DNA from: an uncultured Chloroflexia bacterium
Lineage (GTDB): Bacteria; Chloroflexota; Limnocylindria; Limnocylindrales; CSP1-4
Length of the DNA stretch: 64,000 nucleotides
Direction: 5' to 3'
Assembly: GCA_963766735.1 (NCBI GenBank)
Contig: CAVYBU010000003.1
Coordinates: 128,001-192,000, forward strand
Shown here: positions 1 through 64,000 of the stretch, piece by piece
Numbering within the stretch: position 1 is the first letter of the stretch
Layout: every line of letters starts with the position of its first letter
Program-made: the position numbers and the translations under genes
Notes under the pieces: generated by a model
What the model was told of the DNA's origin: nothing
Databases searched by the model: none
The model's input: the letters and a program-made list of their open reading frames with translations, nothing else

Positions 1-424
1 CGAACTCGTCGATCAGCTGCCGGTATGCGAGCGCCTCGTCGATCGGGTCGAGGTCCGCCCTCTGGACGTTCTCAACCAGCGCCACCTCGAGCTGATCGCG
101 ATCAGCCAGCTGGCGGACGAGGGCGGGTATCCGCTCCAGTCCAGCGAGCCGGGCTGCCCGCACGCGCCGTTCTCCGGCGATCAGCTGGTAGCCCTCGAGG
201 GTCTCGGTGACCAGCACCGGCTGGAGCACCCCGTGCTCCTTGATGCTGGCTGCGAGATCGGCCAGGTCGGAGTCGTCCCACCGGTGGCGCGGCTGGTGAG
301 GGTTGGGCGCCACGCGAGCGAGCGGCACGTCGAGGACGGAGGCCGCCGATTCCGTCCTCTGGGGGATCAGAGAGGCGAGGCCGCGACCCAATGCCGCGCC
401 ACCCCGGTCGGGTCGGACCGTCAC
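1..424 (-). CDS. parB: ParB/Spo0J chromosome partitioning protein (5' part; runs off left edge)
   Basis: Not in the ORF track; translated by hand from GTG 424, which overlaps the parA stop: MTVRPDRGGAALGRGLASLIP...PNPHQPR...LAASIKEHGVLQPVLV...YQLIAGERRVRAA...ALVENVQRADLDPIDEA. Contains the LGRGL, GERR and EN-x-QR ParB motifs. Confidence 0.95.
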   Translation of the reverse strand, partial: MTVRPDRGGAALGRGLASLIPQRTESAASVLDVPLARVAPNPHQPRHRWDDSDLADLAASIKEHGVLQPVLVTETLEGYQLIAGERRVRAARLAGLERIPALVRQLADRDQLEVALVENVQRADLDPIDEALAYRQLIDEF

Positions 425-1236
425 GCGACGGCTCCGGCGACGACCGATGCCGGCACCTCGACCCGCTCGAACGCTCCACGGCGGGTGCGGATCTCCCTGG
501 CAAGGCGCGCGTAGGCGTCGGCCCCCTTGGAATCCGGCCGGTAGAGCGCGATCGGGAGCCCGTGGCTCGGCGCCTCGGACAGCCGCACGCTGCGCGGGAC
601 GATCGTCTCGAAGACGGCCCCGTGCAGGTGGCGGCGGACCTCGGCAGCAACCTCGGAGGACAGGTTCGTGCGGGCATCGAACATCGTGAGCACAACGCCC
701 GTGATCTCGAGATCGGGGTTCAGGTGGTCTCGGACGAGGTTGATGGTCGCGATGAGCTGCGTGAGCCCCTCGAGCGCGTAGTACTCGCACTGGATCGGGA
801 CGAGCACGGCGTCCGCGCCGGTCAACGCGTTGACCGTGAGCAGGCCCAGGGATGGCGGGCAGTCGATGAGGATCCAGTCCCAGGCAGCCCTCTCCTGCTC
901 CACGGCCCGGCTGAGACGGCGCTCGCGTCCGGCGACGGGCGCCAACTCCACCTCGGCGCCGGCCAGCGAGATGGACGAGGGAACCAGCCGGAGACCGCCC
1001 ACCGGCGTGGCGACGTGCAGTTCCGAGAGCGGGCGCCCGTCGATGAGCGCGTCGTAGACCGACCCCGCGACGGCGGCACGATCGATGCCAAAGCCGCTCG
1101 TGGCGTTGCCTTGGGGATCGAGATCGATGACGAGGACGCGGTCACCGAGGAGAGCGAGATAGGTTGCGAGATTGACCACCGTCGTGGTTTTCCCGACGCC
1201 GCCCTTCTGGTTCGTGCAGGCGATCGTCCGGCCCAC
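421..1236 (-). CDS. parA: ParA/Soj ATPase
   Basis: NQKGGVGKTTT deviant Walker A, DLDPQGNAT, IDCPPSLG, IVPRSVRLSEAPSHG; SD GGGAGG upstream; coupled to parB. Confidence 0.97.
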   Translation of the reverse strand: MGRTIACTNQKGGVGKTTTVVNLATYLALLGDRVLVIDLDPQGNATSGFGIDRAAVAGSVYDALIDGRPLSELHVATPVGGLRLVPSSISLAGAEVELAPVAGRERRLSRAVEQERAAWDWILIDCPPSLGLLTVNALTGADAVLVPIQCEYYALEGLTQLIATINLVRDHLNPDLEITGVVLTMFDARTNLSSEVAAEVRRHLHGAVFETIVPRSVRLSEAPSHGLPIALYRPDSKGADAYARLAREIRTRRGAFERVEVPASVVAGAVA

Positions 1237-1384
1237 TCAGCCTCCCGCTCCAATCATTCCCATGAAGGTCAATTCTAGCATCGGAGGCCCGATTCTCGAT
1301 CGACCGAGCCCCTCCGCCGCGGTCCCCATGGTGCCGTCGTCCGCTTATCGTCCACTTACCCCGACCCCAGGCACCCGGTCGCGA

Positions 1385-1400
1385 TGTTTCACGTGCAACA
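1385..1400. promoter_or_regulatory. parS site 1
   Basis: TGTTTCACGTGCAACA, one mismatch to the parS consensus TGTTTCACGTGAAACA, directly upstream of parA. Confidence 0.9.
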
Positions 1401-1455
1401 GTGGAACCGGGCGCCTGATTGCGGACGTCCCGTCGGGCGACCAGCCCGGTCGCGA

Positions 1456-1471
1456 TGTTTCACGTGCAACA
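1456..1471. promoter_or_regulatory. parS site 2
   Basis: Identical TGTTTCACGTGCAACA; both sites lie in an exact 27-bp direct repeat (1374-1400, 1445-1471). Confidence 0.9.
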
Positions 1472-1605
1472 TGCAGTGGGCGTGACGATTGCTGGTTCCG
1501 GGGTCGCGTGGGATACTCACCAAGCGCAAGCTGTCACCCCGTCGTCGCGGTCGCCACCCGCCTGCACCCGACCGTCGGCTCGTCAGCCGAGGATCGAACG
1601 CCCCC

Positions 1606-2106
1606 ATGCATCTCATCATTGCCGCGGCTGCCGCGGTAGTCGCCGCGCTCGCCGAGTTCACGATCGTTCCCTACCTCCAGATCGGTGATGCCACCCTGCA
1701 CCCGGTCCTCGTCTTCGGGGTCATCTGGGCTCTCGCCGGGGGACTCGAAGCCGGTCTTGTCTGGGCCTTCGTCGGAGGCCTGGCGCTCGACATCCTGGGC
1801 CAGCGACCGCTCGGCTCGTCCGCATTCTCGGCTCTCATCGCCATCGGGATCGCCTCCCTCGTCGGCGGCCTCCTCAGCCGCGCACGGATCATCGCCCCCG
1901 TCATCGTCACGCCGATCGCGAGCATCGTCTACTCCATGCTTCTCCTCCTGACCACCACAGCCCTGACCAACGTGCCGCTCTCGAGCGAGGCGCTCAACGT
2001 CGTGGTTCCGTCTGCCGTGTACGACACGGTGCTCGCCGCACTGGTTGGCCCGCTTGTCGTGGCCATCGTCTGGCGCCGCCGCGAGGCCGAACGGGTGGAC
2101 TGGTGA
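1606..2106 (+). CDS. mreD: Rod shape-determining protein MreD
   Basis: Hydrophobic 166 aa protein with GLVWAFVGGLALDIL...RPLGSSAF; overlaps the mrdA start; start moved to ATG 1606 (GAGGA upstream). Confidence 0.85.
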   Translation: MHLIIAAAAAVVAALAEFTIVPYLQIGDATLHPVLVFGVIWALAGGLEAGLVWAFVGGLALDILGQRPLGSSAFSALIAIGIASLVGGLLSRARIIAPVIVTPIASIVYSMLLLLTTTALTNVPLSSEALNVVVPSAVYDTVLAALVGPLVVAIVWRRREAERVDW

Positions 2107-4004
2107 ACGACGCCTACCTGGTCCCACGCCCGGAGCGCGATCGTCGCCCGATCCGCTTCCTCGCGTTCGGGCTGGCGGCGATCGTGGTTTTCGGCCTCCT
2201 CACCACCCGGCTCGGATACCTGCAGCTGTCGAACGGGCGCGAGTACGCGGCGCAGGCGGAGGCGAACCGAACGGCGGAGGTGGCGGTGCCGGCACCTCGC
2301 GGCCTCATCTACGACCGAGCCGGCGAGCCGCTGGTCACCAATATCGCAACCTTCGCCGTGCGGATCACCCCGGCCAACCTCCCCTTCAGTCGCCGCGACG
2401 ACGTCGCGAGCCGTCTCGGGGGCCTGCTGGGCATCGAGGCGTCGGACATCATCACGACGCTCGACGGCACGCCTGGCTCGAGGTTCGACCCCGTTCGGAT
2501 TGCACAGGACGTCCCCGAGGACGTGGCACGCGTCGTCGCCGAATCGTCGGACGAGCTGCCCGGCGTCCGGGTCTCGGTCGAGACCCGACGGGAGTACCCG
2601 GACGGTCCGCTTCTCTCCCACATCCTCGGGTATACGGGACCCGTCGACGGTCCCACCCTCAAGAGGCTCGCTGACAGCGGGTACCTGCCCGACGACATGA
2701 TCGGCAAGGCCGGGGTGGAGGCGAGCTTCGAGTCGGCACTGCGCGGGACGTACGGCATTGAGCTGGTGGAGCGCGATGCCACCGGACGGGACCTCCAGGT
2801 GCTGCGGACCGAACAGGATGCGAAGCCGGGCGCATCACTGACGCTGACGATCGACCGGACCGTCCAGAAGGAAGCCACGGCCGCGCTCAAGTGGGGCATC
2901 AAGGCAGCAGGCCTCAAGCGCGGCGTGTTCATCGTCATGAACCCGCAGACCGGCGAGGTGCTCGCGCTTGTCAGCCTCCCCTCGTACGACAACAACCTGT
3001 TTGCGAAGGGGATCTCCAACAAGGACTTCCAGGCGCTCGTCGCGAACAAGGAGAAGCCCCTGACCAACCATGCGGTGCAGGCGCATTACCCGCCGGGCTC
3101 CACCTACAAGCTGGTCACCGGCACCGGCGCCATCCAGGACCGCAAGATCACGGCCGCGACGAAGATCCGGACGAAGCCCTACCTGCTCCTGGGATCGACC
3201 CGCTTCTATGACTGGAACCGCCGCGGCTTCGGGGCCTGCAACATGAACTGCGGGTTCGGGCACTCGTCCGACACGTACTTCTACCAGCTCGCGGGCATGC
3301 TCGGGGCGGATCGCCTGGCCTACTGGGGCAAGATGTACGGCTTTGGCACACCCACCGGCATCGACCTGCCGGGCGAGGCGGCCGGCATCGTGCCATCCAA
3401 CGAGTGGAAGATCGACGCCTTGGGCCAGCCGATGTTCGCCGGCGAGGTCTACCAGTCTGGCATCGGGCAGGGCTACGACGTCGTCACGCCGATCCAGCTG
3501 ATCAACGCTTTTGCCGCGCTGGCCAACGGCGGCAAGCTGTACCGCCCGCAGCTCGTCCGCGAGATCGTCGGGCCCGACGGCGAGGTCGTCCAGTCGTTTG
3601 AGCCGGATCTGATCCGGAAGTTGCCGGTCTCGGCCAAGACGCTGCGGTCGATGCGGCTGGCGGCCCGCTCCACCGTCACCCTCCGCCACACGTACAACCT
3701 GGTGGACATGCCCGTGAAGGTGGCCGGCAAGTCCGGCACGGCGGAGTTCGGGAACCGTGACAGCAAGGGTCGCCTGCCGTTCCACTCCTGGTTCGTCGGG
3801 TTCGTGCCCAAGGACCCGTACAAAGCCGACTTCACCAAGGCCACTTCCGAGCTGGTGTTCCTCGCCTTCGCCTACGACTCCCGGACAAAGGGCAACGCGG
3901 CGACGGAGATCGCAAAGGCGTTCCTCCAGAACCACTTCCACATCAAGAAGGACTACCTGAACCGCGACCTGCTCAAGCGCGGCAACTTCTACCAGAGCAA
4001 CTAG
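2103..4004 (+). CDS. mrdA: Penicillin-binding protein 2
   Basis: N-terminal TM, APRGLIYDR, GKAGVE, PGSTYK (SxxK), SSD, KSGTAE. Confidence 0.95.
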   Translation: MNDAYLVPRPERDRRPIRFLAFGLAAIVVFGLLTTRLGYLQLSNGREYAAQAEANRTAEVAVPAPRGLIYDRAGEPLVTNIATFAVRITPANLPFSRRDDVASRLGGLLGIEASDIITTLDGTPGSRFDPVRIAQDVPEDVARVVAESSDELPGVRVSVETRREYPDGPLLSHILGYTGPVDGPTLKRLADSGYLPDDMIGKAGVEASFESALRGTYGIELVERDATGRDLQVLRTEQDAKPGASLTLTIDRTVQKEATAALKWGIKAAGLKRGVFIVMNPQTGEVLALVSLPSYDNNLFAKGISNKDFQALVANKEKPLTNHAVQAHYPPGSTYKLVTGTGAIQDRKITAATKIRTKPYLLLGSTRFYDWNRRGFGACNMNCGFGHSSDTYFYQLAGMLGADRLAYWGKMYGFGTPTGIDLPGEAAGIVPSNEWKIDALGQPMFAGEVYQSGIGQGYDVVTPIQLINAFAALANGGKLYRPQLVREIVGPDGEVVQSFEPDLIRKLPVSAKTLRSMRLAARSTVTLRHTYNLVDMPVKVAGKSGTAEFGNRDSKGRLPFHSWFVGFVPKDPYKADFTKATSELVFLAFAYDSRTKGNAATEIAKAFLQNHFHIKKDYLNRDLLKRGNFYQSN

Positions 4005-4018
4005 GGGATCGCGACCCG

Positions 4019-5179
4019 ATGCGCGTGATGCGGGCGGAGCCAAACCGTTTCGCCGACATGACCTCGCGGTCGATCGGTGCGGCCTGGCGTTCCTATGACC
4101 TGCAGCTCACCACGTACGCGGCGTTGCTCGCGGCCATCGGCCTGGTCATGGCCTACACCAACAGCGTCGAGGCCGGCCAGTCGGTCCTCACGGGCGGAAC
4201 GGTCTTCTCGCGAGCCCTCATGTGGTCCGCGCTGGCCATGATCGTGTTCGTGCTGGTCACCCTGTTCGACTACCGGTGGTTCAAGACGCTGGCCTGGCCG
4301 ATCTACGGGATCAACGTCGGGCTGCTGATCCTGACCCTCGCCATCGGCGACGGTGTCGGCGGCTCGGCGCGCTGGGTGGCGGTCGGGCCGTTCACGTTCC
4401 AGTTCTCCGAGCTCGCGAAGATCCTGATGATGATCGTGCTGGCGACGTACCTCGGCAACCGGGAAGGCCACCTGGACTCGATTTCGGCGATCCTGGGCGC
4501 CTGCCTCCTCATGGGTCCGCCGTGGATCCTGGTCATGCTGCAGCCGGATCTGGGGACCTCCCTCGTCCTCGCCTCGATCCTCGCCGGGATGCTGTTCATG
4601 TCCGGGGCCAGCCTCCGCTGGCTCCTCGCGATGGCGGCCGGCGTGCTGGCGGCGATCCCATTGGCCTGGACGTACGTGCTGCGCGACTACCAGAAGGACC
4701 GGATCCTTTCGTTCCTGGATCCCTCCGCAGACGCGCAAGGGTCCGGCTGGCAGGTGATCCAGTCCCAGATCGCGGTCGGATCGGGCGGTTTCTTTGGCAC
4801 CGGTCTCACCAACGGCACCCAGAGCCGAGGCGAGTTCCTGCCGGTCCAGGAGAGCGACTTCGTGTTCGCCGTGCTCGCCCAGGAGCTGGGGTTCATCGGC
4901 GCGCTCGTCGTGTTCGTGCTGTTCGCCGCGCTGCTGTGGCGGATCCTCGCCTGCGCCTGGCGGTCGCGGGATCCGTTCGGGACCCTGTTCGGGGCCGGGC
5001 TGGCCACCATGGTGCTGTTCCAGGTCTTCGTCAACGTCGGCATGGTGATCGGGATCCTGCCGGTCACCGGCATCCCGCTGCCGTTCATCACGCACGGCGG
5101 GGCATCGCTGGTGAGCATCGCCATCGGACTGGGGATCGTGCAGAGCGTCAACATCCGCCAGCATCGCGCGGAGTGGTGA
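4019..5179 (+). CDS. rodA: SEDS family peptidoglycan glycosyltransferase RodA
   Basis: GSARW, FQFSELAK, LQPDLGT, IAVGSGG, LPVTGIPLPFITHGG; follows mrdA. Confidence 0.93.
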   Translation: MRVMRAEPNRFADMTSRSIGAAWRSYDLQLTTYAALLAAIGLVMAYTNSVEAGQSVLTGGTVFSRALMWSALAMIVFVLVTLFDYRWFKTLAWPIYGINVGLLILTLAIGDGVGGSARWVAVGPFTFQFSELAKILMMIVLATYLGNREGHLDSISAILGACLLMGPPWILVMLQPDLGTSLVLASILAGMLFMSGASLRWLLAMAAGVLAAIPLAWTYVLRDYQKDRILSFLDPSADAQGSGWQVIQSQIAVGSGGFFGTGLTNGTQSRGEFLPVQESDFVFAVLAQELGFIGALVVFVLFAALLWRILACAWRSRDPFGTLFGAGLATMVLFQVFVNVGMVIGILPVTGIPLPFITHGGASLVSIAIGLGIVQSVNIRQHRAEW

Positions 5180-5207
5180 CGGCAGCGGCGCTGGCAGCCA
5201 GTCGCAA

Positions 5208-5951
5208 TCAGCGCCGGCGGAAGAGCCCTCGCCGCTGAGGCTGGACGGGCGCCGTGGCCCGGCGTCCATGGGAGCGCAAGAGGCCGTCGATCTCGAATTG
5301 ATACGTCCGGCCGACCGGCATTCGCTCCAGCCACTCCAGGTATTCGAGATCCGTCCGTGCTATCTCGCCCAGCGTCCAGCCGGAGTACCGACCGAAGTTG
5401 AGGAGGCTCCCGGACGGGTTGCCCGGTGGCGGTCCGGCGGACCCGGCGCCCTGGGCAGTCCCCATCGTCCGCGGGTCGTAGCCCCCGCCGGCTGCCGAGC
5501 GTCCGGCCGACCAGTCGGGTGAGACGGGGTTTGAGTGGTGGCTTGACTGGCCCCCCGCATCGTGTCCGCCCTGGAACGGTGGCGTTGGTCGCCGACCCGG
5601 CGTTGCGGCACCCGTCACGCCCGATCCGCGCTCCCCACCCGTCGCTCGAGACTGTCCTGGGTAGTCGGTGGTTCCCGGTTGCGACCGGACGTGCCTGTGT
5701 GCGTTGGCGGCGGCCACGCGTGCCGCAGAGTCGGCGGCACGCGCCTGAGCCCTGTCCACGGCTGCACGACGGACCGGGTCCCGCAGCATCTCCCAGGCCT
5801 GGTTGATCTGGACCATGCGCTGTTGCGCGTCGGGTCCGGTCGTGACGTCCGGGTGGTACTCGCGGGCCAGCCTCCGGTAGGCCGCCCGGATGACATCGTG
5901 ATCGGCCTTGGGGTCAACCTGGAGGATCTTGTAGGGGTCGGGGCTGCTCAT
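5208..5951 (-). CDS. J-domain protein with small C-terminal FGRY-type domain
   Basis: DPYKILQV...IRAAYRRLAREYHPD...INQAWEMLRDPVRRAAVD (HPD motif); low-complexity linker; C-terminal LNFGRYSGWTLGEIARTDLEYLEWL. Start moved to ATG 5951. Confidence 0.85.
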   Translation of the reverse strand: MSSPDPYKILQVDPKADHDVIRAAYRRLAREYHPDVTTGPDAQQRMVQINQAWEMLRDPVRRAAVDRAQARAADSAARVAAANAHRHVRSQPGTTDYPGQSRATGGERGSGVTGAATPGRRPTPPFQGGHDAGGQSSHHSNPVSPDWSAGRSAAGGGYDPRTMGTAQGAGSAGPPPGNPSGSLLNFGRYSGWTLGEIARTDLEYLEWLERMPVGRTYQFEIDGLLRSHGRRATAPVQPQRRGLFRRR

Positions 5952-6077
5952 CGCAGCCCATCGGTGACCGCGCGGACCCGGCACCCGGACCCGCGGACGG
6001 AGCACGATCGCCCGGGCCGGATCGGTTGACCGGGATCCATCGGGACAGCAGGCCGCATCGGCGGCAGACTAGCACGC

Positions 6078-6890
6078 GTGACCGGCGACCCCGCACCCCC
6101 TCAGCCCACCCCTCTGCCGCCGCGGCAGCCTGTCCAGCGATGGCGGCTCGTCCTGGCTCGAGCCCCGCTTGCCCTGGGTGACGCCCAGCGATCGCAGCAG
6201 ACGGCCTGGGAGACTGCGCTCGCGGGATCTGGGCTTCCCGTGGCCGGGCTGGACGGGCCGCGAGGCCGGCCTCGCTTCGCCGCCGCCGCGCCGCTGGCCG
6301 CTGCCATCCCCGGCGAGGCGGAGCTGCTGGACGTGTGGCTCACGCAGCGGCTCCCGCGCTGGCGGGTCCGCGAGGCGCTGGCGGCCGTCCTCCCGCCCGG
6401 GCATTCGATGGGGGACGTATACGACGTATGGCTCGGCGAGGCGCCGCTGCCGGGACGCGTCACGGCCTCGGTCTACCGGGCCGTCCTGCCGCCGGACGCC
6501 GACCCCGCGGCCGTCCGGGCTGCGGCCGAAGCGCTTCTCGCTGCGGGGGCGCTCCCGCGCGAGCGGCGGAAGGGTGAGGCCATGATCGCCTACGACCTGC
6601 GGCCGTTCGTGCAGGCGATCGAGGTCGCGGAGGTCGATGCCGTCCCCGGCGGCGGCATCCCGATCGTGGGCCCGACCCTCCGGATGACGCTCCGGCACGA
6701 TCCCGAGAAGGGCATTGGCCGGCCCGAGGACCTCCTTGCCGCGCTCGAGGAGCAGGTGGGGTTCGCCCTGGAGATCCGCTCTCTCGTCCGCGAGCGGCTG
6801 GTCCTGGCGGCGTTGCCCGTCGCGGAGGAACCGGGGCCGCGACGTCGACGAACGCTCCCCGTCCGGGCGCCAGCGGGTCGCGCTTCGTAG
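6078..6890 (+). CDS. DUF2344 / TIGR03936-type radical SAM-associated protein
   Basis: SGLPVA...PRPRFAAAAPL...GEAELLDVWL...ERRKG...YDLRPFV...GRPEDLL pattern typical of DUF2344. Confidence 0.7.
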   Translation: MTGDPAPPQPTPLPPRQPVQRWRLVLARAPLALGDAQRSQQTAWETALAGSGLPVAGLDGPRGRPRFAAAAPLAAAIPGEAELLDVWLTQRLPRWRVREALAAVLPPGHSMGDVYDVWLGEAPLPGRVTASVYRAVLPPDADPAAVRAAAEALLAAGALPRERRKGEAMIAYDLRPFVQAIEVAEVDAVPGGGIPIVGPTLRMTLRHDPEKGIGRPEDLLAALEEQVGFALEIRSLVRERLVLAALPVAEEPGPRRRRTLPVRAPAGRAS

Positions 6891-7058
6891 CGGAGCCTTG
6901 ACCCGCGGCGGCGACCCGGCTGCAGATGACGCACGGGCGCTTTGACGCACGTGGCCGTTCCGCTCTACACTCTCCGTTCGCGCCCGCGATGGTCGCAGGC
7001 GTATCTCCGTGTCCGCGCCGCGATCCCCCGCGGCCGCCATCGCTCTTTCCGAGGACCC

Positions 7059-7730
7059 ATGTACGCAGTCATCGAGACCGGCGGGAAGCAGTACCGCGTC
7101 GAGGTCGGCACCGAGCTCGAGGTGGAGCTGCTCGACGTCGAGCCCGGCCAGTCGATCACGCTGGAGCGCGTGCTCCTTGTCGCCGACGGAGCCGAGGCCG
7201 CCATCGGCACCCCCATGGTGGACGGCGCGGCCGTCGAGGCCGAGGTCGTCGGCCAGACCCGCGGTGACAAGGTCATCGCGTTCAAGTACCGCCCGAAGGC
7301 CCGCCGCCGCGTGAAGAAGGGCCACCGCCAGGATCTGACGGTGCTCCGTATCGCGGACATCCGCTTCAACGGCAAGAGCGCCGCGGAGGGCGTCGAGAAG
7401 CCGGCGAGCAGCAAGGCTGCCGAGCGCCGGATGATCGAGGAGGCCGCGGCCCGCCAGGCGGCCGAGGACGCTGCCCTCGCCGCCAAGCTCGCGGCGACTG
7501 CTGCGCCCACCAAGGAGCCCACAGCACCAAAGCGCACCCGCACCAAGGCGGCCCCCGCCGAGACGCCCGCAGAGGCGGTGGCCCCCGAGGCCGGCGAAGC
7601 CGCGACAGCCGAGGCCGGCGAAGCCGTGACAGCCGAGGCTGCACCGGCGACCGAGAAGGCCCCGAAGGCAAAGAAGACCCCGGCAGCGGCGCCGCGCAAG
7701 CGGACCACCGCCGCGAAGAAGGACGAGTAA
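7059..7730 (+). CDS. rplU: 50S ribosomal protein bL21 with long Ala/Glu/Lys-rich C-terminal extension
   Basis: MYAVIETGGKQYRV...KGHRQDLT; SD GAGGA; start ATG 7059. Confidence 0.97.
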   Translation: MYAVIETGGKQYRVEVGTELEVELLDVEPGQSITLERVLLVADGAEAAIGTPMVDGAAVEAEVVGQTRGDKVIAFKYRPKARRRVKKGHRQDLTVLRIADIRFNGKSAAEGVEKPASSKAAERRMIEEAAARQAAEDAALAAKLAATAAPTKEPTAPKRTRTKAAPAETPAEAVAPEAGEAATAEAGEAVTAEAAPATEKAPKAKKTPAAAPRKRTTAAKKDE

Positions 7731-7733
7731 GCG

Positions 7734-8015
7734 ATGGCCCACAAGAAGGCAGGCGGCAGCGTCAAGAACGGCCGCGACAGCGCTGGTCAGAGACTCGGCG
7801 TCAAGGCCGGCGACGGCCAGCTGGTCCGGTCCGGCTCGATCATCGTGCGCCAGCGCGGGATGACGTTCAAGGCGGGCGAGGGCACCGGGCTCGGCCATGA
7901 CTACACGATCTTCGCCAAGGTTGACGGGCGCGTGCGCTTCGAGCACGAGACCCGCGACAAGAAGCGCGTCCGCGTGATCCCGGTTGCGGTCGAGCAGGCC
8001 GCGGCCGAGGCCTAG
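7734..8015 (+). CDS. rpmA: 50S ribosomal protein bL27
   Basis: [16 protein letters not shown]...RLGVK...IIVRQRG...DYTIFA. Confidence 0.98.
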
Positions 8016-8087
8016 AACCTCTCCGCCCAGCCACAGCGGCGACCACCGGCGGGCCTGACCCGCACGGACGGCGCCTGAGGAGCCCCC

Positions 8088-8300
8088 GTGAAGCCCAATA
8101 CGCACCCCAAGTACCACCTCGCGAAGATCCACTGCGGTTCGTGCGGCCTGGATTTCGAGCTCGGCTCCACGCGCGAGGAATTGCGCGTGGACGTCTGCAG
8201 CAACTGCCACCCGTTCTTCACCGGCAAGCAGAACATCATCGACACTGCCGGCCAGGTCGAGCGCTTCCAGCGCCGCATGGAGCGCCAGGCCCGCGCCTGA
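8088..8300 (+). CDS. rpmE: 50S ribosomal protein bL31 (Zn-binding form)
   Basis: MKPNTHPKY...CGSCG...DVCSNCHPFFTGKQ...GQVERF. Confidence 0.97.
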   Translation: MKPNTHPKYHLAKIHCGSCGLDFELGSTREELRVDVCSNCHPFFTGKQNIIDTAGQVERFQRRMERQARA

Positions 8301-8339
8301 CGCCGGGCGGGGATCTCCCCCGTCCCCCCGTGGCAACCC

Positions 8340-8365
8340 GAACGGCGCCCGCCAGGGCGCCGTTC
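8340..8365. terminator. Hairpin between convergent rpmE and ABC permease
   Basis: GAACGGCGCCC-GCCA-GGGCGCCGTTC, perfect 11-bp stem; no strong U-tract. Confidence 0.55.
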
Positions 8366-8391
8366 CTGATTCGCGGTCCCGGACGACTCGG

Positions 8392-9165
8392 CTACAGCTC
8401 CCGGTGCCGGAACACCGCGATCGCTCCCCCCAGCGCGGCCGCGATCAGGACGAGGGACCCGATCACGGCGGTCGCGAGGCGTGCGCCATCCACCGCCGCA
8501 CCGGTGCCCGCCGCCAGCTCGATCGCCGGGACCGTCAGCCCTGTTGGCAGGAACCGGTCGAGAGCGGGGGAGATGGCCAGCAGTCCGATGCCGACCAGGG
8601 CGACGAACCCGAGACCTGCAGCGGCCATGGTGGAGCCCGTGACCGCCGACGCGAGGAACGTCAGTGATGCCCAGGCGACAAGCGACAGCCATGACAGCGC
8701 GGCCATCGCGAGCCAGCCGCCGATGGGGAGAGGCTCGAACAGGATCGCCGTGTAGACCCAGGCCACGACGCATGCCAGCAGCGTCGCGATCCCGAGCACG
8801 ATTGCGATCGCGAGCAGCTTCGCCGCCAGGAATGCGGGGCGCCCCACCGGCTGGGCGAGCACCATCGCGACCGTCCCCCGGTCCAGCTCTCCCGAGACGC
8901 TGCCCATCGCAAGCGCGATCGCGGCCAGCGCGCCGAGCTGTCCCATGTTCTTCTGGAGCTGCTCCAGGGCCATTGCGGCCGTGGGTTCAGGCAGGATCAT
9001 GGGGAGCTGGTCGCCGAGCGCCAGGTCCAGGATCTCATTCAGGTACCGGGCGGTCAGCGGCGACAGGATGCCGATGACGAGGAACATCACCGCGAGAACG
9101 GGAAGGCGCCGTGTCCGCCACGACTCCATGAGTTCCTTGCGCAGGAGGATGCCAAACCCGCTCAT
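8392..9165 (-). CDS. ABC-2 type exporter permease (YxlG-like)
   Basis: LLRKELMESWRT, multiple TM helices, SGELDRGT...LAQPVGR...FLAAK. Confidence 0.9.
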   Translation of the reverse strand: MSGFGILLRKELMESWRTRRLPVLAVMFLVIGILSPLTARYLNEILDLALGDQLPMILPEPTAAMALEQLQKNMGQLGALAAIALAMGSVSGELDRGTVAMVLAQPVGRPAFLAAKLLAIAIVLGIATLLACVVAWVYTAILFEPLPIGGWLAMAALSWLSLVAWASLTFLASAVTGSTMAAAGLGFVALVGIGLLAISPALDRFLPTGLTVPAIELAAGTGAAVDGARLATAVIGSLVLIAAALGGAIAVFRHREL

Positions 9166-10532
9166 GCGGCCGTCTCCCGCGTGCCGCCGGTCAACCGGAG
9201 GAAGACATCCTCCAGGGTGGGACGGGCCCGTGCAACGGAGATGACGGCCAGGTCCTGCGCCCCGACAAGCTGCAGGAGCTCGCGGGCAGCCACGCTGGGG
9301 TCACCCACGGCCACGGTCAGCAGACCGTGGTCCACGCCCACGGCGGTCACCCAGGTCAGCCCGCGCAGCCGCGCGGCCAGCGCCTCGACCGCCGCCTCCT
9401 GCCCGGGCTCGGCTTCGACCCTCCAGACTGGCAGCGCGTACCTGTCCAGCAGGTCCTCGAGGGGTCCCTCTACGACCAGCCTCCCGTGGTCCAGGATCCC
9501 GACGCGGTCGCAGATGCGCTCCACGTCCGCCAGCACGTGGGTGGAGAAGAGGACGGTGGTCTCGCCGCGCAGGGCGGCGATCAGGCCCAGCACGTCCCGC
9601 CGGCCCTCGGGATCCAGGGCGCTGACGGGCTCGTCCAGGATGACGATGGGCGGGTGGTGGACCATCGCCCCAGCGATCCCGAGCCGCTGGCGCATGCCGC
9701 CCGAGTACGTGGCGGCTCGCCGGTCCGCGGCGCCGACCAGATCCACGCGGGCCAGCGTGTCGTCGATCGCGGCCTCGAGGACCGAGCCCTCCATCCCGTG
9801 CAGGCGCCCGAGAAGGCGGATCTGTTCCCGGCCGGTCATCCAGCCGTAGGCTCGAGGATCCTGCTCGAGGTAGCCCAGGCCGCGGCGCGCGGCGAGCACA
9901 TCCCCCTCGACGACCGTGCCGCCCACGATGGCACGCCCGCCGGTTGGTCGGGTAAGCCCGGCCAGCAGACGCAGGCAGGTGGTCTTGCCGGCGCCATTGG
10001 GTCCCAGGAGGCCGAACACCGACCCGGTCGGGACGGCCATCGACAGCGCGTCGAGCGCGATCACCCCGCCGGGAAAGCGCTTGGTGAGCCCCTCGACCCG
10101 GATCGCGGCGGGCGCGTCGGGCAGCGGCGCCCGCGGTGGCGGAGCGGGCGCGGCATCGACGGGAGCGACCGGGGACGCTTTGGTCCGCGCGACGTCGGCG
10201 GGCCCTCCCGGCGCAGCCACGCCCGCCTGCGGCCCGACCAGGATCGGCGGGTCGTGCGGGCTCCCCCAGCCAGGCACGGCGCCCGGACCCGGGCCACGTG
10301 TCTCTGATGGCCCCTCGTCCCGGCCGACCAGGAAGTACAGGATCGGGCCCAGGAGGTTGACGAACACGATGATGAGCGCCCAGACGCCCTTGTTCCCGCC
10401 GCGCACCCGGCGATCATCCCGCAGCAGGTCCACGACGGCCACGACCGTCAACCCGAGCTGGATCACCAGCAGCGGCACGACGAGCAACAGGATGCCCGGG
10501 TCGAAATTGCCCAGATCCGGGATGTTCACCAT
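9162..10532 (-). CDS. PLDc_N (YxlE-like) membrane domain fused to ABC ATPase
   Basis: N-terminal DLLRDDRRVRGGNKGVWALIIVFVNLLGPILYFLVGR, Pro-rich linker, GPNGAGKTT, YSGGMRQR, LDEP; start ATG 10532 behind GGAGG. Confidence 0.88.
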   Translation of the reverse strand: MVNIPDLGNFDPGILLLVVPLLVIQLGLTVVAVVDLLRDDRRVRGGNKGVWALIIVFVNLLGPILYFLVGRDEGPSETRGPGPGAVPGWGSPHDPPILVGPQAGVAAPGGPADVARTKASPVAPVDAAPAPPPRAPLPDAPAAIRVEGLTKRFPGGVIALDALSMAVPTGSVFGLLGPNGAGKTTCLRLLAGLTRPTGGRAIVGGTVVEGDVLAARRGLGYLEQDPRAYGWMTGREQIRLLGRLHGMEGSVLEAAIDDTLARVDLVGAADRRAATYSGGMRQRLGIAGAMVHHPPIVILDEPVSALDPEGRRDVLGLIAALRGETTVLFSTHVLADVERICDRVGILDHGRLVVEGPLEDLLDRYALPVWRVEAEPGQEAAVEALAARLRGLTWVTAVGVDHGLLTVAVGDPSVAARELLQLVGAQDLAVISVARARPTLEDVFLRLTGGTRETAA

Positions 10533-10643
10533 GCCCTCCAAGGTAGTACCTGGCAGCCGGTCCTGTCACGGCGCGCTGTAGACTCAGCAGTGCCTGCGAC
10601 GCATCACGTCGCGGCAGTCCCGACACGTCCCCGGAGGAGCACC

Positions 10644-11465
10644 ATGACCGACGACCGCGAGCGCTGGGCCCTGATCCTCGGGGCGTCCTCCGGGATGGGC
10701 CAGGCCACCGCGCTCGCGCTGGCCGCGAATGGCTACCGCATCGCCGGCATCCACCTCGACTTCCGCGCCGCCCTCGCGCACGTGGAGGAGGTCAAGGGCC
10801 AGATCACCGCACTCGGGTCCGAGGCGCTCTACATCAACATGAACGCGGCCGACGACGAGAAGCGCCGCGCGGCCCTCGTGACGCTCGGCGAGCGCTTCGA
10901 TCGATCGCGTGCCGAAGGCCGGCATCCGTACGTGCGCGTCGTCATGCACTCTCTCGCCTTCGGGTCGCTGGTCCCGTACCTGGCCGAGGATCCGAAGGCC
11001 GCCGTGGACCGCAAGAAGATGGAGATGACCCAGGACGTCATGGCGAACAGCCTCGTCTACTGGGTGCAGGACCTCTGGCGGGGCGGGTTCCTGGAGCAGG
11101 GCTCCAAGATCTACGCGATGACGTCGGAGGGCTCGACCCGCGTGGTCCCGAGCTACGGCGTCGTCTCGTCCGCCAAGGCGGCGCTCGAGTCCCACACCCG
11201 GCAGCTGGCGATGGAGCTGGCGCGGCTGGGCACGGGGGTCACGGCCAACACGATCCGCGCGGGCGTCACGAAGACCCCGGCTCTGATGAAGATCCCGGAG
11301 CACGACGCCATCATCGAATCCGCCACGCGGCGGAACCCCACCGGACGGATGACGACGCCCCAGGACGTGGCCAGCACGATCCTCGCGCTGTCCGGCGAGG
11401 GAACGGAGTTCATCAACGGCGAGGTCATCGGCGTCGACGGTGGCGAGTACATCACCGGGTCGTAG
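10644..11465 (+). CDS. SDR oxidoreductase, FabL-like enoyl-ACP reductase
   Basis: GASSGMG, SYGVVSSAK (Yx6K spacing of enoyl reductases), RNPTGRMTTPQDVA, VDGG; SD GGAGGAG. Confidence 0.8.
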   Translation: MTDDRERWALILGASSGMGQATALALAANGYRIAGIHLDFRAALAHVEEVKGQITALGSEALYINMNAADDEKRRAALVTLGERFDRSRAEGRHPYVRVVMHSLAFGSLVPYLAEDPKAAVDRKKMEMTQDVMANSLVYWVQDLWRGGFLEQGSKIYAMTSEGSTRVVPSYGVVSSAKAALESHTRQLAMELARLGTGVTANTIRAGVTKTPALMKIPEHDAIIESATRRNPTGRMTTPQDVASTILALSGEGTEFINGEVIGVDGGEYITGS

Positions 11466-11490
11466 CCGGACAGGAAGGGGCGTCACTCCG

Positions 11491-12537
11491 ATGAGCGGTC
11501 GGGTCCTCGTCGTCGGATCGGTCAACGTGGATCTCGTGGTCCAGGCGGAGCGCCTGCCGCTGCCCGGCGAGACCGTCATGGGCGGCACGTTCAGCCGCTT
11601 CCACGGCGGCAAGGGAGGCAACCTGTCGGTGGCCGCGGCCAGGCTCGGCGTGCCGGTCATGCTGGTCGCCGCGCTCGGCGACGACGCGTTCGGCGACGAG
11701 GCGCGGGCCGCGCTGGCGCGCGAGGGCGTGGGCACAGACGTCCTGGTCACCCTGGAGCGCACCGCCACCGGCGTGGCCCTGATCATCGTGGACGCCAAGG
11801 CCGAGAACCAGATCACCGTGGCGCCGGGTGCGAACGCAGGGCTTACCGCAGCCCACGTCCGGGCGGCCCTCGGGCGGCTCGCGCCGCACCGCGGCGATGT
11901 CGTCATCACGAACCACGAGATCCCGGCCGAGGCGGCCCGTGAGGCGCTCCGGATTGGCCGCGAGGGCGGCGCCTGGACGATCCTCAACCCGGCTCCGGCC
12001 AGCGGCCTGGATCGCTCCGTCATTGGCCTGGCCGACGTGCTGACGCCAAATCGCGGGGAGCTGGCCAGGCTGGCAGCGGACGATGCACGTCGCTCCGGAC
12101 GCGCCGCCACCGGTGCCGAGGAGACGATCAGGACCGCCCGGACCCTGCTCGAGACCACGAGCGAGGGACCCGGCGCCGGCGAGGCCATGCTGGTCAGCCT
12201 TGGCCCGGGCGGGGCGGTGCTCGTCAGGCGCGGCGGGCCGGCGATCGACATCAAGGCGCCCAGGGTGAAGGCGATCGACGCGACCGGGGCTGGCGACGCG
12301 CTGAACGGGGCGCTGGCCGCCGCGCTCGCGGGCGGGCTCAGCCTCGAGGCGGCCGCGCGCCGCGCGGTCGTGGCGGCGAGCCTATCGGTCACCCGCGCCG
12401 GCGCTCGCGAGGGCTACCCGACCCTGGACGAGCTGGCGGCGGCTCTCGGGGAGACGCCGGTGCCTGTAGTGCCGGTGGTGCCGGTGGTGCCGGCCGGGAA
12501 CCCGGCTGACGCGCCCGACGAGGCGCCCCCGGCCTGA
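11491..12537 (+). CDS. rbsK: Ribokinase / PfkB family kinase
   Basis: VVGSVNVDL, GGKGGN, LNPAP, TPNRGE, DATGAGDALNG. Confidence 0.85.
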   Translation: MSGRVLVVGSVNVDLVVQAERLPLPGETVMGGTFSRFHGGKGGNLSVAAARLGVPVMLVAALGDDAFGDEARAALAREGVGTDVLVTLERTATGVALIIVDAKAENQITVAPGANAGLTAAHVRAALGRLAPHRGDVVITNHEIPAEAAREALRIGREGGAWTILNPAPASGLDRSVIGLADVLTPNRGELARLAADDARRSGRAATGAEETIRTARTLLETTSEGPGAGEAMLVSLGPGGAVLVRRGGPAIDIKAPRVKAIDATGAGDALNGALAAALAGGLSLEAAARRAVVAASLSVTRAGAREGYPTLDELAAALGETPVPVVPVVPVVPAGNPADAPDEAPPA

Positions 12538-12582
12538 CCCAGGACCACACCCGGGCCGGACCGCGGGCGGGCCTATCGCGAC

Positions 12583-13653
12583 TCAGCCGACCCGACCCTC
12601 GGCAACCCACGCGCTGCACTGGCGCGCCTCAGGGGTCATTCCCAGGCGCGCGGCGTCGTCGACCCACCACGCCGCCAGCCCGCGCGCCCGTGCCTCCTCT
12701 CCGATGCCATCCCTGCCGGCCAGGAACAGGGCCTTGCTCCAGACCTCGGACCAGGCGGGATCGAGGCCGGCAACGGTGACGGCGATCAGGCCGGTCCTGG
12801 CAGGGGCACCGGTGTTCGGGTCCAGCAGGTGGTGGACCCGCGCGCCGTCCGGTCCCACCCAGTTGCGGACCCGGACGGAGGACGTCGCAACCGCGCCGCG
12901 CTCCATGGCCAGGACGGCCAGCGGCTCGGCGTCCGGTCCCGCGAGCACGGGGTCCTCGACCCCCACTCGCCAGCCGCCTGGCGGGGCCGCACCGGCGCTC
13001 ACGATGTCGCCCCCGGAGTCGAGGAGCAGCCCGGCGCCGGCGGGGAGGCCCTCGATGGCCGCCGCGGCGGCCCACCGCAGCGCGAGGCCCTTGCCGATCC
13101 CCCCGCTGTCCACGGGCGCCGCGGGTGCCTGGACGAGGCTGGCGCCAGGCGTTCCGGCCGGGATGAGGCGGACGACCGCCTCGGTGTCCGCCCGGGCACG
13201 ATCGAGCACCTCGAGCGCCGCACCGCGCTCCCCGATCCGCTCGAGGTCAGTCAGCACCGACGCGTCGAACCGGCCGCCGGTCAGGCGGCGCGCGCGGTCG
13301 ATAGCCGCCAGCATCGTCCGGAGCCGCCACGAGACCGCGATGACGCGACCGGTCCCGGCGAGCCGGTTGAGCGCGGTCAGCTCGCTGTCGTCGCGGAACC
13401 GTGAGAGGGCGTGGTCGACCTGATCGAACTCCGTCCGGACCCGGTCCCAGGCGAGGGTTGGGGCGTCGAGGCCAACGGCTCCGGAGCGCCCCGGGGCATC
13501 GCCGGTGCCGGCGAGCCGAACGTGGAGCGTCAGCCTCGATCCCAGCGCACGCGACGAGAACTCGACGACATGCTCGGGATCGTCGGGTTCGGGATCGGAT
13601 CCCGGTGGCCCCAGCGCCGTGACGTCCTTCCCGGCGCCGGCGGGCCGGCCCAC
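12583..13653 (-). CDS. apbE: FAD:protein FMN transferase ApbE
   Basis: LSRFRDDSELTALN, TGGRFD, DSGGIGKG, DSGGDI, WRVGVEDP, VATSS, HHLLDP, EVWSKALF; no obvious signal peptide; start uncertain. Confidence 0.92.
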   Translation of the reverse strand: MGRPAGAGKDVTALGPPGSDPEPDDPEHVVEFSSRALGSRLTLHVRLAGTGDAPGRSGAVGLDAPTLAWDRVRTEFDQVDHALSRFRDDSELTALNRLAGTGRVIAVSWRLRTMLAAIDRARRLTGGRFDASVLTDLERIGERGAALEVLDRARADTEAVVRLIPAGTPGASLVQAPAAPVDSGGIGKGLALRWAAAAAIEGLPAGAGLLLDSGGDIVSAGAAPPGGWRVGVEDPVLAGPDAEPLAVLAMERGAVATSSVRVRNWVGPDGARVHHLLDPNTGAPARTGLIAVTVAGLDPAWSEVWSKALFLAGRDGIGEEARARGLAAWWVDDAARLGMTPEARQCSAWVAEGRVG

Positions 13654-13658
13654 GGGCG

Positions 13659-14216
13659 TCAGCCGCCCGAGGCGGCGGTGGTGGCCTTCGTGGCCGGTGC
13701 CCTGCTGCTGCTGCCGCCCCCGCTGCCGGCGCTCCGAACGGAGACCGTCGGGAGGCTGATGCGGGTCGGAAGGGCAGCAGCGGATCCCCGGACCTCGGCG
13801 ACGAGCGCGGCCAGCTCGTCCAGCCGGGACTGGTACGAGGCGACGTCCCCACCCACGGCCGCATAGTCGCCGGCGAGCGCTCGAGCCGCATCGTCGGCCT
13901 TGACGACCGCGATTTCGAGCGCGTCGTTGGCGGAGCGGGCGGCCGCCACGGCCTCCAGGTACGGCTGGCGCCGGGCCACGATCGCGGCGTCTGAGTCCGC
14001 CTGCATGACCGAGACGCCCGCGAGGGTGACGGCGTAGATCGCCGCGGACGCGCCGATCAGCATGCCGGCCCGGGTCGGGGTGCTGAGAACCGCCTCTGTC
14101 CGCTGGACGGCCGGCCGCGCAGGCCGATCAGTGGGCCGTGCGGCGCCTTCCCGGAGGTAGCGGGGTCGCGCGGGCGACGGGAACGCGACGGCCGGCAGGA
14201 CGCGCTCAGTCGTCAT
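13659..14216 (-). CDS. Membrane-anchored coiled-coil protein with C-terminal TTAASGG tail (candidate flavinylation substrate)
   Basis: One TM (GMLIGASAAIYAVTLAGVSVM), heptad Ala/Leu helix, Gly/Ser linker, ends PATKATTAASGG; overlaps the upstream stop. Confidence 0.7.
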   Translation of the reverse strand: MTTERVLPAVAFPSPARPRYLREGAARPTDRPARPAVQRTEAVLSTPTRAGMLIGASAAIYAVTLAGVSVMQADSDAAIVARRQPYLEAVAAARSANDALEIAVVKADDAARALAGDYAAVGGDVASYQSRLDELAALVAEVRGSAAALPTRISLPTVSVRSAGSGGGSSSRAPATKATTAASGG

Positions 14217-14703
14217 CGTCGTGCTCGCGCGGCGGGGCGGCGGCCTTGGTCGTGGTCGGGGTGCTCCTTCGCGCCGCCGCGTTGATGGCGGCCTGGCGAG
14301 CGGCGGCCTTGTTCAGGGCGGCAAGGCGCGCCTGCCCTGCCTTGAGCTGCGACTGCAGGCTGTCCAGCTTCACCTTTGCCTTGGCCAGGTCGGCCTGGAG
14401 CGACGTGGCGGTCGAGGCGTCGGCCACCACCGCGCCGTTGGCCGTCACGATGGCGCCCTCGAGCGTCGACAGCTGCCCGGCGACCAAGTCGATCTGACCG
14501 GAGAGGTCCTCGGTGCGGGCGACCTCGGCCTCGATGTCGGCGTCGATGCTGGACATCGAGACCGGCGCCGTATCCAGCGGAGCTGCCTCGGCCCGCCAGG
14601 CCGCGGCAACCTGCACGGTCACGACCGCGACCGCGATAACCGCGCCGGTGGCAGCGAGCACCATGGCTCGGCGCACGATGCGGTTGAGCAATTCTCTCGA
14701 CAT
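14206..14703 (-). CDS. Membrane-anchored coiled-coil protein with EHDDDD tail
   Basis: N-terminal TM, ~90 aa coiled coil (LQADLAKAKVKLDSLQSQLK), ends PREHDDDD; TGATG coupling with the upstream gene, SD GGAGGAG. Confidence 0.75.
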   Translation of the reverse strand: MSRELLNRIVRRAMVLAATGAVIAVAVVTVQVAAAWRAEAAPLDTAPVSMSSIDADIEAEVARTEDLSGQIDLVAGQLSTLEGAIVTANGAVVADASTATSLQADLAKAKVKLDSLQSQLKAGQARLAALNKAAARQAAINAAARRSTPTTTKAAAPPREHDDDD

Positions 14704-15446
14704 CAGGACTCCTCCACCAGGACGGGCACCGGCTGAGGCCGGTCAATTGGTGCCTCGGACGCACCGGTGGCAAGTGCGGGGCGCAGCGGGCGTGACCGGG
14801 CGGTCCACCAGCGGTGCCCAACACCCGCCAGAATCGGCAGGCCGGTGGCGAGATACAGGGGGGTCAGCGCGCCGCTGTCGGTGCCGGCGAGCACCGCATG
14901 CACCCAGGCGAGCAGGAAGGTCACGGCCGCGATGCGGTGCACCTTGAGCCACCACCCGGCGGGGAGGAGGCGGGTCCACTTGGCGGTGGCCGCGGTGAAG
15001 ATCATCGCGTAGAGCGCCACCGTCCCAAGGCCCACGGCGACCGGGCGGAACGTCGAGAAGCCCGGCACGAGCGCCCCCATGATGCCGACGTTGGCGAAGG
15101 GATCGATGGCGAGCAGCACGATGTGGAGGACCAGGAAGGCGCCGGTGAACACCGTGACCATCTCGTGCCACGGGAGGACCTGCCTGGTCTTGCGCCACTC
15201 CGCGGTGTTGCGCGGATGGCTCAGGACCAGGCCGAGACCCACTTCCAGCGCGAGCAGCAGGTACGCCGTGATGCCCAGGGCACGCGCCGCGATCCAGGGC
15301 CGCATCTCCACCGTCCGCGGATCCGCAGCCGGGAGGATCTGGTCCGTCACGCCGATGGCGACGAGCGCGGCAACCGCGCACAGGATGACGAGGGTGACGG
15401 GGCTCAGGCGCACAAAGCCACCCCCGCCCGGTACGGCGGCTGGCAC
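14703..15446 (-). CDS. Ferric reductase-like (MsrQ/heme b) transmembrane protein
   Basis: WIAARALG, LPWHE...LVLHI, WWLKVHR...AWVHAVLAGTD: two His pairs for di-heme binding; true start may be ATG 15478 via a 1-nt indel. Confidence 0.85.
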   Translation of the reverse strand: MPAAVPGGGGFVRLSPVTLVILCAVAALVAIGVTDQILPAADPRTVEMRPWIAARALGITAYLLLALEVGLGLVLSHPRNTAEWRKTRQVLPWHEMVTVFTGAFLVLHIVLLAIDPFANVGIMGALVPGFSTFRPVAVGLGTVALYAMIFTAATAKWTRLLPAGWWLKVHRIAAVTFLLAWVHAVLAGTDSGALTPLYLATGLPILAGVGHRWWTARSRPLRPALATGASEAPIDRPQPVPVLVEES

Positions 15447-15593
15447 GTGATCTCGGATTGCGGCGGACGCTTGCGCATGAGGACTCCAAAAGTGTCAGGT
15501 ACCGCTCCGAGTCCGTGCATCGCCCGAAGGTTTCAGCGGCCACGCCACCAATGGTCCCGGGTGGCCGCGGGTCGTCCGTCCGCGCCGCCCCGG

Positions 15594-16559
15594 TCAGGGG
15601 GCGGCAAGCACCTCCGCCACGCGGTCCACGTTCCAGCGCATGAGACCGGTGTACGTGTCCTGCGGCGCGTCTCCGGTGCTGTCGGTGTAGAGCCCCGAGA
15701 CGACGGTCGCGCCGGTCTCGTCCGCGATGGTCCGGGCCAGGTCCTCGCTGAACTGGGCCTCGGCGAAGATGGCCTTGATGCCCTTCTCCCGCACGACGCG
15801 TACCAGTGCCGCGATCTGCGCCGCGCTGGGGTCCTGGCCGGGCGAATCCACGATCGTGCCGTCGATCGTCAGGCCGTACGCAGTGGCGAAGTACGGGAAT
15901 GCGTCGTGGAACGAGAGCACGGTGCGATCGGACGGGGGAATCGCCTCCATCTTCGACCGCAGCTCCGCGTCCAGGTCCGCAAGCGTTCGCCCGTAGACCG
16001 CAGCCTGGTCTCGATAGGCTGCAGCGTTGGCGGGATCCACCTCGGCCAGCGACTCGCCGATCCGTTGCGCGTACTTGGCCGCATACGCGGCGTTGAGCCA
16101 GAGGTGCGGGTTGACGGCCGCCTGGTCCTGCCCGTCGCCGGCGAGGTAGGTCACCCCGGGCAGGTTCTCGCCCAGGTCCACGACCGGCGCATCCGTGCCG
16201 GCGTCGGTCACGAGGTTCCCGAGCCACCCGTCCAGGCCCAGGCCGTTCACAAACACGATGTCCGCCTCCGACACCCGCCGGACGTCGGAAGGTGTGGGAT
16301 CGAACGTATGCACCTCCCCGCCCTTGGGCACCAGGCTGTCAACGTGCACGCGCTGGCCGCCCACCTGGGCAACGAGATCCGCCAGGATCGTGGTGGTGGT
16401 GACGACCCGGAGGGTTCCGGCAGGGACGTCGCCGGACGGGCTCCCACCGCCGCATGCGGCGGTGGCGAGCGCGATCAGCGCCACGAGCGCGATCAGCCGA
16501 GCGCCGCGCGATCGCGTGTTTCCGTCGAGGCGGGATCGGCGGCCGAGCGGCGGGATCAT
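15594..16559 (-). CDS. Metal (Zn/Mn/Fe) ABC transporter substrate-binding lipoprotein, TroA-like
   Basis: Lipobox TAAC, VVTTTTIL, EVHTFDP, NGLGLD, NPHLW, FHDAFPYF, YTDS. Confidence 0.92.
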   Translation of the reverse strand: MIPPLGRRSRLDGNTRSRGARLIALVALIALATAACGGGSPSGDVPAGTLRVVTTTTILADLVAQVGGQRVHVDSLVPKGGEVHTFDPTPSDVRRVSEADIVFVNGLGLDGWLGNLVTDAGTDAPVVDLGENLPGVTYLAGDGQDQAAVNPHLWLNAAYAAKYAQRIGESLAEVDPANAAAYRDQAAVYGRTLADLDAELRSKMEAIPPSDRTVLSFHDAFPYFATAYGLTIDGTIVDSPGQDPSAAQIAALVRVVREKGIKAIFAEAQFSEDLARTIADETGATVVSGLYTDSTGDAPQDTYTGLMRWNVDRVAEVLAAP

Positions 16560-17020
16560 GCAGGCTCATCCTGTCTGGCCTGGCACGCCGAGCACAGGCC
16601 GAAGACCTCGAGTCGGTGGGCCGTGACGCGGAAGCCGGACCGTTGGCCGACCTCCGCGAGTGCCCGGGTCAGGCCGAAGTCATCGACGTCCAGCGACCGC
16701 CCGCAGCCGGTGCAGATCGCGTGATGGTGGTGCACCGGATCGCATGCCACGTAGGCGTGCTCGCCGTCCGGCAGGTCCACGCGCTCCACCAGCCCCAGGG
16801 ACGCGAACAGGTCCAGCGCGCGGAAGATGGTTGCCCGCCCGATCCTTGGCTGGCGTCGGCCCGCGTCCGCCGCGAGGTCGGCTGCGGTGAAGTACCCGTC
16901 GCGACGCGCGACCAGCTCCGCCACCGTGAGGCGCGGGCCTGTGAGCCGGCGGCCTGCCTGGCCCAGGGCCTTGGCCAGGTGGTTCTCGGCTTGCGCCGCC
17001 GGCTCGCGTGTCCCGGTCAT
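16556..17020 (-). CDS. Fur-family transcriptional regulator (Zur-like)
   Basis: RLTGPR, IGRATIFRAL, HHHHAICTGCG, HRLEVFGLCSAC. Confidence 0.93.
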   Translation of the reverse strand: MTGTREPAAQAENHLAKALGQAGRRLTGPRLTVAELVARRDGYFTAADLAADAGRRQPRIGRATIFRALDLFASLGLVERVDLPDGEHAYVACDPVHHHHAICTGCGRSLDVDDFGLTRALAEVGQRSGFRVTAHRLEVFGLCSACQARQDEPA

Positions 17021-17892
17021 GCGGTCGCCGCCGTTTCATCGAGCGTGTCCGCGATGGCCTCACCGCCCCGCCGCCGCCCCAGCATTCCCCGTGGCCCGAA
17101 CACGAGCGCGACGACGAACATGCCGGTCTGGACGAGGACGATCGTGGCACCGCTGGCGACGTCCAGCCAGTAGGAGAGGTACAGGCCGAGGATGGAGCTT
17201 GCGATCCCGACCAGCGCCGCCAGGACCATCAGGCGCGTGAACCGGACCGTGAGCATCTGGGCCGTCGCCGCTGGCGTGACCAGCATCGCCACGACCAGGA
17301 TGATCCCGACCGCCTGCAGGCTGACGACGATCGTGAGCGCCACGAGGGCCAGGAACAGGTACTCGAGACGGTCGACCTTGATCCCTGATGCGGCGGCACC
17401 CAACGGGTCGAATGTTGCGTACAGCAGCTCCTTCCACAGCAGCGCGACGATCGCGAGCACGAGGAGGCCCAGCACCATCAGCCCGACGAGATCCTCGGCG
17501 CTGATCGCCAGGACGTTGCCCAGCAGGAAGCTGAACAGGTCGGCAACGTAACCGTCGATCGTGCTGAACAGGAACACGCCGAACGCGAACGTGCCCGCGA
17601 ACAGGACTCCGATCGCCGTGTCCTGGCGGATGCCCGCCCGCTTCGTCACGAACCCGATCGCGAGGGCTGTTCCCACGGCTGCGATCGCGGCCCCGATGTA
17701 GAACGGGATCGACAGCATGAAGGCGGCGACCACGCCCGGAAACGCGGCGTGAGCGATGGCGTCCCCGATGAACGCGACCCCGCGCAGGACGACGTAGGTG
17801 CCGACGACAGCGCACACCACCCCGACCATCATCGAAGCGATCAGGGCGCGGACGAAGAACCCGAGCGCCAGCGGTTCCAGGACGAGATCCAT
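17017..17892 (-). CDS. Metal ABC transporter permease (ZnuB/MntB family)
   Basis: GTYVVLRG...GDAIAHAAFPG, DTAIG, LLGNVL, TFDP, AVGIILVVAMLVTPAATA. Confidence 0.94.
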   Translation of the reverse strand: MDLVLEPLALGFFVRALIASMMVGVVCAVVGTYVVLRGVAFIGDAIAHAAFPGVVAAFMLSIPFYIGAAIAAVGTALAIGFVTKRAGIRQDTAIGVLFAGTFAFGVFLFSTIDGYVADLFSFLLGNVLAISAEDLVGLMVLGLLVLAIVALLWKELLYATFDPLGAAASGIKVDRLEYLFLALVALTIVVSLQAVGIILVVAMLVTPAATAQMLTVRFTRLMVLAALVGIASSILGLYLSYWLDVASGATIVLVQTGMFVVALVFGPRGMLGRRRGGEAIADTLDETAATA

Positions 17893-18803
17893 CAGCGCTG
17901 ATCCCCCTGGTCGTGGAAGTGGCGCTCGCCCGGGGCGGCGTCATCGTGATGGTGGGCGTCGTCCAGGACGACGGTGCTGCCCTCCAGCACCAGCAGGTGC
18001 CCGCCGTACGCCCGCTCGAGGACACCGGCGTCCAGGACGAGGTTGGACGGGCCGTAGGCGATGACGGTGCGGTTGATCGCCAGGACCTGCTGGAACCGAT
18101 CGGCGGCGCAGGCGAGGTCGTGCGTGGTTGCCACCACGGTCTTGCCGCGGGCCGCCTGCGCCTCGAGGAGATCCATGAGGAGCTCCTGCGTCGTGGCGTC
18201 GATGCCGGTGACGGGCTCATCGAGCAGGAACAGGTCCGGTTCCGCGGCGAGCGCCCGGGCAAGGAACACCCGCCGGCGCTGTCCGCCTGACAGCCGTCCG
18301 ACCTGGGTCCGGCGGTGCGGATCCATCCGCACCTGCTTCAGCGCCTCGGCGACCGCTCGCCTGTCGTCGGGGCCGGGCCGGCGGACGGACCCCAGGCGCG
18401 GGAAGCGGCCCATCATCACCACATCCTCGACCGTGACCGGGAACGCCCAGTCGACCAGCTCTGCCTGCGGGACGTAGGCGACGCGCCGGGACTCACGACC
18501 GGGGACCGCACCGAGGATCTCGATGCGCCCGGTCCAGGGGCGCGCAAGACCGGCCATGAGCTTGAGCAGCGTGCTCTTGCCGGCACCGTTGGGCCCGACC
18601 ACGGCGAGCAGGCTGCCGGGCTCGACTGCCAGCGTCACGTGCTCCAGGGCCGCGCGCTCACCGTACCCGGCCGTCACGTCGCTCAGCCACACGTCCGCGT
18701 GCGCATGGGCGTGCGGTGCCGACAGCTCGTCCTCGTGCACGTGCGGCGGCCGGGCGCCGCGGCCGGAAGGCGCCAGCGTGGCGGTAGGGCTCTCTGGTTC
18801 CAT
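17892..18803 (-). CDS. Metal ABC transporter ATPase (ZnuC/MntA family) with His-rich termini
   Basis: GPNGAGKST, YVPQ, LSGGQRRR, LDEP; start moved to ATG 18803. Confidence 0.93.
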   Translation of the reverse strand: MEPESPTATLAPSGRGARPPHVHEDELSAPHAHAHADVWLSDVTAGYGERAALEHVTLAVEPGSLLAVVGPNGAGKSTLLKLMAGLARPWTGRIEILGAVPGRESRRVAYVPQAELVDWAFPVTVEDVVMMGRFPRLGSVRRPGPDDRRAVAEALKQVRMDPHRRTQVGRLSGGQRRRVFLARALAAEPDLFLLDEPVTGIDATTQELLMDLLEAQAARGKTVVATTHDLACAADRFQQVLAINRTVIAYGPSNLVLDAGVLERAYGGHLLVLEGSTVVLDDAHHHDDAAPGERHFHDQGDQR

Positions 18804-18820
18804 ATGAGACAGAGTATCAT
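18804..18820. promoter_or_regulatory. Putative Fur/Zur-type operator over a leaderless promoter
   Basis: Imperfect palindrome ATGAGACA-G-AGTATCAT directly abutting the ATPase start codon; contains TACTCT (- strand) 7 nt before the ATG. Confidence 0.5.
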
Positions 18821-18990
18821 CTGGCGCAAGTTCAGCGCCAAGGTCGGCGGCAACGACAGCGGCAGGTACGGAGGCGGGCGGCCGTGGACACGGCACGACG
18901 CTCTTGGCCGATCCCGCCGATCTGCGCCACAATGCCTCGGCATCCCACCCGAGTACGACCCTTCCTCGAACACGAATTCGGAGGCACCCC

Positions 18991-19833
18991 CTGAGCGGCA
19001 AGCAGCCCACCACCCAGACCACGCGCCGGGAGCGTCGCGCCTCGGAGCGCCAGGACCGGTTCAGCAAGGATCGTGACGAGCGCCGCGGCCGGGCCCCCGG
19101 CGGCGAGGGCGCCGGTTCGTCGCTCATCAACACCCGGAACATGACCATCGCCGGCGTGATCGCCGGCGTGCTGATCGTCGTGGTCGTCGGCATCGGCCAG
19201 CTCGGCGGCAGGGTCACCGGGACTCTCCAGGATCCGGCAACGGCCTACCCGGCGGCGCTCCTCGACGGGACTGCGATCGGGAAGGCGGACGCGCCGGTCA
19301 CCATGGAGGTCTACGAGGACTACCAGTGCCCGTACTGCGGGCAGTACTCGCTGGACGTCGAGCCCGTGCTGGTCAGCCAGTACGTGACGCCGGGCACGCT
19401 GCGGATCGTGCACAACGACATCGGGATCCTCGGCCGTGGCGGGCCGGACGACGAGTCGGTCCTCACGGCACGTGGTGCCTTCTGCGCCAACGAGCAGGGC
19501 AAGTACTGGGACTACGCGCACTGGGTGTACGCCAACCAGGACGGCGAGAACGCCGGCGGCTTCCGCAGGGAGCGGTTGACGGCGATTGCCGAGGCCGCGG
19601 GCATCGAGCCGGTGGCCTTCTCGGCCTGCCTCGATGGCGCCGCCGCGACGGCTGCGGTCGACCAGGCGAACGCCGAAGCGACCGCCCTGGGAATCAACTC
19701 CACACCGACGATGTACGTCAACGGCAAGAGGATCGAGGTGTCCCTCGATCCCAGCGCGATCGGGGCGGAGATCGAAGCCGCTGCCGCTGCCGCGGCCGGC
19801 GTGCCTGACGCCTCGGCGAGCACGGTCCCCTGA
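18991..19833 (+). CDS. dsbA: Membrane-anchored DsbA-family thiol-disulfide oxidoreductase
   Basis: GKADAPVT...YEDYQCPYC, GINSTPT cis-Pro loop, one TM; GGAGG precedes an in-frame CTG at 18991 (ORF track start 18904). Confidence 0.88.
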   Translation: MSGKQPTTQTTRRERRASERQDRFSKDRDERRGRAPGGEGAGSSLINTRNMTIAGVIAGVLIVVVVGIGQLGGRVTGTLQDPATAYPAALLDGTAIGKADAPVTMEVYEDYQCPYCGQYSLDVEPVLVSQYVTPGTLRIVHNDIGILGRGGPDDESVLTARGAFCANEQGKYWDYAHWVYANQDGENAGGFRRERLTAIAEAAGIEPVAFSACLDGAAATAAVDQANAEATALGINSTPTMYVNGKRIEVSLDPSAIGAEIEAAAAAAAGVPDASASTVP

Positions 19834-20270
19834 CCGAGGCAACACCGGGGCAGGCTGTCCGCGGCCCGCTCGGCCTGCCCCTGATTGCGGTCGCCCTCTT
19901 CGGGCTCGCGGCCTCGGGCTATCTCGCGCTGGTGAGGCTTGCGGGGGAGACGGCAGTGTGCGGGCCGTCGAAGGGTTGCGAGACCGTCGCGGCCTCTGAG
20001 TACTCGGTGGTGCTCGGGGTGCCGGTCGCGTTCCTGGGCGTCCTGTTCTCCCTCGCCGTTCTTGCCTCTGCCATCGCCTGGTGGCGCCGCGCCGACCGAC
20101 GTGCCCTGCTGCTCGCCTATCTGCTGCTGCTCGTTGGGACGCTGGCCGTCGCCTACCTCACCTACCTCGAGCTGTTCGTCATCCACGCGATCTGCCTGTG
20201 GTGCGTCTCGTACGCGGTGGCGGTCGTGGGCTCGCTCGGCATCGCTGCGCTGGCGTTGCGTCGGAGCTGA
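19830..20270 (+). CDS. Vitamin K epoxide reductase (VKOR) family protein
   Basis: CGPSKGCETVAASEYS, GVPVAFLG, YLELFVIHAICLWC; the first TM lies upstream of the track's start (19932), and the frame is open back to CTG 19830 overlapping the dsbA stop. Confidence 0.9.
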   Translation: MTEATPGQAVRGPLGLPLIAVALFGLAASGYLALVRLAGETAVCGPSKGCETVAASEYSVVLGVPVAFLGVLFSLAVLASAIAWWRRADRRALLLAYLLLLVGTLAVAYLTYLELFVIHAICLWCVSYAVAVVGSLGIAALALRRS

Positions 20271-20435
20271 CCCGGGCCCTACAGGTCCGGGCCGGCCAGG
20301 GTGACCCGCCTGGTCGTTCCGGCCATGCAGTGCGACTGCCTCGCGCCGGTACCAGCGAGCCCGGACCATCGTCGGGGTGCTGGCGGGCCAGGTCCCGGAC
20401 TACGATGCCGGCACCGTTCGCGAACTGGAGTGGCA

Positions 20436-21290
20436 ATGGCGCTCGACGGCCTGCGGTCCGTCGTCAGGCGGATCGCCGAAACGCTCACCGCGACCCCTGC
20501 GATCGTGCCTCCGTGGGCCGACGCTGCATCGCCGGGTGATGCCGCGGCCTCCGCGGCCTCCGCGCCAACGTACGCCGATGGCACCGAGGTCAGGCCAGCC
20601 GGTGAAGACGCGCAATTCCCCTGCCCCACCTGCGCGCGCCCACTCGGCCGGGGCACCGGCCGTTGCGACGGGTGCGGGACCAGGCTGGTCCTGGAGGTCC
20701 CGATGGCGCGGGCATCCATCCTGGCGGGCGCCGGGCTCGTGGTGGGCCTGCTCGTCGGCGGCCTGGGGATGGCGCTGCTCCTGCCGCGGGATAGCTCTCT
20801 GCCGGCCGTGTCTGCGGCGTCCGGTGGACCGGGTTCGACCGGCGCCGCAGCGATCGGCGTGACGGTGCCGGCGTCCGCCGGGGCGGCCCTCCGCGGTACG
20901 ACGGCACTCAATGGCAGGCTTGCAGCCGAGGCCGAGCCACTGGCCCGGGCCGTGGCGGCCAAACCGTTTCACACGTCGGATGTCATCCGGGTTCTGAGGC
21001 GCATGGGCAACGACGTCCGTGCCGCGTCAAGGATGGTCGCCGCGCTGGGGGCGTGGTCGCAGGCCGCCGGGCAGCAGGCCGCACTCTCGGCGTTCTACGC
21101 TGAGCTCGGCGAGGAGATCGAAGGCGCCCTCGCCGCCTCGGTGAACAGCAAGGGCGCGTACAAGGCCGCGGCGAAGAAGGTGATCGCCACGCTGGCCGAT
21201 GTGCCAGGACTCGACCTGGACGCGCGCGTCCTTGCCGACGCCGCCGGGTTGGCGCTGCCGGTCGTCACGATCCCGGAGGCGCTGCGCTGA
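20436..21290 (+). CDS. Hypothetical zinc-ribbon + single-TM protein
   Basis: CPTC...CDGC, then a TM helix and a helical C-terminal domain; GGAG before ATG 20436. Confidence 0.65.
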   Translation: MALDGLRSVVRRIAETLTATPAIVPPWADAASPGDAAASAASAPTYADGTEVRPAGEDAQFPCPTCARPLGRGTGRCDGCGTRLVLEVPMARASILAGAGLVVGLLVGGLGMALLLPRDSSLPAVSAASGGPGSTGAAAIGVTVPASAGAALRGTTALNGRLAAEAEPLARAVAAKPFHTSDVIRVLRRMGNDVRAASRMVAALGAWSQAAGQQAALSAFYAELGEEIEGALAASVNSKGAYKAAAKKVIATLADVPGLDLDARVLADAAGLALPVVTIPEALR

Positions 21291-21291
21291 C

Positions 21292-22467
21292 CTACGGGCC
21301 CGCGGCGTACCCGGTCAACTCCACGTAGGCCTCGCCTCCGAGGGTCCTGCCGGCCCGGGTCGCGGATGTCAGCTGGGAACCTTCCCAGTAGACGACACCG
21401 GTCGTCGCGCGGGTATCCAGCTCCTGTTGCGCGACGGACGGCTCCAGGCGGATGACCAGGTCCTCGCTCGGGAGGGTCACGGTCCAGCCGGCGGGCCACG
21501 TCGTGCCGGTGGTCGGGCTTGCCCAGTCGCCCACCACCTCCACCGCGACATCGGTGCCGCCCAGGTGCCGGGTCACGCCCACCTCGTCGACCAGGGTCCC
21601 ATACACCAGCGGGTACGACCCGTCTGCCGCCCGCACCAGCGAGATCGTGATATCCGTGCCGTCGTCGAGGTTGATCGCGAACCAGTCCCATCCGCCCGCG
21701 CCCACCGAGATGAAGTCGCCCCACTGGTGGTCGAACCAGGCACTTCCGTCCACGGCCAGCCTCCGATCCCCAACGCTGATCGTCCCCGTGGCGGTCATGG
21801 CCGTCCGGGAGTAGTAGTAGGAGCCCCCGGCGGCGCCGAAGTCGACGTAGCCGTCGCGGTCGTGGAGGGCCGGTGGCTTGGTGGCAGTCACGTCCAGCAC
21901 CACGCCGAAGCCGCCGGACGGATCGCCCTCTGCCTCGGTCGCGGTCGCGGTGGCTTCAAGGCGGTCCGCGCCGTCCGCGCCGGTCATCGCCCAGGGGGTC
22001 CGGGTGAAGGTCGCCGGATCCGACGGGTCCAGACCCCGGACGCCGAGAGAGAACCCGGGCGCACCGGGCGCCGCCATGTTGACCTGCGGCCCGATATCTG
22101 CCCGTTCGGCGTAGTGAAACCGCCCTCCGGTCTCGTCCGTGAGCGCCAGGTGCGAGGCCCAGGTCACCGGGAAGCTGCCACGTTCGGCGCGGAAGACGAC
22201 GAACTCGAAGCCCCAGCGACCGCCAGTCTCGTCGCGCAGGTGGCCCGTGTAGTACCACCATTCCGTGAGCCGGTCGTGGGGGGCGTCGTCGGCGGGGAGG
22301 GTGACCGGCTGAGGGTCTGCCGGGCGCGAGCTGGTCTCCGGCGCCGGCGTGACCTCCGGGCGGGCGACCGGCGGGTTGGCGAGGACGGGACCGCTACACG
22401 CCGCCAGGGCTGTGGCGAGGAGCACGAGCCCTGCGAGGGCTCCGTTGAGGCGCGATCGGGTGCTCAT
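21292..22467 (-). CDS. AttH/CrtC-like lipocalin-fold lipoprotein
   Basis: Lipobox LAAC, DDAPHDRLTEWWYYTGHL, SYYYSRT, WFDHQWG, GWDWF, YWEG, YVELTGY; ATGA overlap with MMPL. Confidence 0.85.
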   Translation of the reverse strand: MSTRSRLNGALAGLVLLATALAACSGPVLANPPVARPEVTPAPETSSRPADPQPVTLPADDAPHDRLTEWWYYTGHLRDETGGRWGFEFVVFRAERGSFPVTWASHLALTDETGGRFHYAERADIGPQVNMAAPGAPGFSLGVRGLDPSDPATFTRTPWAMTGADGADRLEATATATEAEGDPSGGFGVVLDVTATKPPALHDRDGYVDFGAAGGSYYYSRTAMTATGTISVGDRRLAVDGSAWFDHQWGDFISVGAGGWDWFAINLDDGTDITISLVRAADGSYPLVYGTLVDEVGVTRHLGGTDVAVEVVGDWASPTTGTTWPAGWTVTLPSEDLVIRLEPSVAQQELDTRATTGVVYWEGSQLTSATRAGRTLGGEAYVELTGYAAGP

Positions 22468-24731
22468 CGGACCGCTGCCTCCACTTCCGCCTCGGTCTGC
22501 GGCAGAATGCCCCGGAGCGCCCGGTCCAGCCGCACCGGGACCCACCAGTTCCAGCGGCCGAGGAGGCGCATCGTCGCGGGCACAAGCAGCGCCCGGACCA
22601 CGGTCGCGTCGAGCGCCACCGCGATCGCCACGCCAAGGCCCAGCGCCTTGATCAGGACGATGTCCGCGAACGCGAAGCTGCCCGCTACCACCACCACGAC
22701 CAGCGCCGCGGAGCTCACGATCCGTCCGCTCCGCTCCAGGCCGCGTGCCACCGCCTCGGTGTTGTCGCCGGTCCGGTCCCAGACCTCCTTCATTCTCGAC
22801 AACAGGAAGACCTCGTAGTCCATCGACAGCCCGAACAGGACGCAGAACAGGATCACGGGCTGGGTGGTCTCCACGAACCCCAGCGGCTGGAACCCGAGCG
22901 GGGCGGACAGGTTGCCGTCCTGGAAGATCCAGACGAGCGCGCCGAAGCTGGCCACGATCGACAGGGTGTTCATGACCAGCGCCTTGACCGGGAGGACGAC
23001 GGACCGGAGCAGGACGAACAGGACGAGGAACGTGCTGACGATGATGAACGCGGCCGTGCGCGGGAAGTCCGACCACACGCGCGAGACGACGTCGTCCACG
23101 TCCGCGGCGCCGCCGCCCACCTGCACAGAGAAGCCCGTGGGGGGCGCCAGGGGTCCGGCCGGATCACGCAGCTCGCGGACGAGCGCCCGACCCTCGTCCC
23201 GATTGGGCCCGTAGGGCGTGGTGACGGTGAACGCCGTCAGGTCGCCCTTCGTGGTGGCCGCCAGGGACTCGGCCACGAAGCGGTCCGGCGGACCGCCCTC
23301 GCCGCCGTAGAGCAGCCGGTACTGGTCCAGGGTGAGGCGCGGATCAACGTCCACGAGGCTTGACACGCGGCTCACGCGCGGATCCGCCGCCAGGCGCCGG
23401 GAGTAGTCGTAGAGCTTCGCCACGTTCTCCGGCGCGGTTGCATCGCCGCTGGTGCGCACGGCCAGGACGATGGGGGCGAAGTCGCCCTCGCCGAACTCGC
23501 GGGCGAGGATGTCGTACGTCTCGCGGGACGGCACCGACGACGGGAGGATCGTGGCATCCGGGGCGTTGAAACGCACCTGGAGGAACGGGACGCCAAGCAG
23601 GAGCAGCAGCGAGAGGGTCGGCACCAGGACGGCCACCGGATGGCGCATCACGCGCCGGGCGAGCCGTGCCCACGGGCCATCGGCGCCGGGCTCCACGGTG
23701 ACTCCCCGGACTGCGAGGGCATCGATCCGCGTCCCGACGATCGCCAGGATCGCCGGCAGCAGCGTGAGGGCCGAGGCGACCGCCAGGCCGACGACGATCG
23801 CCCCCGCGATGCCGACCGAGCGCAGGATCATGAACTCGAACAGGACGAGGCCCAGCAGGCCGAGGAGCACCGTCAGGCCGGAGAAGAACACGGCCCGGCC
23901 GGCGGTCGCGACGGTGATGCGGACCGCCTCCGCGACGCGGTCCGGTCCCTCGCGATGGGCCAGCTCCTCGCGGAACCGGCTCGTCATGAGCAGCGAGTAG
24001 TCCACGCCCAGGCCCAGCCCGAGGAGCGTGGCCAGGTTGAGCACGAAGATGCTCATTGGAACGAACGAGGCGACGACGAAGATCCCGGCCAGCGCGACGA
24101 GGACGGCCGCGCCCCCGACGGCGAGCGGAATGCCGGCAGCGATGAGGCTTCCGAAGACGAGGAGCAGGACGAGCGCGGCCAGGGGGAACGAGATGAGCTC
24201 GGAGCGCTGGAGGTCCCGCTCCGTCACGGCTTGCACGTCGCCGTAGAACGCCGGGCCGCCACCGATGCGGACCGTCAGCCCGGGCACATCCCGGATGGCG
24301 GCGGCGACCGGGGGGATCGCGTCCGGGGAATCGTCCGGGGCGAGGTCCAGGAAGACGATGTCGTAGGCGGTGTGTCCGTCGGCCGAGACCTGGCGCGGGG
24401 CGAGGACGTGCGAGAGGACACGCGTGACATGTGGGGCGCTGGCGACATCCTTCGTGGCCTGAGACACGGCAGTGAGCCAGGCAGGGGTGCCGGCCTTGAG
24501 GTTGTCCGAGGTGTAGACGAGGACGAAGGCCGATGGCTCCAGGCCCAGCTCCTCCTGGAGGACCTGCTTGGCGCGGGCGGACTCCAGGTCATCCAGGATG
24601 AAGCCGCCCGCAGACAACGCCCCGGGCGCCTGCGGCGCGAACGGGAGCGCAACGAGGATGAGGACGGCCCATGCGGCGACGATCCACCAGCGGCGGCGGA
24701 CCGTGAACCGACCGAGACGATCGAAGCTCAT
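22464..24731 (-). CDS. MMPL family RND-type transporter
   Basis: GLGVDYSLLMTSRFREE, TAGRAVFFSG, FGLSMDYEVFLLSR, LDATVVR...LLGRWNWW. Confidence 0.95.
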   Translation of the reverse strand: MSFDRLGRFTVRRRWWIVAAWAVLILVALPFAPQAPGALSAGGFILDDLESARAKQVLQEELGLEPSAFVLVYTSDNLKAGTPAWLTAVSQATKDVASAPHVTRVLSHVLAPRQVSADGHTAYDIVFLDLAPDDSPDAIPPVAAAIRDVPGLTVRIGGGPAFYGDVQAVTERDLQRSELISFPLAALVLLLVFGSLIAAGIPLAVGGAAVLVALAGIFVVASFVPMSIFVLNLATLLGLGLGVDYSLLMTSRFREELAHREGPDRVAEAVRITVATAGRAVFFSGLTVLLGLLGLVLFEFMILRSVGIAGAIVVGLAVASALTLLPAILAIVGTRIDALAVRGVTVEPGADGPWARLARRVMRHPVAVLVPTLSLLLLLGVPFLQVRFNAPDATILPSSVPSRETYDILAREFGEGDFAPIVLAVRTSGDATAPENVAKLYDYSRRLAADPRVSRVSSLVDVDPRLTLDQYRLLYGGEGGPPDRFVAESLAATTKGDLTAFTVTTPYGPNRDEGRALVRELRDPAGPLAPPTGFSVQVGGGAADVDDVVSRVWSDFPRTAAFIIVSTFLVLFVLLRSVVLPVKALVMNTLSIVASFGALVWIFQDGNLSAPLGFQPLGFVETTQPVILFCVLFGLSMDYEVFLLSRMKEVWDRTGDNTEAVARGLERSGRIVSSAALVVVVVAGSFAFADIVLIKALGLGVAIAVALDATVVRALLVPATMRLLGRWNWWVPVRLDRALRGILPQTEAEVEAAVR

Positions 24732-24953
24732 GCAGGAACGGGTTCGCCGGGGGGCCGGGTGCGAACAGGGGCCGGGAGCAACATGCAAGTCACAAGTAGC
24801 ATGTTATCCGGGATCGGCACAGCGACTGTTCCGGACGCTCTGCCCGGGCACACGGCATGTTTCATCCGGGTGCGTCATTCTGCTAGCATCGTCCGGCCGC
24901 GCTGGAGCGCGGGTGTCAGTCGCCCAACTCCGCCTGTCCGAGGATCTCCCAAC

Positions 24954-25289
24954 GTGACGATCTTCACGATCTGGTTCCAGGACTTCCCGAACAACTTCGT
25001 GATCCTCCTCCTCGCAACGGCGATGGCCGGAGGGTTCGTGTACACGTTCGCGCGCTCGGCGATGGTTGCCGAGGGAGGCCGCCAGACCTGGGCCCGCAAG
25101 ATCACCGGCCCCAATTCCAGGCTCCTGTTCGCGACGTTGTTCGTGGTCTGGGCCATCGTGTTCGGGATCACGTTGCAGCTCGTCCCGCACGAGGGCGCGA
25201 ACTCGCCCTACGGCGGCATCGGGCTCATCGCGATGTTCAGCGGGTTCTTCATCATGATGGGCCTGATCTGGAGCGTGATCGGCGACTAG
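24954..25289 (+). CDS. Small 3-TM hypothetical membrane protein
   Basis: GTG start with GAGGA; strong coding-like codon bias; three hydrophobic segments (C-terminal part of ORF 23640-25289). Confidence 0.7.
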   Translation: MTIFTIWFQDFPNNFVILLLATAMAGGFVYTFARSAMVAEGGRQTWARKITGPNSRLLFATLFVVWAIVFGITLQLVPHEGANSPYGGIGLIAMFSGFFIMMGLIWSVIGD

Positions 25290-25313
25290 CCCCCGCCTTT
25301 CGACTGACTGCCC

Positions 25314-25339
25314 AGGAGCCCGGCTCTCGCCGGGCTTCT
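25314..25339 (+). terminator. Hairpin after small membrane protein gene
   Basis: AGGAGCCCGGC-TCTC-GCCGGGCTTCT. Confidence 0.5.
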
Positions 25340-25460
25340 CGATTCCCGGGTCCCGTCCCACCCAATCGTGGACGCGGGCACGGCGCGACGCCCGATCGTC
25401 AGCGCGGATGGGTTGGTCGTCCTGCGCTGGCCCGCCACCGGATGCCCGGCCCCGAAATGT

Positions 25461-25491
25461 CGAACCCGGCCGGGTCGTCCGGCCGGGTTCG
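25461..25491 (-). terminator. Hairpin after lipoprotein gene
   Basis: CGAACCCGGCCGG-GTCGT-CCGGCCGGGTTCG, perfect 13-bp stem. Confidence 0.55.
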
Positions 25492-25527
25492 TGATGTCTC
25501 CGCGGCCGGCAAGTCCGGCCCGTCAGG

Positions 25528-26178
25528 TCAGGGGAGCTGCTCGAAGATCGCGGTCGCGACCTCCTGGTCCGCGAGCAGCACCATGTACAGCACGTCGTCC
25601 TTGGGATAGGCGAAGATGCCGAAGCCGCCCGCCGCCTCGCCGTAGACGGTCTTGCCGCCGAGCGTGATCTCGGGCATGGAGCTCGTGTCCGCGTTCATGC
25701 TGTTGGCGAACTCGTCCGCCGGGACTCCCTCGACCTGGAGGGCGAAGATCATGGCCGTCGCACCGGTCGAGGTGGGCGAGGCGATCGCGAAGTTGACGTC
25801 GTTGAACGTCTTGCCGTTGGCTTTCAGGATCGGGTCGAGCTCATCGCTGTTGAAACCCGCCGCCGCCCCGAAGATGCCCAGCTGGTCGCCGTTGTAGCCG
25901 GCACGGTCGAACGTCACGCCTCCGGCCGACTCCGGGAGCTTGGAGGCGAGGTCGTTGAGGGAGCCGGTGCTGCCACCGTCGTCGGTGGCATCTTCCGTTG
26001 CCGCGGGAGTGTCCGTCGCCGCCGGCGTGGCGGCGGGCTCGGCGGGCTCGGCGGTGGGGGCGTCCGTGGCGGCAGCGGTGCCGGCCGGCGCCGTTGTTGC
26101 AGTGGAGGTGCCGCCGCAGGCGGCGAGCACCAGGGTGAGGCCGAGGGCGCCCGCGATCAGGCGTCGGTCAATCGTCAT
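25528..26178 (-). CDS. Hypothetical lipoprotein with Thr/Ala/Pro linker
   Basis: MTIDRRLIAGALGLTLVLAAC lipobox, TAP-rich tether, globular C-terminus. Confidence 0.75.
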   Translation of the reverse strand: MTIDRRLIAGALGLTLVLAACGGTSTATTAPAGTAAATDAPTAEPAEPAATPAATDTPAATEDATDDGGSTGSLNDLASKLPESAGGVTFDRAGYNGDQLGIFGAAAGFNSDELDPILKANGKTFNDVNFAIASPTSTGATAMIFALQVEGVPADEFANSMNADTSSMPEITLGGKTVYGEAAGGFGIFAYPKDDVLYMVLLADQEVATAIFEQLP

Positions 26179-26345
26179 CGGATTGGTTCCCAGTACGCCG
26201 AGGGACACGGGCGCCGCGCGGACCCCCGGCTCCGAGGCGGCGGGCGCACTGTACGAAGCGCGGGCGGCCCGGTCAACCCCCCAGATTGCCGGAGCACCGG
26301 GGACTCACGGTGTCGGCATCCGTAGACGGTCCCGGGTGCCTCCGC

Positions 26346-26387
26346 TATGATCAAACCTCATACAGGATGCATAGGATTTATGCGTCC
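26346..26387 (+). promoter_or_regulatory. kamA promoter region with two inverted repeats
   Basis: AT-rich island: -10 TATGAT inside TATGA-N7-TCATA, followed by GGATGCATA-GGATT-TATGCGTCC. Confidence 0.45.
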
Positions 26388-26437
26388 GAGCGGTGGCGGG
26401 ACGCCCGCCGGGAAACGGGCATCGGGAGGTTCGGCTG

Positions 26438-27931
26438 GTGGATTCACAGGTGCAGGCGCAGGGTTCGGGCAGCGTGACGGCAGTGGAGGCGGCTCCCTTC
26501 GTGAACCTGCGTGATCCCGCCCAGCGCCTCGGACCCGACGGGAAGCCGGCCGTCAGCCGACGTGCTCCCATCTGGGAGGACGTCCCGGACGAGAAGTGGA
26601 ACGACTGGCGCTGGCAGCTGTCCAACCGGGTCAACGACCTCGCGGACATCGAGAAGATCCTGGAGCTGACCGACGAGGAGCGCGAGGGCCTCTCCGCCCC
26701 CGACAAGTTCCGCGTGGACGTCACCCCGTACTTCATCAGCCTGATCGATCCGAAGGATCCCGAGGACCCGATCCGCCGCCAGATCATCCCGCTCGGCCGC
26801 GAGCTGCGGGCCTTCACCGGGATGATGGAGGACAGCCTGGCCGAAGACCGCCACTCGCCGGTGCCGGGACTGGTCCATCGGTACCCCGACCGCGTCCTGA
26901 TGCTCATCACCACGCAGTGCGCGGTCTACTGCCGCTACTGCACCCGGAGCCGGATCGTCGGCGACGCGACCCAGAACTTCAACCGCAAGGAGCACGAGGC
27001 CCAGCTCGACTACATCCGGCGGACCCCCCAGATCCGCGACGTGCTGATCTCGGGCGGCGACGGCCTGACGCTGGCGCCGAAGCTGCTTGAATTGGCGCTC
27101 CGCAGCCTGCGCGAGATCCCTCACGTGGAGGTCATCCGGATCGGCTCGCGCGTGCCGGTGTTCCTGCCCCAGCGGATCGACGACGAGCTGTGCGAGATGC
27201 TCGCCAAGTACCACCCGCTGTGGCTGAACATCCACGTCAACCACCCCAACGAGATCACGCCGGAGCTGGCACGCGCCTGCGACAAGCTGAGCCGCGCCGG
27301 CGTACCGCTGGGCAACCAGTCCGTGCTCCTGGCCGGCATCAACGACTGCGTTCACACCCAGCGCGAGCTCGTCCAGCGGCTCGTCGAGAACCGGGTCCGC
27401 CCCTACTACCTCTACCAGTGCGACCTGGTCGAGGGTGCCGGGCACTTCCGGACGCCGGTGGGCAAGGGCCTCGAGATCATCGAGGGCCTCCGGGGGCACA
27501 CCTCCGGCTATGCGGTTCCGCAGTACATCGTGGACGCTCCCGGTGGCGGCGGGAAGATCCCCGTCATGCCGAACTACGTCGTGTCCTACTCGGACCACAA
27601 GGTGATCGTCCGTAACTACGAGGGCTACATCACCACGTACGAGGAGCCCGCCGAGTACACGCCCCACGACTCGTCGAAGTGCCACTACTGCCAGAACCCT
27701 CGGCCGGAGCCCGGCCAGGAGGGCATCACGGGGCTGCTGGACGGCAAGAAGATGTGGATCGAGCCTGCGGGCTTCGGCCAGGTGCACGAGCGCGGCAACG
27801 TCGAGGCCCATCGCCTCAGCGACCCGTCGAAGTGGGTGCCGTACGGCGTCGGAGCGATCGAGGGGCAGTCGGCCGAGGGTGGCGCGCGCGCGTTGCCGGT
27901 CCTGGAGTCGGGGCCGGACACGGCCGAGTAG
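26438..27931 (+). CDS. kamA: Lysine 2,3-aminomutase family radical SAM enzyme
   Basis: WNDWRWQ, HRYPDR, CAVYCRYCTRSR (CxxxCxxC), SGGD, GNQSVLL, PYYLYQCD, GHTSGYA, DAPGGGGKIP (PLP Lys); GGGAGG before GTG 26438. Confidence 0.93.
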   Translation: MDSQVQAQGSGSVTAVEAAPFVNLRDPAQRLGPDGKPAVSRRAPIWEDVPDEKWNDWRWQLSNRVNDLADIEKILELTDEEREGLSAPDKFRVDVTPYFISLIDPKDPEDPIRRQIIPLGRELRAFTGMMEDSLAEDRHSPVPGLVHRYPDRVLMLITTQCAVYCRYCTRSRIVGDATQNFNRKEHEAQLDYIRRTPQIRDVLISGGDGLTLAPKLLELALRSLREIPHVEVIRIGSRVPVFLPQRIDDELCEMLAKYHPLWLNIHVNHPNEITPELARACDKLSRAGVPLGNQSVLLAGINDCVHTQRELVQRLVENRVRPYYLYQCDLVEGAGHFRTPVGKGLEIIEGLRGHTSGYAVPQYIVDAPGGGGKIPVMPNYVVSYSDHKVIVRNYEGYITTYEEPAEYTPHDSSKCHYCQNPRPEPGQEGITGLLDGKKMWIEPAGFGQVHERGNVEAHRLSDPSKWVPYGVGAIEGQSAEGGARALPVLESGPDTAE

Positions 27932-28034
27932 TGGGCGGGCGGCTCCGGCCGCAGGGGCCCGCGTCTTCGATCCTGATCCCGGCTGGGATGTAACGTCCCG
28001 GGGCTTCCCGCGTCATCCGTGCGGGAGGTGCATC

Positions 28035-29171
28035 GTGGCGACCCCGCTCGTGATCAGGCGCATCGAGGCGTGGCAGGCGTCCGGCCTCATCGATCCCGCG
28101 ACGGCGGACCGGCTCCGCGAGGCTGAGGCGAACGCAGCGCCGGAGCCGGACCAGGCCGAGGCACGTGCCCCCGGCGCCGGGCGGGCGCTCGGTGTCACGG
28201 CAGTCGAGCTGTTCGTCTACCTCGGCGCCGCGTTCGTGCTGGGTGCCTGGTATGCGCTGGTCGCCTCGACGAACCCGACGTGGGACGATTCCTCATCCCG
28301 GTTCGCAGCGGCGGGCCTCATCGCCGCCATCGCACTCGGTCTCGTGGGCATGGCGATGGCCCGTCGGGATGCCCGATTCCGCCGGGCCGCGGGGATCGCG
28401 TTCCTGGCGGCGCTGCCGAACCTCGGGGTCGGGGTCTACCTGCTCGCCGACACACTGCATAACGAGAACTACCTCGATGCACCGACCAATGCGCTGGTCG
28501 CAGCGATCGTGGTGCTGGTCGCCGCGCTTGGGGCCCGCCATGCGGTGCCGGCGCTGACGACCCAGTTGGGGCTGGCCTTCGCGGCCGCGTCGGTCGGGGG
28601 GTTCGCGATGGGCTGGCTCGACGCGGTCCTCTTCCCGCGCGGCGGGGTGGAGTGGGAGCCTCGCCCGCTCGACGCGACGGCCTCGCTCGTCCGGGTGGTG
28701 CTGTCGATGGCATGGTGGTGGGCCGTGGCGGCTGTCATGGCCGTCCTGCTCATCGTCCTGGACCCCCAGCCGAGGACCGAGGGCCGGACACGCCTCGGGC
28801 GGATCGCTGTCGGGCTGACCGCCGTGCTCGGCACGACGTCGGCGGTGATGATCCGGCACGAGTGGAACGAGGGGTCCAGCCTCTCCGACCAGCCCGTCCT
28901 GGAGCCGTTGATCGGCGCGGCGATCATCGTTGCCGTGAGCGGGGTGCTGCTGGGACTCGCGGTGAAGCGCCAGTCGGTCGGCTACCTGTGGCCCGGCGGG
29001 CTGGGCCTGTTCATCGCGCTGAGCTGGCTCAACGCCGAGTACCTGGCCGTCGAGTCCGGGCTGTGGATCGCGCTGCTGGTCGAGGCGGCGGTCCTGTTCG
29101 GGGTCGCGTTCGGGGTCAACCGGATGGGCAGGCGGCTCCAGCCGGTGGAGATGGAGACCCCGGTCGGGTAG
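28035..29171 (+). CDS. DUF2157-like multi-TM membrane protein
   Basis: IEAWQASGLIDPATADRLR N-terminus plus ~10 TM helices; SD GGGAGG. Confidence 0.7.
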   Translation: MATPLVIRRIEAWQASGLIDPATADRLREAEANAAPEPDQAEARAPGAGRALGVTAVELFVYLGAAFVLGAWYALVASTNPTWDDSSSRFAAAGLIAAIALGLVGMAMARRDARFRRAAGIAFLAALPNLGVGVYLLADTLHNENYLDAPTNALVAAIVVLVAALGARHAVPALTTQLGLAFAAASVGGFAMGWLDAVLFPRGGVEWEPRPLDATASLVRVVLSMAWWWAVAAVMAVLLIVLDPQPRTEGRTRLGRIAVGLTAVLGTTSAVMIRHEWNEGSSLSDQPVLEPLIGAAIIVAVSGVLLGLAVKRQSVGYLWPGGLGLFIALSWLNAEYLAVESGLWIALLVEAAVLFGVAFGVNRMGRRLQPVEMETPVG

Positions 29172-29182
29172 GCTCTGGGGGG

Positions 29183-29470
29183 ATGACGAAGCCGAAGAAG
29201 ACGAAGAAGAAGCCGCTGGGCCAGACGATCGGCGGCGTGCTGTTCGGGTTCGAGCAGCAGGTGCTTCGGACGATGCCGCCAACGCAGGAGCTGGTCCACC
29301 GGGCGCGACCTGATCATCCCCTGCCCGCGGGTGACGGCGGCATCGTGACGATCGCGATGCCGGCCGATGACGAGCCCCCGCTGCCATCCGCCACCGACCT
29401 CGACCCGGGGACCGCATCCGACCCGGAGCCGCCCAATCCCGCCCGCGAACCCGGAGCCGACGAACAGTGA
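29183..29470 (+). CDS. Small hypothetical protein
   Basis: MTKPKKTKKKPLGQTIGGVLFGFEQQV...; fills the gap and overlaps the next start (GTGA). Confidence 0.6.
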   Translation: MTKPKKTKKKPLGQTIGGVLFGFEQQVLRTMPPTQELVHRARPDHPLPAGDGGIVTIAMPADDEPPLPSATDLDPGTASDPEPPNPAREPGADEQ

Positions 29471-29910
29471 CCGCCGAACCCGGCGCCGTGGGCCGGCGGT
29501 CCGCCCCGGCCGGCCTTCCCGTCGCCCTCCCGCAGCCCCCGGTCCTCGCCGAGTCCGGCGACCCGTTCAGCGCGCTCCGCGTCATCGATCTCGTCGCCCG
29601 AATGGACCGGGGCCGCCCGATCCGCCTGGACGCCATGGTCGACCGTCTCAATGCCACATACCTGGACTGGCTGTTCACGCGCACCGTTGTGGCGGACGTG
29701 CTGGTGGCGCTCCAGGCGAACTGGATGGCCGATTACCGCAACGCATCGGGCATCGTCCTGGAGGATGGCCCGGCGGGACCGGTGGTCACGCTGGAGGACT
29801 CCAGTCGGGTGGACCCATGGATCACGGGCCAGGCGCAGCGCGAAGCGGCAGCGTGCGCTGAGGCGCTGGCCGAGTTCGCGCGCCGGGACCGCCCCGTGAC
29901 CGGCGGCTGA
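29467..29910 (+). CDS. Hypothetical protein
   Basis: Coding-like composition, coupled to the upstream gene; no family recognised. Confidence 0.65.
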   Translation: MTAEPGAVGRRSAPAGLPVALPQPPVLAESGDPFSALRVIDLVARMDRGRPIRLDAMVDRLNATYLDWLFTRTVVADVLVALQANWMADYRNASGIVLEDGPAGPVVTLEDSSRVDPWITGQAQREAAACAEALAEFARRDRPVTGG

Positions 29911-29941
29911 GCCCGGTACCCCGGCAACGTCCCGCATCGCC

Positions 29942-30649
29942 ATGCCCAGGACTCGCCCCGCCACACCGCCCGAAACCTCGCTCTATGCGCCGGTCAAGGC
30001 GCTGCTCGAAGACCAGGGCTACCTGGTCAAGGGCGAGATCAATGGTTGCGACGTGGTGGGCGTGCGCGGCGACGAGCCACCGGTGGTCGTGGAGCTGAAG
30101 CGGACGTTCGGCCTGGGGCTGGTGATGCAGGGGATCGACAGGCTGGCGATGACCGACGCCGTGTACGTTGCGGTTGGAGCCTGGCCGACTCGCCAGCCAG
30201 AGACGACACGGCTCTGCCGGCGGTTGGGCCTCGGGCTCATCGTGGTGACCCACGGCCGGGCGGAGGTCGTGCAGGACCCCGTGCCGTACCGGCCGCGCAG
30301 GGACCGACGGCGGGCGGGCGCCCTGCTGCGCGAGCACCAGCGACGGATCGGGGATCCGACGGAGGGTGGCGCGACCCGCCGACCGATCATGACGGCGTAC
30401 CGCCAGGAGGCCATGCGGTGCGCCACGTTGCTCTCCGCCGGCCCGATGCAGCTGCGGGCGATGCGGTCGGCGGCGGACGTGCCGAACGCGGGCCGCATCG
30501 TGCGGGACAATGTCTACGGGTGGTTCGAACGGGTGGAACGGGGCGTGTACATGCTGACACCCCGGGGCTTTGCCGCGCTCGAACCGCGCGCCGGGGCCGC
30601 CACGGGAGCCGCCATCGGCACGGCCGCGGTGGCGAAGGGGTCCGGCTAG
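29942..30649 (+). CDS. DUF2161 putative PD-(D/E)XK phosphodiesterase
   Basis: ETSLYAPVK...VKGE...CDVV...VVELK...LCRRLGLGL...IMTAYRQEA...NVYGWFERVERGVY. Confidence 0.88.
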   Translation: MPRTRPATPPETSLYAPVKALLEDQGYLVKGEINGCDVVGVRGDEPPVVVELKRTFGLGLVMQGIDRLAMTDAVYVAVGAWPTRQPETTRLCRRLGLGLIVVTHGRAEVVQDPVPYRPRRDRRRAGALLREHQRRIGDPTEGGATRRPIMTAYRQEAMRCATLLSAGPMQLRAMRSAADVPNAGRIVRDNVYGWFERVERGVYMLTPRGFAALEPRAGAATGAAIGTAAVAKGSG

Positions 30650-31497
30650 AGCATCCCCGGGTTCGGGACCAGGCGCGCCGGGTCAACCAGGCCGGGCTCG
30701 CTGGCCATGAACTGGTCCCGCTCCTCGACCATGAAGCCGGCGTCCAGCAGCGTCCGGATCACGGGGCTCGGGCCCTGGAGGAACGCCTGGACGCTGCCGC
30801 CCCGGGCGGCTCGCCGGAGAGCCGCCACCGTTGGCGCCACCGGGTCCGCGCCCGGCCGGACGAGCAGCCGGTCGATGAGACGAACCGGCGATGCCTGCCG
30901 GGCGCGCGCGTAGGCGAACGCCACGACCTCTCCCCGTTCCGCCACCACGAACGCGTCGGCGGCAGCCTGCGATCCCCAGAACGCGTGGTCGAGGGACCGA
31001 TCCGCCCCCGTCCAATCCTCTTCCAGCGCCGCCAGCCGGGTCGGATTCGCGGAAACCGTCTCAAGTGGGCCTCGCGTCACGGGGAGCGATGCCGCGGCGC
31101 CCTCGACATAGAGACAGGCCCACCACGGGCGCATCCCCGCTCGCACGTAGAGGGGCAGGGCGCGCGGGTCGTTCGAGGCGAATGTGGTGCGCCGGGCGGC
31201 TCCGTTGAAGAGGGCGGCAAGGAGCGGCCGGCCGATCCCCTCGCCCAGCCGGTCGGGCAGCACGAACAGGTCCGCCAGGTGGATGGCAAACCCCACGTCC
31301 ACGGTGGCGCCGAACGCGATGACCGCGCCGTCCTGCTCCGTCACCATCGCCCGGTGGTGCGTCACCAGGTGGCGCACGTACGGCCCGATGATGTCCGCGT
31401 ACAGGGCCGGCCCGTCGTTGCCATGGGCAGTCAGGACCACCCGAATCGCCGGGATGTCGTCCGGCGTGGCAGCCCGGATCTCGCGGCCGGTGGTCAT
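30646..31497 (-). CDS. GNAT family acetyltransferase (tandem fold)
   Basis: EIRAATPDD, LADLFVLPDRLGEGIGRPLL, ALPLYVRAG. Confidence 0.8.
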   Translation of the reverse strand: MTTGREIRAATPDDIPAIRVVLTAHGNDGPALYADIIGPYVRHLVTHHRAMVTEQDGAVIAFGATVDVGFAIHLADLFVLPDRLGEGIGRPLLAALFNGAARRTTFASNDPRALPLYVRAGMRPWWACLYVEGAAASLPVTRGPLETVSANPTRLAALEEDWTGADRSLDHAFWGSQAAADAFVVAERGEVVAFAYARARQASPVRLIDRLLVRPGADPVAPTVAALRRAARGGSVQAFLQGPSPVIRTLLDAGFMVEERDQFMASEPGLVDPARLVPNPGML

Positions 31498-31511
31498 CGC
31501 ACGCCCACCGA

Positions 31512-32696
31512 TCAGCCCGTCTTCGCCTGCGGGCCGCGGCCATATCGGGCCATGACGTCCAGCAGCCGGTCGTGGTCCAGGGCATGCGCGGTGATCCCGT
31601 CCCGCCCGGTCAGCGTCCGGGCGGCCAGGAGAGCATTGACGATCGCGGCCTCAGTCGCCTCGATGGCGGCCTGGAACAGCGGGGAGATGGCACGGTCCAC
31701 GACCATCCGTGTCTCCACGGTTCGGCGGGCGTCCCGCTCGCCGGCGGTCTGCGAAAGCCCGCGGTTGCCGGTTGCGAACGCGAGGAACAGGTCGCCAGAG
31801 CCATGCGACGCGATGCTGCCCATCCGGGCGAGGCCCAGGCCGGCGCGCTGGGCCAGCCGCGCGCACTGGTGGGGGAGCAGTGGTGCGTCCGTCGCCAGGA
31901 TCACGATGATCGAGCCGCCGCCGGGTCCCGTCCGGGAGGACATGCCCGGGGCCGCGTCTGTCACCGCGGCGCCGACCAGTGCCTCCTCCTGGTCCCAGGC
32001 ACTTGGCACGTCGCTCTTGGGGATTGCCTGACCCACCGGCACCCCGTCGATCCGCAGCAGCTCGCGCGATCCGTAGTTGGCCTGGACCAGCGCCCCCACC
32101 ACCCAGCCGCCCTCTGCCTCCGGGAGAACGCGAGACGCAGTCCCGATGCCGCCCTTGAAGTCGTGACAGATCATGCCGGTGCCGCCGCCCACGTTGCCTT
32201 CGGCCACGGGTCCGCTCGCCGCGATCGCAATGGCGTCGTCCACGTGCGCGGGCTTCACGTGGAACCCGTTCATGTCATTGAGGGCGCCGTCATACGTCTC
32301 GCCGACGACGGGCAGGGACCAGAACACGGACTCGTCGGCGCGGTTGCGGGCGGCATGGACGACCAGCGCATCCCTGACGACGCCGACGCTGTGGGTGTTG
32401 GTGATGCCGATGACACCGCCCAGGAACCCGGACTCGCGGACCCACTCCAGGCCGGTGAGCTCGCCGTTGCCGTTGAGCCGGTGACAACCCGCGAATACGG
32501 GCTCGGTCCAGACGTCGTCCGAGTGGGGGATGACCACCGTCACCCCGGTGCGGACGGGGCCTCGGCCGACGACCAGCGGGCCCTCGCCGTCGATCAGGGT
32601 CGTATGGCCGACGAGGACACCCGGGACGTCCGTGATGGCGTCGTGCCTGCCGGGATCGAGCAGCCCGATTCGCAGGCCCAGCTCTCGCGCTCGCAT
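31512..32696 (-). CDS. dmpA: P1/S58 family aminopeptidase (DmpA/BapA-like)
   Basis: AITDVPGVLVGH, RTGVT, NGNGELTG, PVVGET, EGNVGGGTGM, GSIIVILATDAPL autocleavage site. Confidence 0.93.
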   Translation of the reverse strand: MRARELGLRIGLLDPGRHDAITDVPGVLVGHTTLIDGEGPLVVGRGPVRTGVTVVIPHSDDVWTEPVFAGCHRLNGNGELTGLEWVRESGFLGGVIGITNTHSVGVVRDALVVHAARNRADESVFWSLPVVGETYDGALNDMNGFHVKPAHVDDAIAIAASGPVAEGNVGGGTGMICHDFKGGIGTASRVLPEAEGGWVVGALVQANYGSRELLRIDGVPVGQAIPKSDVPSAWDQEEALVGAAVTDAAPGMSSRTGPGGGSIIVILATDAPLLPHQCARLAQRAGLGLARMGSIASHGSGDLFLAFATGNRGLSQTAGERDARRTVETRMVVDRAISPLFQAAIEATEAAIVNALLAARTLTGRDGITAHALDHDRLLDVMARYGRGPQAKTG

Positions 32697-32754
32697 GTGT
32701 GCCTCCAGGACCGGGACGCTGCCGCCGTTCGCGCGGCCCCTCTATGATCGCCCC

Positions 32755-34275
32755 GTGCCTTCGATCCCGAAAGCCCGTCCTGCAGCCCACGGTTCCGTCG
32801 CGCCCGTCGGGCACGTCGTGCCGCCCCGGCTGCTGCGCCTGGCGGCGCTCGATGGCGTCGCGCCGATGGACGTGGCGGAGGCGTTCCGGGACCTGCCCGG
32901 CCTGGCCCTCCTCGAGAGCGCGCGGCCGGGCCGCACGGGCCGCTGGACCTACCTGACCGCCGATCCGGTGGCGGTGCTGGATGCGCCTGCGGAGGGGCCC
33001 GACCCGTTCGCGGAGGCGCGATCGCTGCTCGAGCGCCTGGAGGGTGGCCATCCGGCGTCCGGCACCACCGCATCCGCGGGCAGCACCGCGTCCGTGGGCG
33101 CCGATGGCTCCAGCGGCCCGGTGCCTCCGTTCGCCGGTGGCCTCGTCGGCTACCTCGCCTATGACCTGGGCCGCCGGTTCGAGCGCCTGCCGAGCCTGGC
33201 GCGAGTGGATCAGCACCTGCCCCTGCTGCGCCTCGCACTGCACGACTGGGCGATCGCGTGGGACCGCCGCTCGGGCATCGCCTGGCTGGCGGTTCGCGCT
33301 CTGGACCGGGACACAGGGCGGCAGGGACGCCGGATCCGGGACGTCCTGGCCCGCCTCGATGCCCTGGAGCGGGGGGAGATCACCGGCCGCGAGGATGCTG
33401 CCCCGGTTCCGGCCCCCACGTCGTTCGTCTCCGGCACTCCACATGCCGCCTGGCTGGCCGGCGTAGAGGCCGTTCGCGAGGCCATCGGCCGTGGCGACAT
33501 CTACCAGGCCAACCTGACCCGCCGCCTCGAGGCCCCGTTCGACGGCGACCCATGGCCGGTCTTCCGCCGCCTCCGCACCGGCGACCCCGCGCTCTTCGCC
33601 GGGTACCTGGACCTCGGCCCCTCGCCGGCGTCCGGCGCCCGGCGCGCCATCCTGTCCGCCTCGCCGGAGCCGTTCCTGGCAGTGGACGCCAGCGGGAACG
33701 TGGCCACGAACCCGATCAAGGGCACCCGTCCCCGAGGACGCAGCCGCGATGAGGACCGCTCCCTCGCCCGCGAGCTCATGGCCAGTGGCAAGGACCAGGC
33801 CGAGAACGTGATGATCGTCGACGTGTTGCGGAACGACCTCGGCCGCGTGTGTGTGCCCGGCTCCGTCTGCGTCCCGCGCCTGCTCCGACTGGAGCGGACT
33901 GCCGCGGTACAGCACCTGGTCACCACCGTGACCGGCCGGCTGCAGCCCGGCGTGGACGCCTTCGATCTCCTGGCTGCCTCCTTTCCCGGCGGCAGCATCA
34001 CCGGCGCCCCCAAGATCCGGGCCATGGAGATCATCGAGGGACTGGAGCCCGTCCGCCGCGGCCCGTACTGCGGGACGATGCTGTGGCTGGGCCCGGACGG
34101 GCGCCTCGGATCGTCCATCCTGATCCGCACCTTCGTCGCGGACGGCGAGCGCCTGACGCTCCACGTCGGCGGCGGCATCACCTGGCGCAGCGACCCGCAG
34201 GAGGAGTGGGACGAGACGATCGCGAAGGCACGCGGTCCGCTCTCGTCCATCGGCGCAGTGGAGGTTCCCTCGTGA
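32755..34275 (+). CDS. pabB: Aminodeoxychorismate synthase component I
   Basis: LLES, GDIYQANL, SPEPFL, PIKGTRPR, KDQAENVMIVDVLRNDLG, SFPGGSITGAPK; start at GTG 32755 inferred from a leaderless -10. Confidence 0.88.
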   Translation: MPSIPKARPAAHGSVAPVGHVVPPRLLRLAALDGVAPMDVAEAFRDLPGLALLESARPGRTGRWTYLTADPVAVLDAPAEGPDPFAEARSLLERLEGGHPASGTTASAGSTASVGADGSSGPVPPFAGGLVGYLAYDLGRRFERLPSLARVDQHLPLLRLALHDWAIAWDRRSGIAWLAVRALDRDTGRQGRRIRDVLARLDALERGEITGREDAAPVPAPTSFVSGTPHAAWLAGVEAVREAIGRGDIYQANLTRRLEAPFDGDPWPVFRRLRTGDPALFAGYLDLGPSPASGARRAILSASPEPFLAVDASGNVATNPIKGTRPRGRSRDEDRSLARELMASGKDQAENVMIVDVLRNDLGRVCVPGSVCVPRLLRLERTAAVQHLVTTVTGRLQPGVDAFDLLAASFPGGSITGAPKIRAMEIIEGLEPVRRGPYCGTMLWLGPDGRLGSSILIRTFVADGERLTLHVGGGITWRSDPQEEWDETIAKARGPLSSIGAVEVPS

Positions 34276-35180
34276 GCGGTCCCCGGCCCCGGTTCGTCTG
34301 GGTCGATGGCGACATCCGGCCGGCCGACGGGTTGCACCTGTCTGTTGCCGATCGCGGTTTCCAGCTGGGCGACGGCATCTTCGAGACGCTGCGCGCGAAG
34401 GGCGGCCGCTGCACGGAGCTGCCGGAGCACCTGGCGCGGCTCCGGCGCTCCGCGGACGGGCTGGCGATCGATCTCGAGCCGGGTGTCGAGACGCGGCTGG
34501 CGGCCGGGATCACGGAGTTGCTGGCGGCCGAGGGACTGGACGGGCTGGACGGCGATGCCTCCGTGCGCATCACCGTGTCCCGCGGGACCTGGGCGTCGCG
34601 GGGGTTGCTCCCCCCGGTCGGCGAGCTGCTGGTGCCCACGCTGGTGATCCAGGCCTGGCCCGTGGCGCCGGTCCCCGCCGGGCACCTGGAGGACGGGCTC
34701 GCGCTGGCGGTCTGCTCGATCCGGCGGGACCCGGCCAATCCGATCGTGTCGCTCAAGACCACGTCCCGCGCGGACTATGTCTACGCGCGGATCGAGGCAC
34801 GGCAGGCGGGCGCGGAGGACGCGCTGTTCCTCACCACGTCCGGTCACCTGTCCGAGGCGACGACCGCGAACATCTTCCTGGTCCGGGATGCACCGGACGG
34901 CGTGACCGAGCTCGCGACGCCGGCCCTGGAGTGCGCGATCCTGCCCGGCACCACGCGATCCTGGCTGCTCCGGTGGGCCGCTTCCGTCGGCCTTCGCCCG
35001 GTGGAAGGCTGGTTGACCCCGGACGAGCTGACCGCCGCTCGCGAGGCGTTCATGTGCTCGTCGGTGGCGGGCATCCTCCCGGTGACCCGATTCAACGGGC
35101 ACCCGATCGGGGACGGGCGGCCCGGGCCCTGGACCCGCCGGGCCCGTGCGGACCGCGAGGCGTTCATCGGCGAGGGGTGA
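34272..35180 (+). CDS. pabC: Class IV aminotransferase / aminodeoxychorismate lyase
   Basis: DRGFQLGDGIFETL, HLARL, LKTTSR, SEATTANIF, ILPGTTR; GTGA overlap with pabB. Confidence 0.8.
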   Translation: MSGPRPRFVWVDGDIRPADGLHLSVADRGFQLGDGIFETLRAKGGRCTELPEHLARLRRSADGLAIDLEPGVETRLAAGITELLAAEGLDGLDGDASVRITVSRGTWASRGLLPPVGELLVPTLVIQAWPVAPVPAGHLEDGLALAVCSIRRDPANPIVSLKTTSRADYVYARIEARQAGAEDALFLTTSGHLSEATTANIFLVRDAPDGVTELATPALECAILPGTTRSWLLRWAASVGLRPVEGWLTPDELTAAREAFMCSSVAGILPVTRFNGHPIGDGRPGPWTRRARADREAFIGEG

Positions 35181-35230
35181 AGGGCCACGTCTGCGATACC
35201 GACCCGCGACGCGCGCCATAGACTCAACCC

Positions 35231-35770
35231 GTGCAGCGTGACGAGCTCATCCTCCGCACCCGCCAGCTCATCGCCGAGGGTGAGCGCCTGGACGCCGATC
35301 CGACGCTGACCGCGCTCCAGACATGGCTCCAGCTGTCCGACGACCTGCTGGCGACCGCCTGGGGGACGATGGACCGCTACCACCTGGCCTGGCTGATGGT
35401 CGGCAAGCCGAAGGGGATCGTGCGCGGGCGGGAGATGACCCCGGACGAAGAGGCGGCGTACGTCCGAGGCGTCGCGGCCCAGAAGACCGCCGCCCTGCGG
35501 ATGAGCCTGGACGCGGCAGAGCGCCAGGCGATGCCGTTCCGCGGTGAGACTGGCGGCGTGGGCACCGGCCAGGGCATGGGCGAGGTTCCCGCGGCGGCCG
35601 CCGGCACCCCATCGCCACCCGGGCGCACGATCCCTCTCGACCCGGAGCTGCAGCAGCGCCTGGACGAGGTGCGCCGCGCGGCCGCGGACCACGAGGGTCA
35701 CGCCGCGGACAGCGAACCCTCAACACCCGCCCAGCGCCGCGCTCCCCGACCGGAGAAGCTCCAGCGCTGA
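35231..35770 (+). CDS. Hypothetical protein
   Basis: Coding-like bias; TAGACT 6 nt before the GTG. Confidence 0.7.
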   Translation: MQRDELILRTRQLIAEGERLDADPTLTALQTWLQLSDDLLATAWGTMDRYHLAWLMVGKPKGIVRGREMTPDEEAAYVRGVAAQKTAALRMSLDAAERQAMPFRGETGGVGTGQGMGEVPAAAAGTPSPPGRTIPLDPELQQRLDEVRRAAADHEGHAADSEPSTPAQRRAPRPEKLQR

Positions 35771-35782
35771 GCGGCACCCGCT

Positions 35783-36271
35783 TCAGCGCGCGCGCAGCCC
35801 CGCCAGCAACGCCGCCGCCCCGATGTCCAGGAGGGCAGCCGGGCCGTACCGCTGGATGGTGTAGTCCAGGGGTCCGAGGACTCCGCCCTGGGCGATCGAC
35901 CAGGCCCAGTCCAGCAGGATCGCCGTGAGGATCGCTCCGGCCGCAAGGCCGGCCGCCACCGCGATCCGTCGGGCGCCCGGTTTCAGGCCGGCGCCACCGC
36001 CCAGGTCCACCAGCGCGACGGCGGTCATCCAGCCGGTGAACGCGGCAAGCGCGAGCAGCCCCGGACCGAGGTCCAGCTGGCTCAGGACGAAGAAGGCGAG
36101 GCCCCCTGTCCCCGCCACGATGATCGCGACGACAAGGCGCCTGACCGAGACTCTCGGGGTTGACGCCGCGGCTCCCGGGGGCGCCACGACGAAGCGGTCG
36201 CCCGGCGGCCGGTCCAGGCGCCGCCGCTCGCCGCCGGACGGATCGGGGTTGGGGCGATTCGCGCTGCTCAT
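35783..36271 (-). CDS. Hypothetical 4-TM membrane protein
   Basis: GERRRLDRPPGDRF then four hydrophobic helices; TAGCAT 7 nt before ATG 36271. Confidence 0.7.
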   Translation of the reverse strand: MSSANRPNPDPSGGERRRLDRPPGDRFVVAPPGAAASTPRVSVRRLVVAIIVAGTGGLAFFVLSQLDLGPGLLALAAFTGWMTAVALVDLGGGAGLKPGARRIAVAAGLAAGAILTAILLDWAWSIAQGGVLGPLDYTIQRYGPAALLDIGAAALLAGLRAR

Positions 36272-36319
36272 GCCCCAGATGCTACGCGCACCGGCCCCGG
36301 GAGCGGTATCCTCCAGATC

Positions 36320-36802
36320 GTGAGTCACCCCACGCTTGGCCTTCCGCCCCGCAGCCTCGAAGCCGGGTATCCGGACGCCGCCGCGCGCCTCCGGTCACAG
36401 CGCGCCCGCCTGGCGGCGCGCGCCCTCGAGGTCGCCGTTGCCGAGGACGCAACGATCGGGACCCGCTACGACGAAGTCGGCCTCCGCAACCTGCTCGGTG
36501 ACGCCGAGGTCCTGGTGGACCGTCTTGCGCTGTGCGTGGCCGGGAACGACGCCCACTGGCTGAAGGAGTTCGCGGACCAGACGGCCACGGTCCTCCGCCG
36601 CCGCGGCGTCCCGATGGACGACATCATCCGGATCTGCGAGGGCCTGCGCGCGGGTGCCGGGGGCGTCCTTGCCGAGGACGAGCTGGCCGTCGCAGAGAGC
36701 GCTCTCGATGAGGCCATCGGCGTGTATCGCAGGTACCGGGGTCTGTCCGGCGACGCGCGCAAGCGCAACCGGATCCTCGACGTGCTGTACCGCGGCGTCT
36801 AG
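36320..36802 (+). CDS. Hypothetical all-alpha protein, possibly globin/phycobiliprotein-like fold
   Basis: Helical pattern LLGDAEVLVDRLALCV...D...VLRRRGVPMDDI; TATCCT 7 nt before the GTG. Confidence 0.65.
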   Translation: MSHPTLGLPPRSLEAGYPDAAARLRSQRARLAARALEVAVAEDATIGTRYDEVGLRNLLGDAEVLVDRLALCVAGNDAHWLKEFADQTATVLRRRGVPMDDIIRICEGLRAGAGGVLAEDELAVAESALDEAIGVYRRYRGLSGDARKRNRILDVLYRGV

Positions 36803-36810
36803 GAGCACCG

Positions 36811-37137
36811 ATGACGATCAAGTGGGTCCAGAGCGACCCGCTCGTGATGAACGGCGAGCCGTTCTGCTACGGCAGCCGTCTCACCGTCCGCCAGGTGCTG
36901 GAGCTCCGCCGGAACGGGTACACCGTCACGGACCTGCTCAAGGATCACCCTGAGCTGCGCCTCATGGGCATCGCCACGGCGTACGCCTACGCCGCACAGA
37001 ACCGAGACCGGTATGGCGACTTCTTCGAGGCGGACGGCTCCCTGGCCGGACCCGGCTGCACGGACGCCGAAGCCGCCGTGCTGCCCCCGAGCCTCCGCAT
37101 CGCGGGCGTCGTCGTGAAGGTCGCCACCCCGGCCTGA
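36811..37137 (+). CDS. DUF433 domain protein
   Basis: SDPLVMNGEPFCYGSRLTVRQVLEL...DLLKDHPEL...IATAYAYA; SD AGGAG. Confidence 0.85.
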   Translation: MTIKWVQSDPLVMNGEPFCYGSRLTVRQVLELRRNGYTVTDLLKDHPELRLMGIATAYAYAAQNRDRYGDFFEADGSLAGPGCTDAEAAVLPPSLRIAGVVVKVATPA

Positions 37138-37169
37138 CCGCCGCGCGGCCCGCCGTCAAGGACTCGACG

Positions 37170-37589
37170 TCAGGCGCCGGCCGTCCCGAAGCGAGTCTCG
37201 ATCGTTTCCACGACCCTCACCAGCTTCTCGCGCGCCTCGGCGGCCACAGCGGTCATCTCGGCCGACTCGATCAGGCCCAGCGCCGCCCGTGGGTCCATCG
37301 CCTCGACGACGGTCTGGTCGCCGTCGGTCCGCACGACCACGTTGCACGGGAGGAGCGCCCCGACGGACGGATCGGCCGTGAGGGCGCGGTGGGCGAGCGG
37401 CGGGTTGCAGGCTCCGAGGATCACGTACGGGTCCTGCTCCAGGCCCAGCTTGGCGCGCATCGTTGCAGCGACGTCGATCTCCGTCAGGACGCCGAAGCCC
37501 TCGCCCTTGAGGGCGCGCTCCACGTCCGCCCGGACATCGTCGAAGGGCGCGGCGACGCGTGTGCCGAAGGTGTAGCGACTGATGAGCAT
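37170..37589 (-). CDS. DUF302 domain protein
   Basis: GFGVLTEIDV, YVILGACNP, GALLPCNVVV, AMDP. Confidence 0.92.
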   Translation of the reverse strand: MLISRYTFGTRVAAPFDDVRADVERALKGEGFGVLTEIDVAATMRAKLGLEQDPYVILGACNPPLAHRALTADPSVGALLPCNVVVRTDGDQTVVEAMDPRAALGLIESAEMTAVAAEAREKLVRVVETIETRFGTAGA

Positions 37590-37726
37590 GTGGGCCTCCA
37601 GGGGGTGGGGCGTCATGGTGCCACTACTTGCGTCTTTGCGCAACTGCGATACCATTAGGCCTCGGCCTCAGCCTTCCCGCGCCGCCCGCGGGCCATTCCC
37701 CAGCGCGATGGTAGGATTTCGCGACC

Positions 37727-38113
37727 ATGAACGAGATCACGCCCGCCATCCCCGGCACGACCGACTCCCCCACCGGTGCCGCCGAAGCCTCAACCGGCTC
37801 CGGCGACGGCGCCGACACCTCCGCCTTCGATGCCCAGCGCCGCGCCACGGAGCTGGCCATCCTGGACGCGCTGCGGGCCGTGGTGGATCCCGAGATCGGT
37901 ATGAACGTGGTCGAGCTGGCATTGATCCGGCAGGTCATCCTCGGCCCCGACTCCACCGAGGTCAAGATGATCCTGACCACGCCGTTCTGCCCCTACGCCG
38001 GCGCCATGATCCAGCAGGTCAAGGAGCAGGCCGAGACCGTGGTGGATCACGACGTGAAGGTCACCCTCCTCGCCGAGCGGTGGGACCCGCGCGATGCGGG
38101 CCTGATGTGGTGA
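37727..38113 (+). CDS. Metal-sulfur cluster assembly factor (DUF59/SufT)
   Basis: ALRAVVDPEIGMNVVELALI, MILTTPFCP. Confidence 0.9.
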   Translation: MNEITPAIPGTTDSPTGAAEASTGSGDGADTSAFDAQRRATELAILDALRAVVDPEIGMNVVELALIRQVILGPDSTEVKMILTTPFCPYAGAMIQQVKEQAETVVDHDVKVTLLAERWDPRDAGLMW

Positions 38114-38141
38114 GCGGGATCCCGGGGCAGGCGCCCGTTCG

Positions 38142-38810
38142 ATGAGCCGTCTTCCGTTCGAGAGTGCCGTGGCCACGGGTCGTGGCGACGACGGCACCAC
38201 CGGCCTCCTGTTCGGCGGGGACCGCGTTCGCAAGGACGACCTGCGCACCGAGGCGTTCGGTACCGTGGACGAGGCTGTCGCCGCCCTGGGCCTGGCCCGT
38301 GCCGAGCTCGGCGAGATGGACCCTGCGAGCACCCCCACGCCCGCGTTCGCCGGCCTCGCAGGCCTCGTGCTGCGGATCCAGAGGGAGCTGTTCGTCGTCG
38401 GTGCGGAGCTGGCCACGGCCCCCGGAGCGAAGGACCGCCAGCGGGACGGCGAGACCCGCGTATCGCAGGCGATGGTGGACGGCGTTGACACCACCCTCCG
38501 CGAGATGGAGGCGGCAATCGAGCTGCCGCGCGTGTTCGTGGTGCCGGGCGAGACCCGCGTGAGCGCCGCCCTCGAGCTGGCCCGCACGCTCCTCCGGCGT
38601 GCCGAGCGTCGCAGCGTGACCCTGGCCCTCCACGACGAGACGCTGGCCGCGGGCCGGCTTCTCCCGTATCTCAACCGCCTGGCAGACCTGCTCTGGATCC
38701 TCGCTCGTGTCGCGGAACAGGGCGAGGCCAGGGAGGCGACCGTCGCCCGTCCGGAGCGCGGCGCCACCGCCGGTTCCCGACCGAATTCGACTGAAAGGAG
38801 CGCACTGTGA
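38142..38810 (+). CDS. pduO: PduO-type ATP:cob(I)alamin adenosyltransferase
   Basis: TGRGDDGTT, AFGTVDE, IQRELF, FVVPG, ARTLLRRAERR, YLNRLADLLW. Confidence 0.92.
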   Translation: MSRLPFESAVATGRGDDGTTGLLFGGDRVRKDDLRTEAFGTVDEAVAALGLARAELGEMDPASTPTPAFAGLAGLVLRIQRELFVVGAELATAPGAKDRQRDGETRVSQAMVDGVDTTLREMEAAIELPRVFVVPGETRVSAALELARTLLRRAERRSVTLALHDETLAAGRLLPYLNRLADLLWILARVAEQGEAREATVARPERGATAGSRPNSTERSAL

Positions 38811-39515
38811 ACAACCCGTCCATCCCCGGTTCCCTGTCCCCGAGCCAGCTGGGCGTCCGCCCGGCGCCAGCCCTGGTCCAGCAGCTGCTGATCGGCGCGT
38901 TCGGGTGGATGTTCGCCGGCCTCCTTCTGACCGCTGGCGTGGCGTACCTCGTCACGACAAATGCGAGCCTCATGGAGACGGTCGGGTCGTACTGGTTCCT
39001 GCTCCTGATCGGCCAGTTCATCCTGGCGATGGCGATCCAGGGGACCATCAACAGGATCTCCCCGACGGCAAGCCTCGCCCTGTTCTTCGTCTACGCCGCC
39101 TCGATGGGTCTCACCATCGGCGTCATCGTCAGCTACTACACCGACCGCCTCGGTCGTGTCGGCGTTCATCTCCGCCGCCGGGATGTTCGGCGCCGCGGCC
39201 CTGTACGGTGCCGTGACGAAGCGGAACCTCTCGTCCATCGGCGGGATCGCGTTCATCGGCATCATCGGGGTCCTGATCGCCTCGGTCGTGAACATCTTCC
39301 TGGCCTCGTCGGCGATCGGCTGGGTCATCTCGCTCATCGGCGTGGCGCTGTTCACGGCCCTCACCGCGTGGGACGTCCAGAAGATCACCCGCGGCGACTA
39401 CGCGGCGTTCGCGGGATCCCAGGAGCGCGCCTCGATCATCGCGGCGCTGCACCTGTACCTGGACTTCATCAACATCTTCCTGTTCCTGCTCCGCCTCCTC
39501 GGCAACAGGGGCTGA
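38807..39515 (+). CDS. Bax inhibitor-1/YccA family membrane protein (one frameshift near 39143)
   Basis: WMFAGLLLT...SYYT in one frame continues TASVVSAF...TAWDVQKI...ALHLYLDFINIFLFLL in another; removing one base at ~39143 restores the frame. Confidence 0.88.
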
Positions 39516-39675
39516 CACCCGCGGCCGGCTCGGCACACGACGGGCCGGAGGTACCCCGTCCGGGCGTGACCCCGCCACCTCCGCGGCGGCCATCCGGCCC
39601 TGACGGGCGTCAGCCCCGTCCCGGAGCATGGCGGTGGACGGGCAGCTCCGACCCGCCGCCAGGGAGGCCGACGCA

Positions 39676-40179
39676 ATGAAGGTGCTCGTGACCGCAGCTT
39701 CGCGGCACGGCGCCACCACGGAGGTGGCTGCGTCCATCGGTTCCGTCCTGGAGGCCGCCGGACTCGAGGTGCACGTCCTGCGGCCCGCCGATGTCTCGGG
39801 GATGGATGGCTTCGACGCCGCCGTCATCGGCAGCGCGGTCTATGTCGGCCGGTGGCTGGAGCCCGCGCGGGACCTGGTGGAGCGGGAGAAGACGGCCCTG
39901 TGCCGGATCCCGGTCTGGCTGTTCTCCAGCGGGCCGATCGGGGACCCGCCCAAGCCCGCGGATGAGCCAGTCGACGCCGCGCCCCTCGCGGAGCTGGTGG
40001 CGGCCCGCGGGCATCGGACCTTCGCCGGGCAGGTGGATCGCAAGCGCCTCGGCTTCGGGGAGAAGGCGATCATGGCGGCGGTTCGGGCGCCGGAGGGAGA
40101 CTTCCGGTCGTGGCCCGAGATCGAGGCCTGGGCACGCGAGATCGCCGCGGCGCTCCTGGGGGTCGGGGCGGCTGTCTGA
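39676..40179 (+). CDS. Flavodoxin-domain (HemG-like) protein
   Basis: ASRHGATTEVA, IGSAVYVGRW, WLFSSGP, GDFRSWPEI; SD GGGAGG. Confidence 0.9.
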   Translation: MKVLVTAASRHGATTEVAASIGSVLEAAGLEVHVLRPADVSGMDGFDAAVIGSAVYVGRWLEPARDLVEREKTALCRIPVWLFSSGPIGDPPKPADEPVDAAPLAELVAARGHRTFAGQVDRKRLGFGEKAIMAAVRAPEGDFRSWPEIEAWAREIAAALLGVGAAV

Positions 40180-40210
40180 GACAGGCGCAGACGCGACCGC
40201 GTCCGCGGCC

Positions 40211-40250
40211 GGAGGAGCGCGGAGGAGCGCGGAGGAGCGCGGAGAAGCGC
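40211..40250 (+). repeat. Intergenic 10-bp tandem repeat
   Basis: GGAGGAGCGC x3 followed by GGAGAAGCGC. Confidence 0.9.
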
Positions 40251-40404
40251 GGACGCGCCGACCCGTCGACGCTCAACCTGTGGCCGGGTGGCCCGCCGAG
40301 ACGGGCCCAACGGCCGTTCGGCGGACGGCGGGTGGTGCGCAAGATGGACCCGCGTCCAACCTGTCGCCGCGCCTAGACGGCGATCGATCGAGGGTCCAGC
40401 AACC

Positions 40405-43005
40405 ATGAGCTTCGACGCGACGGTTGGACGCCAGGCCGACCCGTTCCTCCCGCTGCCGCAGCTGACGGCGGGCGCCGCCCGGACGGAAGCGGAGCGCTGC
40501 CTCTACTGCTACGACGCCGCGTGCACGCGCGCCTGCCCGACCGGGATCGACGTCGCCTCGTTCATCCGCAAGATCGCGACCGACAACATCGAGGGCAGCG
40601 CGCGGACGATCCTCGCAGCCAACCCGCTCGGCGGGACGTGCGGCGCGGCCTGCCCCGTCGAGCGCCTGTGCGAGGGCGCCTGCGTCCGGACGGCCCTCGA
40701 TCGGCCGATCGAGATTGGTCGCCTGCAGCGCTACGCCGTCGAGACGTTCGCCGCCGCCGGCGGCACCTTCTTCACCCCCGGCCCGGAGGCCGGTGTCAGT
40801 GCGGCGATCATCGGAGCCGGACCTGCGGGTCTCGCCTGTGCCGCCGAGCTGCGCCGGGCCGGGATCGGGGTCACGGTGTACGACGCGAACGAGCGGGCCG
40901 GCGGCCTGGGTGACCACGGGATCGTGCCCTGGCGCCTGCCGCGCGAGACGGTGGCGACCGAGGTCGCGCACGTGGAGCTGGCAGGGGCTCGGTTCGTGCT
41001 GGGCTCGGTCGTCGGGCGGGACGTCGAGGCCGAGGCCCTGCTCGCGGGCAACGACGCGGTCGTGGTCGCGGTCGGCCTCGGTCACGGCAAGCGGCTGGGC
41101 GTTCCCGGCGAGGACCTCGAGGGTGTCGTGGACGCGCTCGACCTCATCGGGCAGGCGATCGATGGACAGATCGAGGGCGCGCTGGTCGGTCGCCGGGTCG
41201 GCGTGATCGGTGGCGGCAGCACGGCGTTCGACGCCGCGGCCGCGGCCGTCCGCCTCGGCGCCTCGGAGGTCACGCTCTTCTATCGCCGAGGCGCCGTCGA
41301 GTGCCCCGCCTACCCGCACGCGATCGACCTCGCGCGTTCGCTGGGCGTCGTCATCCGCTGGCTCACGGCGCCCGTGGAGATCCACGGCAGCGGCGGCCAC
41401 GTTCGGGGCGCCGGCTTCGAGGCGATGACGCTCGGCGAGCCCGACGCCTCCGGCCGTCGCCGCCCGCAGCCGGTCGAGGACTCCCGGTTCGAGATCGCGC
41501 TCGACACCGTCGTGCGGGCGGTGGGGCAGGAGGGCCCGACCGGCACCGCCTCGGTGCTCGGTGCGCTCGGCGTTCCCGTGCGGGATGGCGTTGCGGTCGC
41601 GGACCCCGCGACGGGGCAGACTGCCAACCCGAAGGTGTGGGCAATCGGCGACATCACGAGCGGCGGCGCTGAGGTCGTCAACGCGGTGCAGGCGGGCAAG
41701 ATGGCGGCAGCGTCGATCGTGGACGCGCTCGGTATCGAGGGTCCGCACATCGTCCCCGTGCGGACAACCGATTCCACGGTTCCAGGCGTGGACCTGTCCA
41801 CGGACATGGCCGGCATCCGGAGCCCGAACCCGTTCTGGTTGGCCAGCTGCCCGATCACAAACAACGCCGAGATGGTGATGCGTTCGTTTGACGCCGGCTG
41901 GGGCGGCGCGGTCTGGAAGACGATCGGAGAGCCGATCAGGAACGTCACCGCGCGCCTCGGCACGTTCGAGCACGCCGGCCGCCGCCTCGTGGGCATCAAC
42001 AACATCGAGCTCATCAGCGACCGCCCGACCGACGTCAACATCGCCGAGATCCGCGAGGTGAAGAAGCGCTACCCCAACAACGCGGTCGTGATCAGCCTCA
42101 TGGTCGAGGCGAAACGCGAGGCCTGGCACGAGATCCTGGCCAAGTGCAACGACACCGGCGCGGACGGCTACGAGCTGAACTTCGGCTGCCCGCACGGGAT
42201 GAGCGAGCGCGGCATGGGCGCGGCGGTCGGCCAGGTCCCCGACTACGTCCAGATGATCACCGAGTGGGTGATGGAGAAGGCCGCGATGCCGGTCCTCGTC
42301 AAGCTCACTCCCAACGTCACCGACATCCGCTTCCCCGCGAGGGCGGCCCGGGCGGCCAAGGCCGATGGTGTTGCCCTGATCAACACGATCAGCAGCCTGG
42401 TCGGCGTCAATCTCGACACGTGGGCGCCGATGCCCGACGTCAGGGGCAAGGGCTCGCACGGCGGCTACGCCGGTCCGGCGGTCAAACCCATCGCGCTCAA
42501 CATGGTCTCCCAGGTTGCGGCGGATCCGGAGGTCAGGCTCCCGGTCTCCGGCATCGGCGGCATCGAGACCTGGCGCGACGCCGTGGACTTCCTGCTCCTC
42601 GGCGCCACCACCGTCCAGGTCGGCACCAGCGTCATGCACTACGGGTTCCGGCTGATCGACGACCTGGTGGACGGCCTGTCGACCTACCTCGCGGCAAAGG
42701 GTCTCCACAGCCCCGCGGAGCTGGTGGGCAAGGCGCTGCCGACGATCACCGACTGGGGGCACCTGGACCAGGAGTTCCGGCTGCTCGCCCAGATCGATGA
42801 GTCGAAGTGCATCAAGTGCAACCTCTGCTACGCCGCCTGCAACGACGGCGCGCACCAGGCGATCCGCTTCGAGGGCACGAACGGGACGAAGCGCCTGGTG
42901 GTGGTGGACGACTACTGCGTGGGCTGCCGGCTGTGCCAGTACGTGTGCCCGGTCGAGGAGTGCATCACGTTCGAGGAGCTGGAGGGGGCGGCCTCGATCC
43001 ACTGA
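40405..43005 (+). CDS. preA: Single-chain dihydropyrimidine dehydrogenase (PreT-PreA fusion)
   Basis: N-half: ERCLYCYDAACTRACP, IIGAGPAG, IGGGSTAFD, YRRG. C-half: PNPFWLAS, GINNIELISDR, ELNFGCPHGMSERGMG, KLTPN, GPAVKPIAL, two C-terminal 4Fe-4S motifs. One uninterrupted frame. Confidence 0.93.
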   Translation: MSFDATVGRQADPFLPLPQLTAGAARTEAERCLYCYDAACTRACPTGIDVASFIRKIATDNIEGSARTILAANPLGGTCGAACPVERLCEGACVRTALDRPIEIGRLQRYAVETFAAAGGTFFTPGPEAGVSAAIIGAGPAGLACAAELRRAGIGVTVYDANERAGGLGDHGIVPWRLPRETVATEVAHVELAGARFVLGSVVGRDVEAEALLAGNDAVVVAVGLGHGKRLGVPGEDLEGVVDALDLIGQAIDGQIEGALVGRRVGVIGGGSTAFDAAAAAVRLGASEVTLFYRRGAVECPAYPHAIDLARSLGVVIRWLTAPVEIHGSGGHVRGAGFEAMTLGEPDASGRRRPQPVEDSRFEIALDTVVRAVGQEGPTGTASVLGALGVPVRDGVAVADPATGQTANPKVWAIGDITSGGAEVVNAVQAGKMAAASIVDALGIEGPHIVPVRTTDSTVPGVDLSTDMAGIRSPNPFWLASCPITNNAEMVMRSFDAGWGGAVWKTIGEPIRNVTARLGTFEHAGRRLVGINNIELISDRPTDVNIAEIREVKKRYPNNAVVISLMVEAKREAWHEILAKCNDTGADGYELNFGCPHGMSERGMGAAVGQVPDYVQMITEWVMEKAAMPVLVKLTPNVTDIRFPARAARAAKADGVALINTISSLVGVNLDTWAPMPDVRGKGSHGGYAGPAVKPIALNMVSQVAADPEVRLPVSGIGGIETWRDAVDFLLLGATTVQVGTSVMHYGFRLIDDLVDGLSTYLAAKGLHSPAELVGKALPTITDWGHLDQEFRLLAQIDESKCIKCNLCYAACNDGAHQAIRFEGTNGTKRLVVVDDYCVGCRLCQYVCPVEECITFEELEGAASIH

Positions 43006-43028
43006 CCCGATCGCCGGCCTGCGCCCGA

Positions 43029-43053
43029 GGGGAGCGCTCCGATCGCGCTCCCC
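43029..43053. terminator. Hairpin after the DPD gene
   Basis: GGGGAGCGC-TCCGATC-GCGCTCCCC between convergent genes. Confidence 0.5.
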
Positions 43054-43131
43054 AGTGCCCCCGTGACTCCGTGACGCTCGGGTCCGGAGCCGCCGAGTCG
43101 CGGGACGCCGGGCCCGCACCAGCCGGGAGCG

Positions 43132-43746
43132 TCAGGTCGCCTCGACCGGGCGCCCCACCATCCGGGGCTCGGCGGGGATCTCGTACGACCCCTCGAGCGG
43201 CTGGTCCATCACCGGCACGCCGCCCGTCGACGGCATCGACATCCCGTGCGTGGCAAAGGTGCCCGGCACGGTGGCGACGAGGTGCATCCGGAGGTAGCGC
43301 CAGCCCATGTGGTCGAACGCACCGGCGACCTGCGGTGGAACCAGCCCTGCTTCTGCGACGGTGATCAGCTCCGGCCTGTCCAGCTCGTGGAGCATCTCGT
43401 GGAACTGCAGCCGCGCCCGCCCCCCGTCCAGGACGTTGCGCGCCCACTGCGAACCGACGCCCAGCGGCGCCGGGATCAGCACCTCCTCGTCCCGGATCGT
43501 CGGGTGCACCGGGGTGAAGAAGGTGGTGCCGGACTTGCGGCCGACGTGTTCCAGGCAGGCGATCTCGGCCGTCGCGCTGCCCGGGATGTTGTGTTCCATC
43601 AGCCACGGGTTGACGGTGTCGTTCATCCGCTGCCGGAGCCACGGGAACTGGTCCGGGGCGGGTTTCTGAAGCTCCTTCCAGATCCTGTTTGCCGTGATCC
43701 CGATCGCGCCACCTGCCACCAGAAGGGCGAGAGCCTTGCGTGCCAT
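43132..43746 (-). CDS. Ddn-like split-barrel (deazaflavin/nitroreductase family) protein
   Basis: LEHVGRKSGTTFFTPV...GSQWARNVL; N-terminal hydrophobic segment; SD AGGAGG. Confidence 0.7.
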   Translation of the reverse strand: MARKALALLVAGGAIGITANRIWKELQKPAPDQFPWLRQRMNDTVNPWLMEHNIPGSATAEIACLEHVGRKSGTTFFTPVHPTIRDEEVLIPAPLGVGSQWARNVLDGGRARLQFHEMLHELDRPELITVAEAGLVPPQVAGAFDHMGWRYLRMHLVATVPGTFATHGMSMPSTGGVPVMDQPLEGSYEIPAEPRMVGRPVEAT

Positions 43747-43864
43747 CGTGTGACCTCCTTGTCATGCGCAATGGTGGGCGGGCCCACCGTCGAGGCCAAG
43801 TGCCGAATGAACGCCCCGACCGGCGCAGCTTCAGGCTCCGCCCGGGTGCCACTCCAACTCCTCG

Positions 43865-43894
43865 TTGACGCGATTCGCGGAGAAGGTCTAGACT
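43865..43894 (+). promoter_or_regulatory. Sigma70-type promoter of rrf2-sufC-sufS
   Basis: TTGACG-N18-TAGACT. Confidence 0.65.
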
Positions 43895-43895
43895 C

Positions 43896-43920
43896 AATCC
43901 CGAGGAAAACAGTCGGAATT
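43896..43920. promoter_or_regulatory. Rrf2/IscR-like operator
   Basis: AATCCCGAGGAAAACAGTCGGAATT, an imperfect 25-bp palindrome resembling the IscR type-1 motif, directly after the -10. Confidence 0.65.
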
Positions 43921-44004
43921 CCCCGGCGCGGCGGCCTCCTCGCCGCGGGCGTCCCCCTGGGGAACTCCGGCAGCCTCCAGATCGACTCATCTGAGGACCG
44001 AGCC

Positions 44005-44529
44005 CTGACCAACCGCGCGAGCTTCCACGGATCCGGCGCCGTCTCCTTCAGCTCGAAGGGCGAGTACGGCGTGCGCCTGATGGTCCAGCTCGGGCGACGA
44101 TTCGGCACCGGGCCTGCCAGCCTGGCCGAGATCGCGACCGACGAGGATCTGCCGCGCGCCTACCTGGAGCAGCTGGTGACCAGCCTCCGGGATGCCGGGC
44201 TCGTCGTGTCCACCCGGGGCGCCCGGGGCGGCTACGAGCTGGCCTCCGAGCCCGCGACCATCCGCATGAGCGAGATCCTCCGTGCCCTCGAGGGGCCCAT
44301 CGCGCCCATGATGTGCGCTTCCGATGAGCCCGAGCACGAGGAGTGCCTTCGCTCGGCGCGCTGCACCGTGAACCTGCTCTGGATCAGGGTGCGGGACGCG
44401 ATCACCGGGGAGCTCGAATCCATGACCCTCGCGGACTTCGTCCCGGCTCGCCACATCACCCTTGACGCGCGCAAGCCGGCCCCGGCCCCCGCCCCCAAGC
44501 CGGCCCCCTCGGCGGCCGTGGTCGCCTGA
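44005..44529 (+). CDS. Rrf2 family regulator (IscR-like, three Cys)
   Basis: FSSKGEYGVRLM, YLEQL, STRGARGGYEL, ILRALEG, C-x9-C-x5-C; likely CTG start at 44005 behind GAGGA. Confidence 0.9.
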   Translation: MTNRASFHGSGAVSFSSKGEYGVRLMVQLGRRFGTGPASLAEIATDEDLPRAYLEQLVTSLRDAGLVVSTRGARGGYELASEPATIRMSEILRALEGPIAPMMCASDEPEHEECLRSARCTVNLLWIRVRDAITGELESMTLADFVPARHITLDARKPAPAPAPKPAPSAAVVA

Positions 44530-44597
44530 CGCATGCCCCCGACACCGCCCTTTCCAGCCACCGCCCGATCCCGCCAAGCCAACCAGGAGCCAACCTC

Positions 44598-45479
44598 GTG
44601 ACCGACGCGAACGACCGCGAGCTCGTCATCCGCGACCTGAGGGTCGCGCCCGCCGCCAAGCCGGACTTGGAGATCCTCCAGGGGATCAACCTCACCATCC
44701 GGAAGGGCGAGACGCACGCGATCATGGGCCCCAACGGCTCCGGCAAGACCACGCTCTCGTATGCACTGATGGGCCACCCGGCCTACCTGATCAAGGGCGG
44801 CGAGGTCCTCTGGAAGGGCCACAACCTCCTGACGATGTCGGCCGACAAGCGCTCCCGGCTGGGCCTGTTCCTCGCCTTCCAGTACCCGACGGCCATCCCA
44901 GGCCTGTCCGTGGCGAGCTTCGTCCGCAGCGCGCTCAACGCCAGGCTCCAGGGCCTCGACAAGGACCCGGACATCGACCCGACCGACATCACCCGCGGCG
45001 GCGTCTCGATGCTGGAGTTCCGGCGCAAGATGCGCGAGAAGATGGCCATGCTCAAGATGGAGGACGGCTTCGCCGCCCGCTACGTGAACGATGGCTTCTC
45101 GGGTGGCGAGAAGAAGCGCCTCGAGATGCTGCAGATGGCGATGCTGGAGCCGGAGTTCGCGGTCCTCGACGAGACGGACTCGGGGCTGGACATCGACGCC
45201 CTGCGGATCGTGGCCGAGGGCGTCAACGCGATGCTCAACCCCGACATGGGCGTCCTGCTGATCACCCACTACCAGCGGCTGCTCAACTACATCACGCCGG
45301 ACTACGTCCACGTGCTGGCCGAGGGACGGATCGTGACCTCGGGCGGCAAGGACCTGGCGCTGCGCCTGGAGGAGGAGGGCTACGGCCCGATCCTGCGCGA
45401 GAACGGCCTGGACATCGACCTTCCGGACGAGGCCCTGGCGCTGCCGAAGGAGCCCGAGGCGGCCGGCGCCGGCCGGTAG
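44598..45479 (+). CDS. sufC: Fe-S assembly ATPase SufC
   Basis: HAIMGPNGSGK, LAFQYP, VNDGFSGGEKKR, LDETDSGLDIDAL, ITHYQRLL. Confidence 0.96.
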   Translation: MTDANDRELVIRDLRVAPAAKPDLEILQGINLTIRKGETHAIMGPNGSGKTTLSYALMGHPAYLIKGGEVLWKGHNLLTMSADKRSRLGLFLAFQYPTAIPGLSVASFVRSALNARLQGLDKDPDIDPTDITRGGVSMLEFRRKMREKMAMLKMEDGFAARYVNDGFSGGEKKRLEMLQMAMLEPEFAVLDETDSGLDIDALRIVAEGVNAMLNPDMGVLLITHYQRLLNYITPDYVHVLAEGRIVTSGGKDLALRLEEEGYGPILRENGLDIDLPDEALALPKEPEAAGAGR

Positions 45480-45501
45480 GACGCCGAGCGCGACGACGAC
45501 G

Positions 45502-46764
45502 ATGACGACCGAGGTGCACCCGGACGTGGACACGACCCCGCTCGATCCGGTCGCACTCCGGGCGGACTTCCCGATCCTGGACCAGCAGGTACACGGGCAC
45601 CCGCTTGTGTACCTCGACTCCGCGGCCACCTCCCAGAAGCCGCGAGCAGTCATCGAGGCGATCGACGCCTACTACCGCCGTGACAACGCGAACGTCCACC
45701 GCGGCATCTACCAGATGTCCGAGCGGGCCACGGCGGCGTACGAGGGCGCGCGGGAGAAGGTCGCGAAGCTGCTCGGGGTCTCGGACGCGCGCGAGATCAT
45801 CTGGACCCGCAACGCCACCGAGGCGATCAACCTGGTCGCGTACTCGTGGGGACGGCGGAACATCGGCCGGGGGGACGTGATCGTCCTCACCGAGATGGAG
45901 CACCACGCGAACCTCGTCCCCTGGCAGATACTCGCCCAGGAGAAGGACGCGGACCTCGAGTTCATCCCGATCACGGACGACGGGGTCCTGCGCCAGGACG
46001 TGTACGACGTCCTGCTCCGCCTCAAGCCCAAGCTGGTCGCCTTCACCCACGTCTCGAACACGCTCGGGACGATCAACCCGGTGAAGGAGATGACCCGCCT
46101 CGCGCACGCGGCCGGGGCGCTGGTGCTCGTTGACGGGGCGCAGGCGGTCCCGCACCTGCCGGTGGACGTCGCCGAGATCGGCTGCGACTTCTACGTGTTC
46201 AGCGGCCACAAGACGCTGGCTCCCACCGGTTCGGGGGTCCTGTGGGGCCGCCGCGAGCTGCTGGAGGCGATGCCCCCGTTCATGGGCGGTGGCGACATGA
46301 TCCGCGAGGTCCACCTCCGCCGTTCGGAGTGGAACGAGATCCCCTGGAAGTTCGAGGCGGGCACGCCGGACATCTCCGCGCAGATCGGCCTGGGCGTCGC
46401 CGCGGACTATCTCCTTGGCATCGGCATGGACCGGGTGATGGCGCACGAGCAGGAGCTGGTGGCGTACGCGCTGGACATGTTGCCGCGCGAGGTTCCCGGT
46501 ATCGAGCTGTACGGACCGGCTGCCCAGCTCCGCGGCGGCGTCGTGCCGTTCAACCTGCCCGGTGTCCACCCCCACGACGTGGCGCAGGTGCTCGACCGGT
46601 TCGGTGTGGCCGTGCGGGCCGGGCACCACTGCACGATGCCGCTCCACGAGCGGCTGGACCTCGCGGCCACGGCCCGGGCCTCGTTCCAGGTCTACACGTC
46701 GAAGGCCGACATCGACGCCCTCGCCGCCGGGCTGCGCGAGGTGCAGAAGCTCTTCGGCGTCTGA
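45502..46764 (+). CDS. sufS: Cysteine desulfurase SufS
   Basis: YLDSAATSQKP, NVHRG, MEHHAN, SGHK, FEAGTP, HPHD, RAGHHC. Confidence 0.96.
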   Translation: MTTEVHPDVDTTPLDPVALRADFPILDQQVHGHPLVYLDSAATSQKPRAVIEAIDAYYRRDNANVHRGIYQMSERATAAYEGAREKVAKLLGVSDAREIIWTRNATEAINLVAYSWGRRNIGRGDVIVLTEMEHHANLVPWQILAQEKDADLEFIPITDDGVLRQDVYDVLLRLKPKLVAFTHVSNTLGTINPVKEMTRLAHAAGALVLVDGAQAVPHLPVDVAEIGCDFYVFSGHKTLAPTGSGVLWGRRELLEAMPPFMGGGDMIREVHLRRSEWNEIPWKFEAGTPDISAQIGLGVAADYLLGIGMDRVMAHEQELVAYALDMLPREVPGIELYGPAAQLRGGVVPFNLPGVHPHDVAQVLDRFGVAVRAGHHCTMPLHERLDLAATARASFQVYTSKADIDALAAGLREVQKLFGV

Positions 46765-46811
46765 CCTCCGGCGCCCCCTCGTCGCCCGCCCGGATCGGCG
46801 ACAATCCGGCC

Positions 46812-48089
46812 GTGAAGACGATTGCCGAGACCGTTGACGTCCTGGTCGCGGGCGGGGGCACGGCCGGGCACGTTGCCGCGATCCAGGCAGCCCGGGCGGG
46901 AGTGGTCACGTCGATCATCGAGGCGGGCCCGATGCTCGGCGGCGCAATGACCGAGGGCGGCGTCTACATGCCCAACCACTTCTTCGGCACCACGGGGCCA
47001 GTGGTCCAGGGGATCCCCTGGGAGCTGTACACGAAGTCGAAGGAGGCCGAGGGCCTGCCGATCCCCGACTGGCGCCGGCGCCGGCCCGTGGAGACTCCCG
47101 GCTACTACAGCTACATCAACGTCCCGGTGTATGCCGCCGTCGCCGAGGAGGAGGCCGTCCGGGCGGGCGTCACCCTCCATTTCCACGAGTTCATCGACGA
47201 GGTCCGGGCCGACGGCGACTGGTGGGAGGTCGTGTCCCGGGGCCGCGGCATCCGCCGGGTGACGCGTGCACGGGAGATCATCGACTGCACGGGCGACTCC
47301 GACGTGGTGCGCATCCTCGGCCTGAAGGTTCTCCGGTCCGAGGTCTCACAACCCGGAGCCCTGGAGTACCGGATCGAGGGCATCGACCTGGAGCAGGTCT
47401 GGAAGGAGGAGGTCCAGGCCATCTACGAGGAGGCCATGCGGGACGGCATCCTCCGCAAGGGCGACTGGGCCTACGCGAACATGGAGCCGTTCGTCTACTA
47501 CCTGCGGCACGGCGGCCACAACGCGACCCACATCTACGACGCGGACACCTCGGATGCCGAGGGCCAGACGCGGGCGAACATCGAGGGCCGCGAGCGCATG
47601 CTCCGGATGTTCAGGTTCGTGCGCGAGAGCATCCCCGGCGCCGAGCGAGCCACGCTCAAGATGATGGCCCCGCGTGCGATGGCCCGCGAGACGTACCACT
47701 CGGTGGGCGAGTACCTGGTCGTCAAGGACGACTTCCTGAAGGCGACGGTCTTCGAGGACCGCGTCGCCAACGCGTTCAACTACGTGGACCTCCACAGCCA
47801 GGAAGTCGGCTGCGAGATCACCTTCGTCGAGGATCCCGACCGGATCCCGACCGTCCCGTTCAGGGCCCTCATCCCGAAGGGGAGCCGGCGGATCACCGTC
47901 GCCGGCCGGAACGTGTCGGCGAACCGCATCGCCTTCGCGGGGATCCGCGCCCAGTGCACCTGCATGGCCATGGGCCAGGCGATGGGCGCCGCGGCCGCGC
48001 TGGCCGTGCAGCGCGGCGTGGCCTCGCGGGACGTCTCCAGCCGGGACATCGTGGCGCTGACGGTCGAGCACGGGGCGGTGCGGGTCTAG
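46812..48089 (+). CDS. FAD-dependent oxidoreductase (FAD_oxidored family)
   Basis: DVLVAGGGTAG, IDCTGDSDV, VPFRALIP, VAGR, CMAMGQAMG; start GTG 46812. Confidence 0.88.
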   Translation: MKTIAETVDVLVAGGGTAGHVAAIQAARAGVVTSIIEAGPMLGGAMTEGGVYMPNHFFGTTGPVVQGIPWELYTKSKEAEGLPIPDWRRRRPVETPGYYSYINVPVYAAVAEEEAVRAGVTLHFHEFIDEVRADGDWWEVVSRGRGIRRVTRAREIIDCTGDSDVVRILGLKVLRSEVSQPGALEYRIEGIDLEQVWKEEVQAIYEEAMRDGILRKGDWAYANMEPFVYYLRHGGHNATHIYDADTSDAEGQTRANIEGRERMLRMFRFVRESIPGAERATLKMMAPRAMARETYHSVGEYLVVKDDFLKATVFEDRVANAFNYVDLHSQEVGCEITFVEDPDRIPTVPFRALIPKGSRRITVAGRNVSANRIAFAGIRAQCTCMAMGQAMGAAAALAVQRGVASRDVSSRDIVALTVEHGAVRV

Positions 48090-48168
48090 GCTCCGCCGGC
48101 CGCCGAGCACCGAGCGCCGGCCGCCGGCCCGCAGCAGCCTGCAGCCGCCGCAGCCGCCGCCGTCCGGC

Positions 48169-49551
48169 TCAGTCGAGCCGGACGCCCTGGCGTGCAAGCT
48201 CCGTGCGCACGAGTCCGACGTCCAGCGTCCCGACGTCCTGCCCGGTGCGGATCGAGATCGCGGCCGCCACGCCCGCGCCCTGCCCGCTGACGGTGCAGCA
48301 CATCATGCTGCGAACTGCCGCATGCGAAATCTTGTCGCCGCCGATGCTTCGACCGGCCACCAGCAGGTTCCCAACACCCTTTGGCACCAGCGACCGGTAC
48401 GGCACGTGGAAGTACCGGCCGGTGGTCGGCAGGATCAGCAGGCCGTAGCCGTCGATGAACTCGGGAAAGATGCCGATGGAATCCTCGAACCGGGCCTGTC
48501 CCCGCACGTCATCGGCGGTCAGGTTGTAGACGGCGTCGATCTTGCGCGTGTCGCGGATCCCCAGCGTCATGCCGAAGTTGCGCAGCCGCGCGTCCTCGCA
48601 CCCCGGCATGAACCCGCGGAGCGCCTCGATCGCGTGCATCGCCTGCTTGCGGCCCTCGATCTCGCCGCGGGTCAGGTCGTCCGCGTCGGTGCCGTCGATC
48701 TCGCCCATGTGGACGAGGTTCAGGTAGGTCAGGTCCCCGTCATCCGACACGGTCCCGTAGGTGCCGGCCATGGTGATCAGGTTGGGCGGGATCACCCCTG
48801 CTTCCACGGCCTTCCTGAACGGCCTGCGCAGGAAGGGCGAGAAGAGGTCTTCCTCCTTGCCGCCGGTCTCGATGTCCCATTCGAAGTTGCCGCCCCAGTC
48901 GCGGTACCTCGGCGGGTCGGCCTTGATCGTCTCGATGAACCTGCGCTTGTTGACGCCGGTCATCGAGAACGTGACCGACGCGGAGAGCATCTCTTCCCTG
49001 GGCGTCCTGTGGACCAGGGCTCCTGAGCGTGCCGCCACGTCGGCATCACCGGTTGCGTCCACGACCCGACTCGCCAGGATCGCCTCCCGGCCCGATTTGC
49101 TCTCGGTGATGACCCCGCGCAGGACGCCGTCCTCCACGATGGGCGCCACGAAGGTCCGGTGGAGCATCGGGTGGATGCCGTTCTCCTCGACCAGGGTGTC
49201 GGCCACCACCTTGAACCGCTCCGCGTCCAGGGCCTGGCTGACCGACTGCGACTCGTCCGAGCTTGCGCCCGCCGCCTTGGCCCGGGCCTCGAGCTCGCTC
49301 CCGACGCCGACGCTGTCCACCGTCTGCTCGTGGCGGTACCAGGCGAAGCTCTCGACGCCCACCGCCGTGATGTTGCCGCCGAAGCAGCCGAACCGCTCCA
49401 GGAGCGTCGTCCGGGCGCCGGCCCGCGCCGCACCGATGGCGGCGCCCAGGCCGCCCGGGCCGCTGCCCACGACCAGGACGTCGGTCTCGTGGATAACGTC
49501 GATGGAGCGGGCCGTCTCCGTGACCTGGAGGGGCAGCGTGGGACGGGCCAT
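48169..49551 (-). CDS. FAD-dependent oxidoreductase (FAD_oxidored family)
   Basis: DVLVVGSGPGG, FGGNIT, VDATGDADV, GIRDTR, VPYRSLVP, VAGR, GQGAG. Confidence 0.9.
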   Translation of the reverse strand: MARPTLPLQVTETARSIDVIHETDVLVVGSGPGGLGAAIGAARAGARTTLLERFGCFGGNITAVGVESFAWYRHEQTVDSVGVGSELEARAKAAGASSDESQSVSQALDAERFKVVADTLVEENGIHPMLHRTFVAPIVEDGVLRGVITESKSGREAILASRVVDATGDADVAARSGALVHRTPREEMLSASVTFSMTGVNKRRFIETIKADPPRYRDWGGNFEWDIETGGKEEDLFSPFLRRPFRKAVEAGVIPPNLITMAGTYGTVSDDGDLTYLNLVHMGEIDGTDADDLTRGEIEGRKQAMHAIEALRGFMPGCEDARLRNFGMTLGIRDTRKIDAVYNLTADDVRGQARFEDSIGIFPEFIDGYGLLILPTTGRYFHVPYRSLVPKGVGNLLVAGRSIGGDKISHAAVRSMMCCTVSGQGAGVAAAISIRTGQDVGTLDVGLVRTELARQGVRLD

Positions 49552-49624
49552 GGAGCGAGACCTCGCGATGGGACGAACGAACGTGGCGGCGCGCCGAGGG
49601 ACGACCGTGGCGGCGCCCGGCGCC

Positions 49625-50698
49625 TCAGCCGGCGATTGCGAAGACGGGTGAGGGGCGGATGTCGAGGCGTACAGCTGCGCCGGGTTGAAGCTGGACGAAC
49701 TCTGCGGCGGCCATCTGGGCCACGATGAGCTCGTCCGTCGGGAGCATGACCTGCACGCGGCAGACGGATCCCAGGAAGCTCACCGCCACCACGCGGGCGG
49801 CGGCACCGGGCTCGGGGATGAGCGTGACGGACTCCGGCCGCACGAGCGCCGTGACCCGCCCGGGTCCGGCCGATCCCTCCAGCAGCGGCACGCTGGCGCC
49901 GAGCAGCTCGACTCGGCCGTCGGCCGCGGTGCCGGCGATCCGGTTCGTCAGGCCCACGAACTCGGCGACGAACGGCGTCCGGGGCCGGTCGTACAGCTCC
50001 GTCGGCGCCGCGATCTGCTCGAGCCGGCCGGTGGACATGACGCCGACCCGATCACCCAGCGCCAGTGCCTCCTCCTGGTCGTGGGTCACGAACAGCGTCG
50101 TCGTGCCCACGGCGATCTGGATTCGGCGGATCTCGTCGCGCAGGACCCGGCGGACCTTCGCGTCGAGGGCCGAGAGGGGCTCGTCGAGCAGGAGGACCTG
50201 GGGTTCGATCGCCAGGGCCCGGGCGAGGGCGACGCGCTGCTGCTGCCCGCCCGAAAGCTGGTACGGGTAGCGGTTTCCCTGCTTCCCCAGGCCGACCAGT
50301 TCCAGCATCTCGTCCGCCCGCCGGCCGCGGCTCTGGCCGTCCTTCCCCCGCAGGCGCAGGCCGTAGGCCACGTTGTCCCGGGCGGTCATGTTCGGGAACA
50401 GGCTGTAGGCCTGGAAGACCATGCCCATGTCGCGCTTGTTCGCGGGGACGTCGGTGATGTCGCGCCCATCGACCACGATCCGTCCGTTGTCCGGCACGTC
50501 GAGCCCGGCCAGCGCCCGCAGCGCCGTGGTCTTGCCGCAGCCGGACGGGCCCAGGAGCGCGACCAGCTCCCCCGGCGCGATGTCGAGATCGAAACCGTCG
50601 AGGGCATGCACGGCGCCGTAGTAGCGGTGCAGGCCCTGGAACTGGACGGCGACACCGGTCCGGCCTTCGAGCGCCGAGATCGCGGGAGTGAGGGACAT
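49625..50698 (-). CDS. ABC importer ATPase (PotA/FbpC family)
   Basis: GPSGCGKTT, MVFQAYSLFP, LSGGQQQR, LDEP, C-terminal TOBE domain. Confidence 0.93.
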   Translation of the reverse strand: MSLTPAISALEGRTGVAVQFQGLHRYYGAVHALDGFDLDIAPGELVALLGPSGCGKTTALRALAGLDVPDNGRIVVDGRDITDVPANKRDMGMVFQAYSLFPNMTARDNVAYGLRLRGKDGQSRGRRADEMLELVGLGKQGNRYPYQLSGGQQQRVALARALAIEPQVLLLDEPLSALDAKVRRVLRDEIRRIQIAVGTTTLFVTHDQEEALALGDRVGVMSTGRLEQIAAPTELYDRPRTPFVAEFVGLTNRIAGTAADGRVELLGASVPLLEGSAGPGRVTALVRPESVTLIPEPGAAARVVAVSFLGSVCRVQVMLPTDELIVAQMAAAEFVQLQPGAAVRLDIRPSPVFAIAG

Positions 50699-51528
50699 CA
50701 GGCGACCCCTTCTTCGATGGACTCTTCGACGTGCCGTCGCTGGCCTCCAGCCACGACGGCGATGCCGAAGATGAGCACGAAGCCGAACAGCAGGGCGGCC
50801 AGCGAGACGGCGACCGAGAGGTACGAGTCCCGCTTGCCGAGCAGGTTGATGACGACCTGGAGGGTGTCGTAGTTGAGGAGCGAGGAGATCGTGAACTCAC
50901 CCAGCACGAGGGCCACGGAGATGACCGAGGCGGACAGGAGCGCGCCCCGGAGGTTGGGGACGATGATCTGGAGCATCACCCGGACCCAGCCGGCCCCGAG
51001 GCTCCGGGCGGCTTCTGCGAGCGTGATCACGTCGATCGACTTGAGACCGGCGTCGATCGCGCGGTGCGCGTACGGGAGGACCAGGATGATGTCGATGAAC
51101 ACCAGCACGAGCGGCGAGCCACGCGTGGCCCTGGTGAGCACCGAGTAGATCGGGACGATCCCGACGACGAGGACGACGGCCGGGATGGCGAGGGGCAGGA
51201 GGCACAGGAACTCGACCGGCCGCTTCAGCTGCGGAACCCTCAGGTAGGTCCAGGTCATCGTCGGCACGAGCAGCGTGAGCATGCCGACCGCGGTCAACGC
51301 CGCGATCGCGAGCGTCGTGATGATGGCCTCGACCAGGTTCGGGTCACCGCCGATGGCGATCCACGCGTCCATGGTCCGAGGGCCCTGGACGCCTCCCGTG
51401 ATGTCGCCGCGCGTCGAGAATTCGAACATGGACACCAGCGGCAGGATCAGGTACCCGCCCACGAGGACGAGGACCGCCCACCGCGCGAGCGAGCCCGGGA
51501 AGCGACGGCGCCGCCTCACCGGAGCCAC
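50698..51528 (-). CDS. ABC importer permease
   Basis: EAARSLGA loop, multiple TM helices. Confidence 0.9.
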   Translation of the reverse strand: MAPVRRRRRFPGSLARWAVLVLVGGYLILPLVSMFEFSTRGDITGGVQGPRTMDAWIAIGGDPNLVEAIITTLAIAALTAVGMLTLLVPTMTWTYLRVPQLKRPVEFLCLLPLAIPAVVLVVGIVPIYSVLTRATRGSPLVLVFIDIILVLPYAHRAIDAGLKSIDVITLAEAARSLGAGWVRVMLQIIVPNLRGALLSASVISVALVLGEFTISSLLNYDTLQVVINLLGKRDSYLSVAVSLAALLFGFVLIFGIAVVAGGQRRHVEESIEEGVA

Positions 51529-52457
51529 CGCGACGCGCGTCGCTGGATCAGCGCGTACAGGGTCATGACGACGGCCACGACGATGACCATGCCCAGGGCG
51601 AGTGCCTTGCCCACGTTCGCCTGGCCCAGGATGACCTCACTGGTCAGTGCTTCCCGGATCTGAAGGGGCACAATCGGGCTGCCCTGGCTGACCAGCGCGG
51701 CGGCCGTGGCGTAGGCCGAGAACGCGTTCGCAAACAGCAACAGGACGGCGCCGAGGAAGCTCGGAGCCAGGATCGGGCCGCCCACGTGCCGCCAGTAGGA
51801 CCAGGCGGAGCCGCCGAGGCTGGTGGAGGCCTCCCGCCATTCCTTCCGCAGGCCGTCGAGCGCCGGCAGGAATACGATGACCATGAGTGGGATCTGGAAG
51901 TACGAGTAGACGACGGTGAGGCCGGTCATTCCGTACACCCAGGTGCTGTCCTTGGTCAGGTCGACCACGCCAAGGTCCTTGAGGGTGATCGTGGCAAAAC
52001 CGTTCAACCCCCAGGTCGCCAGGAAGCCGAAGGCGAGCATGACGCCGCCGAACTGGGCGAGGACGCTGGAACCCGCGACGGCGACCTGTCGGAGGCGGCC
52101 GCCGGGTCCGCCGGACGCCACGGCCCATGCGAGCAGCCCGCCGAACACGGCTCCCAGGAGCGCGGACACGAGCGACAGCTGGATGGAGCGGATGAATGCC
52201 TGGTGGAAGGTGGACCCGGTCAGCACGGTCGTGATGACGTCGAGCGTCGGCAGGCCGTCCTGGGTCTGGAAGGCGCCCACGGTGACGATCAGCGTGGGCA
52301 GGATCAGGAACAGCGCGACATAGCCGAAGAACGGCAGGGTCGGCAGATAGGCGCTCCGGGTCCGGGAGCGACTGGAACTGGCCCCGCCCGAGGCGGAGCC
52401 AGTTCCCGGTTCACGTTCCGACGTTGGCACGGACGCCAAGGTGTCGGTGCTAAGCAA
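51516..52457 (-). CDS. ABC importer permease
   Basis: YFQIPLM, REASTSLGG, FANAFSAYATA; start uncertain. Confidence 0.9.
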   Translation of the reverse strand: MLSTDTLASVPTSEREPGTGSASGGASSSRSRTRSAYLPTLPFFGYVALFLILPTLIVTVGAFQTQDGLPTLDVITTVLTGSTFHQAFIRSIQLSLVSALLGAVFGGLLAWAVASGGPGGRLRQVAVAGSSVLAQFGGVMLAFGFLATWGLNGFATITLKDLGVVDLTKDSTWVYGMTGLTVVYSYFQIPLMVIVFLPALDGLRKEWREASTSLGGSAWSYWRHVGGPILAPSFLGAVLLLFANAFSAYATAAALVSQGSPIVPLQIREALTSEVILGQANVGKALALGMVIVVAVVMTLYALIQRRASRWLR

Positions 52458-52475
52458 GCGAAGCCTGCACGGTTG

Positions 52476-53591
52476 TTACGGCAGCTCGATGTTCCAGTTG
52501 GTCGCGATGTAGTCCGTGACCGTCTTCACCTCGTCCTGGGTCAGGACGACGGGCGTGCCCTCGGCCTGCGCGACCGCGGCGAGCGCGGCCTGGTCGATCG
52601 TGCCGTCCCTGATCATCGCCTCCTGGAGGATCGGTCGAGCGAATCCCTTCAGCCACTCGTTCTGGGCCGCGGGCGAGTACAGGTACTCCATCCACAGGCG
52701 GGCGGCCGCCGGGTGCGGAGCGTCCTTGTTGATGGCCTGGATGTAGTACGCGGCGACCGGCGGTGCGTCGGACGGGATGACGACCTTCCAGTCGATCCCC
52801 TTGCTCACGAGGTCCGACGTGAGGCCCGCGTTGTTGTACTCCCAGTCGATGACGCACGGCGTCTGGCCGGCGGCGATGGTCGCCGGGGTCGGGTCGACGG
52901 GGAGAAGGTTGCCGGCCTCGTTGAGCTTGTTGAAGAAGTCAACGCCTGGGGCGATGTTGTCCGCGGCGCCTCCGTTGGCCAGCGAGGCCATGACCACGCC
53001 GTGCAGGGCGGCGCCAGCCGTCTTGGGGTTGCCGTTGAGGGCGATCGCGCCCTTGTATTCGGGCTTGAGGAGGTCCGCAACGGTGGCCGGAGCCGGGACC
53101 TTGGATGCGTCACAGCCGATGGACATGAAGCCCGCGTAGTCGCCCAACCACAGGCCGGTGGACTCCTTGAGGTTGTCCGGGACGTCCGCCCAAGCCGCGA
53201 CCTTGTACGGCGCGAAGAGCGCGGTGTTGGCGAGCGCGACGTTGACCCCGAGGTCGAACACGTCGGGCGCCTTGTCGGTGTCCTTCAGGTTGTTGGCGGC
53301 GTCGATCTCTTCCTGGCTGTTGGCGTCAGGGTTCGCCTCATCGACCTTGATGTTCGGGTACAACGCCTTGAAGCCGGCGATGACGCCCTTGTAGTTGGCC
53401 CACTCGGGCGGCAGGGCGATGACGTTGAGCTGGCCCTCGGCCTCGGCGGCCTTGACGAGCTCTTCCATGCCGCCAACGTCGGCAGCCGAGGTGGCGGTCT
53501 TGGCTTTGCTCGCGCTGTCGCCGCCACAGGCGGCCAGCGCGATGGCGGTCACCGCCAACGCCACGACGATTCGGGGTTTCATCCTGTTCAA
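52476..53591 (-). CDS. ABC importer substrate-binding lipoprotein (PotD/AfuA-like)
   Basis: Lipobox LAAC, EGQLNVIALP, APDVFD, APHPAAARLW; GGAGG before TTG 53591. Confidence 0.9.
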   Translation of the reverse strand: MNRMKPRIVVALAVTAIALAACGGDSASKAKTATSAADVGGMEELVKAAEAEGQLNVIALPPEWANYKGVIAGFKALYPNIKVDEANPDANSQEEIDAANNLKDTDKAPDVFDLGVNVALANTALFAPYKVAAWADVPDNLKESTGLWLGDYAGFMSIGCDASKVPAPATVADLLKPEYKGAIALNGNPKTAGAALHGVVMASLANGGAADNIAPGVDFFNKLNEAGNLLPVDPTPATIAAGQTPCVIDWEYNNAGLTSDLVSKGIDWKVVIPSDAPPVAAYYIQAINKDAPHPAAARLWMEYLYSPAAQNEWLKGFARPILQEAMIRDGTIDQAALAAVAQAEGTPVVLTQDEVKTVTDYIATNWNIELP

Positions 53592-53790
53592 GATCTGTCT
53601 CCTCCACGGAATGTCGGGACCCCCACAGGGGTGCACCCGTAATGGGGTGAGTTTACGCGCTCGTGGGCGTCTACTGCGAACCGCATTCACGCTGCGGCTG
53701 GGTGGCTCGGTTCACTCGCCGTGAGGCGACCGCTCAATCCCCACCCACTCGGTCGGCAATTCGGACGACGCGTTACACTCGGCAGCGCCC

Positions 53791-54187
53791 ATGGACGACC
53801 TGTATCGCGACTACATCCTCGAGCACTACCGGAAGCCCCACAACTTCGGGGTCCTCGATGAGCCGTCCGCCTCGTACGAAGGCGCCAACCCCCTGTGCGG
53901 TGACCGGATCACGATGCAGCTCACCGTGAAGGACGGCGTCGTCACCGAGGTCGGGTTCACCGGGCCGCGGCTGCGCGATCAGCCAGGCGTCCGCCTCCCT
54001 GCTGACCGACGAGGTCAAGGGCAGGCCCGTTGATGCCGTCGCCGGCTTCGGAGCGGACGACCTGCTGGAGTTGCTGGGCATCGAGATCAGCCCTGCCCGC
54101 CTCAAGTGCGCGATGCTCAGCTTCGAGTCCCTGCAGCACCTCCTGGACGAGACGGGCATCAAGCCGCTCACGAAGGACGCGGGCTGA
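53791..54187 (+). CDS. sufU: SufU/IscU-type scaffold or sulfur-transfer protein (frameshift near 53963)
   Basis: LYRDYILEHYRKP, NPLCGD; after removing one G from the 53962-53964 run it reads FTGRGCAISQAS...ISPARLKCA to TGA 54187. Confidence 0.9.
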
Positions 54188-54209
54188 CAGCCGGAGCACC
54201 AGGGACCCC

Positions 54210-55415
54210 ATGCCCAGGACCTATGCAGAGCTTCTCCGGGAGGCCCGCGCCGAGATCAGGGAGGTCACGCCTGCCCAGGCGGACGCGCTCCGCCGCGAGG
54301 GCGGCGTCGCGCTGATCGACGTCCGTGAGGCCCCCGAGTGGGACCAGGGCCACCTGCCCGGGGCCGTCCTGGTGGCCAAGAGCCACCTCGAGCAGGACAT
54401 CGAGGCGGCCGTGCCGTCCCGGCAGACGCCGGTCATCCTCTATTGCGCCGGCGGGATCCGCTCCCTGTTCGTCGGCCAGACAATGGCAGCGATGGGCTAC
54501 ACGGACGTCGCGTCGATGAGCGGCGGCTTCCAGGCGTGGAAGGCATTGGGTCTCGAGTGGACGCAGCCCGCCCGCCTCACGGACCAGCAGCAGCTCCGGT
54601 ACAGCCGCCACCTGCTGATCCCCGAGGTGGGGTCCTCCGGGCAGGCGAAGCTGCTGGGCTCGAGAGTCCTGCTGATCGGCGCCGGGGGCCTCGGGTCACC
54701 TGCCGCGCTCTACCTCGCCGCGGCGGGCGTGGGGACGCTCGGCCTCGTGGACTTCGACGTCGTCGACCTGTCCAACCTGCAGCGCCAGGTGATCCACGCC
54801 AGCGACCGGATCGGCGACAAGAAGGTCGAATCCGCGCGGAAGACAATCAACGCGCTCAACCCGGACGTGACCGTGGTTGCCCTGGACGAGATGCTCGTCG
54901 CGGGCAACGTGGATCGGATCATTGCCGGGTACGACGCCATCCTGGACGGCACCGACACCTTCGAGACGCGGTACCTCCTCAACGACGCGGCGGTCGCGGC
55001 CGGGATCCCGGTGGTGCACGCGTCCGTGTTCCGGTTCGAGGGCCAGCTGACCACGTTCGTCCCGTACGAGGGACCGTGCTACCGCTGCCTCTACCCGACG
55101 CCGCCTCCGCCCGAGCTGGCGCCCGGGTGCTCCGTGGCCGGGGTGCTGGGCGTGGTGCCCGGGATCATGGGGATCCTCCAGGCGAACGAGATCCTCAAGC
55201 TGCTGCTGGGGATCGGCACGACGCTCGCCGGCCGGCTGATCCTGTTCGATGCCCTCGAGACCGAGTTCACGGAGCTGACGCTGGGCCGGGATCCGGCCTG
55301 CCCCGTCTGCTCGGACGCGGCCCGGGCCGCCCGCGAGGCGGGTGCGCCGCTCGCCGTGCCCGATCCCGCGAGCGGGGTGTTCACGCTCGGCGGGGCTCGA
55401 GCGACCCCAGGTTGA
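54210..55415 (+). CDS. moeB: Rhodanese + ThiF/MoeB adenylyltransferase
   Basis: N-terminal rhodanese (IDVRE, YCAGGIRS), RYSRH, GAGGLG, SNLQRQ, CYRCL, CPVC. Confidence 0.93.
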   Translation: MPRTYAELLREARAEIREVTPAQADALRREGGVALIDVREAPEWDQGHLPGAVLVAKSHLEQDIEAAVPSRQTPVILYCAGGIRSLFVGQTMAAMGYTDVASMSGGFQAWKALGLEWTQPARLTDQQQLRYSRHLLIPEVGSSGQAKLLGSRVLLIGAGGLGSPAALYLAAAGVGTLGLVDFDVVDLSNLQRQVIHASDRIGDKKVESARKTINALNPDVTVVALDEMLVAGNVDRIIAGYDAILDGTDTFETRYLLNDAAVAAGIPVVHASVFRFEGQLTTFVPYEGPCYRCLYPTPPPPELAPGCSVAGVLGVVPGIMGILQANEILKLLLGIGTTLAGRLILFDALETEFTELTLGRDPACPVCSDAARAAREAGAPLAVPDPASGVFTLGGARATPG

Positions 55416-55864
55416 GTCACCCCGGACCGGCCGCAGTCGTCCTGCCGGCGGCGATCGCTGCGTCGATCCGGTCGCAGGCGCGAGCCGAGAGTCCCAACGA
55501 GGCCTGCGGGCTCATCGTCGGGTCCGCCCCGGCAGCCTCGGGCGGGCGCGCTCTCCGGTACGAGGTGTGCCGAAACGCGGCCACCTCACCAGTCCTCTAC
55601 GAGATCGACCCTCACGACCTCCTCCGCGTGGCCGTCGCCGCCGACGAGGCCGATGAGGTCTTCTGGGGGATCGTCCACTCTCACGTCGGGTCGCCGGCTG
55701 TCCCGTCGCCCACGGACATCGGGCTGGCGTTCTTCCCGGACGCGCTCTACATCCTCGTGTCGCTCGCAGCCGACCAGGCCGATCCCGTGACCGGAACGGC
55801 GTCGCTGCGCGCATGGCGGATCCTCGACGGTGCCGTCCACGAGGTCGGCCTGGAGGTCATCTGA
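55412..55864 (+). CDS. mec: JAMM/M67 family metallopeptidase (Mec-like)
   Basis: PNEACG...IVHSHVGSPAVPSPTD; TTG start overlapping the moeB stop. Confidence 0.9.
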   Translation: MSHPGPAAVVLPAAIAASIRSQARAESPNEACGLIVGSAPAASGGRALRYEVCRNAATSPVLYEIDPHDLLRVAVAADEADEVFWGIVHSHVGSPAVPSPTDIGLAFFPDALYILVSLAADQADPVTGTASLRAWRILDGAVHEVGLEVI

Positions 55865-56280
55865 TGGACACCGATCGGGGGCGCCTCGCCTGGCTGGCCG
55901 CCGGCTCGCTCGCGCTGGTCGGCGGGACGCTGCTCGGGTGGAGCGGCGAGCTCCTGGACGCCATCGCGAACCCGCCGGACATCGTACGAGCGGCTCTCGT
56001 GGGCGTCAGCGTGGTGGCGGCGATGTGGTGCCTGGTGCAGGCGGTGCAGCGGCTGGAGGCAGGCCGGCACCTCCCCGCCGGGGCGATGAGCGGACGCGAT
56101 ATCGCGATCCTCGTCCGCGGCGTGCGCTTCGTGTTCCTGGCCGTGGCCGCCCTGTCCGCGGCAGCCGGGTGGCTCATCGGACACCCGTTGCCGATCGTCG
56201 TGGCGCTCGTCATCGCCGGCGTCGACGTCCTCGAGACCACGTTCCTCCTGATCGTCGTGGCGCTCCGCACCGACGGCTGA
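55864..56280 (+). CDS. Hypothetical 4-TM membrane protein
   Basis: TGATG coupling to mec; four hydrophobic segments. Confidence 0.7.
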   Translation: MDTDRGRLAWLAAGSLALVGGTLLGWSGELLDAIANPPDIVRAALVGVSVVAAMWCLVQAVQRLEAGRHLPAGAMSGRDIAILVRGVRFVFLAVAALSAAAGWLIGHPLPIVVALVIAGVDVLETTFLLIVVALRTDG

Positions 56281-56424
56281 ACGGACCCGACCGAACGGCT
56301 CGCGCGCGCGGCCGGCTGCTGGCGCGCGGCCGGACCTTGACAGGCGTGATCGAGGTACGCACCCTTGCTCCCGACCGGCCGCCGCCGGCTCGCGGGCCGC
56401 CGCCGCATCAGCCCATCGAGCTGG

Positions 56425-58005
56425 ATGATCGGGGAGAGACAGTGGCCGCAGTCAGCGCCGGGATCGACGTGGCTGTTGGACCTAGGACCGTCCGACTCCG
56501 AGGCGCGTCCGCTGCTCGATCGCCTGTTCGGGCTGGCCGTCGCCGTCGGCCTCCTCGTCAGCCTGCTCGTCGTTGTCCCCGGCATCCACGGCCACGCGAT
56601 CCTGCCCGCCCTGGACCTGGTGCTGGACACGATCGCGACGGTCGTCTGCATCGTCCTGACGACGCTCGCATGGGCCCGCTTCCGCGAGCGCCGCGTGATC
56701 GCCGCCGCCTACCACGCCGCCGCCTTCATGGCGCTGTCGGTCGCCTACGGCATCGCCGTGCTCGTCACCCTGCAGGAGGGCGGCGAGCCTGGCCGCGCCC
56801 GAGAGCACCCAGGTGCTTGTGTTCGCAGTCGCCCGGTTCGCCGCGGCGATCCTCTTCGTCGTCGCCGGCGTCTTCACGCGAACGGCCGACGTACGGCTGG
56901 AACCCCTCCTGGATCCTGGTTGCACCGACCCTCATCGTGCTCCTCGCCGCCCTCGTGGGCCGGTCGCTCGAGCCCGCCGCCGGATGTGCTGCAGATCGTC
57001 GCGTTCCCGGACGCGACCAGGGTTGCCGCACATCACCCCGCTGGGCGCGGTCATCCACTCCGTCACGGCCGTCCTGTTCTTCGCGGGGCATACGTGAGCC
57101 GGAGCCTGTGGCGCTGCCGGGCGCGCGGTGATCGACGCGTGGATCGCCATCGGCCTCGTGTGTCGCCGCCTTCGCGGAGCTGCAGTGGATCGCTCTACCC
57201 GAGCGCCCACCCCGGCCAGGTGTCGATCGCGGACCTGCTCCGGCTGGTGTGCTCCGCGTGCCTGCTCGCCGGGCTCGCGAGTGCGCTCCGCGCCGAGCCA
57301 GCGGGAGCTGCGAACGGCGAACATCGAGCTGGCCACGCTGCGCGACGTCGAGGTCGAGCGCGCAGCGATGGAGGAGCGCACGCGGCTGGCGCGCGAGCTG
57401 CACGACGGGCTGGCGCAGGACCTGTGGCTGGCCAAGCTCCGGATCGGCGAGCTGGTGAGCAGGGATGACCTGTCGGTCGAGGCCCGGCGGGCGGCCGAGA
57501 GCGGCCTCGCGGCCATCGACATCGGACTCGGCGGACGCGCGCGAGGCGGTCGCCACGCTGCGCAGCTCTGCGCACACCGACTCTGGCTTCTGCAGCCTGG
57601 TCCAGCGGACGGTCGAGGACTACGGCGACCGGTTCGGGCTTCGCGTCGAGTTCACCTTCGAAGGCGACCACACGACGCGGATTGCCGCCGCGGACCCAGG
57701 CCGAGATCCTGCGGATCACCCAGGAGGCCCTGACCAACGTCGCCCGGCATGCCGACGCCTCCCTGGTCGGCGTGCGTCTCGGGATCAACGACGAGCGGAT
57801 CACGCTCCGCGTCGCCGACAACGGGCACGGGTTCGAGGTTGCGACGGCCGGGCCTGAGAGCTACGGGCTGACGTCGATGCGGGAGCGGGCGGCGCTCATC
57901 GGCGGGCAGCTCAGGATCGCTTCTGCGGCCGAGACGGGCACGCTGGTCGTCCTGACGGCGCCGTTCGTTCCCTCGGCGCCGCCCGTCGAGGCAGAGCCGG
58001 CATGA
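56425..58005 (+). CDS. Membrane sensor histidine kinase, HisKA_3 type (about 10 frameshifts)
   Basis: TM segments spread over three frames; EERTRLARELHDGLAQ H-box, QEALTNVARHA, DNGHGF, YGLTSMRERA. Pseudogene versus sequencing error cannot be decided from one sequence. Confidence 0.8.
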
Positions 58006-58658
58006 CCGCGCCCGGCCCCGCGATCCGGGTGATGGTGGTCGACGACCATCCGCTCGTCCGAGCGGCCGTTGCGCGGGCGATCGCCGCCGACGGGATGGTC
58101 GTTGTCGCCGAGGCCTCGACGGCGGAGGAGGCGCTCGTGCTCGCGCCGCAGGTCGCGCCCGACATCCTGCTCCTGGACATCGCGCTGCCGGGCATGTCCG
58201 GGGTGGAGCTCGTCCGCGAGCTGGCGCCCCGGCTTCCCAACACCCGGATCGTGATGCTCACCGTGTCGTCCGCCGATCGCGACGTGGCGGCTGCGATGCG
58301 GTACGGCGCAAGCGGCTACCTGACCAAGGACCTCTCGCCGGAAGCACTCGTGCGATCGCTGCGGGCGACGCAGACCGGTGAGCTGGTCATCCCGCGGCGG
58401 CTCGCGGCCCGCCTCCTGGTCAAGGCCCTCCGGCGTCCTGCCCCGACCTCGACGGTCGAGGATGCGACCCTCGACCGGCTGACCGCCAGGGAGCGGGACA
58501 TCCTCCGCCTCCTCGCGGACGGCCTCAGCGATCGCGACATTGCCACGGCGCTCACGATCTCGAGGCGCACCGTCGAGTCACACGTGAGCAGCATCCTGCG
58601 CAAGCTCGAGGTGGGGAACCGCACCGAGGCCGCGCGCCGCTACCGGGACGAGTCCTGA
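58002..58658 (+). CDS. NarL/LuxR family response regulator
   Basis: VVDDHPLV, PDILLLD, GYLTK, LTARERDIL...ISRRTVESHVSSILRKL. Confidence 0.95.
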   Translation: MTAPGPAIRVMVVDDHPLVRAAVARAIAADGMVVVAEASTAEEALVLAPQVAPDILLLDIALPGMSGVELVRELAPRLPNTRIVMLTVSSADRDVAAAMRYGASGYLTKDLSPEALVRSLRATQTGELVIPRRLAARLLVKALRRPAPTSTVEDATLDRLTARERDILRLLADGLSDRDIATALTISRRTVESHVSSILRKLEVGNRTEAARRYRDES

Positions 58659-59177
58659 CCGACCGCCCCTCAGGACTCGGTCGTGCCGGGTGCAGCGGCT
58701 TGGCGCACCTGGCCGCTGGGGGCGCGGACCGGCCGCCTGGCGGGCCGCCTCGCGGGCGGCCGAGATCTCGACGCGAAGCAGATACGGATCCCCGGTCCGG
58801 ATCTCCACTCCGCGGCCGTCGCCGACGATCAGCCGGAGCGCACCGCCGGCCACGATCGCCTCGCTGATCTCGACGAGCGGGACGTCGACCGGAACCTGCC
58901 CCAGGCACACGAGGCGGGTGGTGGTCACGTAGAGGTCGCCGCGGAGAGCCAGCTCGGGGTCGCGAACGTCCTTGCGGCGCTCGATGGAGATGGCGTGGCG
59001 CACCGCGACGACGCGTTCTCCCGGGGCGAGCATCACGCCGATCCTCTCATCGGGTTCCACGGCCACGATCCCCTGCTCGCGGAGGCGACGACGAGCGTCG
59101 TCGACGGAGCCGTCCTCAGCGGAGGCGTTGTCGGCGTGCACCGGTTTGGAGTGTTCGAGGTCGGGCGGATGATCCAC
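58578..59177 (-). CDS. Hypothetical protein, possibly PH-like fold
   Basis: LAPGERVVAVR...GDLYVTTTRLV...; GTG 59177 chosen as start; the 3' end overlaps the response regulator and may be frameshifted. Confidence 0.5.
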   Translation of the reverse strand: MDHPPDLEHSKPVHADNASAEDGSVDDARRRLREQGIVAVEPDERIGVMLAPGERVVAVRHAISIERRKDVRDPELALRGDLYVTTTRLVCLGQVPVDVPLVEISEAIVAGGALRLIVGDGRGVEIRTGDPYLLRVEISAAREAARQAAGPRPQRPGAPSRCTRHDRVLRGGRSGLVPVAARGLGAVPHLELAQDAAHV

Positions 59178-59231
59178 GAGCCCAGCATGCGCGCCCGATG
59201 GCGGCTCCACAATCGGGCATCTTGCGGATGC

Positions 59232-59256
59232 GGTACGGATTTGTCTCGTCCGTACC
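59232..59256. promoter_or_regulatory. Inverted repeat, candidate response-regulator site
   Basis: GGTACGGA-N9-TCCGTACC upstream of the multicopper oxidase gene. Confidence 0.45.
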
Positions 59257-59450
59257 CCCGTCTCACGGAGCCCAAAGATCCGTGTTCGCCCCCGTGGCAT
59301 CCCGGATGGCCCAATACGGCGATGCACCTAGGGTGGAGACCGTGCCGCCTTGTGCCGTCACTGAGACGGAGCTCGCGTGGGCGCGATCGAGGCCCTGACC
59401 CTGCCGGACGACCGCCGGGGGGCGGACCGGCTGAGGGAGAGAGGCATCGA

Positions 59451-62400
59451 ATGAACCGCAAGCTGTTGGCCCTGTTGGCCGCATTCGTGATGCTGGTGTC
59501 TGCAGTGACACCCGGCATGGCGAGCGTGAGGACGCCCAGCCCTGACGCGAATGCCGCCCCGGCGCCGGCGTTGCCGGCGAGTCCGGTCGACGAGACCAAG
59601 GTCCCGCATTACTTCGGGCCCTACCCGAACTGGGCAAACAGCCAGTTCACCCTTCCCGACGTCGCCGTTGCGATCGACGGCGACGGTGCCGGCGCTGCCG
59701 CGACCGCAACGGTCGGCGCGAACGGCACCGTGACCGGCATCACGCTGACCGACCCCGGCAGCGGCTACACGGCCGCAACGGTCAGCTTCAGCGGCGCGGG
59801 CGGCACCTCGGCCAGCGCCACCGCCACGGTCGCCGCGTCCGGCGCGGTCACGAGCATCACGCTCGACGCGGCGGGCGCCGGCTACACAGCCCCCACCGTC
59901 TCGTTCAGCGGCGGCGGTGGCAAGGGAACGATGGTCCAGGTTGGCAACAGCCTCCAGGATCGCGCCTACGCGACGGACTTTCCCCCGGAGCCCGCCCCGA
60001 GGCCGGTGTTCGCGATTGTTCCCGGTGCTCTTCCGACGGGTACGCTCACCGACTTCCTCACGTGGAACCAGGCGACGGCTGGCGCAAGCCCCACGCCGTC
60101 AGCGGGCGAGACCTTCGTCGCCTATGTCCTGCGGCCGACGGTGCCGCCTGACCAGTACACGGTCGTCTTCGCCAGCGCCACTGCTGACCGTCCCGGCGTT
60201 GACCGATCCCGCCGTCTCCGAGATGGCGACGTTCCCGGTCGGAAGCGTCGCGGTCCAGGCCGGTGATGTCATCGCGTTCTATGGCGCGGGCATCCCGGTC
60301 GACACCGACGCCGGCGCCGACAAGGTCAGCTACCCGGCGGCCATCCAGCCGATCAGCGGGGCCACGGTCACCTTCGGCGGGACCGACTTCCCGGCCCTTG
60401 GCGGCACGCGCACCTACTCGTTCGCCGCGAGCGTCGTTGATGCTTCCGGCGTCCTGCCGCTGACCCCGGCCACGGCCACCGCGTACGGCAGCGTCGACGC
60501 GATCGACCTGGCCACCGCGGGGACGGGCTATTCGTTCCCGACGGTCGACATCGACTACCCGGATGGAGTCGACGGAGTCCAGGCGACTGCCCATGCCGAC
60601 TGTGTGGAGGCGAACTGCGCCCCGGTCACCGACGGGGAGACGGTCACGATCACTGGGTCGTCGTGGACAACCCCGGGTCCGGCTACTCGGCCGCCCCGAA
60701 CGTCGTGATCCGCAACGGGACGCTCTCCGATCCGATCAACGGCCTCCCGCAGGCTTTGCCCCTGCGACCGCGACGGCCACCCTCGCGATCAGCTCGATCG
60801 TCGTGGACGATCCCGGCGACGGCTACGTCTCGGCCCCCACCGTCACCATCGGCGGCGCGAACACCGCCCCCGCCTCCGCGACAGCGGCCGTGAACGCTGG
60901 CGCGGTCAACGGGCTCACCCTCACGGCCGGCGGCTCCGGCTACATCACGCCGGGCATCAAGAAGTTCGAGGACGCGCTGCCCGGCCTCTGCACGCCGCCG
61001 GCGTGCCCGACCACGGGCAAGTACATCCCGGTCGCGGTGCCCGAGCTCAAGAAGTACGAGGGCATCGAGGCCGACGAGTACGTGATCGGCCTGGTGCAGT
61101 ACCGGACCAGCTTCTCGTCCAGCCTGCCGGACACCCTCGTCCGCGGCTACATCCAGCTGGAGACGCCGGCCAACGCCGACATCAGCCAGCACTTCCCGGT
61201 GACGAACGAGCTGCTCGACGGCACGAAGGTGCCGGTCATGCAGGCCGACGGCGTCACCCCGTGGCTCGCCGTCACGCCGCCGCAGTGGCTGGGGCCGACG
61301 ATCGGCGCGACCAAGGACAAGCCAGTCCGGATCGTCTTCCACAACCTCCTGCCGACGGGCAACGATGGCGACCTGTTCCTGCCGGTCGACACCACGCTCA
61401 TGGGTTCTGGCGCCAACCCGGACTCCATGTCCGATCTCACCGGTAACGGCACCGTCATCGACCCGATCCGCAACCCGCCCTGCACCATCAAGCGCGAGCC
61501 CGGGATCAACCCCAACGAGTGCTTCACGGAGAACCGCGCCACGCTGCACCTGCACGGCGGCATCACGCCGTGGATCAGCGACGGCACGCCGCACCAGTGG
61601 ATCACGCCGGCCGGCGAGGACCACCCCCTGGCCGCAGGGCGTCAGCGTCGGCAACGTCCCCGACATGAACGTCTGCACGGCCACCGACGACGGCTGCCAG
61701 ACCTTCTACTACACGAACCAGCAGAGCGCCCGGCTGATGTTCTACCACGATCATGCGTGGGGCATCACCCGGCTCAACGTGTACGCCGGCGAGGCCGCCG
61801 GGTACCTGATCACCGACGACACCGAGAAGGCACTGCTCGCGTCGGAAACCATCCCCGCCGACCAGATCCCGCTCGTCGTCCAGGACCGGACGTTCGTCCC
61901 CGACGCCGTCCAGCTTGCCCAGCAGGATCCCGACCTGGGACACCGACCGCTGGGGCGGCATGGGCAACTTCTGGTACCACCACGTCTACATGCCGGCCCA
62001 GAACCCCGGCGACCCGAGTGGCATGAGTGCCTACGGGCGCTGGATGTACGGGCCCTGGTTCTGGCCGCCGGCGACCCCGCCGAACGGACCGATCGCCAAC
62101 CCGTACTACAACATGGATCCATTGGGCCCGGACGGGACGCGCGGCACCGCCGATGACTTCTCAACCGAGCTCCTCATTGCCTGCAACCTCGACGACCCGG
62201 CCACCTGGCAGTACGACACCGACCCGTTCTGCGAGCCCAAGGAGATCCCCGGTACGCCGAACATCTCGGTCGGCATGGAGCAGTTCAACGACACGCCGAT
62301 CGTCAACGGCGTCGCCTACCCGACGCTCACCCTCGATCCCAAGGCGTACCGGCTCCGCGTCCTGAACGCGGCCAACGACCGCTTCTTCAACTTCCAGTGG

Positions 62401-64000
62401 TACGTCGGCGAGGACGCCACGGCCAGCACTGACCTGAACGCTGCCGGCGAGTTGATCGGCCCGACCGAGGTCGCCCTCAACCAGGCAGAGGTCGCAGCCG
62501 CCCAGACCGACCCGGTCGTCTTCCCGACCCCGGCCGCGGGTGGCACCGGACCGGACTGGGTCGTGATCGGCACCGAGGGCGGCTTCCTGCCGGCCCCGGT
62601 CGTCAAGGACGGCCAGCAGCCCACCACCTGGATCACCGACCCGACGCGGTTCGACGTCGGCCTCGTGGACAAGTTCTCGCTCCTGCTGGCCCCGGCCGAG
62701 CGGGCCGACGTGATCGTCGACTTCAGCAAGTTCGCCGGCCAGACGCTGATCCTCTACAACGACGCGCCCGCCGCGTTCCCGGCCCGCGTCCCGTCCTACG
62801 ACTACTACACCGGCGCTCCGGACCAGTTCCCGAACGCCGCCCCGGGCATCCTGCCCGGCTACGGCCCGAACACCCGGACCATCATGCAGGTCAAGATCGC
62901 CGACACGGCATCCGCCACGGCGTTCGACCTTCCGAACCGACCAACGACGGCCTCGGCAGCTCCAGGCGGCCTTCCGCCACAAGGCCGACGGCAGCGGCGT
63001 CTTCGAGTCCGGCCAGCACCCGATCATCGTCGGGCAGGCCGCCTACAACTCCGCCTACGGCACCAGCTTCGCCGCCAGCAGCGACTGCAACTCCCCCGGC
63101 AGCACCCTCACCCGGTGCGACGGGTACGTCCGGATCAACGACGGCACGCAACTCAACTCGACCTGGGGCTTCAATACGCTCAAGGCGCCCAACGCCAAGA
63201 TGTCGATGAAGCTCGAGCCGAAGGCCATCCACGACGAGATGAACTCGACGGCGTTCGACGAGTTCGGCCGGATGACGGCAAACCTGGGCATCGAGGCCCA
63301 GCCGCCGACGGTCGGGCAGCAGAACGTCACGCTCTACCCGTACACCAACCCGGCAACTGAGCTCATCGACGCCACGAACCTCCCGAAGAACCACGTCGTC
63401 TACGACGCGGACGGCCTGCCCGTGAGCGACTTGAAGATCCTGCCGATCTCGACGGCCGCCGACGGGTCCCAGATCTGGCGGATCACGCACAACGGCGTCG
63501 ACACGCACCCCATCCACTTCCACCTGTACGACGTTCAGGTCCTCAACCGGGTCGCCTGGGACAACAACCTCAAGCAGGTCGATGCCACGGAGCTCGGCTG
63601 GAAGGACACCGTCCGGATCAGCCCGCTCGAGGACACGATCGTCGCCCTGCGGCCGATCATCCCCGAGCTGCCGTGGGAGCTGCCGAACGCCATCCGGCTG
63701 CTCAACCCGATGATGCCGTCGGGCTTCACGAACCCCGACGCGAACTTCCCGATCCCGTTCAACAACACCGACCCGCAGGGCGTCCCGACGCAGGCGATCG
63801 TCAACGAGCTCGTCAACTTCGGGTGGGAGTACGTCTACCACTGCCACATCCTCTCCCACGAGGAGATGGACATGATGCGGCCGGTCTCGGTGGCGATGCC
63901 GCCGGTGCCGCCGGACGGGCTCACCGCGACGTTCCTTGGGGTTGGCGCCACGCGTCGCGTGGAGCTGACCTGGAACGACAACTCGATCACGGAGACGGCG
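59451..64000 (+). CDS. Very large secreted multicopper oxidase, MofA/OmpB-like (about 6 frameshifts; runs off right edge)
   Basis: Signal peptide MNRKLLALLAAF; Cu motifs HLHGG (~61547), FYHDH (~61746), HPIHFH (~63506), HCHILSHEEMDMM (~63839); start of an FN3-like domain (VELTWNDNS); frame changes near 60180, 60657, 60745, 61620, 61930 and 62940. Confidence 0.88.

Follow-up and report, generated by a model that had tools for sequence, protein, structure and literature searches.

A candidate flavinylation site on the disordered tail of a membrane-anchored helical protein encoded with ApbE and a di-heme ferric-reductase-like protein in Chloroflexota

Which protein does the FAD:protein FMN transferase ApbE modify at a locus that encodes a di-heme membrane protein and none of the familiar flavin carriers? 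The question is raised by a 64,000-nucleotide stretch of DNA, referred to here as the window, from a soil or freshwater bacterium of the Chloroflexota (Limnocylindrales). A preliminary description had claimed four tightly coupled genes and the absence of a canonical ApbE substrate from the window. All four open reading frames (ORFs) are found on the minus strand:

FRD, 14703-15446, minus strand: 247 residues as the longest ORF; six-transmembrane (TM) Ferric_reduct/MsrQ-like protein with a two-heme His pattern.
CC1, 14206-14703, minus strand: 165 residues, C-terminus EHDDDD; helical, predicted single-pass (N-in).
CC2, 13659-14216, minus strand: 185 residues, C-terminus ...GSGGGSSSRAPATKATTAASGG; predicted single-pass (N-in).
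ApbE, 12583-13653, minus strand: 356 residues; FAD:protein FMN transferase family, without signal peptide or TM segment.

The four genes are translationally coupled, with junctions as tight as had been described: FRD and CC1 have 1 nt in common (TGATG), CC1 and CC2 overlap by 11 nt, and CC2 ends 5 nt upstream of apbE. The end coordinate given earlier for the group, 15478, lies 32 nt past the longest FRD ORF, which is harmless; in most orthologues FRD starts 11 codons later, at the equivalent of the window GTG at 15413. The absence of a canonical substrate also stands, a Pfam scan of 67 window ORFs (10 + 57), covering those above about 70-90 residues, having found none of the known ApbE substrates FMN_bind, NqrB/RnfD, NosR, DUF2271 and DUF3570.

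Of 46 loci, 45 reach far enough to show the whole block, and every one of these keeps the order FRD-CC1-CC2-ApbE. These loci represent one collinear clade (Limnocylindrales, Chloroflexota) and the CC2 subfamily of the window, a distant subfamily of about 139 residues lying outside the count, and the flanking PfkB and SDR genes, which are unrelated, are conserved equally with the four-gene block; the synteny is thus collinearity within one clade and not independent evidence. Synteny with apbE and the ferric reductase, which the preliminary description had proposed as a check, is therefore complete in its count, but its weight is that of a single collinear clade. Upstream of FRD are four neighbours with Pfam/NCBIfam matches, forming context and not an obligatory part of the locus:

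ABC ATPase, 17892-19217, minus strand.
ABC-3 permease, 17017-17892, minus strand.
Fur-family regulator, 16556-17020, minus strand.
ZnuA-family lipoprotein SBP, 15594-16559, minus strand.

The SBP gene is immediately upstream of FRD in 43 of the 46 loci; it is missing at L003/L004 and L010, and in L004 a DsbA-like gene abuts FRD. The SBP of the window has a normal lipoprotein-type N-terminus.

The match of FRD to PF01794 is marginal (29.1 bits, cut-off 28). At least 95% of 47 sequences keep its four histidines of heme-ligand type, H94/H108 and H170/H183 (H94 and H108 each in 47/47), and the same holds for H77 (47/47) and H211. No NAD- or FAD-binding domain was detected in FRD by Pfam. With a PF01794 gene and apbE in one cluster, apbE lying two genes downstream, the locus shows the combination that marks an MsrQ-like system in the survey of Meheust et al. 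(2021, eLife, PMC8238504). In that survey, MsrQ-like clusters likewise have the gene of a PF01794 di-heme protein adjoining apbE, and electrons are likewise proposed to pass via two hemes across the membrane to a covalent flavin, some clusters being linked to metal uptake. Typically, however, such clusters also encode an FMN_bind protein, their cytochrome often bears an NAD-binding domain, and most of them are actinobacterial. In the present locus, from Chloroflexota, an FMN_bind protein (no PF04205 match among the 67 window ORFs at the thresholds used), an NAD-binding domain and an ApbE signal peptide are all lacking, and two helical single-pass proteins are encoded instead. The signal peptide or lipidation site that the survey's inclusion rule seeks on ApbE, FMN_bind, DUF2271 or DUF3570 is absent here, and the published pipeline would skip this cluster because it demanded a signal peptide. 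Genomes with orphan apbE genes imply unidentified substrates, according to the same authors.

The protein for which such a role is considered here is CC2. Its codon-position GC (0.74/0.64/0.88) and hundreds of homologues mark it as a real gene. The family comprises 286 representative clusters at E ≤ 1e-3, and a search for a Pfam or NCBIfam family for CC2 gave no match at E ≤ 0.01. Eight of ten distant members were also without a Pfam match and two had sub-threshold coiled-coil matches only, none of the ten matching FMN_bind, NqrB/RnfD, DUF2271, DUF3570, Flavodoxin_4 or FMN_red. Following an invariant MTERxLP start and an Arg-rich N-tail (median net charge of +6 for the whole N-tail in the window subfamily) is one continuous helix, residues 46-148, for which the AlphaFold2 pLDDT mostly exceeds 90 (residue blocks 61-150), and the 37 residues beyond it (149-185) are predicted to be disordered. 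No flavin-binding pocket is recognisable in CC2. Two segments of the protein are of particular concern:

CC2 TM segment, residues 52-70, 14007..14063, minus strand: assigned from a Kyte-Doolittle 19-residue window of 1.88 and flank charge.
Predicted flavinylation site T180-A-A-S183 of CC2, 13668..13679, minus strand: the putative FMN acceptor is S183, three residues from the C-terminus.

Conservation of the tail motif across homologues had been set earlier as a test, and it proves stronger than anticipated. In alignment A1 (56 sequences, mean column identity 51%) S183 does not vary, and A182 and G184 are conserved at 90% or more. In alignment A2 of the distant subfamily, with a mean column identity of 30%, T136, A138, S139 and G140 are among the few columns to reach that level. 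A Ser preceded by Ala and with Ser/Thr at -3, the substrate motif of ApbE, is present in the window, and [S/T]-x-[A/G]-S lies within the final 11 residues of 118/120, 137/147 and 115/115 members of three homologue sets (370/382 in total). Of the ten misses in the second set, eight come from frameshifted or truncated reads, one is the near-miss P0260 and one the end-truncated P0265. The C-terminal consensus of the family, [H/N/Q]-A-T-T-G-A-S-G, holds the canonical ApbE site [S/T]GA[S/T]. As most members carry TGAS (199 of the 370 with the motif, and 100/115 of the distant set) or SGAS (248/370 for the two together), the TAAS of the window is read as a derived variant of that site.

Two positions depart from the full ApbE motif. 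Gly at -2, present in 73/118 of the near set, 93/137 representatives and 103/115 of the distant set, is Ala in the window and Lys (TKAS) in its nearest relatives. Asp at -6 occurs in 4/370 members; the window has K at this position, the near set has T/S/K/R, and the distant sets have H/N/Q. The review PMC12052999 gives the motif as D-x-x-[S/T]-G-A-[S/T], with seven residues sufficing and terminal tags flavinylated best; a D-to-A change had only a minor effect in one substrate, and G-to-A lowered modification but did not abolish it. Across the FRD, CC1, CC2 and ApbE orthologues, the only conserved [ST]x[AG][ST] site is that of the CC2 tail (43/43). The loose motif has a base rate of 1.64 per 1000 residues in 54 window proteins, of which CC2 alone has it in the last 11 residues, and the window holds no other substrate candidate. 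Owing to the conserved tail motif, the lack of a Pfam or NCBIfam model and the disorder of the tail, CC2 is read as a candidate for a new, domain-less class of ApbE substrate.

Similar in build is CC1, in which a TM helix is followed by two long helices, a low-complexity linker that varies, and an acidic/His tail (AlphaFold2 helices 3-39, 50-91 and 96-147, mean pLDDT 75; alignment A3, 41 sequences). Neither Pfam nor NCBIfam gives a match above cut-off for CC1, which has a single hydrophobic 19-residue window (Kyte-Doolittle 2.28). The earlier view of CC1 and CC2 as helical, membrane-anchored proteins, with a flexible tail on a long rod in CC2, agrees with the one hydrophobic window and the long AlphaFold2 helices of each. 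The CC1 tail is placed as follows:

Acidic C-terminal tail EHDDDD of CC1, 14209..14226, minus strand: its final codons overlap the CC2 start codon.

This overlap partly dictates the last two Asp codons; the tail is still acidic in L007 and L017, in which the CC1 and CC2 genes do not overlap. The acidic, often His-containing character that had been remarked on earlier recurs among orthologues, with at least three D/E among the last 10 residues in 43/47 and His in the last 12 residues in 34/47, and the tail might hold or receive the metal ion being reduced.

The core of ApbE appears intact. It matches PF02424 over residues 70-323 (135 bits, cut-off 25.6), and PDB ApbE/Ftp chains match it at 6e-15 to 4e-8; its score against the NCBIfam equivalog PRK10461 is so far below cut-off (49.5 against 498) that it is not the E. 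coli-type equivalog. T257-S258-S259, H274-H275, D278 and D182 show little or no variation in 31 orthologues. S258 (30/31) and H274 (31/31) have the same 16-residue spacing as Ser241 and His257, which together with Asp285 are the active-site residues of V. cholerae ApbE according to PMC12052999; the mapping is by spacing and by alignment to T. pallidum and Salmonella chains. At the conserved Asp position, pairwise alignments put E303 (30/31), then S/T306 (31/31), offset by one position. The enzyme looks active, with Ser258 and His274 matching the named residues and Glu303 at or beside the Asp position, and it would be expected to carry out Mg-dependent transfer of FMN from FAD to a Ser/Thr of a target protein.

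ApbE and the flavin site appear to lie on opposite sides of the membrane, the enzyme in the cytoplasm and the site outside. Neither a signal peptide nor a TM segment is found in ApbE (maximum 19-residue hydropathy 1.14, none of at least 1.5). The CC2 stop codon is 23-62 residues from the ApbE core in most of 45 orthologous loci, and the most hydrophobic 12-residue window upstream of the core is below 1.4 in 41/45, the four exceptions being a hit that starts late, a stretch rich in Ala/Pro and two read-throughs caused by frameshifts. In CC2 the N-flank of the TM helix is more positive than the C-flank in 114/117, 127/135 and 112/115 members of the three sets (353/367 in total), as it is in 47/47 CC1 sequences, and this charge bias is predicted to place both C-termini outside the cell. 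The preliminary description had depended on tails within reach of ApbE, and here its proposal is touched, with an enzyme lacking a signal peptide and tails predicted outside; taken as a whole, the earlier interpretation has partial support.

The best explanation, to which we give about an even chance, is that the co-transcribed ApbE acts on CC2, one of a not yet described family of small proteins that span the membrane once (N-in), and that the flavin of CC2 hands electrons from the FRD heme to an acceptor in the envelope. ApbE would transfer FMN from FAD to S183 in the motif [S/T]-x-A-S-G, T-G-A-S-G in its ancestral form. Because members of the CC2 family lack a flavin-binding fold, the FMN would be carried on the disordered tail of about 35 residues as on a flexible tether, a natural counterpart of the synthetic flavin-tag. 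The tail would be borne by an extracytoplasmic helical stalk of about 80 residues (about 12 nm if straight) that follows the TM helix. The tethered flavin would take electrons from the outer heme of FRD and pass them to the envelope acceptor, with CC1 and its acidic, His-containing tail as the proposed partner of CC2. A fuller picture, of a tethered-FMN shuttle loaded in the cytoplasm of a monoderm cell, with the stalk of about 12 nm, acceptors out to about 25 nm and a metal-holding tail on CC1, is unlikely to be right in all its parts.

The apparent separation of enzyme and site bears on two other readings. The tail may be flavinylated in the cytoplasm before the C-terminus of CC2 is exported, possibly by the Tat pathway in the wider family; we regard this as improbable. 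No export of ApbE or FAD would be needed, since loading would precede C-terminal export, in keeping with the lack of any export signal on the window ApbE and of an evident one at the 45 orthologous loci, and with Pfam scans that found no flavin or FAD exporter in the operon; cytosolic ApbEs exist, according to PMC12052999. In the distant subfamily the twin arginine RRP[VIL]HL, found by motif count in 109/115 members after an N-tail of about nine residues and before a moderately hydrophobic helix, looks Tat-like. The window CC2, however, has no twin arginine near its helix and only 11/118 near relatives do, and arginines adjacent to a TM helix are also expected from the positive-inside rule. 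A literature search turned up no precedent, and we know of none, for ApbE-type flavinylation before export. Were CC2 and CC1 instead oriented C-in, the tail flavin would be cytoplasmic and FMN would serve as the electron-entry cofactor of the di-heme protein, standing in for the cytosolic flavin domain or flavin reductase on which other ferric-reductase superfamily members rely, as might suit an ApbE that is cytoplasmic by sequence and an FRD that has no NAD/FAD-binding domain. Electrons are drawn from a flavin on the cytosolic side by NOX, FRE, STEAP and MsrQ with Fre. The N-in, C-out charge bias of both proteins argues against this orientation, as does the Cys pair that brackets the motif in 11 CC2 representatives and suggests a disulfide loop, and we consider it very improbable.

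CC1 and CC2 may also have no redox role at all, being structural or assembly partners or an unrelated envelope pair, with the tail serving another modification, processing or docking, and ApbE modifying a substrate elsewhere in the genome or acting solely as an Ftp-type FAD hydrolase (an FAD pyrophosphatase activity of Ftp is reported in PMC4767422). The 64 kb in view are only part of the genome, the synteny is not independent, the motif lacks its Asp and often its Gly, and ApbE carries Glu in place of the conserved Asp, all of which would accord with such a role. We nevertheless judge it improbable, as the tail core equals the ApbE recognition core in its commonest variant, TGAS. The residues after the motif Ser vary (GG, GAP, GVP, GKP, GR, GH), and this variation speaks against a C-terminal signal of the Gly-Gly type. 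Nor could an ApbE without a signal peptide serve the usual secreted FMN_bind proteins.

CC2 as a substrate of ApbE has partial parallels in known flavoproteins. In the Lactococcus FMN_red proteins (Huang et al. 2024, mSystems, PMC11334425) the acceptor Ser is on an unstructured C-terminal extension, and dependence on it was shown experimentally; there, however, the tail returns the flavin into an established flavin-binding site, whereas CC2 has no such fold in its AlphaFold2 model. For the synthetic flavin-tag (Tong et al. 2021, as described in PMC12052999), a terminal peptide of about seven residues suffices for ApbE without a flavin-binding domain. That tag is engineered and has the full motif D-x-x-[S/T]-G-A-[S/T], while the tail of CC2 occurs naturally, shows H/N/Q or T/K/S where the tag has Asp, and is only predicted to be modified. 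Other extracytosolic covalent flavoproteins hold flavins away from the membrane, some on a helical scaffold, as CC2 would, but they do so with FMN_bind domains and a secreted or lipidated ApbE/FmnB; in CC2 there is one site on a disordered tail, and its ApbE has no export signal. If CC2 is indeed flavinylated by its neighbour ApbE, it would constitute a new class of covalent flavoprotein, one without a flavin-binding fold.

At the end of a minus-strand gene series are four coupled genes, encoding a di-heme Ferric_reduct/MsrQ-like membrane protein (FRD), two single-pass helical proteins (CC1 and CC2) and an FAD:protein FMN transferase (ApbE). The series comprises:

17892–19217, minus strand, ABC ATPase, the first of the series
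17017–17892, minus strand, ABC-3 permease
16556–17020, minus strand, Fur-family regulator
15594–16559, minus strand, ZnuA-family binding protein (SBP) with a lipoprotein-like N-terminus
14703–15446, minus strand, FRD
14206–14703, minus strand, CC1
13659–14216, minus strand, CC2
12583–13653, minus strand, ApbE

A gap of 147 nt separates SBP from FRD, and the junctions that follow are a 1-nt overlap (FRD/CC1), an 11-nt overlap (CC1/CC2) and a 5-nt gap (CC2/ApbE). The window has a G+C content of ~71%, and relatives of its genes lie in metagenome-assembled genomes (MAGs) labelled Candidatus Limnocylindrales, Chloroflexota or Chloroflexia. The four-gene arrangement in the preliminary description is confirmed, with the C-termini it quoted for CC1 and CC2 exactly as given; also upheld is its statement that the window lacks a known ApbE substrate, none being found by Pfam scan of 57 + 10 window ORFs.

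CC2 belongs to a family for which a word-indexed search returned at least 231 homologues. Against 1.84 billion representatives, a profile built from an alignment of 56 near homologues (A1) matched 286 representative clusters at E ≤ 1e-3, 190 of them at E ≤ 1e-10, so that the family spans at least 286 clusters (50% identity), from uncultured bacteria throughout. The subfamily of the window protein is ~180–200 residues long, with an Arg-rich N-tail of 45–50 residues and an invariant start, MTERxLP; commoner is a distant subfamily of ~139–141 residues with an N-tail of 9 residues (MTE-x-RRP-x-HL). Neither has an above-cut-off match in Pfam or NCBIfam, the ESM Atlas neighbours of CC2 are exclusively ‘hypothetical protein’ clusters from Chloroflexota, and tblastn of plasmids with a distant member gave no match.

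The best-conserved feature of this family is an ApbE-type acceptor motif near the C-terminus, on a disordered tail that follows a long helix. The proposed FMN acceptor, S183 of the window motif T180-A-A-S183, is the third residue from the end and invariant in A1, with A182 and G184 at least 90% conserved, and the Gly/Ser-rich linker ahead of the motif is free in both length and sequence. Columns of the distant-subfamily alignment (A2) average 30% identity, and T136, A138, S139 and G140 are among the few that are at least 90% conserved (tail consensus ...P-x-T-H-A-T-T-G-A-S-G). Counted as [S/T]-x-[A/G]-S within the last 11 or fewer residues, the motif is present in 118 of 120 near-set members, the two misses being a frameshifted read and an AGAS; in 137 of 147 representatives, where frameshifts or truncations account for eight of the ten misses and the others are a near-miss (P0260) and an end-truncated sequence (P0265); and in all 115 distant-set members, 100 of them with TGAS. 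The conservation expected of the tail motif under the earlier proposal is thus borne out. The window form TAAS is shared by 7 of 118 near-set sequences, and its nearest relatives have TKAS; from these counts, TAAS and TKAS are derived forms of the canonical [S/T]GA[S/T] site.

The 54 window proteins examined contain the loose motif at a rate of 1.64 per 1000 residues, and CC2 alone has it near the C-terminus. Among FRD, CC1, CC2 and ApbE orthologues, CC2 180–183 is the sole position at which a motif is conserved (43/43). Two further matches in FRD, a TGAS in the cytoplasmic C-tail (227–230) and a TAAT at residue 151, were considered as second sites and rejected as chance occurrences, since neither is conserved in 47 orthologues. 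A Flavodoxin_5 protein (39628–40179, plus strand) is encoded ~25 kb from the ApbE gene; adjoining it is a 905-residue protein (40288–43005, plus strand) in which dihydropyrimidine-dehydrogenase-like, pyridine nucleotide-disulfide oxidoreductase and 4Fe-4S domains are fused. For both of these flavoproteins, the motif search is that of the pooled window tally.

According to a 2025 review, the motif recognized by ApbE is D-x-x-[S/T]-G-A-[S/T]; seven residues suffice and the tag works best at a protein terminus (PMC12052999). Replacement of the Asp by Ala has minor effects, and G-to-A and A-to-V changes reduce flavinylation (PMC12052999). The CC2 family retains the acceptor Ser, the Ala and the Ser/Thr at −3, and in most members the Gly; in place of the Asp at −6, distant-set members have H/N/Q and near-set members T/S/K/R. 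For flavinylation on an unstructured C-terminal extension there is experimental precedent in the Lactococcus FMN_red proteins (Huang et al. 2024, PMC11334425), but there the tail flavin goes back to a classical flavin pocket.

The enzyme itself is a clear PF02424 member (135 bits), with PDB relatives at 6e-15. Invariant or nearly so in 31 aligned orthologues are T257-S258-S259, H274-H275, D278-P279 and D182, and the S258–H274 spacing of 16 residues is that of the conserved Ser and His in PMC12052999. At the conserved-Asp position, pairwise alignment places E303 (30/31 orthologues), and S/T306 (31/31) is one off the usual downstream Thr. Judged by these residues, ApbE is probably an active but divergent enzyme.

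FRD barely exceeds the Pfam Ferric_reduct threshold (29.1 bits against 28). It is accepted as a two-heme MsrQ-like membrane protein because both histidine pairs, H94/H108 and H170/H183, are conserved (47 aligned sequences); Pfam detects no NAD- or FAD-binding domain. At the end of FRD in the 46 loci, past a variable Pro/Ala-rich stretch, is a conserved acidic peptide (..V-E-E-S, L-E-D-L or M-E-E-Q; 14706–14717 in the window).

AlphaFold2 with A1 predicts for CC2 an unbroken helix over residues 46–148 (pLDDT >90 over most of it) flanked by disordered segments, 1–45 and 149–185. Past the transmembrane segment (52–70) are ~78 helical residues; by simple geometry these would form a stalk of roughly 12 nm if straight, and the 37-residue tail could reach about as far. 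The predicted model of CC1 has a transmembrane helix (3–39), a short linker, helices 50–91 and 96–147 and a disordered end, with a mean pLDDT of 75; its core helix contains many invariant residues (for example, Q119, L120, R126, L127, L130, N131, Q137 and N141). These proteins are termed ‘coiled coil’ on the strength of the helices that AlphaFold2 predicts and of below-threshold matches to coiled-coil families in Pfam and NCBIfam. Against a mark of 0.32, three predictions of the CC1–CC2 complex, run without controls, scored 0.35, 0.01 and 0.00; they are counted neither way.

In 43 of 47 sequences the CC1 tail has at least three D/E among its last 10 residues, and 34 of 47 have a His among the last 12. 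Because the CC2 start (ATGAC.GA) overlaps the final one or two Asp codons of this tail, these are partly constrained; the tail is also acidic in L007 and L017, two loci where CC1 and CC2 do not overlap. On the CC2 side of this junction, the N-terminus (residues 1–8, 14193–14216, minus strand), which is cytoplasmic, has T3, E4, R5, L7 and P8 invariant. This T-E-R-x-L-P stretch runs past the 11-nt overlap and may serve as a binding peptide or reflect a constraint from translational coupling. Members of the distant subfamily likewise begin with MTE or MTD.

The preliminary description had cautioned that the tail might lie in a compartment ApbE cannot reach. This proves to be a genuine problem, as the site looks to be outside and ApbE cytoplasmic. 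The N-terminal flank of the membrane segment is the more positive in 114/117, 127/135 and 112/115 CC2-family members (three sets) and in 47/47 CC1 sequences, a charge bias that predicts both N-termini to be inside the cell. A Cys pair on either side of the motif in 11 representatives (for example, ...C-T-T-A-S-G-K-P-C) suggests an extracytoplasmic disulfide loop. In the window ApbE no hydrophobic segment is found (maximum 19-residue window 1.14), and the export signal of SBP is normal. Between the CC2 stop and the ApbE core, 45 orthologous loci have a hydrophilic stretch, 23–62 residues long in most, and upstream of the core the maximum 12-residue hydropathy window stays below 1.4 in 41 of them; of the other four, one is a late-starting hit, one has an Ala/Pro-rich stretch and two are frameshifted read-throughs. 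Recoding by read-through or frameshift that tethers ApbE to the CC2 anchor is not conserved, as the CC2–ApbE frame relation varies between 0, +1 and +2 among loci. Apparent CC2–ApbE and CC1–CC2 fusions (database proteins P0035, P0057, P0131, P0143, P0147 and P0198; loci L004, L018 and L043) are taken to be frameshift artefacts of error-prone MAG assemblies, because their junctions are out of frame and the tail motif is missing. A search for longer, fused versions of distant-subfamily proteins, which is weak evidence, found none.

Three options would reconcile the two locations. Flavinylation may take place in the cytoplasm, ahead of export of the tail: cytosolic ApbEs are documented, for cytosolic substrates (PMC12052999), and in 109 of 115 distant-subfamily members an RRP[VIL]HL sequence directly precedes a moderately hydrophobic helix, a suggestive Tat-like arrangement, but a twin arginine occurs in only 11 of 118 members of the window subfamily and is absent from the window CC2. 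ApbE may instead leave the cell by an unrecognized route, or the predicted topology may be wrong.

Gene order was sampled by a scan of species-representative genomes for the near CC2 subfamily, which gave 46 loci, all in Chloroflexota-type MAGs except one labelled delta proteobacterium. FRD and CC1 precede CC2 in 46/46 loci, and ApbE follows it in 45/46, the sole exception being a contig end. The order FRD-CC1-CC2-ApbE holds; unrelated downstream genes, a PfkB kinase and an SDR, are kept equally well, so that the synteny reflects collinearity within a single clade and is not independent evidence of co-occurrence.

Directly upstream in 43 of the 46 loci are the ABC, Fur and SBP genes. An obligatory tie of the module to a metal ABC transporter and Fur-family regulator is rejected, as neither is found upstream of FRD in L003/L004 or L010; the four genes can therefore occur apart from the transporter. 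A single MAG contributes both L003 and L004, as separate contigs with the same module, one copy intact and the other frameshifted. SBP scores below the NCBIfam cut-offs for MntC (230.8 versus 400) and AztC (218.3 versus 350). In its longest ORF, the ABC ATPase has ~190 residues ahead of its ABC_tran domain; this ORF overlaps an opposite-strand DsbA-like ORF over 18904–19217, and the true start is probably further downstream. Divergent from the ABC operon are this DsbA-like thioredoxin (PF13462/PF01323; 18904–19833, plus strand) and a VKOR-family protein (PF07884; 19932–20270, plus strand). Since the DsbA-like gene abuts FRD even in L004, which lacks the ABC genes, the DsbA/VKOR pair is a constant neighbour of the module; these neighbours are disulfide-forming, and a Cys pair is present in some CC2-family tails. 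Unrelated to the module are an ABC ATPase (9162–10541, minus strand), in which a PLDc_N membrane domain stands at the N-terminus and a DrrA-like domain at the C-terminus, and its adjoining ABC-2 permease (8392–9165, minus strand).

No riboswitch or other RNA element was matched in Rfam at E ≤ 0.1 over 12000–20500, the sole match at E ≤ 1 being a chance mir-26 (E 0.11). The upstream regulatory search found no sigma-70-like promoter, and terminator-like sites are not commoner than in shuffles. Across the SBP stop codon, before FRD, is an imperfect inverted repeat (15565–15624; 27 nt, 70% complementary, 6-nt loop) without a T-run terminator, which may be a transcript-processing or attenuation hairpin.

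We regard flavinylation of CC2 at S183 by this ApbE as an evenly balanced proposition, and the details of electron flow as much less likely. In the proposed scheme, ApbE would attach FMN to S183, and the flavin, having no pocket of its own in CC2, would dock transiently on the outer face of FRD, where a highly conserved extracytoplasmic loop (~115–131) is a candidate site, or alternatively on a CC1/CC2 helical assembly. The flavin would then pass electrons to an acceptor in the envelope or outside the cell. CC2 would have CC1 as its partner, and cations may be bound by the acidic/His tail of CC1. The heterodimer, the metal binding and the electron transfer away from the membrane put forward earlier are speculation, and metal reduction for uptake is only suggested, by a Fur-family regulator and a metal ABC importer that are frequent but not obligatory neighbours.

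MsrQ-like clusters were defined by Meheust et al. 2021 (PMC8238504), and genomes with an orphan apbE imply substrates still undiscovered (Meheust et al. 2021, PMC8238504). In the literature searched, with subscription journals outside its scope, neither the CC2 family nor a natural, domain-less substrate of ApbE is described. The logic of the module is the familiar one of ApbE with an MsrQ-like protein; a stalk-borne, domain-less flavin-tag and a signal-less ApbE are undescribed in the literature covered. Clusters of this kind would have escaped published surveys because these were filtered on signal peptides and known domains.

ApbE-dependent flavinylation is one of the main routes by which bacteria move electrons past the cytoplasm, and to our knowledge the natural substrates described so far all hold the flavin in a folded domain. 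If the proposal is true, the acceptor site in the widespread CC2 family would be just a C-terminal peptide borne on a helical stalk. Nature would then use the minimal flavin-tag principle, an extra class of substrate would be available for orphan-apbE cases, and the family would offer a tractable model of a redox cofactor that is tethered, not domain-bound. Resolving how an apparently cytoplasmic ApbE relates to an apparently external site would test whether flavinylation can precede export.
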